DNA of 64,000 nucleotides. Origin: Macrostomum lignano. Lineage: Eukaryota. Shown one piece after another: positions 1 through 64,000 of the stretch (position 1 is its first letter; every line of letters begins with the position of its first letter). The DNA lies in contig NIVC01003738.1 in NCBI GenBank assembly GCA_002269645.1, forward strand, positions 1 through 64,000. Reading direction: 5' to 3'. The notes under the pieces were generated by a model. It saw only the letters and a list, made by a program, of their open reading frames with translations, was not told the origin of the DNA and ran no database searches. The translations under genes were made by a program, and so were the position numbers.

Positions 1-3000
1 AGAGTTGCCAAGGTTTCTAGCATTCAGGAGGATCCTTCTTTACTAACAATGAAATTAAAAATGTCGATCAATTCTTAACATTCAGAATGATGATGAGAAA
101 TGCTTCCTCTGGTGTGTATTAGCTGTTAAACATCCACAAAATAAAGATGGTTATCGAGTGTCAAAATATAAACCATATGAAAAAGAACTTAATCTCACCG
201 ATATCCAATTCCCCATGAGAATAAAAGATATAAAAAAGTTTGAAAGACTAAATGAAGAGTTTGCTGTTAATGTGCTGTATTATGAAGGTAAATTCCCAGA
301 TACACTACAACATCTCTATGTCTCACCTCATAATCAACGAACTTATGTAGTAGATTTACTATACCTGGAGGAAGATGGTAACACTCATTATTGTCTGATA
401 AAAAATCTTACAACATTAGTTTCAAAACAAACTGGAAAGCGTGTAAATCACAAGTCATTTTTATGCAGAACATGCATGACTGTTTACACAAGTGAAAACG
501 TGTTGGCCGAGCACTCAAGGTTGTGCGGTAAAAATGCCCGGTCTTTATAAATTACCTAAGGAAGAATCGAAGCTGAAATTTAAGAATCATATATTCAAAC
601 TAAAGCTACCCATCGCTATCTATGCTGACTTTGAAGCAACAACTGAACCCATTGAAGCACAAAGTAAAAGCTTCACTAAGATTTTAGACAAAGAGTCATA
701 TACTCTAAAAGTAGCAAATCAGAACGCAATAGCTTACGGTTTTTATATCCATTCTGAGTTACCCAAGGTAATTAAATCGAAGTATGAAGGATATTGTGGC
801 ACAGATGCCAAGGAAAAATATGTTGATAGAATGGTTGAAATTTATCAACAAATTAAGAATGGTCTGAAGGAGCCTAAGCATATTAATCATAATTTGACAT
901 CGCAAGAGGAGGCTTCTTTCTGTAAGGCTAAACAATGCTACATATGCGAGGAGTTTGATATGGTTCCAGATATGAAGGTGCATGTGAAGGAAATTGACAG
1001 TAAAGTTACTATAGAATCTTGGTGCAAAAAATGTCTGAACAAGAGCAATAATATAAGTAAATATAAGATCACAAAGCAACAATGGAAAGAGTTTTACAGG
1101 GCTGAAAAATGTGCGAATTGTAAAAATGACTTTACACTTAAGCTAGGTAGTAAGAGAACATTGTCACTATAGTGGCAAATATAGAGGGGCTGCCTGTAAA
1201 TCCTGCAATGCTCTCGAGAGTAAGAAGCGAGTAATCCCAATCTACTTCCAGAATGGATCCCACTATGACTTTCACTTCTTAGTGACACACTTAAAGAGCA
1301 AAGAGACCATGGAGGATAAATTATTTCCTCCACTATCTAAAACTTCTGAAGAGTACATTTCTCTCGAGTTTGGATGTAACAAAGTAGTACTGAGGTTCCT
1401 AGATTCATACAGGTTCTTGGCTTCCTCGCTGGATATCTGCGCAAAGTCCCTGAAGGATGAAGACTTCATCATAACAAAGAAATACTTTAAAAACGACAGC
1501 GATTTTCAATATGTTAAGCGCAAGGGTGTATCCCATATGAGTATATCAGAAGCTTTGGAAGATTAGCAGAAACTGAGTTACCACCATTGAAAGAGTTTTA
1601 CTCGAGGTTGAAAGGTGAAGACATTTCTTCAGATGAATATGATTTTGCAAAACAAATGTGGAAAACTTTTATTGTAAGAATTTGGAGGATTATATGATGC
1701 TGTATCTTAAGGTTGACGTTCTATTATTAGCAGATGTATTCGAACGCTATAGAACATTCTTCCTGAAACACTTTGAGATTGATCCAGCCAGATGCTTCTC
1801 AGCACCAGGATTGAGTTGGAATGCTGGGTTGAAGAAAAGTAAAGTTGAGTTAGACTTGCTGGCGGATATCGATATGATTCATATGATTGATAGTGGAATA
1901 AGAGGTGGATTTAGCGGAGTTCTAGGGTCACGATATGTAAAGGCAAATAATCCTTATCTTCCAGGCTATGATTTAGAAAAACCAACTTCCTACTTACTTT
2001 ACGTTGATTGTACAAATCTCTATGGTTATAGTATGTTGGAACCCCTTCCTTTTTCTGACTTTAAATGGGAAGCTGATTCCAACTATTATAAAAATCCTCC
2101 TGAAGGACGGGGCTGTCTTGTTGAATGTGATCTTGAATATACAAAAGAATCAAAAAAGAAAACGTATGCCTTCCCATTAGCACCTGAAAGTACAACTGTG
2201 TCAGAAAGTGAATTGAGTGAATATCAGAAAGGATGTCTAGAAGTCGAAATGAAAAAGATTGGAAAAGTTCCTAAATTGATCCTTAATTTAAAAAATAAAA
2301 CAAAATATATCGTACATCATAAGCTATTGCGATTCTATGAAGAGATGGGCTTGAAAGTGACAAAAGTACATAGGACGATTTCATTCAATGAAAAGCCATG
2401 GTTAAAGGAGTATATCGAGTTTAATACGATAGAAAGAAAGAAGGCAAAAGAAGCAAAAATTGAGTTCGAAGACAATCAGTTCAAAATGCTTAATGTAAGC
2501 ATCTTTGGCAAGACAATGGAGGATGTTAAAAAGAGAAAGCGATTTGAGTTGCTGACAAGTGAGGATGAGATATCTAAGATAATATCCAAGCCAGATTTCA
2601 TAGACTTCAAAATCTTCAATGAAAATCTAATTTGCATTCACCAGCGACCTAAGAATATCCCTCTTGGAACAAAGCCAACATACGCTGGACAAGCAATTCT
2701 GGATCTCTCGAAATTGCATATGTATGAAACATTTTACAAAGTTTTCAAGTCCAAATGGGGGGATAATGTTGAGATTGTTACCTCTGACACCGACTCATTC
2801 ATTCTTCATATAAAGACAGAAAATATTTATAAAGACATTGCTCAGATGAAGGAGCATTTCGATTTGTCGCTGTATAAAAAATTTTCCGATTGATTTACAT
2901 GATATGATAATTGTGGAAAGCTGGGAACATTCAAGGATGAATTGGCAAAATATGATTGCATAATGACAGAAGTAACCGCTCTAAGATCGAAAGCATATTC

Positions 3001-3280
3001 ATTTAAAACAGTTTATGTCAGCACTCAAAAGGAAGGGAAGGAAGAGAAAAAATTAAAGGGAATCTCAAAGTCAACAGTGAAGCATCATGTACAATATGAT
3101 GACTATAGAAATATACTACTTGATTATAACGAACCAGTCTATAGGAAAGTGTATAGCCTTAGATCAGACAAGCATAACATGACTTTAATAGAACAAAATA
3201 AGAAGGCTATTAGTCCTTTCGATGACAAAAGATACATTGAATCCAATGGAATTATAACACATCCTCATGGATTCAAATAA
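1..3280 (+). CDS. polB: Protein-primed family B DNA polymerase, split by frameshifts (ORFs 158-550, 492-1172, 1282-1566, 1658-2893, 2942-3280); starts upstream of the window
   Basis: N-terminal NIQNDDEKCFLWC, ExoI IYADFE, EndoVII-like HYSGKYRGAACKSCN (~1165-1210), ExoIII YLKVDVLLLADVFE, polymerase motifs YVDCTNLYGYSM, KMLNVSIFGKTME and SDTDS. Confidence 0.95.
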
Positions 3281-3282
3281 GT

Positions 3283-3588
3283 TTAAAAAACCAAACAATT
3301 CAATTGCTTAAGAAGTTTCTTGCGCTGATCATTAAACTCAACATACTTCCTGATCTCTTTTATTTTTTTAACTAACTTGTCGATTTCATCTTCAATAAAT
3401 GCTTCTGCAAAAACAATAGCAGTTTCAAGAAAACATTTGCGATCACTTAATTTATCAATATATCCATAATCCGGTTCTATTATTCCACGATGTGTATGCA
3501 CCACCCTAAAGTTATTTATTTGTATTTCTCTATCAATGCGCTTTATTTCATCTTGGTATGCATTTAGGAGAACTTTTATTGCAGCCAT
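3283..3588 (-). CDS. Hypothetical viral protein, 101 aa
   Basis: Intact ORF convergent with polB, AAAATG start context; no motif recognised. Confidence 0.6.
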   Translation of the reverse strand: MAAIKVLLNAYQDEIKRIDREIQINNFRVVHTHRGIIEPDYGYIDKLSDRKCFLETAIVFAEAFIEDEIDKLVKKIKEIRKYVEFNDQRKKLLKQLNCLVF

Positions 3589-3613
3589 TTTCTAGAAAAA
3601 AAATTATACAATA

Positions 3614-4354
3614 TTAATTGTAGGGAGGTGCACTTGGAGCATTTGATTGAAGATTGAGTGTTGCCGGGTACTCTTTTGGCTTATCAGCTAGACCCAATTT
3701 TTCTCTCAGATCTTTTTCTAGTAATTCCTTTTTAATTTTTTCCTTCGCTGAATGACCAAGTCTACTCTCTTTGAGGATTTTATCAACGACTTCCGAATGG
3801 TTAACTTCTTCAGGCGCAACACAGGCGTCTAACAATTGATCTCTTTTTTCTCTGTATTCTGAATAAATTGCAGCAGCTGCTTGAACCTCTTCAAGAGTTA
3901 ATCTATAATCATCAACTGCTTTTTGGGAGTAAATATACAATCTCTCTCTGTATTGATTTGCCAGATCTCTGAGAAAAATGTATTTTGCCTTCTGCTTTTG
4001 GCAATGAATTTTCACAGTTGCAAACAACGACGTGGATTTTACAGCTTCAAAACCACTCATTGCCCCGATTACTACTCCAATAACTAAGGGATTCAATGTC
4101 AGTATCGATGTTGCTATGCCAATTCCTGTAGCAGCCAAGAGACTTACATTTCCTGTCACAATGTTGATCCAATTTATCCTGCTACTTTGCCGTTTGTACT
4201 TTTTTACCTTTTTGCTATAAATTGTAAGATCTTTAGTAATGCATTCAATACTGCCTTTGATTTCACCCTTTCTCTGATTGAAATAGTCCCGCTCCCTCAA
4301 ATCTGCTTCATGCAGCTCAACCACAGGATAGATGTGTTCATTTTTTTCATTCAT
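3614..4354 (-). CDS. Viral coiled-coil protein with a central hydrophobic (TM-like) segment; probably its own gene starting MNEKNEH
   Basis: ATG at 4354 in the element's TAAAAATG context; hydrophobic stretch VSLLAATGIGIATSILTLNPLVIGVVIGAM. The track ORF 3614-4942 joins it to the upstream gene through a frameshift near 4450. Confidence 0.7.
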   Translation of the reverse strand: MNEKNEHIYPVVELHEADLRERDYFNQRKGEIKGSIECITKDLTIYSKKVKKYKRQSSRINWINIVTGNVSLLAATGIGIATSILTLNPLVIGVVIGAMSGFEAVKSTSLFATVKIHCQKQKAKYIFLRDLANQYRERLYIYSQKAVDDYRLTLEEVQAAAAIYSEYREKRDQLLDACVAPEEVNHSEVVDKILKESRLGHSAKEKIKKELLEKDLREKLGLADKPKEYPATLNLQSNAPSAPPYN

Positions 4355-4373
4355 TTTTATGTGGCGATTATGT

Positions 4374-5760
4374 CTAAAATCGGATAAAGTTGAAAGCCTG
4401 AAACAATAAGAACGTTGATCCTTCAGTGGCTGAATTAATATGCACTCTATAACAGAGAATTTTTCGGTGGAAGCTACTTCAAAATATTTCATGACTCCAG
4501 GAACTAAACCAGCGTTTTCGGTAGAAAAAATATTCCTAAAGTCTCTCTTGTTATTGCTCCCTTTCAGAATAAAACTTTTTGGTTGATTTTTTATAATTTC
4601 ACTACCTACTGCTTTGGTTCCTTTCAATCCGAATTTCCAAATTTGAATAGACTCGGGAAGTTGTACTTCAATGTAAGAATTGGGTTCATTCCTCGATGCC
4701 CATTCTGAATTAGATACTATATAACCCCAATTATCTGACGTTTCAAATGCTCCTGATGACGCTACATTGAAACCCCTTTCTCTATAGTTTTGACGTGTTG
4801 CTAGTGAGGGAATATATCCTGTATAAGATTTGAAACCTAGTCCCCGCCTTAGTCGCAGCTCCACTGATTCAAGTGCATTGTCTACGTATAGCTTTGGTAC
4901 AGCTTGAAGTCTATCTATAGGCCACACTAAATCATTAACCACTGTTTGTCTCTCAAGTAATTCAACTTTTGTAAGCTTTACGGAACCAGAAAAATTAAGA
5001 GAATAATGGAAATAATATGAGGGATTGGGTATTTTTTTCCTAAGATGTGCATTGCCCTTCGTAGTTCAATGGGTGCACTTTGTTCAACAGGTGTCCAGTT
5101 TGTTCCATTTAGGCTCACACTAACAGACCAACCAGGCCACACCTCTCCTTCCAACTTTATCTCTACAACTTTCCTAGCTCTTTTCAAAATTGAAATCGTA
5201 TCCACTTGTCTGAGTCATCTACACTGCTCCAATCTGAAGCTGGGTTTGAATCTGCAACATGATATGCTGCTGAAGAGTTATGAGAAGCGGTCACTTTCAT
5301 GTCAGAATGGGAAGCGTTTGAAGTCAGTAATGAAAGAATATTGACTAATTTCGAACTCTCTGTACCTCCCGCAGTACCTTGCCTTTCTGCTAACAAAGTG
5401 TCAATCTCAGTTTTAGAATACATCTTAGTGTCAATCTCAGTTTTAGAATACATCTTAGTGTCAATCAGTTTTAGAATACATCTTAGTGTCAGTTTCGGTT
5501 TTTGTGTAGACATTGTTTACGCGCCCATGAGCATCGTCAATTAATTGTAGCATGGTGATATTCATTGCGTCACTATCTTCCTTTGAATAAGAGTCTGAAA
5601 CATTTCTCTTTGCTAACAATAAATTATCTATTTCCTCTCTCTTATATCCTTCATTTTCATTGATGTATCGATCATCAGCTAACGCTATTGTTATTCCAGG
5701 TGCTATATCATTTGAATTTGACGAGTAACCAAATTGATTGGCAGTATTCTTGTAACTCAT
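4374..5760 (-). CDS. Fibre/receptor-binding-like protein with YxKxExD repeats and two discoidin (F5/8 type C)-like domains, frameshifted
   Basis: Joining frames 5461-5760, 5184-5513, 4978-5205 and the 5' part of 3614-4942 gives YKREEID/YSKEDSD/YTKTETD/YSKTEID repeats and AVPKLYVD. Two discoidin-like segments: WSS..DKWIRFQF..SVSLNGTNW, and WAS..NSYIEVQLP..PKSFILKGSN..YRVHINS. Confidence 0.6.
5399..5490. repeat. 30-bp coding tandem repeat (~3 copies, DTKMYSKTEI)
   Basis: Unit GTGTCAATCTCAGTTTTAGAATACATCTTA; the third copy lacks 2 bp, which causes the frameshift. Confidence 0.85.
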
Positions 5761-6188
5761 TTTAATTGCTGCAAAATTTCATTATAGCTATCTCCTTTAT
5801 CGATTCGGTGTAAAAAGTACAGCGACATTTGACCACAAAATTTCTTATCAAAAGTTTGAATTTGTTCTTCCATGTCTCCACATATTCTATTCTTTGTGTG
5901 ATTAAACTTTTCCATAATTTCCAGTGTGGGCGGTAGTGCATAGGAATCAAAAAAATAAACCTTATCAGGAGCTGAAAATATAGCTGAATGATGTATACCC
6001 CGTTCTTTCGAAGTGTGAATATTTGTCATAAAGTAACCATACTGTGGTAAATCAACAATTTCATCTCTCATGGCATAGCGAAATGGTTTTAACTTGAGAT
6101 ATTTTGCCCAATTTATCAGATCAATATTAGTCGTAGTGTCAGTCCCAAACTTTTGTTTAAATGCATTCCATGTCTCAGCTTCGCTCAT
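5757..6188 (-). CDS. Adenain-like cysteine (maturation) protease
   Basis: GIHH..YFFDSYALPP..QIQTFDKKFCG matches the adenoviral protease His/Asp/Gln-Cys arrangement; TAAAAATG start at 6188. Confidence 0.88.
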   Translation of the reverse strand: MSEAETWNAFKQKFGTDTTTNIDLINWAKYLKLKPFRYAMRDEIVDLPQYGYFMTNIHTSKERGIHHSAIFSAPDKVYFFDSYALPPTLEIMEKFNHTKNRICGDMEEQIQTFDKKFCGQMSLYFLHRIDKGDSYNEILQQLK

Positions 6189-6197
6189 TTTTAACAC

Positions 6198-6987
6198 TCA
6201 TATTTGTCGTACGTGTAGATTTATAAATATTTCCTCGCCATCAAAGTCGTATAGAACACCAGACTCATCTTCGATGACAAAGTCGAATGTGCTCAACATG
6301 TTTGTAGTTAGTGGTAGGTACACAGGATTTGCAGGCTCTTGAATAATTTTACTTCCCATTGGGACAGAGAACGATGGAATTGAAAGAAGTATTTGCTTAT
6401 CAATTAAATGATTTCCATTAGCTGGATCAGTGATAAACCCCCTTTGATATTTAGACAACGAACCATGATCGCACTTCTAGCTCCGTCTATCCGAGCTGGA
6501 TTTGGAGCTCTCTCAAATGGTTTCAAATACACTTCCGAATTGAATCCCAACAGTCTTCTAAAGTTATTGGAATGTGCATCCCTGAAATCAACTTGATATC
6601 TGTGGCTAACCGTAACTCAACTCTACGCGTGTCTAGGCTTGCACTGAAAACAATAGCCCCCTCTTTCCAATCATTTGCAGCTGTTAGCAATCTTTGAATC
6701 TCGCTTGACAGACTTTTAACTTCCCAAGATCCCGCTTGAATCTTTATTTTTTTCCATGTTCTACCACTATCCCTCGAGTATCGCAACTCATTATTGCCTC
6801 CTTCAATATTGTTAATAGCATCAAAGACTGCAAACTTTTTTATACCAGCTTCGTATTCTCGATCTTCATACAAATTTATCGGAGTGCCTAGAGTTTGTCG
6901 AAATGGGTTTTTAATTGAAAAGAAGTCAAATGTGCGTTGAAACTTTTTACTCAAGAGGATGTTGACTTTTTCTATTTCTTTTTCCAT
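6198..6987 (-). CDS. Minor capsid protein (penton), two 1-bp deletions
   Basis: Restoring the frame near 6597 and 6460 gives VELRLATD-QVDFRD..RRLLGFN..SKYQRGFI..EPANPVYLPL..IEDESGVLYDFDGEEIFINLHVRQI, typical of Polinton pentons. Confidence 0.8.
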
Positions 6988-6989
6988 TT

Positions 6990-7721
6990 TTAAGCAAGTA
7001 ATTCTGCTAGCTCTTTATCAACATTGTTATGTCCCTCTGCTTTTGCGGCTAGTAATGTCAACACTCTTTCACTGAGTCCAGATCCCGGTTTTACTCGATA
7101 TCCTGGTGGATTATCTTTCAATATCCTTACTGCTTGCTTATAATTCCCACTTGATTTGGCCGCTGGATTTTTACAATGTTCAATGAGGTTAACATAATCC
7201 TGCAATGTTTGCATCTTGAATTGCTTCAGCTCTTCACCATTTTCAGTTACTTTAGGCATTTTGAACAACTCTTCAAGATCTTCAGAAAATGGCATTCGGA
7301 ATTCGTTGACAATGATGTCTCGACCTTGTTCATGGAATTCAACATCTATTACAGATGATCCAAATATATATCCAGCATCAGTTTTTTGAATCCGTATACT
7401 AGGCGCTGGTCTTTGAGTTATTGGAATCTTTCCAATTTCTTCAATTATTTTGTCAAATACTTCCAGGGGTTCAAATCGGCCTTTTGGTGTACTTGATTGC
7501 GGAACTGGAACTTTTTGATTCTGAAGTTTATCAACAAGGTTGGCATTGACATCAATAAATTCATCGAGCTTTTCTGTGACAGGTTTTTGAGCTAATGGAG
7601 CCACTCTTGCATATAAACTCTCTTCTCCAATTTTCAAATAGCGTTGAGCATCATTTCTGGATTTGTACGTTTCTCGCTGCTTTGCTAAATTAATGAGTTC
7701 TCTTATATATTCATTAGTCAT
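6990..7721 (-). CDS. Conserved Polinton/adintovirus-type virion protein of unknown function (C-terminal LLAAKAEGHNNVDKELAELL helix)
   Basis: Intact 243-aa ORF between penton and ATPase; the C-terminus resembles the LL.s..aGn...Ei..il.eL motif of Polinton accessory proteins. Confidence 0.6.
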   Translation of the reverse strand: MTNEYIRELINLAKQRETYKSRNDAQRYLKIGEESLYARVAPLAQKPVTEKLDEFIDVNANLVDKLQNQKVPVPQSSTPKGRFEPLEVFDKIIEEIGKIPITQRPAPSIRIQKTDAGYIFGSSVIDVEFHEQGRDIIVNEFRMPFSEDLEELFKMPKVTENGEELKQFKMQTLQDYVNLIEHCKNPAAKSSGNYKQAVRILKDNPPGYRVKPGSGLSERVLTLLAAKAEGHNNVDKELAELLA

Positions 7722-7723
7722 TT

Positions 7724-8497
7724 TTACAATGGGATTTTAGTTAGAACATCCTTATACAAATCTTGCTCATCCTCATCAGCTCTTGTATTTATATAGATAT
7801 AGCCATACTTCTTTTTCCAAGCCTCTCTACATTTAGCCTTGAATATAGCGGGTTCATAATTCGTTTCTATATTTCTAGCAATGTGATTTAAGTTTGTATC
7901 TTTTTGTTTAAAGATTATGTAACATGTCGTATTCTCCCTGACAGTATTGCGATCTAGTTTGGTAAAATTTTGAGCTAGATAAAAACCACAACAGTTTCCA
8001 TGCCTGCCTCTCTGAAACAGACTTTCCTGAAATGTTTGATTAGCCTCTCCCAAAACATCATCCAATATCACACATGTCTTTAGTCCATTATGAAAAATTT
8101 CTTCATTTGGAGTATGGGAAAGAGTGACAGGAATTTTCTCTATTACTTCTGAATTTTCTGATGTGCTTTGCACTCGACCAGGGTTGGCTGCCTCTCGACA
8201 AATATGTCTAATATCTTCAGGAGATGCATCCTCACTCACCTGGTAGACATGATAGAGTGAGTTGATAAGAGAAGGTGGGAGACCATTTTCAAAGCCATAT
8301 TTTAGAAACTGATACTCTGGATCCATTTGAGATGCTCTGGGAACATATAAAACTAACTCATTAAAGTCAACTAGTTTTTCAGGACTTGTAAGAATATGGA
8401 ATAGTAAATATGTTTTACCCGTATTTGTAGCGCCGATAATACAACATAAAAGAGGATTAGGGAAAATAGGATCATGCTGAAATTTTACTTTGGGCAT
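7724..8497 (-). CDS. Genome-packaging ATPase (A32/FtsK-like)
   Basis: Walker A GATNTGKT, Walker B CVILDD, RGRH..YLAQ..VRENTT motif. Confidence 0.92.
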   Translation of the reverse strand: MPKVKFQHDPIFPNPLLCCIIGATNTGKTYLLFHILTSPEKLVDFNELVLYVPRASQMDPEYQFLKYGFENGLPPSLINSLYHVYQVSEDASPEDIRHICREAANPGRVQSTSENSEVIEKIPVTLSHTPNEEIFHNGLKTCVILDDVLGEANQTFQESLFQRGRHGNCCGFYLAQNFTKLDRNTVRENTTCYIIFKQKDTNLNHIARNIETNYEPAIFKAKCREAWKKKYGYIYINTRADEDEQDLYKDVLTKIPL

Positions 8498-8518
8498 TTA
8501 AAAAAAGAAAAAATGACC

Positions 8519-9882
8519 TTATTCGACGCGGGTCATTTGATATTCACTGGTAACTTTTATTACATTCTTTGTTTGTTCAAGAATTAGTGCAAAAGCAGTC
8601 AGCTCAACATTTGTTGACTTCTTGATAAATAATTGAATATTCACTCCACTCTTGACCAGAAACTCATCTTGAGCTGTTAGATCAAAGCAAAAGATTGGAT
8701 AGATGGTTAGAAAGTCTTGTTTATTGAATGGAGGAGTTACACCGAAACGGCTGCAGATGTCTTCGTACATTTCATACGCTCTGTGAATGTCTTGAGCTAC
8801 TGGATCAATTTCAACATAATCATTCGGATACATCACCTGATTTAATCTGACTTGAAGCTGGGTTATTTTCACTGCATTTGCTCCAGTTTTGTAAGACACA
8901 TACTTGTGATCATTAACTATATATGATGGGTTGTTTACGTCATATTTGAAAGCTACAAAGATTGCAAGTGGCATATTGGAGATGTTGGCTATGTTCCATG
9001 TATATGGACTTCCTTGAATGAGTTGTGGCGGAACCGTTACCCTCTCTGGAAATGATACTGTAATGTCCTTGTTGAGTGATTTTAGAAAAGCTGCTTCAGC
9101 ACTGGGTGACAAAGTAATAGCAGGGATCCAAATCTCAAAGCTATTAATAGTTAACTTAGCTTCCGTCCCGGCAGCTCCAAAGAAAATTTCAGCATCGTTA
9201 GTCTTTCTTGTCCATGTGAATTTATATTTAATTCCTTTGCTAATCTTCTGCCAATCAAGGAACCCAATGAGAGGTGTTAATGATAGTTTGATTGTTCCAC
9301 CTCTGTTTGGAGCATTAGTGACATTGTTATAATTTTCAAGCCTCCTAATGTATCCAGTATTCGAATCCTTCTTATTGAGTCTATTTTTCATAGCGATTGC
9401 TGCAGTTCTCACAGCTTCAGCATCTGCGTTGTTTGCTAGAGTATATCAGAAACAGTCCCAGCATCTCCAGTGTCTGGAATCCATCCGTATGCTTCTCCAA
9501 CTTCATTCATTAATTTTGAGTACATTACGGACTTTAAGATTGTGTCATACTCTCCAGGATCATTATAGACTTTCTTTGTTCCTCCAATGTCAACTATGAG
9601 TTGAGAGAAAAGTCTCATAGGCCAATTATGTTCTAGAGTAATGTTCGTATTCAAGTCGGTGTTATCTCGTTGTGTTATTGAGTATTTTATACAACCGAAT
9701 GCCTCTGACATGAGAATGTATGACTCTGTTGAATTGACTTCATGAACTATTTGACCTCCTGCAACATTGAGATTATTAGTGCTACCTGTTGTTGGAGAAA
9801 TCTTAATATAGTCTTCTTTCTTTTTGAAAAAGCTAAAAGTTTTGTCCTCATATATGCTCAGTATATCCTTTTTGTTCTCCAT
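8519..9882 (-). CDS. Major capsid protein (double jelly-roll), one 1-bp deletion near 9440
   Basis: ORFs 9436-9882 and 8519-9412 join as DI-T-LANNADAEAVRTAA (~450 aa). Capsid-like motifs LEHNWPMRLFSQ, FDLTAQ, PLAIFVAF; typical size and position. Confidence 0.85.
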
Positions 9883-9902
9883 TTTTATAAGAGAAATTTC
9901 AA

Positions 9903-10354
9903 CTAAGCTTCATGAGGTCTAAGAATTATCCCATTACCCTGTTTCTCCTTTTCAACTTTAAACGTCTTTAGCAGCCACTTGACTGCTTCGCTGGGTACTT
10001 GTTCGACTCTTTTAGCCGCATCAACTAATACTCCACTCCCTTGAGCCTTTTTCAACTCTTCTAGTTTTTGCCGTTCAATGCTTTCTATTGTCTTATTATT
10101 TTAGCATTGTTGGCTGTATTAACACTTTTTGCAATCATTGTACCAACTCCTGAGGCTGCTCCGATACCACCCAAAATTGCTGGTAGTAAGCCTAATAGAG
10201 GAATTATTCCACCTTCATGTTCTTTCTGTTTCTCTTGCAATTCTCGAATCTTCTCTTTAGAAAGATATTGCTTTTGCTTATTTACAGTAACATATCTTGG
10301 TTTTCCCTCTCGAACATATCGATTGAGTCTTGCTTCAGTGTTTTTCTCGCTCAT
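9903..10354 (-). CDS. pX/Mu-like basic core protein, one 1-bp deletion near 10095
   Basis: GGIIPLLGLLPAILGGIGAASGV resembles adenovirus pX (GGFLPxLIPxIAAAIGA). The shifted frame continues IERQKLEELKKAQGSGVL..QGNGIILRPHEA to a stop at 9903. Confidence 0.65.
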
Positions 10355-10362
10355 TTTTAAGG

Positions 10363-10785
10363 TCAGAATTTCTTCAAACCATTGCCTTGTCTCAAAGACA
10401 CTTGAGACTGTTCTGCTGTTCCTAGAGCCTTTTTAACAATATCTTGAATAGCCTTATTTGATTGAGAAGCTATCTGTTGCTCTTCTTCCATTCTTTTCTT
10501 TGCTTCTTTATCTCTACGTTTCTTTTTAATATATTCCAGTTCCTCACCTGCTTTAGACATGTCACTGTATGATTTCTTCGCATCGAATATGTTCTTCGCT
10601 GTGGTAGCTGTTTTACCTATTGCATCAGCTCCACTCACAATTTTACTTCCATGATTTGATAAAAAGTTTGTGACACCACTGATCATATCACCAATTCCTT
10701 CACCCTCTTTATCAGCTAGTAGTTGTGAATCAGACGTTTCAATCTGACCTTTCGCCCGTTTGCAGTTTGTTCGATAGGCGCTCAT
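10363..10785 (-). CDS. Putative virion core/membrane-active protein (MSAYRT..)
   Basis: TAAAAATG start at 10785; EGEG-IGDMISGVTNFL amphipathic segment and a Lys/Glu-rich coiled tail. Confidence 0.6.
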   Translation of the reverse strand: MSAYRTNCKRAKGQIETSDSQLLADKEGEGIGDMISGVTNFLSNHGSKIVSGADAIGKTATTAKNIFDAKKSYSDMSKAGEELEYIKKKRRDKEAKKRMEEEQQIASQSNKAIQDIVKKALGTAEQSQVSLRQGNGLKKF

Positions 10786-12096
10786 TTTTAGTTGAAAAAT
10801 TTGCTGGTAGAAGCTGGGATTTGTAAAATGATCCAATGATTTCTTCTCCATTCTCATCCTCAATAATGTAGGTTATGGGATTGGAGTAAACTATTTTCTT
10901 TATCCTAAACACTTCTGAAATTTTCCAATATCCTCTTCGACCCTTTTCAAAGTGCTCCTTATATCTATAGATATGAACTTTGTCACCTACTTTGAAGTTT
11001 GGTTTCTCATTTGAATACTCGAAAGTTGGCTTTGGTACTCGCTCAGGATGTTTAGATGCTTCTGAAGGAGTTATCAGAATCTCAGAATGGATTGTGTTGT
11101 TGTATTTTTCAACAATAGCTGGCAATGTGTGGAGCCATTTCTGATTACCCTGTAGATCAAATTCAAACCAGAGTTTATTTGTGAGAGTACGATTGAACCT
11201 CTCAATCATTGCATTCTTGGACTCGCCATAAATTGAAAACATCTTGTTAATATATTCACCCCTTTCATCCTTCTTTCTAATGTTGTCTTTTGAAAACGAG
11301 TATAGCTTGTACATATGCTGATTATAAAACTCCTTGCCTTCATCTACACAAAGTCTCTCTGATCGTCTTCCTGATTCCTTAAATACTTTTTGGAAAGCTT
11401 CTGCAACTTCCGCTCCCGTCTTTGTTTTCAAAGGAACTGCCCAGGCGTAACGTGTAAAACCATCTATGATAGTAGAGCATATTTGTAACCTCTTTCGGGC
11501 GGTAGGATAATGATATCTGCATGCCAAATTGTGTCTTTTGCATAGTGAATCATTTTTCTAAATACTCTTGGCTTTCTGTATTCCCTATGCAATTTTACTG
11601 CATCTTCATAGCTAAGACCCTTACCATAAATTGTTAGACAGTCTATACAATTGTTGGGGTTGTGAGTATGAATTCCTAATCCAAACCGAACTTTAGCATT
11701 GATAATACGCTTTACTAGATTTCTAATGAGTCTCTCCTTTACCGACAAGTCGCTGGTTGGAATAGCATCTAAATCAGCTATCATTTTTTCATCAGCAATA
11801 TGCTTCTTTGCTAGGGCTTCCTCTGGAGTTGAAGACGTCTTTTCAGCATCTCTATAGCTTTTGTCATGATAGTAAGCAGTCCAATCAATTGGATTAATTG
11901 GTAGACTATCATACCGAGGCCAGTCTGTAATTGGATTGAGTCTCTTGTCTAAATTTGTACCTGGGCCAGTGAAAGAATACCCTGGAATATGAAATTCGCC
12001 AGGATATTTTCCAGTGGCGAAGATGGGTGGTAGTTTTGTTATAGCTGACTGAATATCCAATGCAGAACCTAGAAATAATGGTTTACTGAAGGCCAT
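10739..12096 (-). CDS. int: Parvovirus-type phospholipase A2 domain fused to a retroviral-like (rve) integrase; one 1-bp deletion near 11472
   Basis: PGYSFTGPG..PINPIDWTAYYHDKSY (VP1u-type PLA2) runs in frame into LHREYRK..WHADII. Restored continuation ALTIIDGFTRYAWAVP..LCVDEGKEF..IERFNRTL supplies the D-D-E triad. Confidence 0.9.
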
Positions 12097-12337
12097 TTTT
12101 ATAAAAATAAATTTAAGTAATCTACAGACTTAGGCTGCGTTAACTGCTGTAGCAATAGAGCCTGCTGCTCCACCTGCCTGTTCTATGAAAGGTAGATTTG
12201 TCTTTTACTAAGTTGGATATGGTGCTTATAGTATCAAAAAAGACCTTCTCCATTATACTCTAGTGGTTCGCCTATTGTATAGTCTCTTATCTTGCATGAT
12301 TCTGTAACGTGGTGCGCTTCGTGTCTTTTTAGAAAGG

Positions 12338-12872
12338 GGGGTGAACACAATAGACTAGCATGAGACGCTCCTATTGGTTGCCAAAACCAAAACTTTTTTG
12401 ACAGAAATTTTGGTCGCAAGATTTGGCAGAAATTTTGGCAGAAATTTTGGCAGCCAATAGCAATGTTCAGTGCTGCGGTTATGTATAGTTAGTTTGGTGA
12501 GTTCCTGCGAGAGCCTATTTGACCATACGCTTCACTCAGTGTGGGTTTCGCACGACGTTAAAGCTGAGTCACAATATAAAAATTGCTTTGAGGAGAATTT
12601 CTCCTGCTATTTGTTCCATTTTTAAGATACATAATTTAGAAAAGGGTTAGTGAAATCGTCCGTAGGTAGGGTCGCGAGCATTGTTCGTTTGTAACTTGCG
12701 TGGCCCACTTCATGTCTTTTTTTACAGCTAGATAGAGGGTGAACACAAAAGATTTGCACGAGCCACTCCTATTGGATGCCAAAACCAAACACTTTTTGGC
12801 AGAAATTTTGGCAAAAATTTTGATTTTGGCAGAAATTTTGGCAGCCAATAGAAATGTTGAGTGCTGCGGTTA
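12338..12872. repeat. Two ~140-bp direct repeats (12338-12480, 12735-12872), each an imperfect hairpin bounded by inverted CCAAT boxes
   Basis: CTATTGG(T/A)TGCCAAAA at 12371 and 12769 pairs with TTTTGGCAGCCAATAG at 12445 and 12836; internal GGCAGAAATTTT repeats. Confidence 0.8.
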
Positions 12873-13388
12873 GTGCTCTAGTAGTCGAGTATGCATGCCA
12901 CGAAAAATTTAAATTAGCGCTCCATGTTCTTGAATGTCTTCTATTATCTTTAAGTACAAATCTAGAACAGCATTAAAGCCATTTCAAAGCCTCGGGACAA
13001 AGCGAATGTGCAGGAGCAAATTATTGACTTTTGTAAAAGCATTGTATGCCTCGAGTGGACAATTTTTATGCATAGATGGTAGCTGACTGATCGTTAAAAG
13101 CAAAGCTAGTAAGATTGGCTTATTGAAGGGCGTTATGCAATGGGAGAAAAGACTATTATTAAATTTGATGCTAGTTTTGAAATGATGAAACCTGAAAATA
13201 GGTTATTTTAACCCACGAATCAAAAATTTCTTGTGGTTTTACTCACGAAATCGCGCAAAAAGCAATTTTTCAAAACTTTTGAAAAATCACTAAAATCACT
13301 GTTTTCAGACAATTTTCACCTGTTTTTAGTCGATTTTTATCTGTTTTTTGTGATTTTTCAAAATGGGTTGCGCTCAAACCTACTTTTC

Positions 13389-13847
13389 CTATACTACTGC
13401 GGTGGTATCCTTAATTGGGATTGTGTACTCTATGTAATGTTCTGTAAACTTCCTCTGTGCAAAATTAATCTCTTCAATGGCAAGCTCCGACTCTTTTAAA
13501 TGGATTAATTGCTCTAATTTCTCTTGTTCCTGCTTATTTTGTGGGTACTTTGCTTTTTCACCAGTGAGAGTTTCGTATTTGTTAACTAAGTTGCGACTCC
13601 TCTCTTGGTGTTCCTTTGCAGGATTTTGTATAGGCGCATACTGGTTGGATTCTAATTGATTGATGATTTCCAACTGTTTTTCATAGCTTCCCAGGTGACC
13701 AGGGTCGGTGTAAAACTTTTGTTTACATGCTTCTCTTAGTAACTTACTTTTGTCTTGAAATGAGACGCCTTGTAAGGTTGTAGGGTAGGGTAAATGAGAC
13801 GAAAGATATTTGTTGACTAAATCTCTTGCTGGATTGGCTTTTGGCAT
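13389..13847 (-). CDS. Orphan virus-like ORF, 152 aa
   Basis: Intron-less, AT-rich, AAAAATG start like the other viral genes; ATG lies 15 bp from the host junction. Confidence 0.55.
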   Translation of the reverse strand: MPKANPARDLVNKYLSSHLPYPTTLQGVSFQDKSKLLREACKQKFYTDPGHLGSYEKQLEIINQLESNQYAPIQNPAKEHQERSRNLVNKYETLTGEKAKYPQNKQEQEKLEQLIHLKESELAIEEINFAQRKFTEHYIEYTIPIKDTTAVV

Positions 13848-14342
13848 TTTTCTCGAAAATATAATTCCGAATTACTTGCATTTGTGTTTCAGAGTTGATG
13901 CCTATGTACGGTATACCGGTGCAGTATGTAATCACAGCTAGAACACCCTAAATTATGTATTCTTAATTTGTTAAGATCTGCCGTGTCTAACCGGAAGTAG
14001 CTTCTTTTTGCAGATAAAATACTGGGCAAACAGGCTCTTCTGTGTTGTTTATCGGGTTGCATGACAGCCACTGTCCAAGTGCAGAGTTCCTACAGTTTAG
14101 TGGTAAGAAACTGGAAGCACGGACAAAACTTGCATGGAAACCACACAGAAAGATCGAATAGAGTGACTGCTACTGCAGTTCTGGATTGCGATCTGAGATA
14201 TGATGGGCTGAAGTTCTGCAACTGCCGAACTTTATATTTATGACCGTTGAATATAAAATTAACTTACCAAAGACTTCCAGTTTAAACATAAAAAAATAAG
14301 CAAGAAACAAAAAGGTGATCATACTATTCTATTTGAAAAAAA

Positions 14343-17300
14343 ATGAAAATTACGCTTTGGCAGCTGCTGCATCTACTGCTGAGCATGCGAGTTGCTGCAT
14401 CTTTGGACTGCTCCGATGTTGATCGCACTGGTGAGTCAGCTGCTTTTAGGAGCAGTTAAAAGGCTGGCAAAGCAAAGCTGCAAATAATTTGCAATAAATT
14501 TTCCAGTCACAGTGCAGCTGAGCAGGGCTGACGTTCTGCGCACCTGGCAACCCAGCGGTGCGCACTGCCGTTGGTGGGAGAGTCGGCAGTCAGAGACAAA
14601 CCGATTCCCTGCTGCTGTGCGGTCCAGGCCTCCGTGGCTTGTGATGCAGCTGAGGCAGCCGATGATGCTGCAGGCGGTGAGCGTACGAGACTGGGGTAAG
14701 TGACGCTGAATGACTCATTCTCATGATGCATGATGAGGAAGACGGAGTCTGGGACACAAATTGTGAGACCAGCTAGCATCTAATTAGAACTCTGAGACAG
14801 TGTGAGACCAGCTAGCATCTAATTAGCACTCTGAGACAGTGTGAGACCAGCTAGCATCTAATTAGCACTCTGAGACAGTGTGAGACCAGCTAGCATCTAA
14901 TTAGCACTCTGAGACAGTGTGAGACCAGCTAGCATCTAATTAGCACTCTGAGACAGTGTGAGACCAACTAGCATCTAATTACCACTCTGAGACAGTGTCA
15001 GACCAGCTAGCATCTAATTAGCACTCTGAGACAGTGTGAGACCAGCTAGCATCTAATTAGCACTCTGAGACAGTGTGAGACCAGCTGGCAGCCAAGCACT
15101 CGTGTTGCAGATGGCCAGTGGCACGCAGCAGCTCCGGTCGGCTCGCCCGTGTCAGCGGTCGGAGCCTCGAGCCTCCCGCTGGAGCTGCAGCTGGAGGATC
15201 CGTGCCGCGCCAGCTGGGAGGCCTTGAACGGTATCGACCGCTGGCGAAGTCTTGATGGCTCCAGCGGCACCGCCATGGTGAGTGAAAGAGGCAGCTGTTT
15301 GCATGCTGCACATTTTGCACATTCTGAAGAACTCAGACATTCTGAGCACTCCTTCCAGCTGCCAGTGGCCTTCCTTCTGTTCAGCAGCTCCCAGCAGCTC
15401 CAGTGGAGCGCTCTCAATCTGCAAGGTGAGGTCTTTCAGCTCAGTGCTTTGATTTGCAGGTCACTGAGTTCATTTCACCTCCGCACCCTCAGGCCGCACG
15501 GCCCCAATGCAGCTGAAGGAGACCAGAAACCCATTTTGCCTGAACTGCGAGCCCCTCACCTGGAGACCCGGAGATCGCATTGGCTTCTCAGTGAGCAGCT
15601 GCGGCTCCCAGACTCTGGGCTGCTCAGTTCGACTCGCGAATGGCAGCAGGCGAGAGGCTGAGTTGGTGAGCGACTGGCCGGTCTTGACTGACTGATTTTC
15701 CACTTTGAGGCTGAGATCTCAGGGCATTCTGTGATTTTCAGTTCAAGATCTCAAGACCGGGCAGTGATCGGATTCGAGTCACCCATTTTGAGTACTTTGT
15801 GGAGGAGACGGAAATCCCGCGGACTCTGACCTGCTGGCAGGGGAACCCAGCGGCTCTGCAGATTGAGAGGGAAATCGCTGCGACATGCAAGTCTAGAGAT
15901 TTGCGGGTGCAGCGGTCATTCAGGGCTCTGTACAGTTGTACACCTATAGATCCATTTGTATGCACTTTTAATTGTAGCTGATAAGGGAAGCTTCACTCTA
16001 TCGGTCTCTCTGATGTGGGTCTCGGGCAGGAAGGTTCTCTTAGAAGCCGAAGCGCAGCGATTCTTTCCAGAGCCCAGGATTCAGTGTTCGATCAGGGCGG
16101 TGACGGAGCAGCCTTTGAAAGTTGAGAGTCAGGTGAGGACAGGTGCACTGTCTTTGAGTGAGCGACACCGCTGACAGCACGAGTTGGTCTACAATCTGAC
16201 CACCACGCCACAACCCCAAGTTCCCAGTCACCGCGCCACCGCGTCACCGCGGCCTATCCTTACACGAAGCACACGTAAAATGCAGGTACCCCTCATTCGA
16301 TGTCGTTTAACTTTCAGAACCGGTCTGTAGTGAAGGACAATAAAAGCAGGGTTCTGCTGTCAGTTCGCTCAAGGTTCAGCTTTCACGCATCGCTCTCAAT
16401 GCACGGAGGCCAAATTCTGTGCTGGGTGAATTTGACTGGCAGCAAAAATCATGTCACGAGTACTGTGAAAAAAAAATTAAATATAACGCAGATAAGTGGT
16501 GAGAAATATGCAAAATTTGATTTCTATATTTATTCGATATGAGCCACCCCTCACCCAGCCACCCCTCACCCAGTCACCCCTCACCCAGCCACCCCTCACC
16601 CAGCCACCCCTCACCTAGTCACCCCTCACCCAGCCACCCCTCACCCAGCCACCCCTCACCCAGCCACCCCTCACCCAGCCACCCCTCACCCAGCCACCCC
16701 TCACCCAGACACCCCTCACCCAGCCACCCCTCACCCAGTCACCCCTCACCCAGCCACCCCTCACCCAGCCACCCCTCACCCAGCCACCCCTCACCCAGAC
16801 ACCCCTCACCCAGCCACCCCTCACCCAGTCACCCCTCACCCAGCCACCCCTCACCCAGCCACCCCTCACCCAGCCACCCCTCACCCAGCCACCCCTCACC
16901 CAGCCACCCCTCACACAGCCACCCCTCACCCAGCCACCCCTCACCCAGCCACCCCTCACCCAGCCACCCCTCACCCAGACACCCCTCACCCAGCCACCCC
17001 TCACCCAGCCACCCCTCACACAGCCACCCCTCACCCAGCCACCCCTCACCCAGCCACCCCTCACCCAGCCACCCCTCACCCAGACACCCCTCACCCAGCC
17101 ACCCCTCACCCAGCCACCCCTCACCCAGACACCCCTCACCCAGCCACCCCTCACCCAGCCACCCCTCACCCAGCCACCCCTCACCCAGCCACCCCTCACC
17201 CAGCCACCCCTCACCCAGCCACCCCTCACCCAGCCACCCCTCACACAGCCACCCCTCACCCAGCCACCCCTCACCCAGCCACCCCTCACCCAGCCACCCC

Positions 17301-20300
17301 TCACCCAGACACCCCTCACCCAGCCACCCCTCACCCAGCCACCCCTCACACAGCCACCCCTCACCCAGCCACCCCTCACCCAGCCACCCCTCACCCAGCC
17401 ACCCCTCACCCAGACACCCCTCACCCAGCCGCCCCTCACCCAGCCACCCCTCACCCAGTCACCCCTCACCCAGCCACCCCTCACCCAGCCACCCCTCACC
17501 CAGCCACCCCTCACCCAGCCACCCCTCACCCAGCCACCCCTCACCCAGCCACCCCTCACCCAGCCACTCACTCGCACTGCAGAGCCGTGCCAGACGGCCG
17601 TAGACCTGGGCTCGAGTCCGTACTGGGAGGTGGACCAAACCCGCCAGATCGCAGTGACCTCCAGCGCCTGCAGCATCTGGAACGTGAGCCACAGCTGCCG
17701 GCTGCTGCAGGCTGATGGCGCTTCACCCGTGCCGCTCCGCAGAGTTGAAGTACGCTTGCACTGAGATTGGCCAAAGTGCTCAGAGAAGTGCAGAGCCTCA
17801 CCTGCCCCAATCTGCACCCTCATTCGCATTGCAGCAGAGCAGCTTCAGCAGCGCTCACCTGCTGCAGGTGAGCAGGTCGATGGCTCACCAGAACTGGTCC
17901 GTTCGCTGCAGCGTCAACCAGTCAGGTGTTGTGTATGATGAGGCTGAGAGTCTGGAGCAGCTGCGACCGCTGATTTTCTGTGAGTGCCGAACAGTGCATG
18001 AAGCCAGTCAACTGTGAACGCTTTGCTTGAATGCGATTTCCAATTTCACTGCAGACCCGGCAAGCATTCAGGTAAATGGCAGCATTGAGAGCTCGCGACT
18101 GCACCTGGCTGTGGCTGCCTCCGACGCTCGGCCTCCGGTGTCATCCGTTGTCTGCCAGATCGCGAATTCTTCTGTGAGTGCTTAATGCGAGCCAGAGATT
18201 TGTCTCATTAATACAGGCTAGAAGCGTGCAATTTCTAATAAAGTTTCATATATTTTTTCTCTAAGTGTCACGAACTTTAAACTTTACATCTTTTCACAAA
18301 ACTAAAATGGTGCGATGAAAACTTAGTTATTAAAAAATGATTCAAGCGAAGAACCACAGGCTAAAGAGATCTGAGACCGGGTTCCGATGGGTCAGCGGGA
18401 GCTGATGGTCTGGCACTGGCACAAACTCATCGTTGTTGCGCATCTTCAATGTAGATTTGGTGTGCAAGACTAGAGAACCCAGGTGACTGACTAGCGCTTT
18501 TCTTACCTTTCGTGACTTTCCTAGCCTGATTGTAGCCAAGATGCGGCCTCCCACATCCAGCCAGAACTGCATTGACTTAATGGCAGAGCTGTAGTATACA
18601 TGTGAACCTGTGTGTATCATTATTCTAACGCTGCTGCATCCCAATATTGGTCCGGCAAAGAGTGCAGGAATGAAAACCCCATCGCATCTGCGTCCTAGCC
18701 AGCCCCTGTAGGATAATGAGGAGAAATAGGGATCCTAAACTCGATGTCAACTTGAGCACCGGAATGGAAGCAAATGCTCAACTGTGGACCAAACTGACTC
18801 ATTGAAAACAAGTTCGTAAAAATCAGGTTAAATCAAAATTAAAAGTCAACTCTTTCACTGTCCTCATTCACAGAGAGCTGAACTGACGCGGATGCAAAAC
18901 AGCCACACCTGGAAGGAACACGGCAGCATTACACCACCAGCATGTGCATCGCTGAATAACGAATCGACTTTTCTCATCAACTTCACTGCTCAGCAGGACT
19001 TCAATGGCTCGACGATTTTTCAAACAAGCGAACAGGTCTTTCGTAACTGCCCCCCAAAGGAAACAGGTAACTCATTTTTACCGACACATAACAGCCAATC
19101 GCAAATAAAATGTCGTTAAAATAGTAAAACAGCAAAATATTATGTATTTACCTTTGTCAATTCAAAGCTCTAGACTTTCCAAAGCTGTAAAATTAAAGTA
19201 CGATTTCCGACCGAAGAGTAACCTAAATTTCGCTATAAACTGGTATTGAACACAAAATATTAGTAAACTGCAGCATTTAAAGAAATTGTCCCTGCATTCA
19301 ACACAGCGTCTCAATAGCTGGATGCACTTCCAGAGGCCCTCCGTCAGGTCACGTTGTTCTTTATGTCTTCCAGGTCTTCAAATCGGGATCCCTAGAGAGC
19401 TATGGGGGACCTGCCAGAAATCGCAGGGGGCATGTCTGGTGAATAAGGTGATGGCTCAGCTCAAGCTGATGCGTTGTCGTGATGCAGCGATTGGGCATTG
19501 TTGCTCCCGCCGCATCCTCGGCATGAGCCTCTTCTTAAAGTTCTGATTTACAGCTTGTCCCTGTGGCACAAACTCGTGATTGATGAGGCCCCGCGAATAC
19601 ATTTCTCGCTAGCGCTGGGAACCTGGCTAAAGCTCTCTATTTTACTTTTGTTTCAGATGAAGATGGAAGTTTCACTCTATCGGTGTCTCCGGTGTGGATC
19701 CCGAGCAGGAAAGTTGAGTCAACGGGTACGAGGCTTGAGCCAGACTCACTTTGCTTAAATTTTAATTGAGAACATCAGAGGTCATAACAGGAAACTTACC
19801 AGCAGGTTCAATTAACTTTGCAGATCCATTCTCAACCGTGTACGCCTTTCCACTGTCGCACCTGCTCCTTGCATCCGGTTCGGTGATAGCCGTAATTGTG
19901 ATGGTGGGCATCGCCTCATCTGTGATTACCTGGGTAATTACGAGCTAAAACCTTTTTTCTGGATAGCTTTTGTCAGTCAGTCAGTCAGTCAGTCAGTCAG
20001 TCAATCAGTCAGTCAGTCAGTCAGTCAGTCAGTCAGTCAGTCAGTCAGTCAGTCAGTCAGTCAGTCAGTCAGTCAGTCAGTCAGTCAGTCAGTCAGTCAG
20101 TCAGTCAGTCAGTCAGTCAGTCAGTCAGTCAGTCAGTCAGTCAGTCAGTCAGTCAGTCAGTCAGTCAGTCAGTAGTCAGCTGTTTACCTTGCAGAGAGTT
20201 TCCCGGTCCCGATTAGCCGCAGTGGCTGCTCAGCGCAGAGGCGGTGGCGCACTTCGGATGCAGCCGCTGGCAGCCGTGGCCTCCGCGGGCGCCGGCAGCA

Positions 20301-20470
20301 GCGCGTACGACTACCCGTCCACGAATGCGACAGCTCAGGGTAGCAGGAGCCACAGCGAGGCCGGAGAGTCCAACAACATACCCAGTGTCTACCTGGTGCT
20401 GAGTCCGTCGAGGAGGTCTCAGCAGCAGCAGCAGCTGGTCAGCAGTTTTGAGCCGAGGCAGCAGAGCTAA
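14343..20470 (+). CDS. R1: multi-exon type I transmembrane receptor-like gene (~750 aa), apparently intact
   Basis: Exons 14343-14430 (signal peptide), 14507-14695, 15111-15277, 15359-15425, 15493-15665, 15742-15886, 15978-16132, 16318-16498, 17583-17749, 17835-17979, 18055-18173, 18874-19066, [19374-?], 19657-19725, 19824-19933 (TM), 20195-20470. Without the bracketed exon, all phases match and the total is 2244 nt (747 aa + stop). Confidence 0.8.
14764..15086. repeat. 39-bp intronic tandem repeat, ~8 copies
   Basis: Unit GAGACAGTGTGAGACCAGCTAGCATCTAATTAGCACTCT. Confidence 0.95.
16541..17567. repeat. 15-bp intronic minisatellite, ~68 copies
   Basis: Unit CAGCCACCCCTCACC. Confidence 0.97.
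19972..20179. repeat. (AGTC)n microsatellite in the last intron of R1
   Basis: Near-perfect tetranucleotide run. Confidence 0.97.
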
Positions 20471-20592
20471 GAAATGGCTGAAAGCAGAGAATAATTTGAT
20501 TTTTTCTACGACCTACTTTGAAATCGTTTCCAACTAAAAAATTACAATCTAAAACCTTTACTTGGGTAACTTTATTGGTCGATGGGTTATCA

Positions 20593-20900
20593 GGGGTTTA
20601 GCTTAGTGGTTAGGGCGTCGGTCTGACTACTGGAAGGTCGGGGGTTCGATTCTAGATCCTACGGACCCATCTGTGTCCTTGAGCAAGACACTTAACTCTG
20701 CATTCCTTCAGTTCACCCAGCTGTAAAATGGGTGCCAGCATTAGCTGGGGTAATTGAGGCTGTGTTTGGCGACCCCCCAGTCCCTGGACTGAACAGCCGT
20801 AAGCAGCCTTCAGATGCGCCGCGCAATAGCTGAACTGTCGGTTGCACATCTGGCCGTTAGAGCAAGTGTAATCAATTATTATTTACTAATATTATTATAA
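20593..20900 (+). mobile_element. tRNA-derived SINE with a CORE-like domain
   Basis: A box TAGCTTAGTGG, B box GGTTCGATTC, GTGTCCTTGAGCAAGACACTTAAC..CTGTAAAATGGG (MIR/CORE-like), AT-rich tail. Confidence 0.75.
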
Positions 20901-21744
20901 TTCAAGCTCTGCCAACGCATTGTGATTTAACGTAATTTTATTATCAGTTGTACTCTACGAAAAGGCCTTACAAATTAATTTATTTATCCCGCACTTAACT
21001 GATCTAAAGAAATATATGGTTAATGTTAAAATATTTGATTCGACACCCGAATAGAAAACTAATCAAGCTGTTGAGTTCTCAAAGTAGATCAGTTAATCAT
21101 AGTCTACTCAAATGAAATGGTCAACGCTGTTTGTCTCACCACAGATGTTCCCTCTCCAGTCAAACCTTGATTCTAACTCAGACTGCTCTCACTTGACAGC
21201 AACGATTAGACCTGATAATTCAGGCCTGTCTAATCGATGCATGGTAGTCGATATGCATGACTTCTAGGAGAGAGGCTGCTGCTGGCTAAATTCTAAATTT
21301 AGAATTCCTTGGCTTGGCTGACGAGAAACTTTTGCTCTCAGCTCTGAACTATGCCAAAAGTTACTATCTTCACCAAGCCAAAAAACCCGATTTTAACCAT
21401 AGACAGCATTGGATTCCTTGGTTTTGGATTCGAATCCGCAGCCTTGGCTTTCATTTAACTATATCTTATCCTGCTGGCTTTTATGATCCGCCAATTGAAA
21501 TCACGTACTTTTGTGCTTCTCTAAATTGATTGTTTTAACAAAAGCATTGGTAAAGTTAATATAACTATAAAATAAAATAGATTTTTGAAGACAAAATTGC
21601 TTTCTGCAGACAAAAAGAAAAGAAAAGAAAATCTGACCAAGAAAGGATCGAGACAGATTCGATCGCAAAATCCAATGTCGCTAACTCCGAGTTCGAGACT
21701 GATAGGTATTTAATTATTCCAGCTGAAGGTGTGTTGAACAGTTT

Positions 21745-22107
21745 TTTTATTAGAAACAGGGGCTGTGTGCACCCTGACGCACTTTAAGCCACATTGTCGC
21801 ACAACCGGAGAGAGGCATTGCTGCCCATTCCGCCGACTCAACTGAGTAGGTACACAAGCGCACGGATACGCAGTCATCCGCACAGGAACTCACACAGGAG
21901 TGCACAGCGGCCCTGACTTTATTTATCGTTAGACATGTACACTTCACTGTGCCTTGGGGGTTGGCCCTCAAGGCAGTTAATTGCACGAGCAGAGCCAAGC
22001 CGAGATTCCAATTCAATCCCAAATTAATGCAACTGCACTTGGAATCGAGCCTGGGTCGCTGGCACATCAGAGCGCCGCGCTAAACCACTAGGCGACAGAC
22101 CCCCTTC
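21745..22107 (-). mobile_element. tRNA-derived SINE, second family
   Basis: Minus-strand head GGGGGTCTGTCGCCTAGTGGTTTAGCGCGG..GGCTCGATTCC; a related copy lies at 55086-55330. Confidence 0.7.
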
Positions 22108-22849
22108 ATTTATACGTATTCTACAGATCTTTACCTTTTGTGTTTGTCAAGTTAATCTTATCAGAAATATTAAACTGTCGAGTCTTAAAATACCGCTGAC
22201 TTGTTTTCCAGTATGAAAAACAGATACGGCTGTAAAGGATTTTTTAGTTACATAAACACACATTGCACACTGTTTCACGAAGAAAATGAATGCCCAATGT
22301 ACGAATTTGTGCATAAAATACGGACTGCTCATAAAATGGTCAGGTGATCTGAAACGCAAGTCTCGAGGTCAATAAAAATCCATTAAAAGTCCATAACGGA
22401 GGTCGGAGGATGTGAGAAGTCAATAATATAGCATAATATATAATGCATATTTATTTTCTGGTTCATCCTCAAGTCCAGCTGCCATTATGGTAAGTTGATA
22501 AGCACTCCTATAAGCATGAAGGATTCGACTATCTTGAGTAATCTAAAACGATCAAAATGCCTTATAAACCTCTTTTATTCTCTGATTTCGCATGTGTCAG
22601 CCAATATGTCTGCTGTCTTTCGCGACTCATTTAGAACTGATTGATGAATGATGCTCTCAGGTGAGTGCATTTTGGTCCAGTTTGCTGTTCAGTGTTTCAG
22701 TATTATTTTATGGTTTCTGCTTGAGTTATTAGTCACTGCTGATTGTGAACGCATTCATGCTTGGATTTTTAACTATTTTGTTCCTATTTATAGCATTGAC
22801 TGTTGCGGAGTTCATATTGCATAAAAGCGTTATTTATTGTCTGTTTTAG

Positions 22850-23097
22850 ACTTGAGATTCGAGATTGAGATTGAGATTTGAAATTTGAGATATGAGCTTG
22901 AGATTAAGATTGAGATTTGAAATTTGAGATATGAGCTTGAGATTAAGATTGAGATTTGAGAATGAGATTTGAGATTTGAGATTGAGATTGAAATTTGATT
23001 GAGCTTTGAGATTGAGATTGAAATTTTAGATTTTAGATTGAAATTTGTGATTTGAGATTGTTATTGAGATTAGGATTTGAGATTGAGTTTGAGTTTA
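22850..23097. repeat. Degenerate (TTGAGA)n repeat
   Basis: GAGATT/GAGATTT units. Confidence 0.85.
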
Positions 23098-25964
23098 GGG
23101 AATTGCTGAGATGTCAAGGCTGAGGTCAAAAGCTGATTTGACCAGGAAATTAAACAGAAATTTGAGCAGAGTTTTGAGCAGGGATTTGACCTCATGTAGT
23201 TTATTTAAAAAAATTATTCCACTCTTTGTTGGCTCCCCAACGTGGGGCGCTGATTGCTAGCTTGGGGCTATAGTTACTTACTCTGACAGTACTGACAGCA
23301 ATGGAGCCCGCTAGGAGCTAGGCAGACTGCCTTTATTACAAAATCTAATCACTAATCTAATCACTAATCAATCTAATCAATCAATCTAATCACTAATCTA
23401 ATTACTAATCAGAGTCCGCTTAGTCCGATTATTCCTAGAAAGTACTTCATGGTGTTCCGAATCCTCGAAGTACGAGCATGTACAGATGTACAAGCAAGTG
23501 TCAGTGACTTAGTCAACAAAATCACTCGGGGTCATAAAAAGCAGATTTATCAATCTTTATAAGCCTTGTGTACGAGTCCTACAGTTGCCATCTGAGACAA
23601 AAACATTGCTCCATCTGGAAAATAAATCATGGTCAAAGCCAGAAATAGAGCTAGATCAATGTGATTTCTATTCAAAGCCAAATTTCCTGCTCTTGGTAAT
23701 AACATCAAGCTAAGTTAAGGGGTCTCTTGAGAAACTGCTGAGACCAGTAACTCTATCTGTCTGTAGCTCAGCACATCAACTTGAGTTGTTTGAATCGCCC
23801 AATTGCAGAACTTCCAACGGTTTTTTCTGTCAGTCGGTCTACTGGTATCAGCTTTGCAGTGAGTAGCGCGAATGCCATCTAGTTTCTAGACACGCAGACA
23901 CTAGGACAGAAAGACAGACACACAGACACTAAGACAGACAGACAGACACTAGGACACTAAGACAGACAGACACTCAGACACTAAGACACGCAGACACTAA
24001 GACAGACAGACAGACACTAGGACACTAAGACAGACAGACACGCAGACACTAGGACAGAAAGACAGACACACAGACACTAAGACAGACAGACAGACACTAG
24101 GACACTAAGACAGACAGACACTCAGACACTAAGACACGCAGACACTACACAAGACACTAAGACACGCAGACACTAAGACACGCAGACACTAAGACACGCA
24201 GACACTAAGACACGCAGACACTAAGACACGCAGACACTAAGACACGCAGACACTAAGACACGCAGACACTAAGACACGCAGACACTAAGACACGCAGACA
24301 CTAAGACACGCAGACACTAAGACACGCAGACACTAAGACACGCAGACACTAAGACACGCAGACACTAAGACACGCAGACACTAAGACACGCAGACACTAA
24401 GACACGCAGACACTAAGACACCCAGACACGCAGACACTACACAAGACACTAAGACACCCAGACACGCAGACACTACACAAGGCACTAAGACACCCAGACA
24501 CTAAGACACTCAGACACGCAGACACTACACAAGACACTAAGACACCCAGACACTAAGACACTCAGACACGCAGACACTACACAAGACACTAAGACACGCA
24601 GACACTAAGACACGCAGACACGCAGACACTACACAAGACACTAAGACACCCAGACACGCAGACACTACACAAGACACTAAGACACTCAGACACGCAGACA
24701 CTACACAAGACACTAAGACACTAAGACACGCAGACACTACACAAGACACTAAGACACTAAGACACGCAGACACTACACAAGACACTAAGACACTAAGACA
24801 CCCAGACACTAAGACACCCAGACACGCAGACACTACACAAGACACTAAGACACTCAGACACGCAGACACTACACAAGACACTAAGACACGCAGACACTAC
24901 ACAAGACACCCAGACACTAAGACACCCAGACACGCAGACACTACACAAGACACTAAGACACTCAGACACGCAGACACTACACAAGACACTAAGACACCCA
25001 GACACTAAGACACTCAGACACGCAGACACTACACAAGACACTAAGACACGCAGACACTAAGACACCCAGACACGCAGACACTACACAAGACACTAAGACA
25101 CCCAGACACTAAGACACTCAGACACGCAGACACTACACAAGACACTAAGACACCCAGACACTAAGACACTCAGACACGCAGACACTACACAAGACACTAA
25201 GACACGCAGACACTAAGACACTAAGACACGCAGACACTACACAAGACACTAAGACACCCAGACACGCAGACACTACACAAGACACTAAGACACTCAGACA
25301 CGCAGACACTACACAAGACACTAAGACACTAAGACACGCAGACACTACACAAGACACTAAGACACTAAGACACGCAGACACTACACAAGACACTAAGACA
25401 CTAAGACACCCAGACACTAAGACACCCAGACACGCAGACACTACACAAGACACTAAGACACTCAGACACGCAGACACTACACAAGACACCCAGACACTAA
25501 GACACCCAGACACGCAGACACTACACAAGACACTAAGACACTCAGACACGCAGACACTACACAAGACACTAAGACACGCAGACACTACACAAGACACTAA
25601 GACACTAAGACACGCAGACACTACACAAGACACTAAGACACTCAGACACGCAGACACTACACAAGACACTAAGACACCCAGACACTACACAAGACACTAA
25701 GACACTAAGACACGCAGACACTACACAAGACACTAAGACACTAAGACACGCAGACACTACACAAGACACTGTAGTCTGGCTTGTTGGTGCGCGTGCACTT
25801 AGATGTGCACGTCTGGCTGGTTTGGGGGTTGGGGTTTAGCGCTGCGGCGTGTGCGTGCTTAGGGTGGTTACACCCACCCCAACTTTGGCAATAAATATAT
25901 TGGCGTGAGCCAGTGAGGTCTCCTCACGTTTTGATTCTCTGCAATTCAACCCACGGTCTTACAC

Positions 25965-26026
25965 TGGTGGCAGCGGTGGGATCCGAACCCACGCCCTTTC
26001 GGACTGGTGCCTCAAACCAGTGCCTT
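25965..26026 (-). other. Extended primer-binding site: 3' ~62 nt of tRNA-Leu including CCA
   Basis: Minus strand reads AAGGCA CTGGT TTGAGGC ACCAG TCCGAAAGGGC GTGGG TTCGGAT CCCAC CGCTGCCA CCA. Confidence 0.85.
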
Positions 26027-26033
26027 TTGAGAA

Positions 26034-29000
26034 ATGTCCGCCATTTCTCAATTTTTTTGCTCAGCCGCCGTCATGAGTGGCAGCCCAAAGCGACTAAACG
26101 TGCGCCAACTCAAGGCTGAGCTGCGAAACAGAGGCCTGCCTACTACGGGCCGCAAACAACAGCTTGCCAAGCGCTTGTCTACTGCACTTGGTTTAGAGCA
26201 AGCTGACGAAGACTTCAACAACCCCGAGATGACTTCTGCTCCGGACGCCGAAGACGGCATCGGCAGCGCGGGCGAGGCGCCTCCGGGGGCGGGGAGCGAC
26301 CGGCTGGCTGCGCTGCGGCAGGAGGTGGAGCTGCTCGAACTGCAAGTCCTGGAAGGCCGTCGTCGTGATCTTCAGCAACGGCTTCACACTCAGCAGCGCT
26401 TGACGGCTCAGCCCCAGCCAGCATCATCATCAGGTGAGCATAACGCACATGCCAGTCTGCAGTTGCCCGAGGTTTTTGAATCTGGGATGAGGGAGGCGGC
26501 TCAGCTTCAGGCCGCTAATTGCCAGGCTCCGACTCGCAAGTTGCGGAAGGTCGCAACTCGCAAGGTGGCGGAGGAGGACCGGTACAAGACGGCTTTCTAT
26601 TCGACGCGCGGCCTGATGCAATTCTGCAAGATGGGCTTCGGGATGTGCAATGCCCCGGCGACGTTCCAGCGGCTCATGGAGCTGGTGATGTCCGGCCTGT
26701 CCTGGGAGTCCGTGCTGACTTATATCGACGACATCATTGTCTTCATCAGGACGTTCGACGAGCACTTAGAGAGGCTGGCGGAAGTTTTTAAGCGGCTGCG
26801 AGACGCGGGACTCAAGCTGCACAAGGCCAAGAGCGCGTTCGGCCATCGCCGGGTGCTGTACCTGGGACACCTGATCAGCGAGCAGGGCATCGCACCGGAT
26901 CCCGGCAAGGTCGAGGCCATTCGCAGCATGCCCAGCCCAACGACGAACGAGGAGGTGAAGCGGTTTCTTGGAATGCTGGGTTTCTACCGCCGGTTCATCC
27001 AGGCTTCAGCCAGACGGCGAGGGTCCTGCACGACGTCAGCGTGAAATCGAGGGACTTCGCGTGGAGCAGCGACTGCGAGCGAGCGTTCGCGAGTTGAAGG
27101 ACCGGCTGACGACAGCTCCGGTGCTGAGGCTGCCAGATTTCACCAAGCAGTTTGTGCTCAGCTGCGACAGCAGTCAGTTCGCCGTCGGCGCGGTGCTCAG
27201 CCAGCTGCACGGTGACGCCGAGCTGCCTGTGGCGTTCGCCTCTCGCACCCTCAACAAGGCCGAGCGCAACTACTCGGCGACCGACCGCGAGCTGCTGGCG
27301 CTTGTCTGGAGTTTGAAGCACTTCAGGACGTACCTGCTGAGTGTTCCGAGCTTTAGAGTCTACTCGGACCACCGGCCACTGCAAGGTCTGCTGGCAACGA
27401 AGGACCCGAAGGTCGGCTGGCGCGATGGCTTTCTACGCTGCAGCAGTTTTCGTTCGAGCTGCTGTACCGGCCTGGCATGGACAACGTCGTGCCGGATGCG
27501 CTGAGCCGGGTGGCCGGCACGCGCCTGCAGCCTCGGTGGGACGACAGCCGCCTGCACGAGGAGCAACTGCAAGATCCGCTGCTGAGCAAGGCGTTCCAGG
27601 CGCTGACCGAAGGGATTGACAGCCTGTCCGATTCATGGGCGGCGCAGGTTCGCGAGCTGCTGGACGAGGCCTCGGTGAGCTCGGCGGGAGTCCTGCTGGT
27701 CGGTGGCCGGCCAGTCATTCCCGGTCACCTGCGGCCACATTTCCTGCAGCAGGCGCACTCGTGTGACCAGAGCGGACACCTCGGCGTCGACAAGACCGGA
27801 GCGAGATTGTCTGAGCGCTGCTGGTGGCCTGGTCTGCGACGGGACGTCGAGAACTGGGTGGCCAGCTGTGCGGTCTGCCTGGCCAAGAAGAGTCCAACCA
27901 AGCCGCAGAAGGCGCCGCTACAGTCGACGTGCCAGCCGACGGCTCCGTGGCAGCTGGTGCAGATCGACATCAAAGGGCCGCTTCCGCGTACGACTGATGG
28001 CAAGGCGTACATCCTGAGCATGTGCGACGCCTTCTCCAAGTGGATGGAGACGGCAGCCCTGGCGGCGATCGACGCGGTTACGGTGGCGGATGCGCTGCTC
28101 AAGTCGGTGGTTCTGCGTCACGGCGCTCCTCAGGTGCTGCACAGTGACCAGGGACGGCAATTCGAGAGCGAGGTGTTCGGCCGGCTCTGCGAGAAGCTGG
28201 GCGTCGAAAAGACGCGCACGTCGCCGTTTCATCCGAGCGGCAACGGAATCGTCGAGCGAGGCAACCGGACGCTCGGCGATATGCTGGCGACGACGGTGGC
28301 CGAGAACCAGCAGGATTGGGACAGCAAGCTGCCATATGTGACCTGGGCCTACAACACCTCCGTGCACAGCACCATCGGCCTCAGTCCGTACCAGGTCCTC
28401 CACGGCTGGCCACCGAGGCTGGATCTCGACAGCTGGCTGATAAGCGGCGACCGGCCGGCAGCCGACGGTGGACATCACGGCTTCCTGCGGCGGACTCAGG
28501 AGAACCTGCAGAGCGCCTTCGACACGGTGCACGGCCGACTGCGGAGCGCCCAGGCCGAGCGCAACCGGCTGGCCAACCAGGACTCTCGGTTTGTGCCGTT
28601 CGAAGAGGGCCAGCTCGTGATGCTGCGCAACTCCGTCGTCAAGCGCGGCCAGACGCGGTGTTTGAGCGCCAAGTGGAAGGGGCCGTACCGAGTCCTGAGG
28701 CGCCTGGGCGAGGTCAATTACCGCATCCAGGACGAGACCGGCCGCAGGCGCCGGCTGGTGGTGCACCACGACCGCCTCAAGTGCTTCGTGCAGCGGCGGG
28801 CGTCACTGGAGCTTCCGGCCGCAGCAGACCACCAGCCGCCGGCCGCCGACTTCGACAACGACGGCACCGTCGCTGAGCCGCCCGGGCAGGCGGCCGATCC
28901 TGGCGGCGACGCGGTGACCTTCTGGCCCGAGCTGCAGGCAGACGAGGCACCCGAGGAGCAGCCGGCGGCACCGGCCGAGCCGGTCACGGTTCCGCGGCGG

Positions 29001-29051
29001 TCGGCGAGAGAGCGGCGGCCACCTGACTTGTACATGGCGGGCTTTGCTTGA
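26034..29051 (+). pseudogene. Gypsy polyprotein remnant: SAP domain, partial RT, RNase H, integrase; two frameshifts
   Basis: SAP LNVRQLKAELRNRGLPTTGRKQQLAKRL; RT KTAF..FGMCNAPATFQR..YIDD; RNase H CDSSQFAVGAVL; integrase H-H-C-C, QIDIKGP, HSDQG, VERGNRT. Confidence 0.92.
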
Positions 29052-29947
29052 CTCTGGAACTGTCTTTTGCTTCTAGGGGGAAAGTAGTGTAGTCTGGCTT
29101 GTTGGTGCGCGTGCACTTAGATGTGCACGTCTGGCTGGTTTGGGGGTTGGGGTTTAGCGCTGCGGCGTGTGCGTGCTTAGGGTGGTTACACCCACCCCAA
29201 CTTTGGCAATAAATATATTGGCGTGAGCCAGTGAGGTCTCCTCACGTTTTGATTCTCTGCAATTCAACCCACGGTCTTACAACACTAAGACACTAAGACA
29301 CGCAGACACTACACAAGACACTAAGACACTCAGACACGCAGACACTACACAAGACACTAAGACACCCAGACACTACACAAGACACTAAGACACTAAGACA
29401 CGCAGACACTACACAAGGCACTAAGACACCCAGACACTAAGACACTAAGACACTAAGACACGCAGACACTACACAAGACACTAAGACACTAAGACACGCA
29501 GACACTACACAAGACACTAAGACACCCAGACACTACACAAGACACTAAGACACTAAGACACGCAGACACTACACAAGACACTAAGACACCCAGACACTAA
29601 GACACTAAGACACTAAGACACGCAGACACTACACAAGACACTAAGACACCCAGACACTAAGACACTAAGACACTAAGACACGCAGACACTACACAAGATA
29701 CTATGACACCCAGACACTAAGACACTCAGACACTAAGACACGCAGACACGCAGACACTACACAAGACACTAAGACACCCAGACACTACACAAGACACTAA
29801 GACACTAAGACACGCAGACACTACACAAGACACTAAGACACTAAGACACTAAGACACTAAGACACGCAGACACTACACAAGACACTAAGACAGGCGCTAC
29901 CAAAGCAGCAGTAATTTGAACTCAAAACTGAACAAAATTTCAATCAG

Positions 29948-31089
29948 AATCGAAGCCGCCAATCACTACTGCGCGAACCAGCTGACGCTAAAAATCAGTC
30001 TGGACGATTTCTATCACCGAGACGAGATTTTGATTCCGCAACTGGCGCACGAGACTGAGGTCAGTCAGGCACGACATCGCAAGTGCAGGTGGATTGTAAG
30101 CTTCAACACCGGCAGCAAATGCACGCAGATTGTACTGGCTGGGTTGCCAGCTCGGGAGAACTCCAGTTTCAGTTCGACTGACAGTCGTTTAAGATTCACC
30201 TCGATGTCGAATGCAATAACGACCGTCTTACCTGGAATATTCCACGTCGTCCCTTTGGAGAGCAAGTACGTTACCTGAAGTCAGTGCTTGTCGCTTTATT
30301 ATCATTATTTCGCCCAACACAAGTGAAATGGGAAGTTTGCAATAAAGACCCCCTGCAAGGAGGCGGCCTCTCCTGCGTGCGCCCTGCCCCGTGCTCTGTG
30401 CTGATTGGCTGCGGCCAGCCCGTCTGTGACACGAAGGCTGCGCCCTGCCCCGGGCGGGGTTCTGATTGGCTGGCCTTACGCTCGTATGCGCAAGTTGGCG
30501 GGCTTCGCCGATGGGGCCACCTACGCCCCCCCCCCCCATTGTAAGGGTTTTCTTTATTATTTATTACTTTTTCGCTTCCTGGTGGGTCTTGGTTCCATGG
30601 CGACAGTAGCTGACTTTGGAGGTCAGGTAAGCAGCCTATTCAGCTGTGTACAAACCGAGGCCAACTCTGCTTAACGTGCAGCGTTAGCGGCACTTCGACT
30701 TAATTTAATTTACACGTACAAAATAAAAATAAATAAACTGATTTCAGTAAAAAAGCATGAGGTGTTCTTAGCTTTAAATCTAAGTTCCTAGGTTACACAC
30801 CGTTTGCAGCAAAATCTTTCTAGTGGAGGCCAGCTGGGATCCGCGGACTGATGGCCAAAACGCGGCAAAGTTGAGATTTCTGCTGCCACTTCCCAGCATC
30901 TGCAGCCGCGACATGCTGAGCTACCGGAACAGCTGCTTTGCTGTTGACTCACTTCAGCAGAGCTTGACAGATGCGCTGTCCAGCATCAGGGGTGACGCTC
31001 AACTAGCCAGCTTCACCAGTTGGTCCGAGATAGAGGAGTTCATTGCATCCAGTGAGTGTTTTTCACATGTAGATAGGTAGGTAGATAGG

Positions 31090-31123
<34 letters not shown>

Positions 31124-31926
31124 TATCTATATATATATCTATATCTATCTATCTATATACATACATATATATAGATAGGTTGTGAATTGCAGCCTGCGTC
31201 TTTGCGAGTCCAATTCAGCTCTGGTGGCTCTCGCGCATGGAAAACTGAGGTAGAAGGACTCTACATAAGAATACAACAGCGATAATGGAATTACCCTGGT
31301 TTTTAGCAGAGCAAGCATGTATTTTGTTTGTTGGATAGGACTAAGTGACTACACTGGGGAGATATGAACTCCTGAAAAATATGCTGGATGGCGGAAAGTT
31401 GATAACTCGAAGCTCTAGACAGAGAGGTATTGTGAACTGGTGTTAAAAATAGAAATATAGGCTTCCAGTGAAATTTGCACGACTTGCGAGTGCAAAAGCC
31501 CTTCTGCTTGAGTTGCTCATGCTCTTAACAATGATCTTTATAGTAAGTCCCCAAATAGCTGACCCTCTTTCACACAGAAAGTCGCATCAACATTGCAGTA
31601 AGATCGCGAATGCCTTTGACGGCAATTGTGTTTCGTTAAGAGCCGACTCAAACGGACCTGTTATTACATTTCTTAACTGCAACATCCCGATGCTGTCGCT
31701 AGTCAGCTTCCCAGAGACTCATTCCGGTCTCAGCCACTTGGATTGCAATCTACCAGGCAGATTGTCTGACTTGTTCTCCGCAAATGAGGCTGTGAACCAG
31801 GTGAAAGCGGATGGTTCAATGAAGTTGCAGAGTGACGAAGACGAGCGTGTGCCACCAGGAGTATCAAGTTTCGAGCTCAATGCAGATAAGATAGTGACTG
31901 AAAGTCAACCTTCAGCCAGCAATTAG
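29948..31926 (+). CDS. L-A: multi-exon CUB-like/C-type-lectin-like gene (partial model)
   Basis: Exons 29948-30265, 30810-31051 and a last exon from ~31578. CRWIV CUB-like strand; C..MLSYRNSCFAV..AQLASFTSWSEI CTLD-like start; GNCVSL..FLNC. Paralogue at 52486. Confidence 0.55.
31075..31160. repeat. (AGAT)n/(ATCT)n compound microsatellite
   Basis: Direct reading. Confidence 0.9.
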
Positions 31927-34116
31927 AAGGTTCCCTTTGCCATACCGGTCATTGCGGCAATACTTTTCGTTTTTACTTTGGTTTTACTTTATACAACCTT
32001 TTACTTTCTGAACTATTTCTACTGTCAATCGTATTCAAGTACCGCCTCTGCATAGGTAATTCTGCAAACTTAGTTATTTGATTTAGATAAAACTCAAAAG
32101 AGACGCTACTTCAGATTAATACGAGTAAGTAGACAACGCGATAGCTCGCACAATACAACAAGCTGGAAAGCACTCAAAAGTCGTACCTGGGATACCTGGT
32201 AAAAGGCTAAAATGATTTATTTTTTAACGTGTTGATTTTTAATTTTGTATATACAGAATATACCTGTAAAGGCAGTTGTTAATTATCAATATTTTTTCAC
32301 TGAACACACAACTTCAATTCACTTTTACAGCGTAAACTAGTTCACTTTTCTTTTGCATTATGCTCGTATGTGTTCCTTATTACCAGTCCTCAGCTGTAAC
32401 CAAGGAACAATCACTTCTAGCTCGGTAGCTAGGCAACCCAGTAAGCCAACAGAAGGTATACAATTACCTTGAGTCCTTATGAGATATCTCTTCAATGTAG
32501 ATCTCGTCTGTAGTCTCAGTTGATCTGATAGATCAGGCGCCTTGGTTCTTCAGTTGCTCTGGTCCTGGTTCCTCTTGTACTTCCGATGAAGTTGTTCCGG
32601 CCGGTATCTGCAGTCAGGACCGATCAGAGGCCTCGTATTAACAATGGGTACCCTGCGCCGAACTGCGGTTTGAATTAAGCCTCCTTCTTCTAGCAGTGCT
32701 TTTATGCACTCTAGGTATAGCTCCGGAAACCACTGATAGTCTTCTAAGATCTATCAGGGGCAGTCCTTCTGGAGACTGCAACCAGTAGAGTCTAAACAGA
32801 CTCAAGAGTCTCAACAGACTCACAATAAACTCAAGTCACACTAGACTTGAGCGAGACGTCTCTAACACAACGGGCGCAAATAAGGAAGGCTTAGCGCAAC
32901 AACTCGACCGAGTCTCGATTGACTGGGTGATCAGGAAGTCCTCCTAAGACTTCCTCTTTGGAGCTTCTCCTATCGTCGGGAGTTGGCTCCTGGTCCACTT
33001 CGGACCGCTTGTATTTATAGGCGCATTTTCAGTCCAAAATAGCAACACTACAACTCACGTGTTGCGCTAAAAGGGGAACATGGCTCATTGCGTATTTTTC
33101 TGGTAACAACTTTTCTGGTAACGTGATTCATTTAAAATTTAGGTGCGCATGCGTGTACTTACTTACTTACAGTAGCATCCTACGGTTAACTTCTTTTACC
33201 TTTTTTTACGGGAGGTAGAACACTACAGTTTCAAAGCACTGAGAGAAACCGTACATTGCTACTGTCATTTCGTACTCACGGCCTGTTTACTATCGGGACC
33301 AGCATCTGCAGGCAGATGCCTGAACTAAACCAATTGAATAAAAATGATCTTGATTGCGCCGTGTCAGCTGCTTTGGCTATTGCAAAATGCGAAAGTCACA
33401 GAGTATTAAATAAGCCAAACTGATTGAAGTCAAATGTTCAAGAAAAAACATTCACATAAATATTTAAAATAGCCTTAAGTAAAAACAGTCCAATTTTCAG
33501 GGACATTAACTGTAGCAGCAGTTCAAGGCAATCGCCAGAGAGCGCCATTTGATGTAAACAAAGCAGGCAGTCATAAAATCTTCAAATCCAAGCTGCATCC
33601 ATCGCACACAGCATAAAATTTCTGTCAGAAAAGCAACATCGGTGAAAGTTTTCTTTACCTGAATATTCGACTTTAAATGAAGGATTTTTACAAATTGCTG
33701 CAGTTGCTGCTGCTCTGCAACACGAAATTTACCGCTGGCAGCCCAGACTGCTCCTCCACGAGTCAAGATGGTGAGGCAAGCGAATTTAGCTCGTAAAATG
33801 CATATCAACTCCAGCTTTATAAAATGATTGAAAAAAAGCAATATCTACTCTATTTTCAGTGACAGTGCAGCTGAGCAGGGCTGACGTTCTGCGCACCTGG
33901 CAACCCAGCGGTGCGCACTGCCGTTGGTGGGAGAGTCGGCAGTCAGAGACAAACCGATTTCCTGCTGCTGTGCGGTCCGGGCCTCGGTGGCTTGTGATGC
34001 AGCTGAGGCAGCCGATGATGCTGGAGGCGGTGAGCGTACGAGACTGGGGTGAGTGACGCTGACCGACTCATTCTCATGATGCATGATGAGGCATAGGGAG
34101 TCTGGGACACACAGCG

Positions 34117-34287
34117 TGAGACAGTGTGAGACCAGCTAGCATCTAATTAGCACTCTGAGACAGTGTGAGACCAGCTAGCATCTAATTAGCACTCTGAGAC
34201 AGTGTGAGACCAGCTAGCATCTAATTAGCACTCTGAGACAGTGTGAGACCAGCTAGCATCTAATTGGCACTCTGAGACAGTGTGAGA
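34117..34287. repeat. 39-bp repeat in R2, ~4 copies
   Basis: Same unit as 14764. Confidence 0.9.
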
Positions 34288-35767
34288 CCAGCTAGCAGCC
34301 AAGCACTCGTGTTGCAGATGGCCAGTGGCTCGCAGCAGCTCCGGTCGGCTCGCCCGTGTCAGCGGTCGGAGCCTCGAGCCTCTCGCTGGAGCTGCAGCTG
34401 GAGGATCCGTGCCGCGCCAGCTGGGAGGCCTTCAACGGTAGCGACCGCTGGCGGAGTCTTGATGGCTCCAGCGGCACCGCCATGGTGAGTGAAAGAGGCA
34501 GCTGTTTGCATGCTGCACATTTTGCACATTCTGAGGAACTCAGACATTCTGAGCACTCCTCCTTCCAGCTGCCAGTGGCCTTCCTTCTGTTCAGCAGCTC
34601 CCAGCAGCTCCAGTGGAGCGCTCTCAATCTGCTAGGTGAGGTCCTTCAACTCAGTGCTTTGATTGCAGGTCGCTGAGTTCATTTCACCTCCGCATCCTCA
34701 GGCCGCACGGCCCCAATGCAGCTGAAGGAGACCAGAAACCCATTTTGCCTGAACTGCGAGCCCCTCACGTGGAGACCCGGAGATCGCATTGGCTTCTCAG
34801 TGAGCAGCTGCGGCTCCCAGACTCCGAGCTGCTCAGTTCGACCCGCGGATGGCAGCAGGCGAGAGGATGAGCTGGTGAGCGACTGGCCGGCCTTGACTGA
34901 CAGATTTTCCTCTTTGAGGCTGAGAGCTCAGGGCATTCTGTGATTTTCAGCTCAAGATCTCAAGACCGGGCAGTGATCGGATTCGAGTCACCCATTTTGA
35001 GTACCTTGTGGAGGAGACGGAAGTTCCGCGGACTCTGACCTGCTGGCAGGGGAACCCAGCGGCTCTGCAGATTGAGAGGGAAATCGCTGTGATATGCAAG
35101 TCTAGAGATTTGCGGGTGCAGCTGTCATTCAGGGCTCTGTACAGTTTTACACCTATAAATCCATTTGTATGCACTTTTAATTGTAGTTGTGAAGGGAAGC
35201 TTCACTCTATCGGTCTCTCCGGTGTGGGTCTCGGGCAGGAAGATTTTCTTAGAAGCCGAAGCGCAGCGATTCTTTCCGGAGCCCAGGATTCGGTGTTCGA
35301 TCAGGGCGGTAACGGAGCAGCCTTTGAAATTTGAGAGTCAGGTGAGGACAGGTGCACTGTCTTTGAGTGAGCGATACCGCTGACAGCACGAGTTGATCTA
35401 AAATCTGACCGCCACGCCACAACCCCAAGTTCCCAGTCACCGCGCCACCGCGTCACCGCGGCCTATCCTTACACAAAGCACACGTAAAATGCAGGTTCTG
35501 CATTCTATGTCGTTTAACTTTCAGAACCGGTCTGTAGTGAAGGACAATAAAAGCAGGGTTCTGCTGTCAGTTCGCTCAAGGTTCAGCTTTCACGCATCGC
35601 TCTCAATGCACGGAGGCCAGATTCTGTGCTGGGTTACTCTCACTGGGGATGAAGACTTGGTTGCTATGAAGTACATGTTAAATCACAGTCTAACTCAGAT
35701 TAGCGGTGAGAAATGCGCGAATTGAATTCAGACTTCCATATCTCAGTATTCTGTGTTACCTCTCCCA

Positions 35768-35900
35768 TCACCCCTCACCCAGTCACCCCTCACCCAGCCA
35801 CCCCTCACCCAGCCACCCCTCACCCAGTCACCCCTCACCCAGCCACCCCTCACCCAGCCACCACCCACCCAGCCACCACCCACCCAGCCGCCCCTCACAC
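35768..35900. repeat. 15-bp repeat in R2, ~9 copies
   Basis: Same unit as 16541. Confidence 0.9.
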
Positions 35901-36654
35901 AGCCACTCGCTCGCACTGCAGAGCCGTGCCAGACGGCCGTAGACCTGGGCTCGAGTCCGTACTGGCAGGTGGACCAAACCCGCCAGATCGCAGTGACCTC
36001 CAGCGCCTGCAGCATCTGGAATGTGAGCCACAGCTGCCGGCTGCTGCAGGCTGATGGCGCTTCACCCGTGCCGCTCCGCATAGTTGAAGTACGCTTGCAC
36101 TGAGACTGGCCAAAGTGCTCAGAGAAGTGCAGAGCCTCACCTGTCCCAATCTGCACCCTCATTCGCATTGCAGCAGAGCAGCTTCAGCAGCGTTCACCAG
36201 CTGCAGGTGAGCGGGTCGATGGCTCATCAGAACTGGTCCGTTCGCTGCAGCGTCAACCAGTCAGGTGTGGTGTATGATGAGGCTGAGAGTCTGGAGCAGC
36301 TGCGACCGCCGATTTTCTGTGAGTGCCGAACAGTGCATAAAGCGAGTCAGCTGTGAACGCTTTGCTTGAATGCGATTTCCAATTTCCCTGCAGATCCGGC
36401 AAGCATTCAGGTAGATGGCAGGATTGAGAGCTCGCGACTGCACCTGGCTGTGGCTGCCTCCGACGCTCGGCCTCCGTTGTCATCTGTTGTCTGCCAGATC
36501 GCAAATTTCACTGTGAGTGTTTGATGCGAGCCCGAAAGAGGGCCGAATAAGCGTGCATGACATTAGCGTGCAGATGCTTCTCTTTGCTATCATCTTTTCT
36601 TTTCAAAGTTAAAATGCTGTGATGAAAACGTAGTTTAAGTGTTTACGAGGCGTT

Positions 36655-37080
36655 GACTAGAGAACCCAGGTGATTGACTAGAGAACCCAAGTGATTGACT
36701 AGAGAACCCAGGTGATTGACTAGAGAACCCAGGTGATTGACTAGAGAACCCAGGTGATTGACTAGAGAACCCAAGTGATTGACTAGAGAACCCAGGTGAT
36801 TGACTAGAGAACCCAATTGATTGACTAGAGAACCCAGGTGATTGACTAGAGAACCCAGGTGATTGACTAGAGAACCCAGGTGATTGACTAGAGAACCCAA
36901 GTGATTGACTAGAGAACCCAAGTGATTGACTAGAGAACCCAGGTGATTGACTAGAGAACCCAGGTGATTGACTAGAGAACCCAAGTGATTGACTAGAGAA
37001 CCCAGGTGATTGACTAGAGAACACAGGTGATTGACTAGGGATCCCAGGTGATTGACTAGAGAACCCAGGTGATGGACTAG
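36655..37080. repeat. 21-bp tandem repeat, ~20 copies
   Basis: Unit GACTAGAGAACCCAGGTGATT. Confidence 0.95.
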
Positions 37081-37799
37081 CACCCTTCTTACCCAGCCTT
37101 ATTTAACCTAATATTTTAGACTAGTCTGATTCTAGCAAGACTTGAACCGGCCAGGGAGAACTGCACTGACTTGACGGGAAAGCTGTAGCATAGGCCTGTG
37201 TCTTATTGTTCTAACTTAAAGCCGTAGTTTTCAGATGCGCACTTGCGCCAGACTCGTGTGTTTGAGATGTGCGCTTGCGTCGTGAGCGCCAATGTAATCT
37301 ATTGGTGGGGCAATGAGTGCAGGATTGAAACCCCATCGCATCTGCTCCCCAGCCAGCCCCTGTAGGACAATGAGGAGAAATGTGAATATTGAACTCGATG
37401 TCAACTTGAGCACCGGAATGGAACCAACCGCTCAGCTGTGGACCAAGCTGACTCATTGAACTAAATTCAAAGTCAAATCTCAATAACTGTCCTCATTTCC
37501 AGAGTGTTGAGCTGACGCGGATGCAAAACAGCCACACCTGGCAGGCAAATGGCAGCATTACACTACCAGCATGTGCATCGCTGAATAACGAATTGAATTT
37601 TCTCATCAACTGCACTGCTCAGCAGGACTTCAATGGCTCGACGATTTTTCAAACAAGCGAACAGGTCTTTCGTAACTGCCCCCCAAAGGAAACAGGTAAC
37701 TCATTCTTCCTAACATCAAGTGATTTTTTCCCGACATTTTGTAACCACTGTTGCATGTTCAAAACTGTATACTTAGATGTAACTGCTCAGTTGCGGGAG

Positions 37800-40700
37800 A
37801 TATTGGGAGGTAGATTAGTAGCATTGATTTTCTTTCCAATTCCACTGCGTGATTTAATGTACGTACGTGTTTATTATTCAATTTTCTATGTACGCTGATT
37901 TAGCCCAGGCCCATCTCACCCACCCCCCTCCACGCTGGCTGATTCTGACTGACTGCAATATATATATCATCGAGAGGGCTTATTAGCCCTGTGTACGGTT
38001 TACGCTTTTCGTTTTGTTAGCGTCCCGCTTGAGCCTCAGCTCCAAAATAGTTTGGCGGACCATCGGTCTTTTCATTTCTACAGTACATTTTGGTAGCACT
38101 AAATTGGACAAGCCTAAATTACCACTGACGTGGCAAGCAATAGAATCCTACTGTGAAACGAAGGACCAAGATGGACAGTGACGACGCCAATGAACAACAA
38201 CAGGAAGCCCAAGACGATGCCGGCGCGCTGCGTTTAGAGAAGCTGCGCTTCGAGAAATCCCGAAAAAAAGCAGCGTTCACTCGTTGCAAAAACAAGCTGT
38301 CTTGGCTGCTAAAGACGCGCGCCTCTGATGACGAAGTGCAAGCTACCTGCGATGCTCTATCCGACCTGCAGGACCTGGTCAGCGCCATCCAGGAAGAACT
38401 GCATCAAGGCTACGCCGACGCCAAGGACAACGAGAGGCGACAGCGCCTACTAGAAGAGATGGAGGAGACTGAGCGCGACTACCAAGCTGCCATTCAGCGC
38501 GTCGAAAGTTCCAGAAACCGGGGATTGCAGCGCGCCCAAGAAGCCCCTCCTGCCGCGAGTTCAAGCGGTGAGAACGCTGCGGGTGACCAAGAAGAAGCAG
38601 CTGGTGAGTTAGACAAACTTTCTGGCAGTGCTGCGTCCAGCAAAGGATCCAACCCGAAGGAGCTTTCAAAGGATTTGTGGAAGATGCTGAAGCGTGTTGA
38701 AATCCCAACATTTAGTGGAGAAAAGCAGAAGTATGAAAACTGGAAGGCAGCCTTTGTTGCGTGCATCGACAGCGCCCCTGCAACACCAGAATTCAAGTTG
38801 CTGCAGCTTAGGCAGTACCTCGGCGGTGAAGCTTTGAAGGTTATAGAACATCTAGGACACTCCGCTGCTGCATATGAGGCTGCAAAAGAGAGACTAGAGA
38901 GAGAATTTGGTGGACAGCGTAGACAACTTGCTCTGCACTTGTAAGAGCTGGACAGCTTCCCGATCGTGCGAAATGGAAACGCCAAGGATCTGAAAAGCTT
39001 TGCTAATCTACTGGATGTGGCTGTCGTTAACCTTGAGGATGCGGGTAAAGAGGCAGAGCTTCAAGATGGGATGTTGTATGTGAGGTTGCAGAAAAAGTTG
39101 CCTGAGCAGATGGTTGCCAGCTACCGGAGGTGGATCTTTGAGCAGCGGAAGCCGGAGAGTGTTAGAAATCTGAGAATTTGGGTGCTGCAAGAAGCAGAGT
39201 TTCAGACTGAAGCGTCAGAGATTGTGCAGGGCGTTGCCACCATGCAGCAGGAGCGTCAAAAGCGAGAGCAGCGACCAAAGACTTTCGTTACTACGGACAG
39301 TGACAAGAAGGTACAGCGAAAGATTTGCATTGTTTGTCAAGGTGATCACGAGCTGTGGTCCTGCAGTGAGTTCAAGGAGCTTCCGGTGGAAAAACGCTGG
39401 GACGCGGCGCAGAGCTCGAAGTGTTGTTTCCGGTGCTTGGGCCAAGGACATCTTGGCAGCCAATGTCGGCGCGGTCGTCGGTGCGGCATCAACAGCTGCA
39501 TAAAGTTCCACCATCGCTTGCTTCATGCAGAAAAAGCGTTGGCCAAGTCTGGTGAAGCGAAGCAGACTGCATCCAAGGACGCTAAATCCGCTTCTAGTTC
39601 AGGAAAGACTGGACCGGTGACGCTTCTGTCGGCTGGTGAAACGGCAATCTCGTTACGAACGGTGCCTGTAGTCTTACGGAACGGGTCCCGGAAGCTGAAG
39701 GTGAACGCCTTGCTCGACGATGCCAGTACCAGGAGCTACATCAACATCGGGATAGCAGAAGCGCTTGGAGCGCATGGAGTGCTCGAAAAGGTGAAAGTCG
39801 GAGTCATCAATGGCCAAACAGAGACCTTCATGACAGCCCCAGTCTGCTTTAGCTTGGAAAGTCTGGATGGTCAGACCAGCTCAATGATCGTCGCCTTCAC
39901 CGCTGATCACGTGACCGGGTCCCTCAAAGGCGTCGACTGGCACGAAGAAGCGCAGCAGTGGCCTCATCTGAGAAATGTGCCGTTTCCGAAGCTGTGTGAG
40001 CCTGCAGTAGTGGACTTGCTGATTGGTGCTGATCACCCGGATCTTCACGTGTCCTCAAGGAAATCGCCGGACAGCCGCTGGAGCCAAAGGCGCGCCTGAC
40101 TCCCCTGGGTTGGACGTGCATCGGTCGCACAGAGCAGGACAATTCTGAGATGCAGAACGCCCATTTTGCTGCCACTTTCTTCAGCTGCGATTCCGAATCT
40201 GGTCAGGTGGCTAAGATCCTGCGGCAGTTTTGGGAGATCGAGAACGTATCAGAAGGTGCCAATCGAAGTCCGCTGACCGCCGATGAGGAGAGAGCCGTCC
40301 AGCAAGCCAAGTCGTCGCTAAAGTACACGAAGGGCCGTTACCAGATCGGGATTCCATGGAAAAAGGATCGGCTGGCTCCAGCAGGCACTTTCTCAATGGC
40401 CTTGAAGCGACTAAAGAACACCGAACAGCGGCTGATTAAGGATATGAACGTCTGCAAGCAGTATCAGGAGATCCTTGAAAAGTATGAACAGCAAGGTTAT
40501 ATCCGAAAAGTGTCGCAAGCTGAGACTGAAGGCCGCTGTTTCCTGCCGCACTTCTCAGTGCTGCGGCCAGACAAGGCTACAACAAAAGTGCGGATAGTCT
40601 TTGATGCATCGGCTGCCAGATTGAACGACCAGATCCTCCAGGGCCCCAAACTGCAGAGGGATTTGGTTGACGTGCTGCTTCGGTTCCGCCGACACCCGAT

Positions 40701-42847
40701 TGCGATCGCATGCGACGTAGCGGAAATGTATCTCCAGATCGAAATGGACCCGAAGGACAGGCCGCTGCACAGTTTCCTTTGGCGGGACGCCGATACTTCA
40801 AAGCAACCGGATGTCTACGAGTTCAACAGAGTGGTGTTCGGCGTCACCAGCTCTCCTTTCTTGGCACAGTTCGTTACCCGCTGCCATGCTGAAAAGTTAA
40901 AAGGTGAGCTTCCAGAGGCGGCCGAGACAGTACTGCACTCTACTTATATGGATGACAGCCTGGACTCTGCGCCCACCGAGGCAGCCGCCTGCAGGCTGTA
41001 CGATCAACTCAGTGAGCTCTGGAGGCGCGCCGGCATGCACGCGCGCAAGTGGGTCTCGAACTCGAGAGCTGTGCTCGATAGAATCCCACCTGAAGACCGT
41101 GCAGCCGAAGTTACCTTGGACAGCAAAGAACTACCAAGCACCAAGACACTGGGTGTCACGTGGCAGAGTGAGCAGGACGAATTTACTTTTAAAGACGAAA
41201 ACGAGTCGTATCAGGTGACCACAAGAAGGAGTTTGCTGACAAAGCTAGCGAGTGTCTTTGATCCACTTGGATTGATCTCCCCGTTTGTCGTGCAGGCGAA
41301 GATTCTGATGCAGGAGCTTTGGCAGTCAATCTGGTCAATTCTGAGGGAGACGGACGTCACCGATGAGGAGCTGCTAAGCGCGTTTGCTGGAGTGGAGGCA
41401 CTTCTTAATTCAAGGCCGCTGACGTACCAGACAGCGCATCCGGCTGATGATGTGCCGCTGACGCCGAATCACTTCCTCATCGGGCAAGTCGGCGGGAAGT
41501 TTGCACCGAAGGTCGACGCTGCCATCGCCCGCAGTCCTTCAAGAAGATGGCGTCACGTCCAGCAGCTGGTGTCGCAGATCTGGCGCCGGTGGTTGCGCGA
41601 GTGGCTGCCGGGACTCGCACCGCGGAGCAAGTGGCGCCGCGAGCTGCCTGACCTACAACCTGGAGACGTGGCGCTGCTGGTGAGCCCGGACTCGCCTCGG
41701 GGTCACTGGCCGCTGGCTCGCGTGCTGGACGTCATGCGCGGTCCTGACGGGCACGTGAGAGTCGCCACAATCAGAGTCGGTGATCGCACAATGACGAGAC
41801 CAATATCAAAGTTGTGTCCAATATCGTCAGGTTAGTTTGCAAACTTTTGTTAGAGAATTAGTCTTTGTCTGGTTTTTGCAATTTTTCTGATGAGTTGTTC
41901 AATTTTCCTGCTTGTTGCATTGTTCGTAACGTCTTCTTTCCCTTTCATGCTAATAGGAATCACCCTGTTTTTGCCGTCTTAACCCAATTTTCGTTTTCAG
42001 TGTTCAACGCGATAAACATTCATTATTTAGCTATTTATTTTCTTGCGTGAATTTTGCTGAACAGCAGTCGTTACGGTTTAGTGAATTTGTCGGCAAGTTT
42101 GTCTTTTGCGTTTTTTGAGTTTTTTACGAGCGATATTTGCATTCTTTGAGCTCTACTTAACATTGCTTGATTTTGTTCGCTTAGAAGTACCATAGTTTCT
42201 GCGCTAGTTACGACCTTTTGATAGCCCAATGCTTATAATTTTTTGCTTCAGTTTTTATTTCAGTTGCGGTTGGTGGTGGCGGTAATTTGCGTTAGTATTT
42301 AATTTTGAAATTTTACTTGACAGCTGACGTACTCTTGCAAAATTTTCGATTGTCATCTACGATCTGCGTACTTATTGTCATCTAATTTTCTACCCGTCAC
42401 AATGTCACCATTATTTTTCATGCAACGTTGTTTTTTTTTGCTTTTTGAGTTTGATTTTACATCACGCATCGTTTTCGAATATTTTCCTATTACCGAATTC
42501 GTTTTCATTGTTTCATCCCTCGAATAGTTTTTGTCATTGTCATGCCAAGGTGGGGGGTATGTTTGGGAGGTAGATTAGTAGCATTGATTTTCTTTCCAAT
42601 TCCACTGCGTGATTTAATGTACGTACGTGTTTATTATTCAATTTTCTATGTACGCTGATTTAGCCCAGGCCCATCTCACCCACCCCCCTCCACGCTGGCT
42701 GATTCTGACTGACTGCAATATATATATCATCGAGAGGGCTTATTAGCCCTGTGTACGGTTTACGCTTTTCGTTTTGTTAGCGTCCCGCTTGAGCCTCAGC
42801 TCCAAAATAGTTTGGCGGACCATCGGTCTTTTCATTTCTACAGTACA
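37800..42847 (+). mobile_element. BEL/Pao LTR retrotransposon, internally deleted
   Basis: 288-bp LTRs at 37800-38087 and 42560-42847, identical except the first few bases. PBS-like TTTGGTAGC; G-rich PPT before the 3' LTR. No clean TSD. Confidence 0.92.
38153..41835 (+). pseudogene. BEL/Pao gag-pol remnant (stop at 38942, frameshift ~40065, RNase H/integrase-core deletion ~41325)
   Basis: Gag EIPTFSGE..YENW, Cys/His knuckles, protease LLDDASTRSYI, RT RIVFDAS..YMDD, then QELWQ fused to EELL..VEALLNSRPL and the C-terminal WRRWLREWL domain. Confidence 0.92.
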
Positions 42848-43002
42848 TGAGGCATCGACAGAGCTGAGCAATATCAACAGCTTTGAGTGGTACGGTTTAC
42901 TGAAACTGAGATGGAACCGCTCATCTGTGAACGTCTGCTGCTCCAGTTACCAAACCTGCACTGGATTGACCGTCTTTAAGTCTCTGCAGTGCAAATCTTT
43001 AA

Positions 43003-45264
43003 AACAGTAGAAAGACCATGGGGAGTGTAGTTCAAATACACACAGTTTCCGTTGTCTGGATTTCCAAAAATATTTAACCAATTGCCATGACAATCCAGAA
43101 TGAACGATGAAGCAACTTCATTCATTCAGAGAATCACGAAAAATCGGCATCGTCGAGATATTCAGCGATTCTCCTCTGGGTGTCTGGTGGCAAAAACCAC
43201 CAACATTGGCAAAATTTTTCTGCTCACGAAATCTAACCATGAAACCACGTCGGCTCACCAAACTATGCATATCAGTCGCAGGGGCTTTTGCTCTCAGCAC
43301 TCCAGGCACCAGGGTCCCCTTCATCACCGTCTGGAGCATCGGCGGCGACCGTCGGGACCTTCAACAAAAGCACCCGATCGGCATCTCAGAGACGGCTGCG
43401 TTCCCAAAACTGAAAAGGAAGAATCCTCTTCTGCATGCAGCATTCAGTCAGTAGACATAATCGGTGAATAAAATAGACGATGGCGACCCTCTAGGCTTAC
43501 CTGCAGACATACAGGCGACCTTCGGGACCTTCAACGGAGTGCCAACACGCGGCCTTGACGAGCTGGCACCGCCAACATAGTGATTTTTCTATCAAGGCAC
43601 CAGACCAGGCATGTCTGCGTATTATACAATGGTCCTGCACCATGTTCAGCATTCAGCTCTGTCTGGACGACCTTCGGGACCTTCAACGGAGTGCCACCAC
43701 GCGGCCCTGACGAGCTGGCACCGCCAACATCGTGATTTTTCGATCAAGGCACCAGACCAGACAATGCTTTTTCACCATGTTAAATTCGAAACTGCCTAAA
43801 ATCGCCAGCGGACTGCCGCAACGGACAAGCTCTACGGCATCCGACGCCTGTGGGACACCTTTGTCAGTCAGCTGCGCCATCCTGTTCTTTCCGGGCCGTA
43901 CCTCTGCGTCGACGAAAGTCTGGTTGTTTACTGGGGTGTGGACTGTGACTTCACGGTATTTCTGAAGGAGAAGCCCGGTCGCAATGCTGCCAAGCTGTTC
44001 CTGCTGACATCGGCTGGGAATCCAGAGATTCAGGATGACATGGACATCCGCTATGTGTTCAATGTGGAAATCTGCACTGGCAAAGGAACACTGCTGTCCA
44101 CTACTTTTGCATCACAGGAATCCGATGCTCGGCTGGCCAAGGGCTCAGAGGTGTGGAGTGGTGAGCAGGTTCTTTGCCGCTTGGCTGATCCATTCAGAGG
44201 ACACTGGTGCAACATCACATGTGACAGATTCTTCTCGAGTCCTGCGCTGGCCAATCTCTTGTACCGAGAAATGGGATTCACGTTTCTTGGAACAGTGATG
44301 CGCACTCATGGTGGTCTGCCACCCGATCTCAAGAATTCAACTCAAAGCATGGCACCACACACGAGCGAATTCCGGTTTGTTTTCTGAGGAGCTCACGTGC
44401 GTGTCCTACTGCCCCAAGGCGGGCCGAACCGTGATGTTGCTGTCCACCATGCATCACGACAGACAATTTCTTCCCAATGGCAAGCCTGTAGCAATAGGCA
44501 CGTACCAAGAGTTGGAGGTGCCAGCTTGTCAGGGCCGCGTGGTGCCACTCCGTTGAAGGTCCCGAAGGTCGTCCAGACAGAGCTGAATTCTGAACATGGT
44601 GCAGGACCATTGTATAATATGCAGACATGCCTGGTCTGGTGCCTTGATAGAAAAATCACGATATTGGCGGTGCCAGCTCGTCAGGGCCGCGTGTTGGCAC
44701 TCCGTTGAAGGTCCCGAAAGCCTAGAGGTCCCGGTAAGCCTAGAGGGTCGCCATCGTCTATTTCATTCACCGATTATGTCTACTGACTGAATGCTGTATG
44801 CAGAAGAGTATTCTTCCATTTCAGTTTTGGGAACGCAGCCGTCTCTGAGATGCCGATCGGGTGCTTTTGTTGAAGGTCCCGACGGTCGCCGCCGATGCTC
44901 CAGACGGTGATGAAGGGGACCCTGGTGCCTGGGATGCTGAGAACAAAGGCCTGTACGACAGATGGATCCAGATTATTGAGCCAATATGGATTCACCATAA
45001 AGGTTTATACAGTGTACTGTTGGTTGTCCTTGCCACCAGTGTCTTCGACAAGTATCGTTGAATATCTCGACGATGCTGACGTCGGATGACTTTGAAAGTT
45101 AGTTCGTCGAAAAGGGCGGAAAATTTTGATCCATGTGGTGGACTTTTACGAAAATCGGTAATTCGGTTTGCGAGCTATCGTGAAATGGGTTGTGTGTATT
45201 GGTACGAGCTACACCCCCGTGGTCTTTCCCCATGGGGAAAATAGCGTGGTATTTCTACTGTTAA
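43003..45264 (+). mobile_element. piggyBac-derived non-autonomous fold-back element
   Basis: TTAA-flanked, terminal CAGTAGAAA(G/T)ACCA inverted repeat. Long internal inverted arms ~43284-43727 / 44518-44950. Central transposase remnant LCVDESL..CDRFFSS..LGTVM..LLSTMH (~43810-44500). Confidence 0.82.
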
Positions 45265-46736
45265 ACCAACAGCCAGTTGGTAAAGATGGTGAGTAGTTGT
45301 TTGTGGTTAGTAATTCACAGTCATCGGGATTAAAAATGAGCAGCATTTGATCGGCTTCTATTAAGAGAACGTCCTAGCTCTGTTGGTAGCCAGCCTTTGG
45401 TGATTTTCTAAGAAACGGAGTGTCCTGTCCCTCTGCCATAGTCGTCTTTGACAGGAAATTCTCAACTGGAAAGATTGGTAGACTGTAGCTGAGATATGTT
45501 TTATTAACATGGCCTAATTCACGACATGTTTCGTTTTAAAGTTGTAGCTCAGTGGGACGATCGCTCGGCAAGGTTTTTCTCGCTTCTATTGGCTTCTATA
45601 CTGGCTTCACTAGTTGTGGGCTTCCTTCTGTCTATAATATACCACAAATCTGGTATGCTTTTTACCTGCGAGAGAAATCCGGTGAGTCATATTTAAGTCA
45701 TTTCAAAATTCAATTTAAAATCTGCCAGAAAGTGTTTCACGTCATTATTTCGTACCATTTACGGTGCTGTGTTCATGCATACTCCATAGATCAAAGTTCA
45801 TCATGCATATTTTCTTAATGCTTCGACTATGAAATTGCGATTTTTAATTTATCCTTTATACATGGAATGAATCCTGTACGCTTGCAAAATTTCAGCCACA
45901 GAGAGGTCACACTGGACTGCGAAGTCAGCACAATGCAGGTCAGGCCGTCCCAATGCGAATACGGAACAACTTCGCAGTGCAAAATGACTCACACGGCAGC
46001 AGTGAATACGACTATCCAACAACCGAGCAGCCAGGAAGCTGCCAAAATGAACAGTTGGGTCAAGAAGGTGCCTACACACAGGTGCTGCTGGTTCCTTTAC
46101 AACAGGGATCACTGAATGAAGGTCGGGTTTACGTCAACCAGACTGAAAATGCTACTTGAGTCAGTTGAGCATTTAAGTAAGAACTTGAGAGGCTGTGAGA
46201 TAGATTTTGACATTGTTGCTTGCCAAGTGCACCATTGTCCAATATTCAGTCATGTGACCCATAATGAAACACTTCAAACCGATTCTGACTTTGCAACAAG
46301 TCGGTACTGCTATGCTTAATGATGCGACAATACTGATCACTTTGTGCACTATTTACTAGCTCTGATTTGTAGCTCTTTTTTTAGAAAAAAAGTGATGTCA
46401 ACTGAGGCCTCGGAGTTTGGAATTGAGAGACGAGGAATCGATATACGCTCGTATAATCTAATTGTGGTAAAACGAGTGTTAATGCCACGTTTTCTGCTTT
46501 TATGCGTCTTGTCCATATATATGCATGGCTGCTGACTGCATAACTTCGAAGAGTGTCTTCAATAACTAGAAAGCAATTCGGAATTCAGTGATCACTTACT
46601 GGTGCCAGCTCCTCTACTTTGTCGGGCAGGTCCGTAGAGCTTGTTTCCTCAATATGGTCTTCCTCCGGAGTTGTCTTCTTGAATTATAAAGTCGGCCGAG
46701 TATGAGAGCGTAACAGTTTAATCCGTCGACGTCGAT

Positions 46737-48050
46737 ATATTCCTCCAGTACAGAAATCCAATATATCCCTCGAGTGCAGAAATCCAATATATTCCTCGAG
46801 TGCAGAAATCCAATATATTCCTCCAGTACAGAAATCCAATATATTCCTCCAGTACAGAAATCCAATATATCCCTCGAGTGCAGAAATCCAATATATTCCT
46901 CGAGTGCAGAAATCCAATATATCCCTCGAGTGCAGAAATCCAATATATTCCTCCAGTACAGAAATCCAATATATCCCTCGAGTGCAGAAATCCAATATAT
47001 TCCTCGAGTGCAGAAATCCAATATATTCCTCGAGTGCAGAAATCCAATATATTCCTCGAGTGCAGAAATCCAATATATCCCTCGAGTGCAGAAATCCAAT
47101 ATATTCCTCCAGTACAGAAATCCAATATATCCCTCGAGTGCAGAAATCCAATATCTTCCTCGAGTGCAGAAATCCAATATATTCCTCGAGTGCAGAAATC
47201 CAATATATCCCTCGAGTGCAGAAATCCAATATCTTCCTCGAGTGCAGAAATCCAATATATTCCTCGAGTGCAGAAATCCAATAATCCCTCGAGTGCAGAA
47301 ATCCAATATATTCCTCGAGTGCAAAAATCCAATATATTCCTCGAGTGCAAAAATCCAATATATTCCTCGAGTGCAGAAATCCAATATATTCCTCGAGTGC
47401 AGAAATCCAATATCTTCCTCGAGTGCAGAAATCCAATATATTCCTCGAGTGCAAAAATCCAATATATTCCTCGAGTGCAGAAATCCAATATATCCCTCGA
47501 GTGCAGAAATCCAATTTATTCCTCGAGTGCAGAAATCCAATATATTCCTCGAGTGCAAAAATCCAATATATTCCTCGAGTGCAAAAATCCAATATATTCC
47601 TCGAGTGCAGAAATCCAATATCTTCCTCGAGTGCAGAAATCCAATATATTCTTCCAGTGCAGAAATCCAATAATCCCTCGAGTGCAGAAATCCAATATAT
47701 TCCTCGAGTGCAGAAATCCAATATATTCCTCGAGTGCAGAAATCCAATATATTCCTCGAGTGCAGAAATCCAATATATTCCTCGAGTGCAGAAATCCAAT
47801 ATATTCCTCGAGTGCAGAAATCCAATATATTCCTAGAGTGCAGAAATTCAATATATCCCTCCAGTGCAGAAATTCAATATATCCCTCGAGTGCAGAAATC
47901 CAATATATTCATCGAGTGCAGAAATCCAATATATTCCTCGAGTGCAGAAACCAATATATTCCTCGAGTGCAGAAATCCAATTTATCCTTCCAGTGCAGAA
48001 ATCCAATATATTCCTAGAGTGCAGAAATCCAATGTATTCCTAGAGTGCAG
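46737..48050. repeat. 26-bp satellite, ~50 copies
   Basis: Unit CCTCGAGTGCAGAAATCCAATATATT. Confidence 0.97.
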
Positions 48051-48494
48051 AAATCCAAATCAAAGATGCACCCTAATAAAATCAACTCTATAACAATGAC
48101 GAGGTCTCCAGAAAGGGCATCTTCTTCTAGAAATAACAGAATCAGAGCCTTCTGCCCTTATCTGTTACTCTAGGCTACCAAATCAATCAAATCAATAATC
48201 CTTTAAGAGTATCGGAATCGGTCGGCAGATCCTATCCAATCCCTTAGGAATAGGGAGGCCTCACATTCAATAAAAATCGACTGATCAGTAACGGCCGGCA
48301 ATAACACAGCTCTCAATAATCAAACAACAAAGACTCTGACAAAGGCTTACCAATTGGTATTTGTCTCCCTCAGAGACTTAGCCTCGTTTGGCTGCTCTGG
48401 CAAAGCCCAAGATCTCTTGAGGCCGCCCGAGGCTGCTCCGAGTCTGCTCGGATATTTCGCTTGTACACAATTTATACACAATTTAAGTCGACCT

Positions 48495-50888
48495 TTAACA
48501 TCTTCAAATCCGATGGTCAGCGTGGCTGACCATGTATCACTTTAGCTAAAATCCAACTCTTTATGGCCATAGACTCAACTTTTGTCTTCACTTAACAGCA
48601 TATCGCGAAAACCCATATGGTCAGCTTGGCTGACCATGGCTGTAAGTAGTCTAAATGAAGTATAATAACGACAAAACATGCATTCAAGCATGTCAAAAAC
48701 TCAAAAATATCGTCAAAAATATCAAAAACATGAAAATTTATTTCACAAAAAACATGAATTACTAAAATGTAGCATTGCTTTGAGTTCTTTTTTAATAAAT
48801 TTTGCAAAAGATCCAGTAAATGTAGCTTTACTTCTGTTGCTATTACACTACCTAACTTTTATGCAATGTGAGGCAAGACAATAACAGGTAGTCAGCAGGA
48901 GTAAAACGAACAACTCTCCTCTCAGCCTACGAGTGCCAGGCTCGAAAGCAGTCAGGGATGCACAAGCCGGGCTGACCCGGGCACTGCTGACAGACGAAGA
49001 CGGTACGTTTGGTGATGCCATTGCGATAGCAGACTCTGCAGCGACGTGCAGGTCGCTGGTTACCAGGTGTGGCAGGCAGCTTACTGGGCAAGTGAACAGC
49101 ATCGGCAACAGGACGCGATGGGTAGACGCACCGTCTTTTTCCAGGCCCTGAGCTGTCTATCAGGGCAACGATCAGTTGTTCCATGAACTTCAGAAAAGTC
49201 AGTGAGCCGCCGGAGTGCCGGAACAAAATCCAGGCATTGTGCGACAGCTGCAATAGGAAATGAATTCCGAGCTTCTGGTGCCAGCGGTACATCTTTCTGC
49301 TTGGGTGGTAGGGCTGCAGCGCAGAGTCAAGGCGGTCGACACCACCCATGGACTTTGAGTAGTCCGTCACAGTCACCGGCTTTCGAACAACCTCCATTTG
49401 TCCACCTCGTCTGTACCGTTGTCGCGCAGTGCTCTGGGCCGTACCGAAGGTGTCAAGCAGGTAGACTGTCTTAATACCGCTTGCTTTTCTGTCTGTCAGC
49501 TTCACTGCCAAAACATCACCGCTTCGCATGTAGCAGTGGGATGGAGGCACTGCTGGCATCTGCCGGAGCTCGACTGGAATGCCGCGGTCACAGCGAACGG
49601 TGCCTGTTAGTAAGGTACTGTGAGCTAGTAGAAACTCGGCCAGTCGTCGGGAGGAGAAATAACTGTCAACAAACACCCTGTAGCCAAGATTTAGCAGGTC
49701 CTTCGACAGCTCCACCACTATTCGCTCGCTGATGGACAGGTTGTAGTCGACGAATTCGCTGCCAAACTTGCTGTTTTCCTCAGCTGTCGAATGAACGAGG
49801 ACGTTCCATAAGTAACCGGTCTTAGAGTCACAAAGACAATAGGTCTTAATTCCATATCTAGCCCGCTTGCTGGGAATATACTGTTTGAACGCTAGTCGTC
49901 CTTTGTGCTGAACAAGCTCCTCGTCAACAGCGATGACCCTGTCAGGCTGAAAATTCTGCTGACAAACTTCCTTTACTGAGTTCAAGAACGGGCGGATTTT
50001 GCGAAGCGGATCGTCATTGTCACCAACGCGACAGTCGTAGAACCTCAGAAAAGATAAGATTTGTTGGAACCGGTTTCGAGACAGGCAGTTTTCACTCAGG
50101 AACAACTGGTTGTCATAAAACTTTCCAGTGGCCCAGTAGTTTTTTATCTCTGGCTTGCGCACGATTCCCATGTAAAATATTATTGCGATGGTCTTTCTTA
50201 TCTCATCATCTGCACAGTCTCTCCAATCGGTCAATCTCGGTGGCAGCTGCTGGTCATCCTCTTCGTTCTCAAAGATTCGCAGCTCCTCCCATGCGCGAGC
50301 ATTGGTGAATTCTTTCAAATGACTAATAATGTCCTTCGTGAATAAGTTGAAAAAGAGTAACGGCTCATTTGCTGGTGCTTGAACACCAGGATTCATACCG
50401 TGGACTCCGAGAAACTCGGGAAGCTGCCCAGCTCTGTCATCTTCTCCGTCGCTGACAATTGTCCATTCGTTTTCCTCATCCTCCATCTCCAAGGTTGGCT
50501 CCTCAATTACTTCAATAACTGAGTCCTGATCTGACTCAGTCGATGAGCTGTTGGACTCGTCGCTTGTAAGAAGTTGATGAAGACTCATTATTACTTATCC
50601 GTCGAAATAGCAAATTATATGACAATTCTTCTTAAAATGAAGAGGTAAACAATCTAGATTGAATGCAAAGGAGAAAAATCTTACTAGGGATAGTGATACA
50701 GTACGAGGAAGGAAGGGCAGAAGCAGTCCACAGTGATAGGTTCTATGGCTGAAACCCCAAAGCAGGTCACAGAGTGTTCCAAACACACTCTCTCAAGTAA
50801 CGGGTTTTGGCGATGTTAAAGCAGCACTATAATTTTACATAGCAGTAGTCTATGGTCAGCCCTGCTGACCATACGGGTTTTCGCTTAA
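48495..50888 (-). mobile_element. piggyBac DNA transposon with nested TTAA-bounded ends
   Basis: TTAA at 48495/48592 (left) and 50816/50885 (right). Shared GCGAAAACCC-TATGGTCAGC inverted motifs surround an intact transposase. Confidence 0.8.
48927..50588 (-). CDS. Intact piggyBac transposase, 553 aa
   Basis: Acidic N-terminus; DDD triad in AVDEE, FVDSYFSS and MGGVDRLD; C-terminal Cys-rich CRVC..CQQC..LCIPDCF..H; no stops. Confidence 0.95.
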   Translation of the reverse strand: MSLHQLLTSDESNSSSTESDQDSVIEVIEEPTLEMEDEENEWTIVSDGEDDRAGQLPEFLGVHGMNPGVQAPANEPLLFFNLFTKDIISHLKEFTNARAWEELRIFENEEDDQQLPPRLTDWRDCADDEIRKTIAIIFYMGIVRKPEIKNYWATGKFYDNQLFLSENCLSRNRFQQILSFLRFYDCRVGDNDDPLRKIRPFLNSVKEVCQQNFQPDRVIAVDEELVQHKGRLAFKQYIPSKRARYGIKTYCLCDSKTGYLWNVLVHSTAEENSKFGSEFVDYNLSISERIVVELSKDLLNLGYRVFVDSYFSSRRLAEFLLAHSTLLTGTVRCDRGIPVELRQMPAVPPSHCYMRSGDVLAVKLTDRKASGIKTVYLLDTFGTAQSTARQRYRRGGQMEVVRKPVTVTDYSKSMGGVDRLDSALQPYHPSRKMYRWHQKLGIHFLLQLSHNAWILFRHSGGSLTFLKFMEQLIVALIDSSGPGKRRCVYPSRPVADAVHLPSKLPATPGNQRPARRCRVCYRNGITKRTVFVCQQCPGQPGLCIPDCFRAWHS

Positions 50889-52485
50889 TGTAGAGAAAAT
50901 GCGCGGTATGGAACTGGTTAAGCCCCAAACTGCTTTTATTGATGAGATCAAAAATTGATTCTGTCCTTTGACCGGTGGGGTTTTTGAATAGAAAATGGTG
51001 AGACTTGGCTCGCATTTAAGTTAACATTTACCATATTTGGAAGTAGATGTTTTAAACCGGTTTTTCGAACGATAGAATGATCAGTGGCTGTTTTTGGGAT
51101 ATTTCTGGTATTACTAAAAATAGAGTATGACGCATGCTATTTTTAAATATGTGTTCATATTTTTATCTTACTACTTCTAGTAGTCTACTGTGTTTCTGAG
51201 ATCTCTACACTATTAGAAATTTGCTTTTTTAAGGCGACTTATGCTTTACTCCTGTAACAATAATTAAACTCGATTTCTTGGTCAAGAACCCAAATATATT
51301 TTTTTCCGATTCAAAATTCAGTCAACAGGTTTGTTTTCTGATGCAACTGGAAGTACTTGTAGGCCCTCTGTACCTCTGAGACGCTGAATTGATAGATGTG
51401 GTCTTTGGTTGCGGTCGGGTTCTTCGTAGTAGACTGTAGAGCCGGCTTATAGTATTTGTACTTTCAATGGCAGAGGCCCAATGAGATTCTGGGAAATAGC
51501 TATGTGCTCCAAGGGAAAATGAGAGGACTGCATCAAAACTCAACAATGGGCTGAATAGCCAAGTAGTATAGGTCATTGGTTGCGTAGCTCGTATACGAAT
51601 GGAGCAGATTCTTAATGTTACAGGCGGACTTATTTTTCGACGCAGGAGGGATTAGAAAAAGGATTAGAAAGTCCTGAAGGACTTATCACAGGCTTAAACG
51701 TCCTTGGAAGCACTGGGCACGCTATAGTGCTCTCCGTAAGTTTCTGTTACTCATTAAGACTGCTTGTTTACAGATGTGATAGGGAAAGTGCTTTCGGCAA
51801 CCTAGTTTACTGTAAGCGTACATGATTGATGCATTTGATTGATTTCAGTTTAGGGGTTCTCTGGGTGCGCACATTATAGTAGAATAAAATTCATGCAACG
51901 ATTGTTCATGTCGGTTTGTAAAGGTCAACTGAATGTTTTATTGCTTATGTAAGGCTAACATTAGTCATATTCTATTTTCAGCATTTTTAGATTTACAAAC
52001 GCATTTTCTTACTTTAATACTAGCCATACAAAAACAAATTGAATACCCTGTGCATTATTAATTCGGTTTTTCTGTTGTTACTGCACTCTACATGGGTTTT
52101 TCTTGTGCTTTGGCTCGATTCTTTTCTCTTTTGCTTAAAAATGAGCAGTATATGCTGAAGCTAAGATTGCAAGGTAGAATTTTTGTATAAATTACAGAAA
52201 AGCCAGACACTGATACCTGATTTATAAAAAAGTAAATTGGTAAAAGCTAATACTAACTAAAATAAAGTACGGCTTTTGGATTCAAGTACGTCTTTAGTTC
52301 TTTGCGGCTCGAATCGTTTTGCAATGTCTGATAAGCTAAACAGCGGAAATTTCAAACTAACATTTGCACTTTTGAATCTGCAAGTCTTCATCTTGTTGTC
52401 ATTGGTTTCAGAGTAAGAAACGAATAGAATGCTTTTTTAATATCGCATCCAATTGTACTAAAGAACTTATTGTTCCGCATTTCAG

Positions 52486-53800
52486 ACACCATGCCGCAAA
52501 TCACTATTGTGTGAGCGGACTGACGCTGAGTCTGCGACTCGACGATTTCTACCACAGGGACGAGCTCATCATTCCGCAGCTGTCAGATGAGTCTGAGCAG
52601 AGTTTGATGAAGCGCAGGATCTGTAAGTGGGCCGTCAGAGCAGACTCCAGAAGGAGGGATCTTCAACTCGTGCTGGAAGGGCGAACAGCGGGTTTTGGGA
52701 AAAACCCTGTCAGTTTAAACATTCGCTACTCGCCAGGTTCAAGAGGATGGGCGACTGTGTCGCCAGGAATGTTTCGCGTTTTTCCGTTGGCAAAAGGGCA
52801 AGTCTAATTTTGCTGACGTCATGCAGTGTTTGCATGTAGCAGGTCATACCATATATAGATAAACGGCATAGAGTACTAAATATAGAGCTTTGCTTTCATT
52901 TTGGATTGCCAATTTAGTAAAATGACTAGCAAAACGCGTCATAAAAGTGAACTACTAAATGCGTCAACTACTAAAAAGATTTTTAATTTCGATTCCATGC
53001 AAAATTTTATTTCCAGCAATCAGTTCAATGTGGAGACAAACTGGGATACGAGATATCAGAATAGAAGCATGTCAAACCTGAGGATTGTCCTGCCACTTCC
53101 CGGGTTCTGCAGCCGGGAAATGCTCAGCTTCAACAGAAAATGCTACGCCGTGAGCTCAGCAAAGCAGAATGCTTCAGCCGCAATGTCCAGCATTGAAGGC
53201 GATGCTCAGCTGGCCAGCTTCTCCAGCATGGCTGAGATCAGCGAGCTCATCGCTGCCAGTGAGTGAGCATCGTCTTAGATTGCAATGTAGGCTATGATTT
53301 CGAAATTCAATGATAATTTTTTCATCATTTCAGACACCAAAAAGCTGCAGGAGTTCCCCTACAGAAGGCCCCTGAGCCTGGGCCAGCCGGTCCGTCTCGG
53401 CATGTTTCTGAACGCATCCGCTGCCACAGTGCTGTCCTTTGTCAGGAGAGACAGCGGTTGCCTGCTGCTACAGCCTGTGACAGATTTCAAGGACTTCTTG
53501 TAAACTTTTACTGCATTTACTTTGCTATTGAAATGAAAGAATAACGGAGAGAATATGAATAATTGTTCTTCAGACTATCGGACAAAGTGGCGGGACCATG
53601 CGTGTCGCTGAGAGTGGCCGAGTCAGATACAGCGGTGGTCGAGTTCGTTAACTGCAGCAGCCCGATGCTGTCGCTGCTGAGCTTCCCGGAGACTGCGCGC
53701 TCCGTGCCGAGCTCAGCGAAGTGCAGCGGCATCGAGCTTGAGAATCTTATTCGTCTGAGCAGCCGTCGTCGAGACACAGTCTCAGCCACCTCGACAGTAA
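52486..53800 (+). CDS. L-B: multi-exon CUB-like/C-type-lectin-like gene (partial model)
   Basis: Exons 52486-52797, 53017-53258, 53334-53499 and 53574-~53796, with consistent phases 2,2,1,2. ICKWAV; CSREMLSFNRKCYAV..AQLASFSSMAEI; GPCVSL..FVNC. Confidence 0.6.
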
Positions 53801-54520
53801 CTGTTGATGCATCAATCCAACCTTATTTTTCGACGAATCCCAAGCCTCAGATTTTAGTTTTCAAATCCGGGTTTTGGCATTGTGCTCAATTTTCCTGCTG
53901 ATTTCGGGCATCGCATACTTTGTTGTCGCAAAGTCGGACTTTAGCAATACTCGCAAATTTTTCGAAATATTTGTCCGCCGAGATCTCAAAGGCATTGAAA
54001 ATTTATAGTTAATATAACCATGTTGAAAACCTCTAGCTGCATTGTCACTAATGGCATAGGGTTGGGTTGCATTGGGCAATTACCCGTCCGCAAGGAGTTA
54101 TTTAATGAGTTATTTACCAATTGCTCTTATTGTCTTCATTGACGAAATATGGCTTTTGCCTTGTTCGCAATATTATTTTCTCTCAAACCGAAAAAGTTAC
54201 AAAAATACGATAGTCATTTCAATTTACCTCATCTTACCTATTTGATTTTCTTATAGCTTTTTTAACTCGCTTTTTCTTGCTACATTCCTTAAACCAGGTC
54301 GATGAAGAATATTGAGTTATTGCCACGAGCAGATAAACTAATTAAACACTCAGAAAAAATAACTGTACACAATAAGCATTTTGCAGGTATATTTCTTTAC
54401 TAATCCTTATCCAATGCTTATCAAAAATATACTCACTTTAATTTTTTAATTTTTTTAAGGTAAGCGGCACCGCGAAAAAAGTTCGAAATTTCTGTTTGAC
54501 ATTTCTTTATTAGCTGGACA

Positions 54521-54656
54521 TTGCTGAGATGTCAAGGCTTACTGGGGGAATTGCTGAGATGTCATGGCTTACGGGGGGAATTGCTGAGATGTCAAGGCTT
54601 ACTGGGGGAATTTCTGAGATTTCAAGGCTTACTGGGGGAATCGCTGAGATGTCAAA
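54521..54656. repeat. 30-bp tandem repeat, ~4.5 copies
   Basis: Unit TTGCTGAGATGTCAAGGCTTACTGGGGGAA. Confidence 0.92.
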
Positions 54657-55085
54657 TTCACCCCGGTGTCGAGTCCGCATTTCCGATAAATTGCTTCACT
54701 GTTTATTGTGATCTCGTATTTATTGTGCAATTATTCTATTAAAACATGCATTTTGTATTTACTTACTAATAAAACGCCTGATTAAATTTACTGTTACCTT
54801 TGTTCTTTGATACTGCGAGCGTAGTAGCTCTGCCAATGAAATATTGCTACAAATGGATTTTAAATTGATTCTGAACCAACTACAAATTGGTTTGATACTA
54901 GTGGGTAATGCAAACCCGGCCTTTTCTGGAATTAATCAATCTAGTCTTTGAGCTTAATATCGGTTTATGCTCTATGTACATCATACTTGTCCAGTACGTC
55001 TCAGATCTATCTCAGTTTAACTCATATTTGTGATTTACACGTACTTAACTTATGGAGAAGGTGCGGGTAAGAGTGCTACAGAGTG

Positions 55086-55330
55086 TCACACAACCGGCGA
55101 GAGGCATTGCTGCCCATTCCGCCGACTCCCCTGAGCAGGCACACAAGCGCGCGATACGTACGCAGTCATACGCACAGGCACACACACGCAAAGGAGTGCA
55201 CAACGGCCCCTAACTTTATCTATCGTTAGGCCAAGGACCACTAGGAACTTTTCGTTATATCTGGTCAAGTATAACGACACTTGGAATCGAGCCTGGGCTG
55301 CTGGCACATCAGAGCGCCGCGCTAGACTAC
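55086..55330 (-). mobile_element. Truncated SINE, same family as 21745-22107
   Basis: Shares GAGAGGCATTGCTGCCCATTCCGCCGACTC and CACTTGGAATCGAGCCTGGG..GGCACATCAGAGCGCCGCGCTA. Confidence 0.7.
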
Positions 55331-56464
55331 TGCTGAATGACTCGCACAGCTGCCGCATGTCTACACATCACAACATATCGTAGTGTAAACTACAAGTTAA
55401 AGCAGTACGAGAAGTAGACTGCACGAGAATTGTATATAAGAAAGAAGTACACTTGTGATGTACATGCAAACGGATTCAAAACCTCACGAACAGCATGCGA
55501 TTGGCAATCAGTATAAGTTTATATTGTTTTAGCCTTTAACTTGACTATTTAATTCCGAATTACTTGTATTTGTGTTTCAGAGTTGATGCCAATGTACAAT
55601 ATACCGATGCAGTATGTCTTCACAGCTAGAACACCCTAAATTCTCTTTTTCCTTAATTTGTTAAAATCTGCCGGGTCCAACCGGAAGTAGCTTCTTTTAG
55701 CAGTTAAAATACAGGGCAAACAGGCTCTTCTGTGTTGTTTACCGGGTCGCATGACAGCTACCATTCAAGTGCAGTTTCTACAGTTTAGTGGTAAGAAACC
55801 AGAAGCAAGGACAAAACTTGCATGGAAACCACAAAGAAAGATCGAATAGTGACTGCTACTACAGTTCTGGATTGCGATCTGAGATATGATGGGGCTAAAG
55901 TTCTGCAACTGCCGAACTTCTTCAAGTTATATTTATGACCGTTGAATATAAAATTAAAATACCAAAGCCCTTCAGTTTTAAACTTTCAAATAACAAGCAA
56001 GAAACGAAAAAAGCAATTATACCAGCATATACTTAAAATTACTATGAAAAGTACGCTTCGGCAGTTGCTGCCTCTGCTGCTGAGCATGCGAGTTGCTGCA
56101 TCTTTGGACTGCTCCAATGTTAATCGCACGGGTGAGTCGGTTGCTTTTAAGAGAAGCTCAAATACCAGCAATGCAAGGCTGAAAATCTTTTGCGATAAAT
56201 ATTTCAGTCACAGTGCAGCTGAGCAGGGCTGACGTTCTGCGCACCTGGCAACCCAGCGGTGCGCACTGCCGTTGGTGGGAGAGTCGGCAGTCAGAGACAA
56301 ACCGATTCCCTGCTGCTGTGCGGTCCGGGCCTCGGTGGCTTGTGATGCAGCTGAGGCAGCCGATGATGCTGGAGGCGGTGAGCGTGCGAGACTGGGGTGA
56401 GTGACGTTGACCGACTCATTCTCATAATGCATGATGATGCAGAGGTAGCCTTGGACACAGAGTG

Positions 56465-56800
56465 TGAGACTGTGTGAGACCAGCTAGCATCTAATTAGCA
56501 CTCTGAGACAGTGTGAGACCAGCTAGCATCTAATTAGCACTCTGAGACAGTGTGAGACCAGCTAGCATCTAATTAGCACTCTGAGACAGTGTGAGACCAG
56601 CTAGCATCTAATTAGCACTCTGAGACAGTGTGAGACCAGCTAGCATCTAATTAGCACTCTGAGACAGTGTGAGACCAGCTAGCATCTAATTAGCACTCTG
56701 AGACAGTGTGAGACCAGCTAGCATCTAATTAGCACTCTGAGACAGTGTGAGACCAGCTTGCATCTAATTAGCACTCTGAGACAGTGTGAGACCAGCTAGC
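56465..56800. repeat. 39-bp repeat in R3, ~8 copies
   Basis: Same unit as 14764. Confidence 0.93.
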
Positions 56801-58276
56801 AGCCAAGCACTCGTGTTGCAGATGGCCAGTGGCTCGCAGCAGCTCCGGTCGGCTCGCCCGTGTCAGCGGTCGGAGCCTCAAACCTCCCGCTGGAGCTGCA
56901 GCTGGAGGATCCGTGCAGCGTCAGCTGGGAGGCCTTGAACGGTAGCGACCGCTGGCGGAGTCTTGATGACTCCAATGGCACCGCCATGGTGAGTTAAAGA
57001 GGCAGCTGTTTGCATGCTGCACATTTTGCACATTCTGAAGAACTCAGTCATTCTGAGCACACCTCCTTCCAGCAGCCAGTGGCCTTCCTTCTGTTCAGCA
57101 GCTCCCAGCAGCTCCAGTGGAGCGCTCTCAATCTGCAAGGTGAGGTCTTTCAGCTCAGTGCTTTGATTTGCAGGTCGCTGAGTTCATTTCACCTCCGCAC
57201 CCTCAGGCCGCACGGCCCCAATGCAGCTGAAGGAGACCAGAAACCCAGTTTGCCTGAACTGCGAGCCCCTCACGTGGAGAAACGGAGATCTGATTGGCTT
57301 CTCAGTGAGCAGCTGCGGCTCCCAGACTCCGAGCTGCTCAGTTCGACTCGTGGATGGCAGCAGACGAGAGGCTGAGCTGGTGAGCGACTGGCCGGCCTTG
57401 CCTGACTGATTTTCCTCTTTGAGGCTGAGATCTCATGGCATTCTGCGATTTTCAGCTGTTCTCAAGACCTGGCAGTGATCGGATTCGAGTCACCCATTTT
57501 GAGTACCTTATGGAGGAGACGGAAATTCCGCGGACTCTGACCTGCTGGCAGGGGGACCCAGCGGCTCTGCAGATTGAGAGGGAAATCGCTGTGGCATGCA
57601 AGTCTGGGGCAGCCAATCTGGGGTTTTGCGAGTTCCCACCCGCAGCTGGCATTCAGGGCCCCGTACAGTTTTGGCCCTGTTTAAACCTCTTTATGTACTT
57701 TTATTTGCAGCTTATGGTGGAAGCTTTACTCTGTCGGTCTCTCCGGTGTGGGTCTCCGGCAGGAAGGTTTTCTTAGAAACTGAAGCGCAGCGATTCTTTC
57801 CGGAGCCCAGGATTCAGTGTTCGATCAGGGCGGTGACGGAGCAGCCTTTGAAAGTGGAGAGCCAGGTGAGGACAGGTGCATTGTCTTTGAGTGAGCGATA
57901 CCGCTGGCAGCACGAGTTGGTCTACAATCTGACCGCAACGCCACAACCCCAAGTTCCCAGTCACCGCGGCCTATCCTTACACAAAGCACACGTAAAATGC
58001 AGATACCCCTCATTCTGTGTCGTTTAACTTTCAGAACCGGTCTGTAGTGAAGGACAATAAAAGCCGGGTTCTGCTGTCAGTTCGCTCAAGGTTCAGCTTT
58101 CACGCATCGCTCTCAATGCACGGAGGTCAAATTCTGTGCTGGGTGAATCTGACTGAGGATGAAAACTTGGTTGCTATGAAGTACAAGTTAATTCACATTG
58201 TAACGCAGATTAGCGGTGAGAAATGAGCGAATTAAATTCAGACTTCCGTATCTCAGTATTCTGTGTTACCTCTCCC

Positions 58277-59087
58277 ATCACCCCTCACCTAGCCACCCCT
58301 CACCTAGCCACCCCTCACTCAGCCACCCCTCACCCAGCCACCCTCATCCAGCCACCCCTCACAAAGCCACCCCTCACCCAGTTACCCCTCACCCAGCCAC
58401 CCCTCACCCAGCCACCCCTCACCCAGCAATCCCTCACCCAGCCACCCCTCACCCAGCCACCCCTCACCCAGCCACCCCTCACCCAGCCACCCCTCACCCA
58501 GCCATCACTTACACAGCCACCCCTCACGCAGCCACCCCTCACCCAGCCACCCTCATCCATCCACCCCTTACACAGCCACCCCTCACCCAGGCACCCCTCA
58601 CACAGCCACCCCCCACCCTGCCACCCCTCACCCAGCCACCCCTCACCCAGCCACCCCTCACCCAGACACCCCTCACCCAGCCACCCCTCACCCAGCCACC
58701 CCTCACCCAGGCACCCCTCACCCAGCCATCACTTACACAGCCACCCCTCACGCAGCCACCCCTCACCCAGCCACCCTCATCCATCCACCCCTTACACAGC
58801 CACCCCTCACCCACGCACCCCTCACACAGCCACCCCTCACCCAGCCACCCCTCACCCAGCCACCCCTCACCCAGCCACCCCTCGCCCAGCAACCCCTTAC
58901 ACAGCCACCCCTCACCCAGCCACCCCTCACCCAGCCACCCCTCACCCAGCCACCCCTCACCCAGCCACCCCTCACCCAGCCACCCCTCACCCAGCCACCC
59001 CTCACCCAGCCACCGCTCATCCAGCCACCCCTCACCCAGCCACCCCTCACCCAGCCACCCCTCACCCAGCCACCCCTCACCCAGCCA
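58277..59087. repeat. 15-bp repeat in R3, ~54 degenerate copies
   Basis: Same unit as 16541 with more variants. Confidence 0.93.
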
Positions 59088-59835
59088 ATCGCACGCACTG
59101 CAGAGCCGTGCCAGACGGCCGTAGACCTGGGCTCGAGTCCGCACTGGCTGGTGGGCCAAACCCGCCACATCGCAGTGACCTCCAGCGCCTGCAGCATCTG
59201 AAATGTGAGCCACAGCTGCCGGCTGCTGCAGGCTGATGGCGCTTCACCCGTGCCGCTCCGCAGAGTTGAAGTACGCTTGCACTGAGACTGGCCAAAGTGC
59301 TCAGAGAAGTGCAGAGCCTCACCTGTCCCAATCTGCACCCTCATTCGCATTGCAGCAGAGCAGCTTCAGCAGCGTTCACCAGCTGCAGGTGAGCAGGTCG
59401 ATGGCTCACCAGAACTGGTCGGTTCGCTGTAGCGTCAACCAGTCAGGTGTGGTGTATGATGAGGCTGAGAGTCTGGAGCAGCTGCGACCGCCGATTTTCT
59501 GTGAGTGCCGGACAGTGCATGAAGCGATTCTGTGAACCTTTGTTTGAATGCGATTTCCAATTTCACTGCAGACCCGGAAAGCATTCAGGTAGATGCCAGC
59601 ATTGAGAGCTCGCTACTGCACCTGGCTGTGGCTGCCTCTGACGCTCGGCCTCCAGTGTCATCTGTTGTCTGCCAGATCGCAAATTTCACTGTGAGTGCTT
59701 GATGCGAGCCCGAAAGAGGGCCGAATAAGCGCGCATGACAGTAGCGTGCAGATGCATCTCTTTGCTACCATCTTTAATATCTTTTCAATGTTAAAATGCT
59801 GTGATGAAAACGTTGCTTGAATTTTTACGAGGTGC

Positions 59836-60241
59836 TGACTAGAGAACCCAGGTGATTGACTAGAGAACCCAGGTGATTGACTAGAGAACCCTGGTGATTG
59901 ACTAGAGAACCCAGGTGATTGACTAGAGAACCCAGGTGATTGTCTAGAGAACCCAGGTGATTGACTAGAGAACCCAGGTGATTGACTAGAGAACCCAGGT
60001 GATTGACTAGAGAACCCAGGTGATTGTCTAGAGAACCCAGGTGATTGACTAGAGAACCCAGGTGATTGACTAGAGAACCCAGGTGATTGACTAGAGAATC
60101 CAGGTGATTGACTAGAGAACCCAGGTGATTGACTAGAGAACCCAGGTGATTGTCTAGAGAACCCAGGTGATCGACTAGAGAACCCAGGTGATTGACTAGA
60201 GAACCCAGGTGATTGACTAGAGAACCCAGGTGATTGACTAG
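59836..60241. repeat. 21-bp tandem repeat, ~19 copies
   Basis: Same unit as 36655. Confidence 0.95.
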
Positions 60242-61730
60242 CGCCCTTCTTACCCAGCCTTATTTAACCTAATACTTTAGACTAGTCTGATTCTAGCAAG
60301 ACTTGAACCGGCCAGGGAGAATTGCATTGACTTGACGGGAAAGCTGTAGCATAGGCCTGTGTCTTATTATTCTAACTTAAAGCCGTAGCTTTCAGATGCG
60401 CACTTGCGCCAGACTCGTGTATTTGAGATGTGCGCTTGCGTCGTGAGCGCCAATGTAATCTGTTGTCGGGGCAATGAGTGCAGGATTGAAGCCAGCCCCT
60501 GTAGGACAATGAGGAGAAATGTGAATCTTGAGCTCGATGTCAACTTGAGCACCGGAATGGAACCAAGCGCTCAGCTGTGGACCAAGCTGACTCATTGGAC
60601 TAAATTCAAAGTCAAATCTCAATAGCTGTCTTCATCCACAGAGTGTTGAGCTGACACCGATGCAACACAGCCACACCTGGCAGGCAAACGGCAGCATTAC
60701 ACCACCAGCGTGTGCATCGCTGAATAACGAATCGAATTTTCTCATCAACTGCACTGCTCAGCAGGACTTCAATGGCTCAACGATTTTTCAAACAAGCGAA
60801 CAGGTCTTTCGAAACTGCCCCTCAAAGGAAACAGGTAACTCATTTTTCCCGACGCTTCATGTAATAACAGCCACTCGCAAATAAAATATCGATAAAATAT
60901 TAAAACAGAAAAATATTGTGTATTCAATGTCAATTCAAATGTCAATTCAAAATGTCAATTCAAAGCTTTATACTTTCCAAAGCTTTTTTCAAAGCTTTTG
61001 GAATTTTTCAAACAAGCGAACAGGTCTTTCGTAACTGCCCCCCAAAGGAAACAGGTAACTCATTTTTACCGACACATAACAGCCAATCGCAAATAAAATG
61101 TCGTTAAAATAGTAAAACAGCAAAATATTATGTATTTACCTTTGTCAATTCAAAGCTCTAGACTTTCCAAAGCTGTAAAATTAAAGTACGATTTCCGACC
61201 GAAGAGTAACCTAAATTTCGCTATAAACTGGTATTGAACACAAAATATTAGTAAACTGCAGCATTTAAAGAAATTGTCCCTGCATTCAACACAGCGTCTC
61301 AATAGCTGGATGCACTTCCAGAGGCCCTCCGTCAGGTCACGTTGTTCTTTATGTCTTCCGGGTCTTCAAATCGGGATCCTTTGAGAGCTATGGGGACCTG
61401 CCAGAAAACGCAGGGGGCATGTCTGGTGAATAAGCTGATGGCTCAGCTCAAGCTGATGCGTTGTCGTGATGCAGCGATTGGGCATTGTTGCTCCCGCCGC
61501 ATCCTCGGCATGAGCCTCTTCTTAAAGTGCTCTTCTTTCGTGATTGATGAGGCCTCGAGAATACAATTCTCGCTAGCGCTGGGAACCTGGCTAAAGCTCT
61601 TTGTTTTACTTTTATTTCAGATGAAGATGGAAGTCTCACTCTATCGGTGTCTCCGGTGTGGGTCTCGGGCATGAAAGTTGAGTCAACGGGTACGGGTTTC
61701 TGCCAGACTCACTTTGCTTAAATGTTAATC

Positions 61731-61733
61731 TAC

Positions 61734-61787
<54 letters not shown>

Positions 61788-61790
61788 ATC

Positions 61791-61824
<34 letters not shown>

Positions 61825-61876
61825 GGTTAGTTAGTTAGTTTGTTTGTTTGTTTGTTTGTTAGTTAGTTTGTTAGTC

Positions 61877-61921
<45 letters not shown>

Positions 61922-62107
61922 GTTTGTTTGTTTGTTTGTTTGTTTGTCAGTCAGTCAATCACCCACTCAAGTCAGTCAGTCAGTCACCCACTCAAGTCAG
62001 TCAGTCAGTCACCCACTCAAGTCAGTCTGTCAGTCACCCACTCAAGTCAGTCAGTCAGTCACCCACTCAAGTCAGTCAGTCAGTCACCCACTCAAGTCAG
62101 TCAGTCA

Positions 62108-62147
<40 letters not shown>

Positions 62148-62272
62148 CCCACTCACTCAAGTCAGTCAGTCAGTCAGTCACCCACTCAAGTCAGTCTGTC
62201 AGTCACCCACTCAAGTCAGTCAGTCAGTCACCCACTCAAGTCAGTCAGTCAGTCACCCACTCAAGTCAGTCA

Positions 62273-62312
<40 letters not shown>

Positions 62313-62353
62313 CCCACTCACTCAAGTCAGTCAGTCAGTCAGTCAGTCAGTCA

Positions 62354-62393
<40 letters not shown>

Positions 62394-62677
62394 CCCACTC
62401 ACTCAAGTCAGTCAGTCAGTCAGTCAGTCAGTCAGTCAGTCAGTCAGTCAGTCGTCAGTCAGTCAGTCACCCACTCACTCAAGTCAGTCAGTCAGTCAGT
62501 CAGTCAGTCACCCACTCACTCAAGTCAGTCAGTCAGTCAGTCAGTCAGTCACCCACTCACTCAAGTCAGTCAGTCAGTCAGTCAGTCAGTCAGTCAGTCA
62601 GTCAGTCAGTCAGTCAGTCAGTCAGTCAGTCAGTCAGTCAGTCAGTCAGTCAGTCAGTCAGTCAGTCAGTCAGTCAG
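61731..62677. repeat. Compound microsatellite (ATCT)n-(AGTT)n-(GTTT)n-(AGTC)n with ACCCACTCA interruptions
   Basis: Direct reading; occupies the position of the R1 TM exon and last intron. Confidence 0.95.
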
Positions 62678-64000
62678 CTGTTCACCTTGCAGAGAGTGTC
62701 CCGGTCCCTATTAGCCGCAGTGGCTGCTCAGCGTAGAGGCGGCGGCGCACTTCGGATGCAGCCGCTGGCAGCCGCGGCCTCCGCGGGCGCCGGCAGCAGC
62801 GCGTACGACTACCCGTCCACGAATGCGACAGCTCAGGGTAGCAGGAGCCACAGCGAGGCCGGAGAGTCCAACAACATACCCAGTGTCTACCTGGTGCTGA
62901 CTCCGTCGAGGAGGTCTCAGCAGCAGCAGCAGCTGGTCAGCAGCTTTGAGCCGAGGCAGCAGAGCTGAGAGATGGCTATCTTTTAAATCGTTTCCAACTC
63001 AAAAACTACAGTCTAAAAAATCTCTACTTGTCAATTTTATAGTTCGACGGGTTATCAGAGGTTGTAGCCGGCGAACGGGGACAAAATTATTTTTATGAGT
63101 CTTTAGTGAAATCGAGTACTTTTCTGCTTCTTTAAAATGATTATTTATAAAAAGTAAATACAATAAAATAAATTATTGCAGAACATTGTCTTTCCTGACA
63201 AATAGAGAAGAAAATAAAAGTCGATCAAGAAAGGAGACAGATTCTATCGCAAAATCAAAGGTGCACAAACTCCAAATTCGGGACTGAAAGCTTATTTAAT
63301 AATTTCAGCTGAAGGTGCGCGTTGAACATTTCGTCTGTTACCCTCTGTCAGTAGCAGGCAGCCCTGATTATGCCAGTGTGGTTTTCGTCTATGATTGTGA
63401 CGTGGTCAGTTTAAGGTGATCCCGAAAAGGGCCGCTGGACTATATTTTCCCTTGTAATTTCTCATATTAATTTCTCCAATAGTTTATTTTAACGTTTACT
63501 TATAGTAGAGCCCAACGATTTTGTGGCAATTTCTAATTCACTGTATATTTTGCTATCCTCTCTTGCGACCGTATAAAATTGGCACGATTGATAATTTTAA
63601 GTTCTCTCGCCAGCCAATGAAAACCACTCGTGCTTCGCGCTACCCCCCTCTGCGCTCCTTTATGAAACCCCCCGCCTGGCGGCGGCACTCCTCACCGCCC
63701 GTCCTTATCTGTGCTTCTCTCTTCCTCCCGGCCTGTCCTCGGCCTTGTTTTCCTTCTCTCTGTCTGGACCAGCCTGTTTGCACTGCCTGCCACTGTCTGC
63801 CACGGCTAACGCCAATCTCACCACTACGCATCTGCCACTGTTGTGCTCATCGCCGTTACTCACCACGTTGCATCGTCTTGCATCACTCGCCTACCACTCA
63901 ACTACAATCTCTAACTCACCTTCAATTCAAAACCATTGTTGCAGCCGCCAGTGCCCCAAAAGCGCAATAAGTTCTATATTGATATTAACCGCATCGAATA

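Follow-up and report, generated by a model that had tools for sequence, protein, structure and literature searches.

Many relatives of a viral gene found in Macrostomum lignano are predicted to link a parvovirus-type phospholipase A2 (PLA2) to an integrase by −1 ribosomal frameshifting right after a conserved motif, KxKxGxG, and this predicted link is what is new here. Elsewhere the two domains share one reading frame, and this PLA2–integrase fusion, judged from its homologues, is real, widespread and conserved. The gene was analysed in the window, by which is meant the whole stretch of DNA studied (contig NIVC01003738.1, positions 1–64,000 of the forward strand, 64,000 nt), and it was followed into sister copies in the same genome and into foreign loci. 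The preliminary description of this DNA had conjectured a packaged PLA2–integrase polyprotein cut by a viral protease; this idea is plausible and partly supported, and the support is indirect, coming from the end of the PLA2 unit at KxKxGxG in every arrangement and from the −1 frameshift predicted there in relatives.

The PLA2–integrase gene in the window

The features of the gene and its neighbours are collected in Table 1. A single open reading frame (ORF) holds, as had been described, the calcium loop YSFTGPG, the HD..Y signature, the FGLG-I and YGKG-L stretches and the integrase start, up to D194, and it runs without a stop between the PLA2 and integrase domains. The assignment of the N-terminal domain to the parvovirus-type PLA2s is likewise confirmed by its PF08398 match. 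Between the domains TAAAAATG is absent, but an in-frame, A-rich ATG (M105, 11784) is present downstream of the PLA2 active site, and a product without that active site could be made from it. The preliminary description had also taken 10739–12096 as one frame. This does not apply to the window copy, since the frame shifts at ~11,470, just past D194, a break that had been missed; because of it the 210-aa ORF ends early, and the other two catalytic residues lie in another frame. The window copy of the gene is broken. Several other genes of this copy are also split, by decay or by read errors. At the domain boundary itself, the window's lineage has neither a heptamer nor a frame change, the gene being in frame there in the window, L002 and L032.

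Table 1. Features of the PLA2–integrase gene and of the surrounding element in the window
Feature	Position	Strand	Remarks
ORF: PLA2, linker and N-terminal part of integrase, 210 aa	11464..12096	-	
Parvovirus-type PLA2 domain, residues 34–110	11767..11997	-	PF08398 36.1 bits (cut-off 23.9)
Calcium-binding loop YSFTGPG, residues 40–46	11959..11979	-	
Catalytic H77-D78 and Y81 (H77-D78-x-x-Y81)	11854..11868	-	
D102	11791-11793	-	
Domain boundary KVRFGLG (K135, G139)	11674..11694	-	Candidate protease site or helix cap
IYGKG	11617..11631	-	Fits adenovirus protease consensus; close relatives only
Integrase start LHREYRKP...WHAD	11473..11610	-	First catalytic Asp (D194) at 11515-11517
Frameshift of the window copy, approximate place	11465..11479	-	
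Remaining integrase, in another frame	10739..11470	-	Includes the C-terminal beta domain; second Asp at about 11344 and Glu at about 11203
GGNCC word at the Gly-Pro codons	11963..11967	.	Empty intron insertion site between 11965 and 11964
Protein-primed family B polymerase, several pieces	215..3280	+	By motifs
Candidate adenain-like cysteine protease	5757..6188	-	Order of H, D, Q and C judged by eye
A32-like packaging ATPase	7724..8497	-	PF04665 26.1 bits (cut-off 22.8)
Double jelly-roll major capsid gene, split in the window copy	8519..9882	-	PF21738 52 bits on 8519-9391
Split ORF with GG-IIPLL stretch, separate from PLA2	9890..10354	-	
Candidate virion-core protein: small, basic, with GxG motifs	10363..10785	-	

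Conservation of the fusion

The fusion is kept in frame by sister copies and a second subfamily as well as by numerous foreign homologues, which answers the earlier call for a check of its conservation. A genome search was carried out in which 150 of 808 candidate matches were scored. Among the 30 best genomic matches, eight (L002–L008 and L010) carry the gene as one 452-aa ORF; in 16, the reading frame stays open all the way between the PLA2 active site and the integrase C-terminus. Two of the 30 (L015 and L018) have a stop immediately before the boundary motif. Neither ground for refutation named in the preliminary description applies, as the N-terminal domain matches the PLA2 profile and other copies retain the in-frame fusion. 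In the second subfamily (~56% identity), the junction is open in all six loci fetched. An unbroken single contig crosses the PLA2–integrase junction in three of four sequencing runs that were guessed to be RNA and may be DNA. Beyond this genome, 408 homologues were found, and PF08398 and PF00665 are both present in 78 of the 120 listed, at 32–76% identity, a count favoured by a listing that ranks fused proteins higher.

Alignment of 74 fusions leaves G44, H77, Y81, D102, K135, G139, D194, D252 and E299 invariant, and the integrase of the sister copy L002 matches PF00665 at 39.5 bits (cut-off 32.6). By their sequences, the catalytic residues of both predicted enzymes are shown to be intact in sister copies. 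A natural sister copy modelled with AlphaFold (mean pLDDT 83.8) shows two well-predicted domains on either side of a low-confidence linker (140–154), with a helical domain to about residue 139 before it and, after it, an integrase core followed by a C-terminal beta domain. The integrases of foamy virus and other retroviruses match the model best.

A search of viral sequences with PLA2 returned 20 loci, two of them repeats (L210 = L108, L211 = L102), and no further fused locus was found among those read (6 of the 18 non-repeat loci). A related PLA2 domain also occurs on small viral contigs (~3 kb, L213–L226), with no integrase in the four loci read.

The boundary motif

KxKxGxG closes the PLA2 part alike in fused, frameshifted and separate PLA2X genes. 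The separate PLA2X genes on viral contigs consist of PLA2, KxKxGxG, a basic spacer and a protein-X-like stretch, and the stand-alone PLA2 of L212 ends three residues past the motif. Whatever the arrangement, then, the PLA2 unit finishes at KxKxGxG. Its sequence context fits a candidate cleavage site; given the placement of K135 and G139 at the end of a helix in the sister-copy model, it may also be a helix cap only. From the motif to the integrase start, the linker measures ~3 to ~60 residues.

The adenovirus protease cleaves at (M/I/L)xGx-G or (M/I/L)xGG-x. KxKxGxG misses this consensus, its P4 residue being K/R and not M/I/L, and the site that does match it, IYGKG, is confined to close relatives. 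Counts of GxG motifs across the ORFs of the element are sparse. In two viral contigs, PLA2X and protease share one stop-to-stop frame (L101:340-1371, L104:471-1535); similar cases bear the label ‘PLA2X-Adenain’ in part of the supplement of PMC11071296.

Predicted −1 frameshifting in relatives

The arrangement of PLA2 was classified in 113 foreign integrase loci. The two domains form one ORF in 13, PLA2 lies directly upstream, though not in one ORF with the integrase, in 21 and elsewhere in 11; no PLA2 match was obtained in 67 (26 of them with <1 kb of upstream sequence) and no integrase match in 1. Relative to PLA2, the integrase start of the 21 adjacent but non-fused loci is shifted by −1 in 15 and by +1 in 3 (including L102, which was mis-anchored and is in frame by eye); 2 are in frame, and 1 was unparsed. 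An in-register X_XXY_YYZ heptamer followed by an open frame to the integrase is found in 11 of the 15 −1 loci, at most 8 codons from KxKxGxG and mostly as A_AAA_AAC. No such in-register heptamer occurs in the eight in-frame loci that could be parsed (5 were unparsed), and the background amounts to 30 of 2325 windows (1.3%). In frameshift-type loci, the PLA2 frame terminates 3–15 codons past KxKxGxG. A check of 16 loci for an internal start, 5 of which are broken before the first catalytic Asp, found no Met ahead of that residue in 9 of the 11 whose frame reaches it.

Loci in the −1 state group together on a tree of the integrases, with 8 changes against a mean of 12.3 after shuffling and none of 500 shuffles as low. 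Two supported groups are entirely −1, and 10 of the 11 loci with a separate PLA2X fall in one supported clade, on a quick tree of 140 columns with many open forks from which short cores and loci with <1 kb upstream are excluded. Identical integrase cores are carried by L140 and L186. Among 10 frameshift loci, computation of pseudoknot-free folds gave a stable 3′ structure in only 4 (z −2.7 to −5.5).

Retroviral Gag-Pol is made by −1 frameshifting, and the predicted −1 junction points to a comparable packaging of the integrase, here by way of a virion-core lipase. No description of a PLA2–integrase frameshift was found in the literature searched (Repbase and subscription journals lay outside its scope).

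Proposed mechanism and alternative readings

The reading considered probable is that the gene is that of an endogenous Polinton (adintovirus), in which fusion loads the integrase into the virion on a core-packaged lipase and a protease frees it. PLA2 would be a virion-core protein, as proposed for PLA2X, on which the integrase is carried into the particle. Frameshifting members would produce much free PLA2 and little PLA2–integrase, in the manner of Gag and Gag-Pol, and the in-frame form of the window's lineage would give PLA2 and integrase at 1:1. The viral protease would separate the two at or after KxKxGxG; the freed PLA2 may then attack the endosomal membrane and aid escape, for which parvoviruses offer a precedent, and the delivered integrase, being on hand before viral gene expression, would go on to integrate. 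Packaging, cleavage, endosomal membrane attack and integration by the delivered integrase are all steps that we infer from the genes. Counting against the packaging reading are the departure of KxKxGxG from consensus, a protease without Pfam match, the decay of some −1 loci, the small share of frameshift loci with a stable 3′ fold and the ATG at M105. A wider proposal, put forward tentatively as somewhat short of an even chance, is that of a Polinton lineage with an independent Gag-Pol strategy, in which the integrase would exist only as a lipase extension (−1 or in frame), the protease would be specific for KxKxGxG and homing introns would reside in the calcium loop.

The fusion might instead stay uncleaved, the PLA2 fold serving as the N-terminal domain of the integrase and both acting jointly in passage through a membrane or the nuclear envelope. 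This is unlikely, although K135 and G139 do sit at a helix end in the model, the shortest homologues have few residues between motif and integrase start, and the adenovirus protease consensus is unmatched at the motif; the variable length and low model confidence of the linker speak against it, as do the free PLA2 that frameshift-type loci would yield, ending a few codons past the motif (3–15), and the presence of KxKxGxG in separate PLA2X genes. A rather poorer case can be made for regarding the −1 junctions as sequencing errors or A-run decay, with the in-frame fusion alone being real. Loss of a base in an A-run would mimic a −1 shift, the junctions are A-rich, 3 of the 21 loci scored +1 and several contain further breaks. 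Errors or decay of this kind sit badly with 15 loci at −1 against 3 at +1 (one of the latter, L102, mis-anchored), with heptamers in register, with eight parsed in-frame loci that have no junction run of at least six A and with 12 runs of at least six A that leave the integrase stretches around them unbroken in these same loci; moreover, 16 of the 21 integrase cores are unbroken and the −1 state clusters on the tree.

Least probable of all is a mere expression shortcut in a compact genome, by which the integrase would use the promoter and start codon of PLA2 with no role in packaging. PLA2 is separate in 11 of the 113 loci and many integrases have no PLA2 nearby, so that other lineages can do without the link. 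Such a shortcut is at odds with the retention of both active sites down to ~32% identity and a frameshift signal that implies a set ratio of two products.

Group I introns in the calcium loop

Homing group I introns appear, from their sequences, to target the calcium-loop codons in sister copies. Many genomic matches began at residue 45; in these copies the Gly and Pro codons of the loop are parted by an insertion. A set of 96 loci, selected mainly because of this feature, was fetched: the insertion is present in 69 and absent in 21; 2 are rearranged, and exon 1 was not found in 4. Of 40 scored DNA matches in the window's subfamily, 25 continue across the insertion site, and 26 intron 3′ junctions fit a pattern.

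Type A introns (23 loci, mostly 864–894 nt, terminal G in 22 of 23) reach 91 bits on RF00028 and encode an Eco47II-like nuclease (PF09553 30.1 bits, cut-off 25.9) of at least 200 aa in 13 of the 23. Type B1 introns (38 loci, 299–337 nt) contain no ORF and are adjoined by an HNH/endonuclease-VII-like or Eco47II-like gene. They end in A in 31 of 38 cases; the ND5-717 intron also ends in A, and a terminal A is compatible with in vivo splicing according to a passage of PMC6545197. An internal Eco47II-like call for type B1 was rejected as an artefact, caused by a type A ORF that extends into the core of the ribozyme. Type B2 introns (eight loci: L033:2263-2596, also L036, L052–L056 and L095) combine the outer domains of type B1 with another catalytic core, a pattern suggestive of recombination. 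For the 3′ end of type B2 there are two readings, with the frame lost or with the frame kept and a shorter calcium loop. Above its cut-off of 50, RF00028 was matched by L023, L024 and L026 (88.9–91 bits) and by L060 (61.2 bits), and it was not detected in L031, L033, L034, L036 or L097. Over 28 distinct cores, 97.5% of cells are paired in a structure set by hand from these same sequences (slid controls 39–51%); 32 of 67 pairs are changed on both sides, and the P7 G-C pair is invariant.

One joined contig, of depth 3.3, was obtained in one of the four runs guessed to be RNA; its exon 2 begins with two differences. No genomic match was found for its exon-1 end followed by a non-T base, and its exon-2 start occurs in none of the 26 intron 3′ junctions.

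The window copy is intron-free: neither Rfam on positions 1–15000 nor an intron model of our own on the whole window gave a match, and three nuclease queries detected no nuclease remnant in the window. In positions 1–13400, the word GGNCC occurs twice against 13.3 expected. It ranks lowest among the 16 words of this kind, and the insertion site accounts for one of its two occurrences. In sister copies L031, L033 and L036, the gene slot before PLA2 is filled by an HNH/endonuclease-VII-like or Eco47II-like nuclease, swapped between copies, and the HNH-like gene is also present in the intron-less copies L032 and L035. A group I-like intron was observed at the same Gly-Pro boundary on a viral contig of 34% identity from another metagenome (L097:3280-3581), which has a GIY-YIG gene upstream of it and no GGNCC in 10.7 kb (6.1 expected); on the 94 foreign loci, our intron model had no match apart from this one.

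The element and its surroundings

The endogenous Polinton spans the window from position 1 to ~14,000 and is AT-rich (~36% GC). Its PolB gene overlaps the start of the contig, which begins inside the polymerase, so that one end of the element is missing. Hallmarks of Polintons and adintoviruses are present in the form of a D-D-E rve integrase (sister copy), a double jelly-roll capsid and an A32 ATPase. Scanning of the polymerase pieces and of the candidate protease ORF gave no Pfam match; from their motifs, we take the former to be a protein-primed family B PolB and the latter, presumably, a cysteine protease. The GG-IIPLL stretch listed in Table 1 resembles adenovirus protein X precursors.

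The non-coding stretch 12190-13150 before the PLA2 gene includes two imperfect copies of ~170 bp with inverted repeats inside each of them; in the sister copies L012 and L013, this place is taken by a different sequence. Near the element end lies an ORF of 152 aa (13389-13847, minus strand) with no Pfam match. A multi-kilobase host repeat is present in three diverged copies with internal tandem arrays (14300-21000, 33900-37700 and 56000-63000). The flank also contains retrotransposon and transposase ORFs (26034-29051, 38144-41835, 43144-45079 and 48927-50594), one of them between long inverted repeats, which we take to be Gypsy-, BEL- and piggyBac-like.

Relation to known systems

The fusion is already annotated and is hence not new as an annotation. 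In supplementary file 2 of PMC11071296 (bioRxiv 2024.03.25.586562), two proteins, Adinto15303 and Adinto6405, bear the label ‘PLA2-Integrase’, and an automatic JGI domain name (P0090) records the fusion as well. Like the present gene, the labelled stretches of these two proteins combine a parvovirus-type PLA2, KxKxGxG and an rve integrase in one frame. As far as the consulted parts of that work go, the fusion exists as protein-file labels, the main text never uses the term ‘PLA2’ (0 occurrences), and frameshift or slippery sites are proposed for Penton and Hexon-Adenain, not for PLA2-integrase. Its Adinto13074 entry is split, at the protein level, into a PLA2X ending just past the motif and an integrase starting from an internal Met. 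Passages of the coral (PMC11131425) and nematode Polinton papers hold no description of the fusion, and no main-text description was found in the literature searched, with Repbase and subscription journals outside its scope.

PLA2 genes in Polintons are known, as seen in passages of PMC3671162, PMC5803895, PMC8502044, PMC11296320 and bioRxiv 2026.06.19.733378. In the parts consulted, alpha adintovirus PLA2X (PMC8502044) and Sf Maverick CAP (PMC5803895) have a parvovirus-like PLA2 with the same boundary motif and are proposed to be membrane-active virion proteins. PLA2X, as presented there, stands as a gene of its own whose C-terminal part resembles protein X, whereas the window gene has integrase in that position and the X-like ORF is separate. 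With the PLA2 of parvovirus VP1u (PF08398), the gene shares the calcium loop and the H-D-Y-D residues, sequence matches to VP1 chains being weak (E at least 0.44); the parvovirus PLA2 is fused to a capsid protein, the window PLA2 to an integrase. The likeness to Gag-Pol lies in an integrase carried as C-terminal extension of a presumed virion protein and, in relatives, in A_AAA_AAC-type heptamers. The differences are that this is a DNA virus, that the carrier is a lipase and not Gag, that the window's lineage is in frame and that the carriage of the integrase is here a prediction from gene sequences.

According to part of a 2013 review (PMC3679873), the known nuclear group I introns were all in rDNA. 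Group I introns in integrated genes of protist Polinton-like viruses appear in passages of PMC12220804; these and the sister-copy introns are both RF00028 members in integrated viral genes. Compared with what those passages describe, the present introns differ in their setting, an animal nuclear provirus and the calcium loop of PLA2, and in being accompanied by a nuclease, either an internal Eco47II-like one or one encoded by an adjacent gene. No report of group I introns in animal Polintons was found in the same literature, again with Repbase and subscription journals outside its scope.

Significance

How a Polinton integrase reaches the incoming genome, and whether infectious particles exist, are the questions addressed by a PLA2–integrase polyprotein. 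A PLA2–integrase with a predicted frameshift switch would provide a testable answer and a DNA-virus parallel to retroviral Gag-Pol. For annotation of the family, integrases of such elements that have been called from an internal Met may be miscalled.
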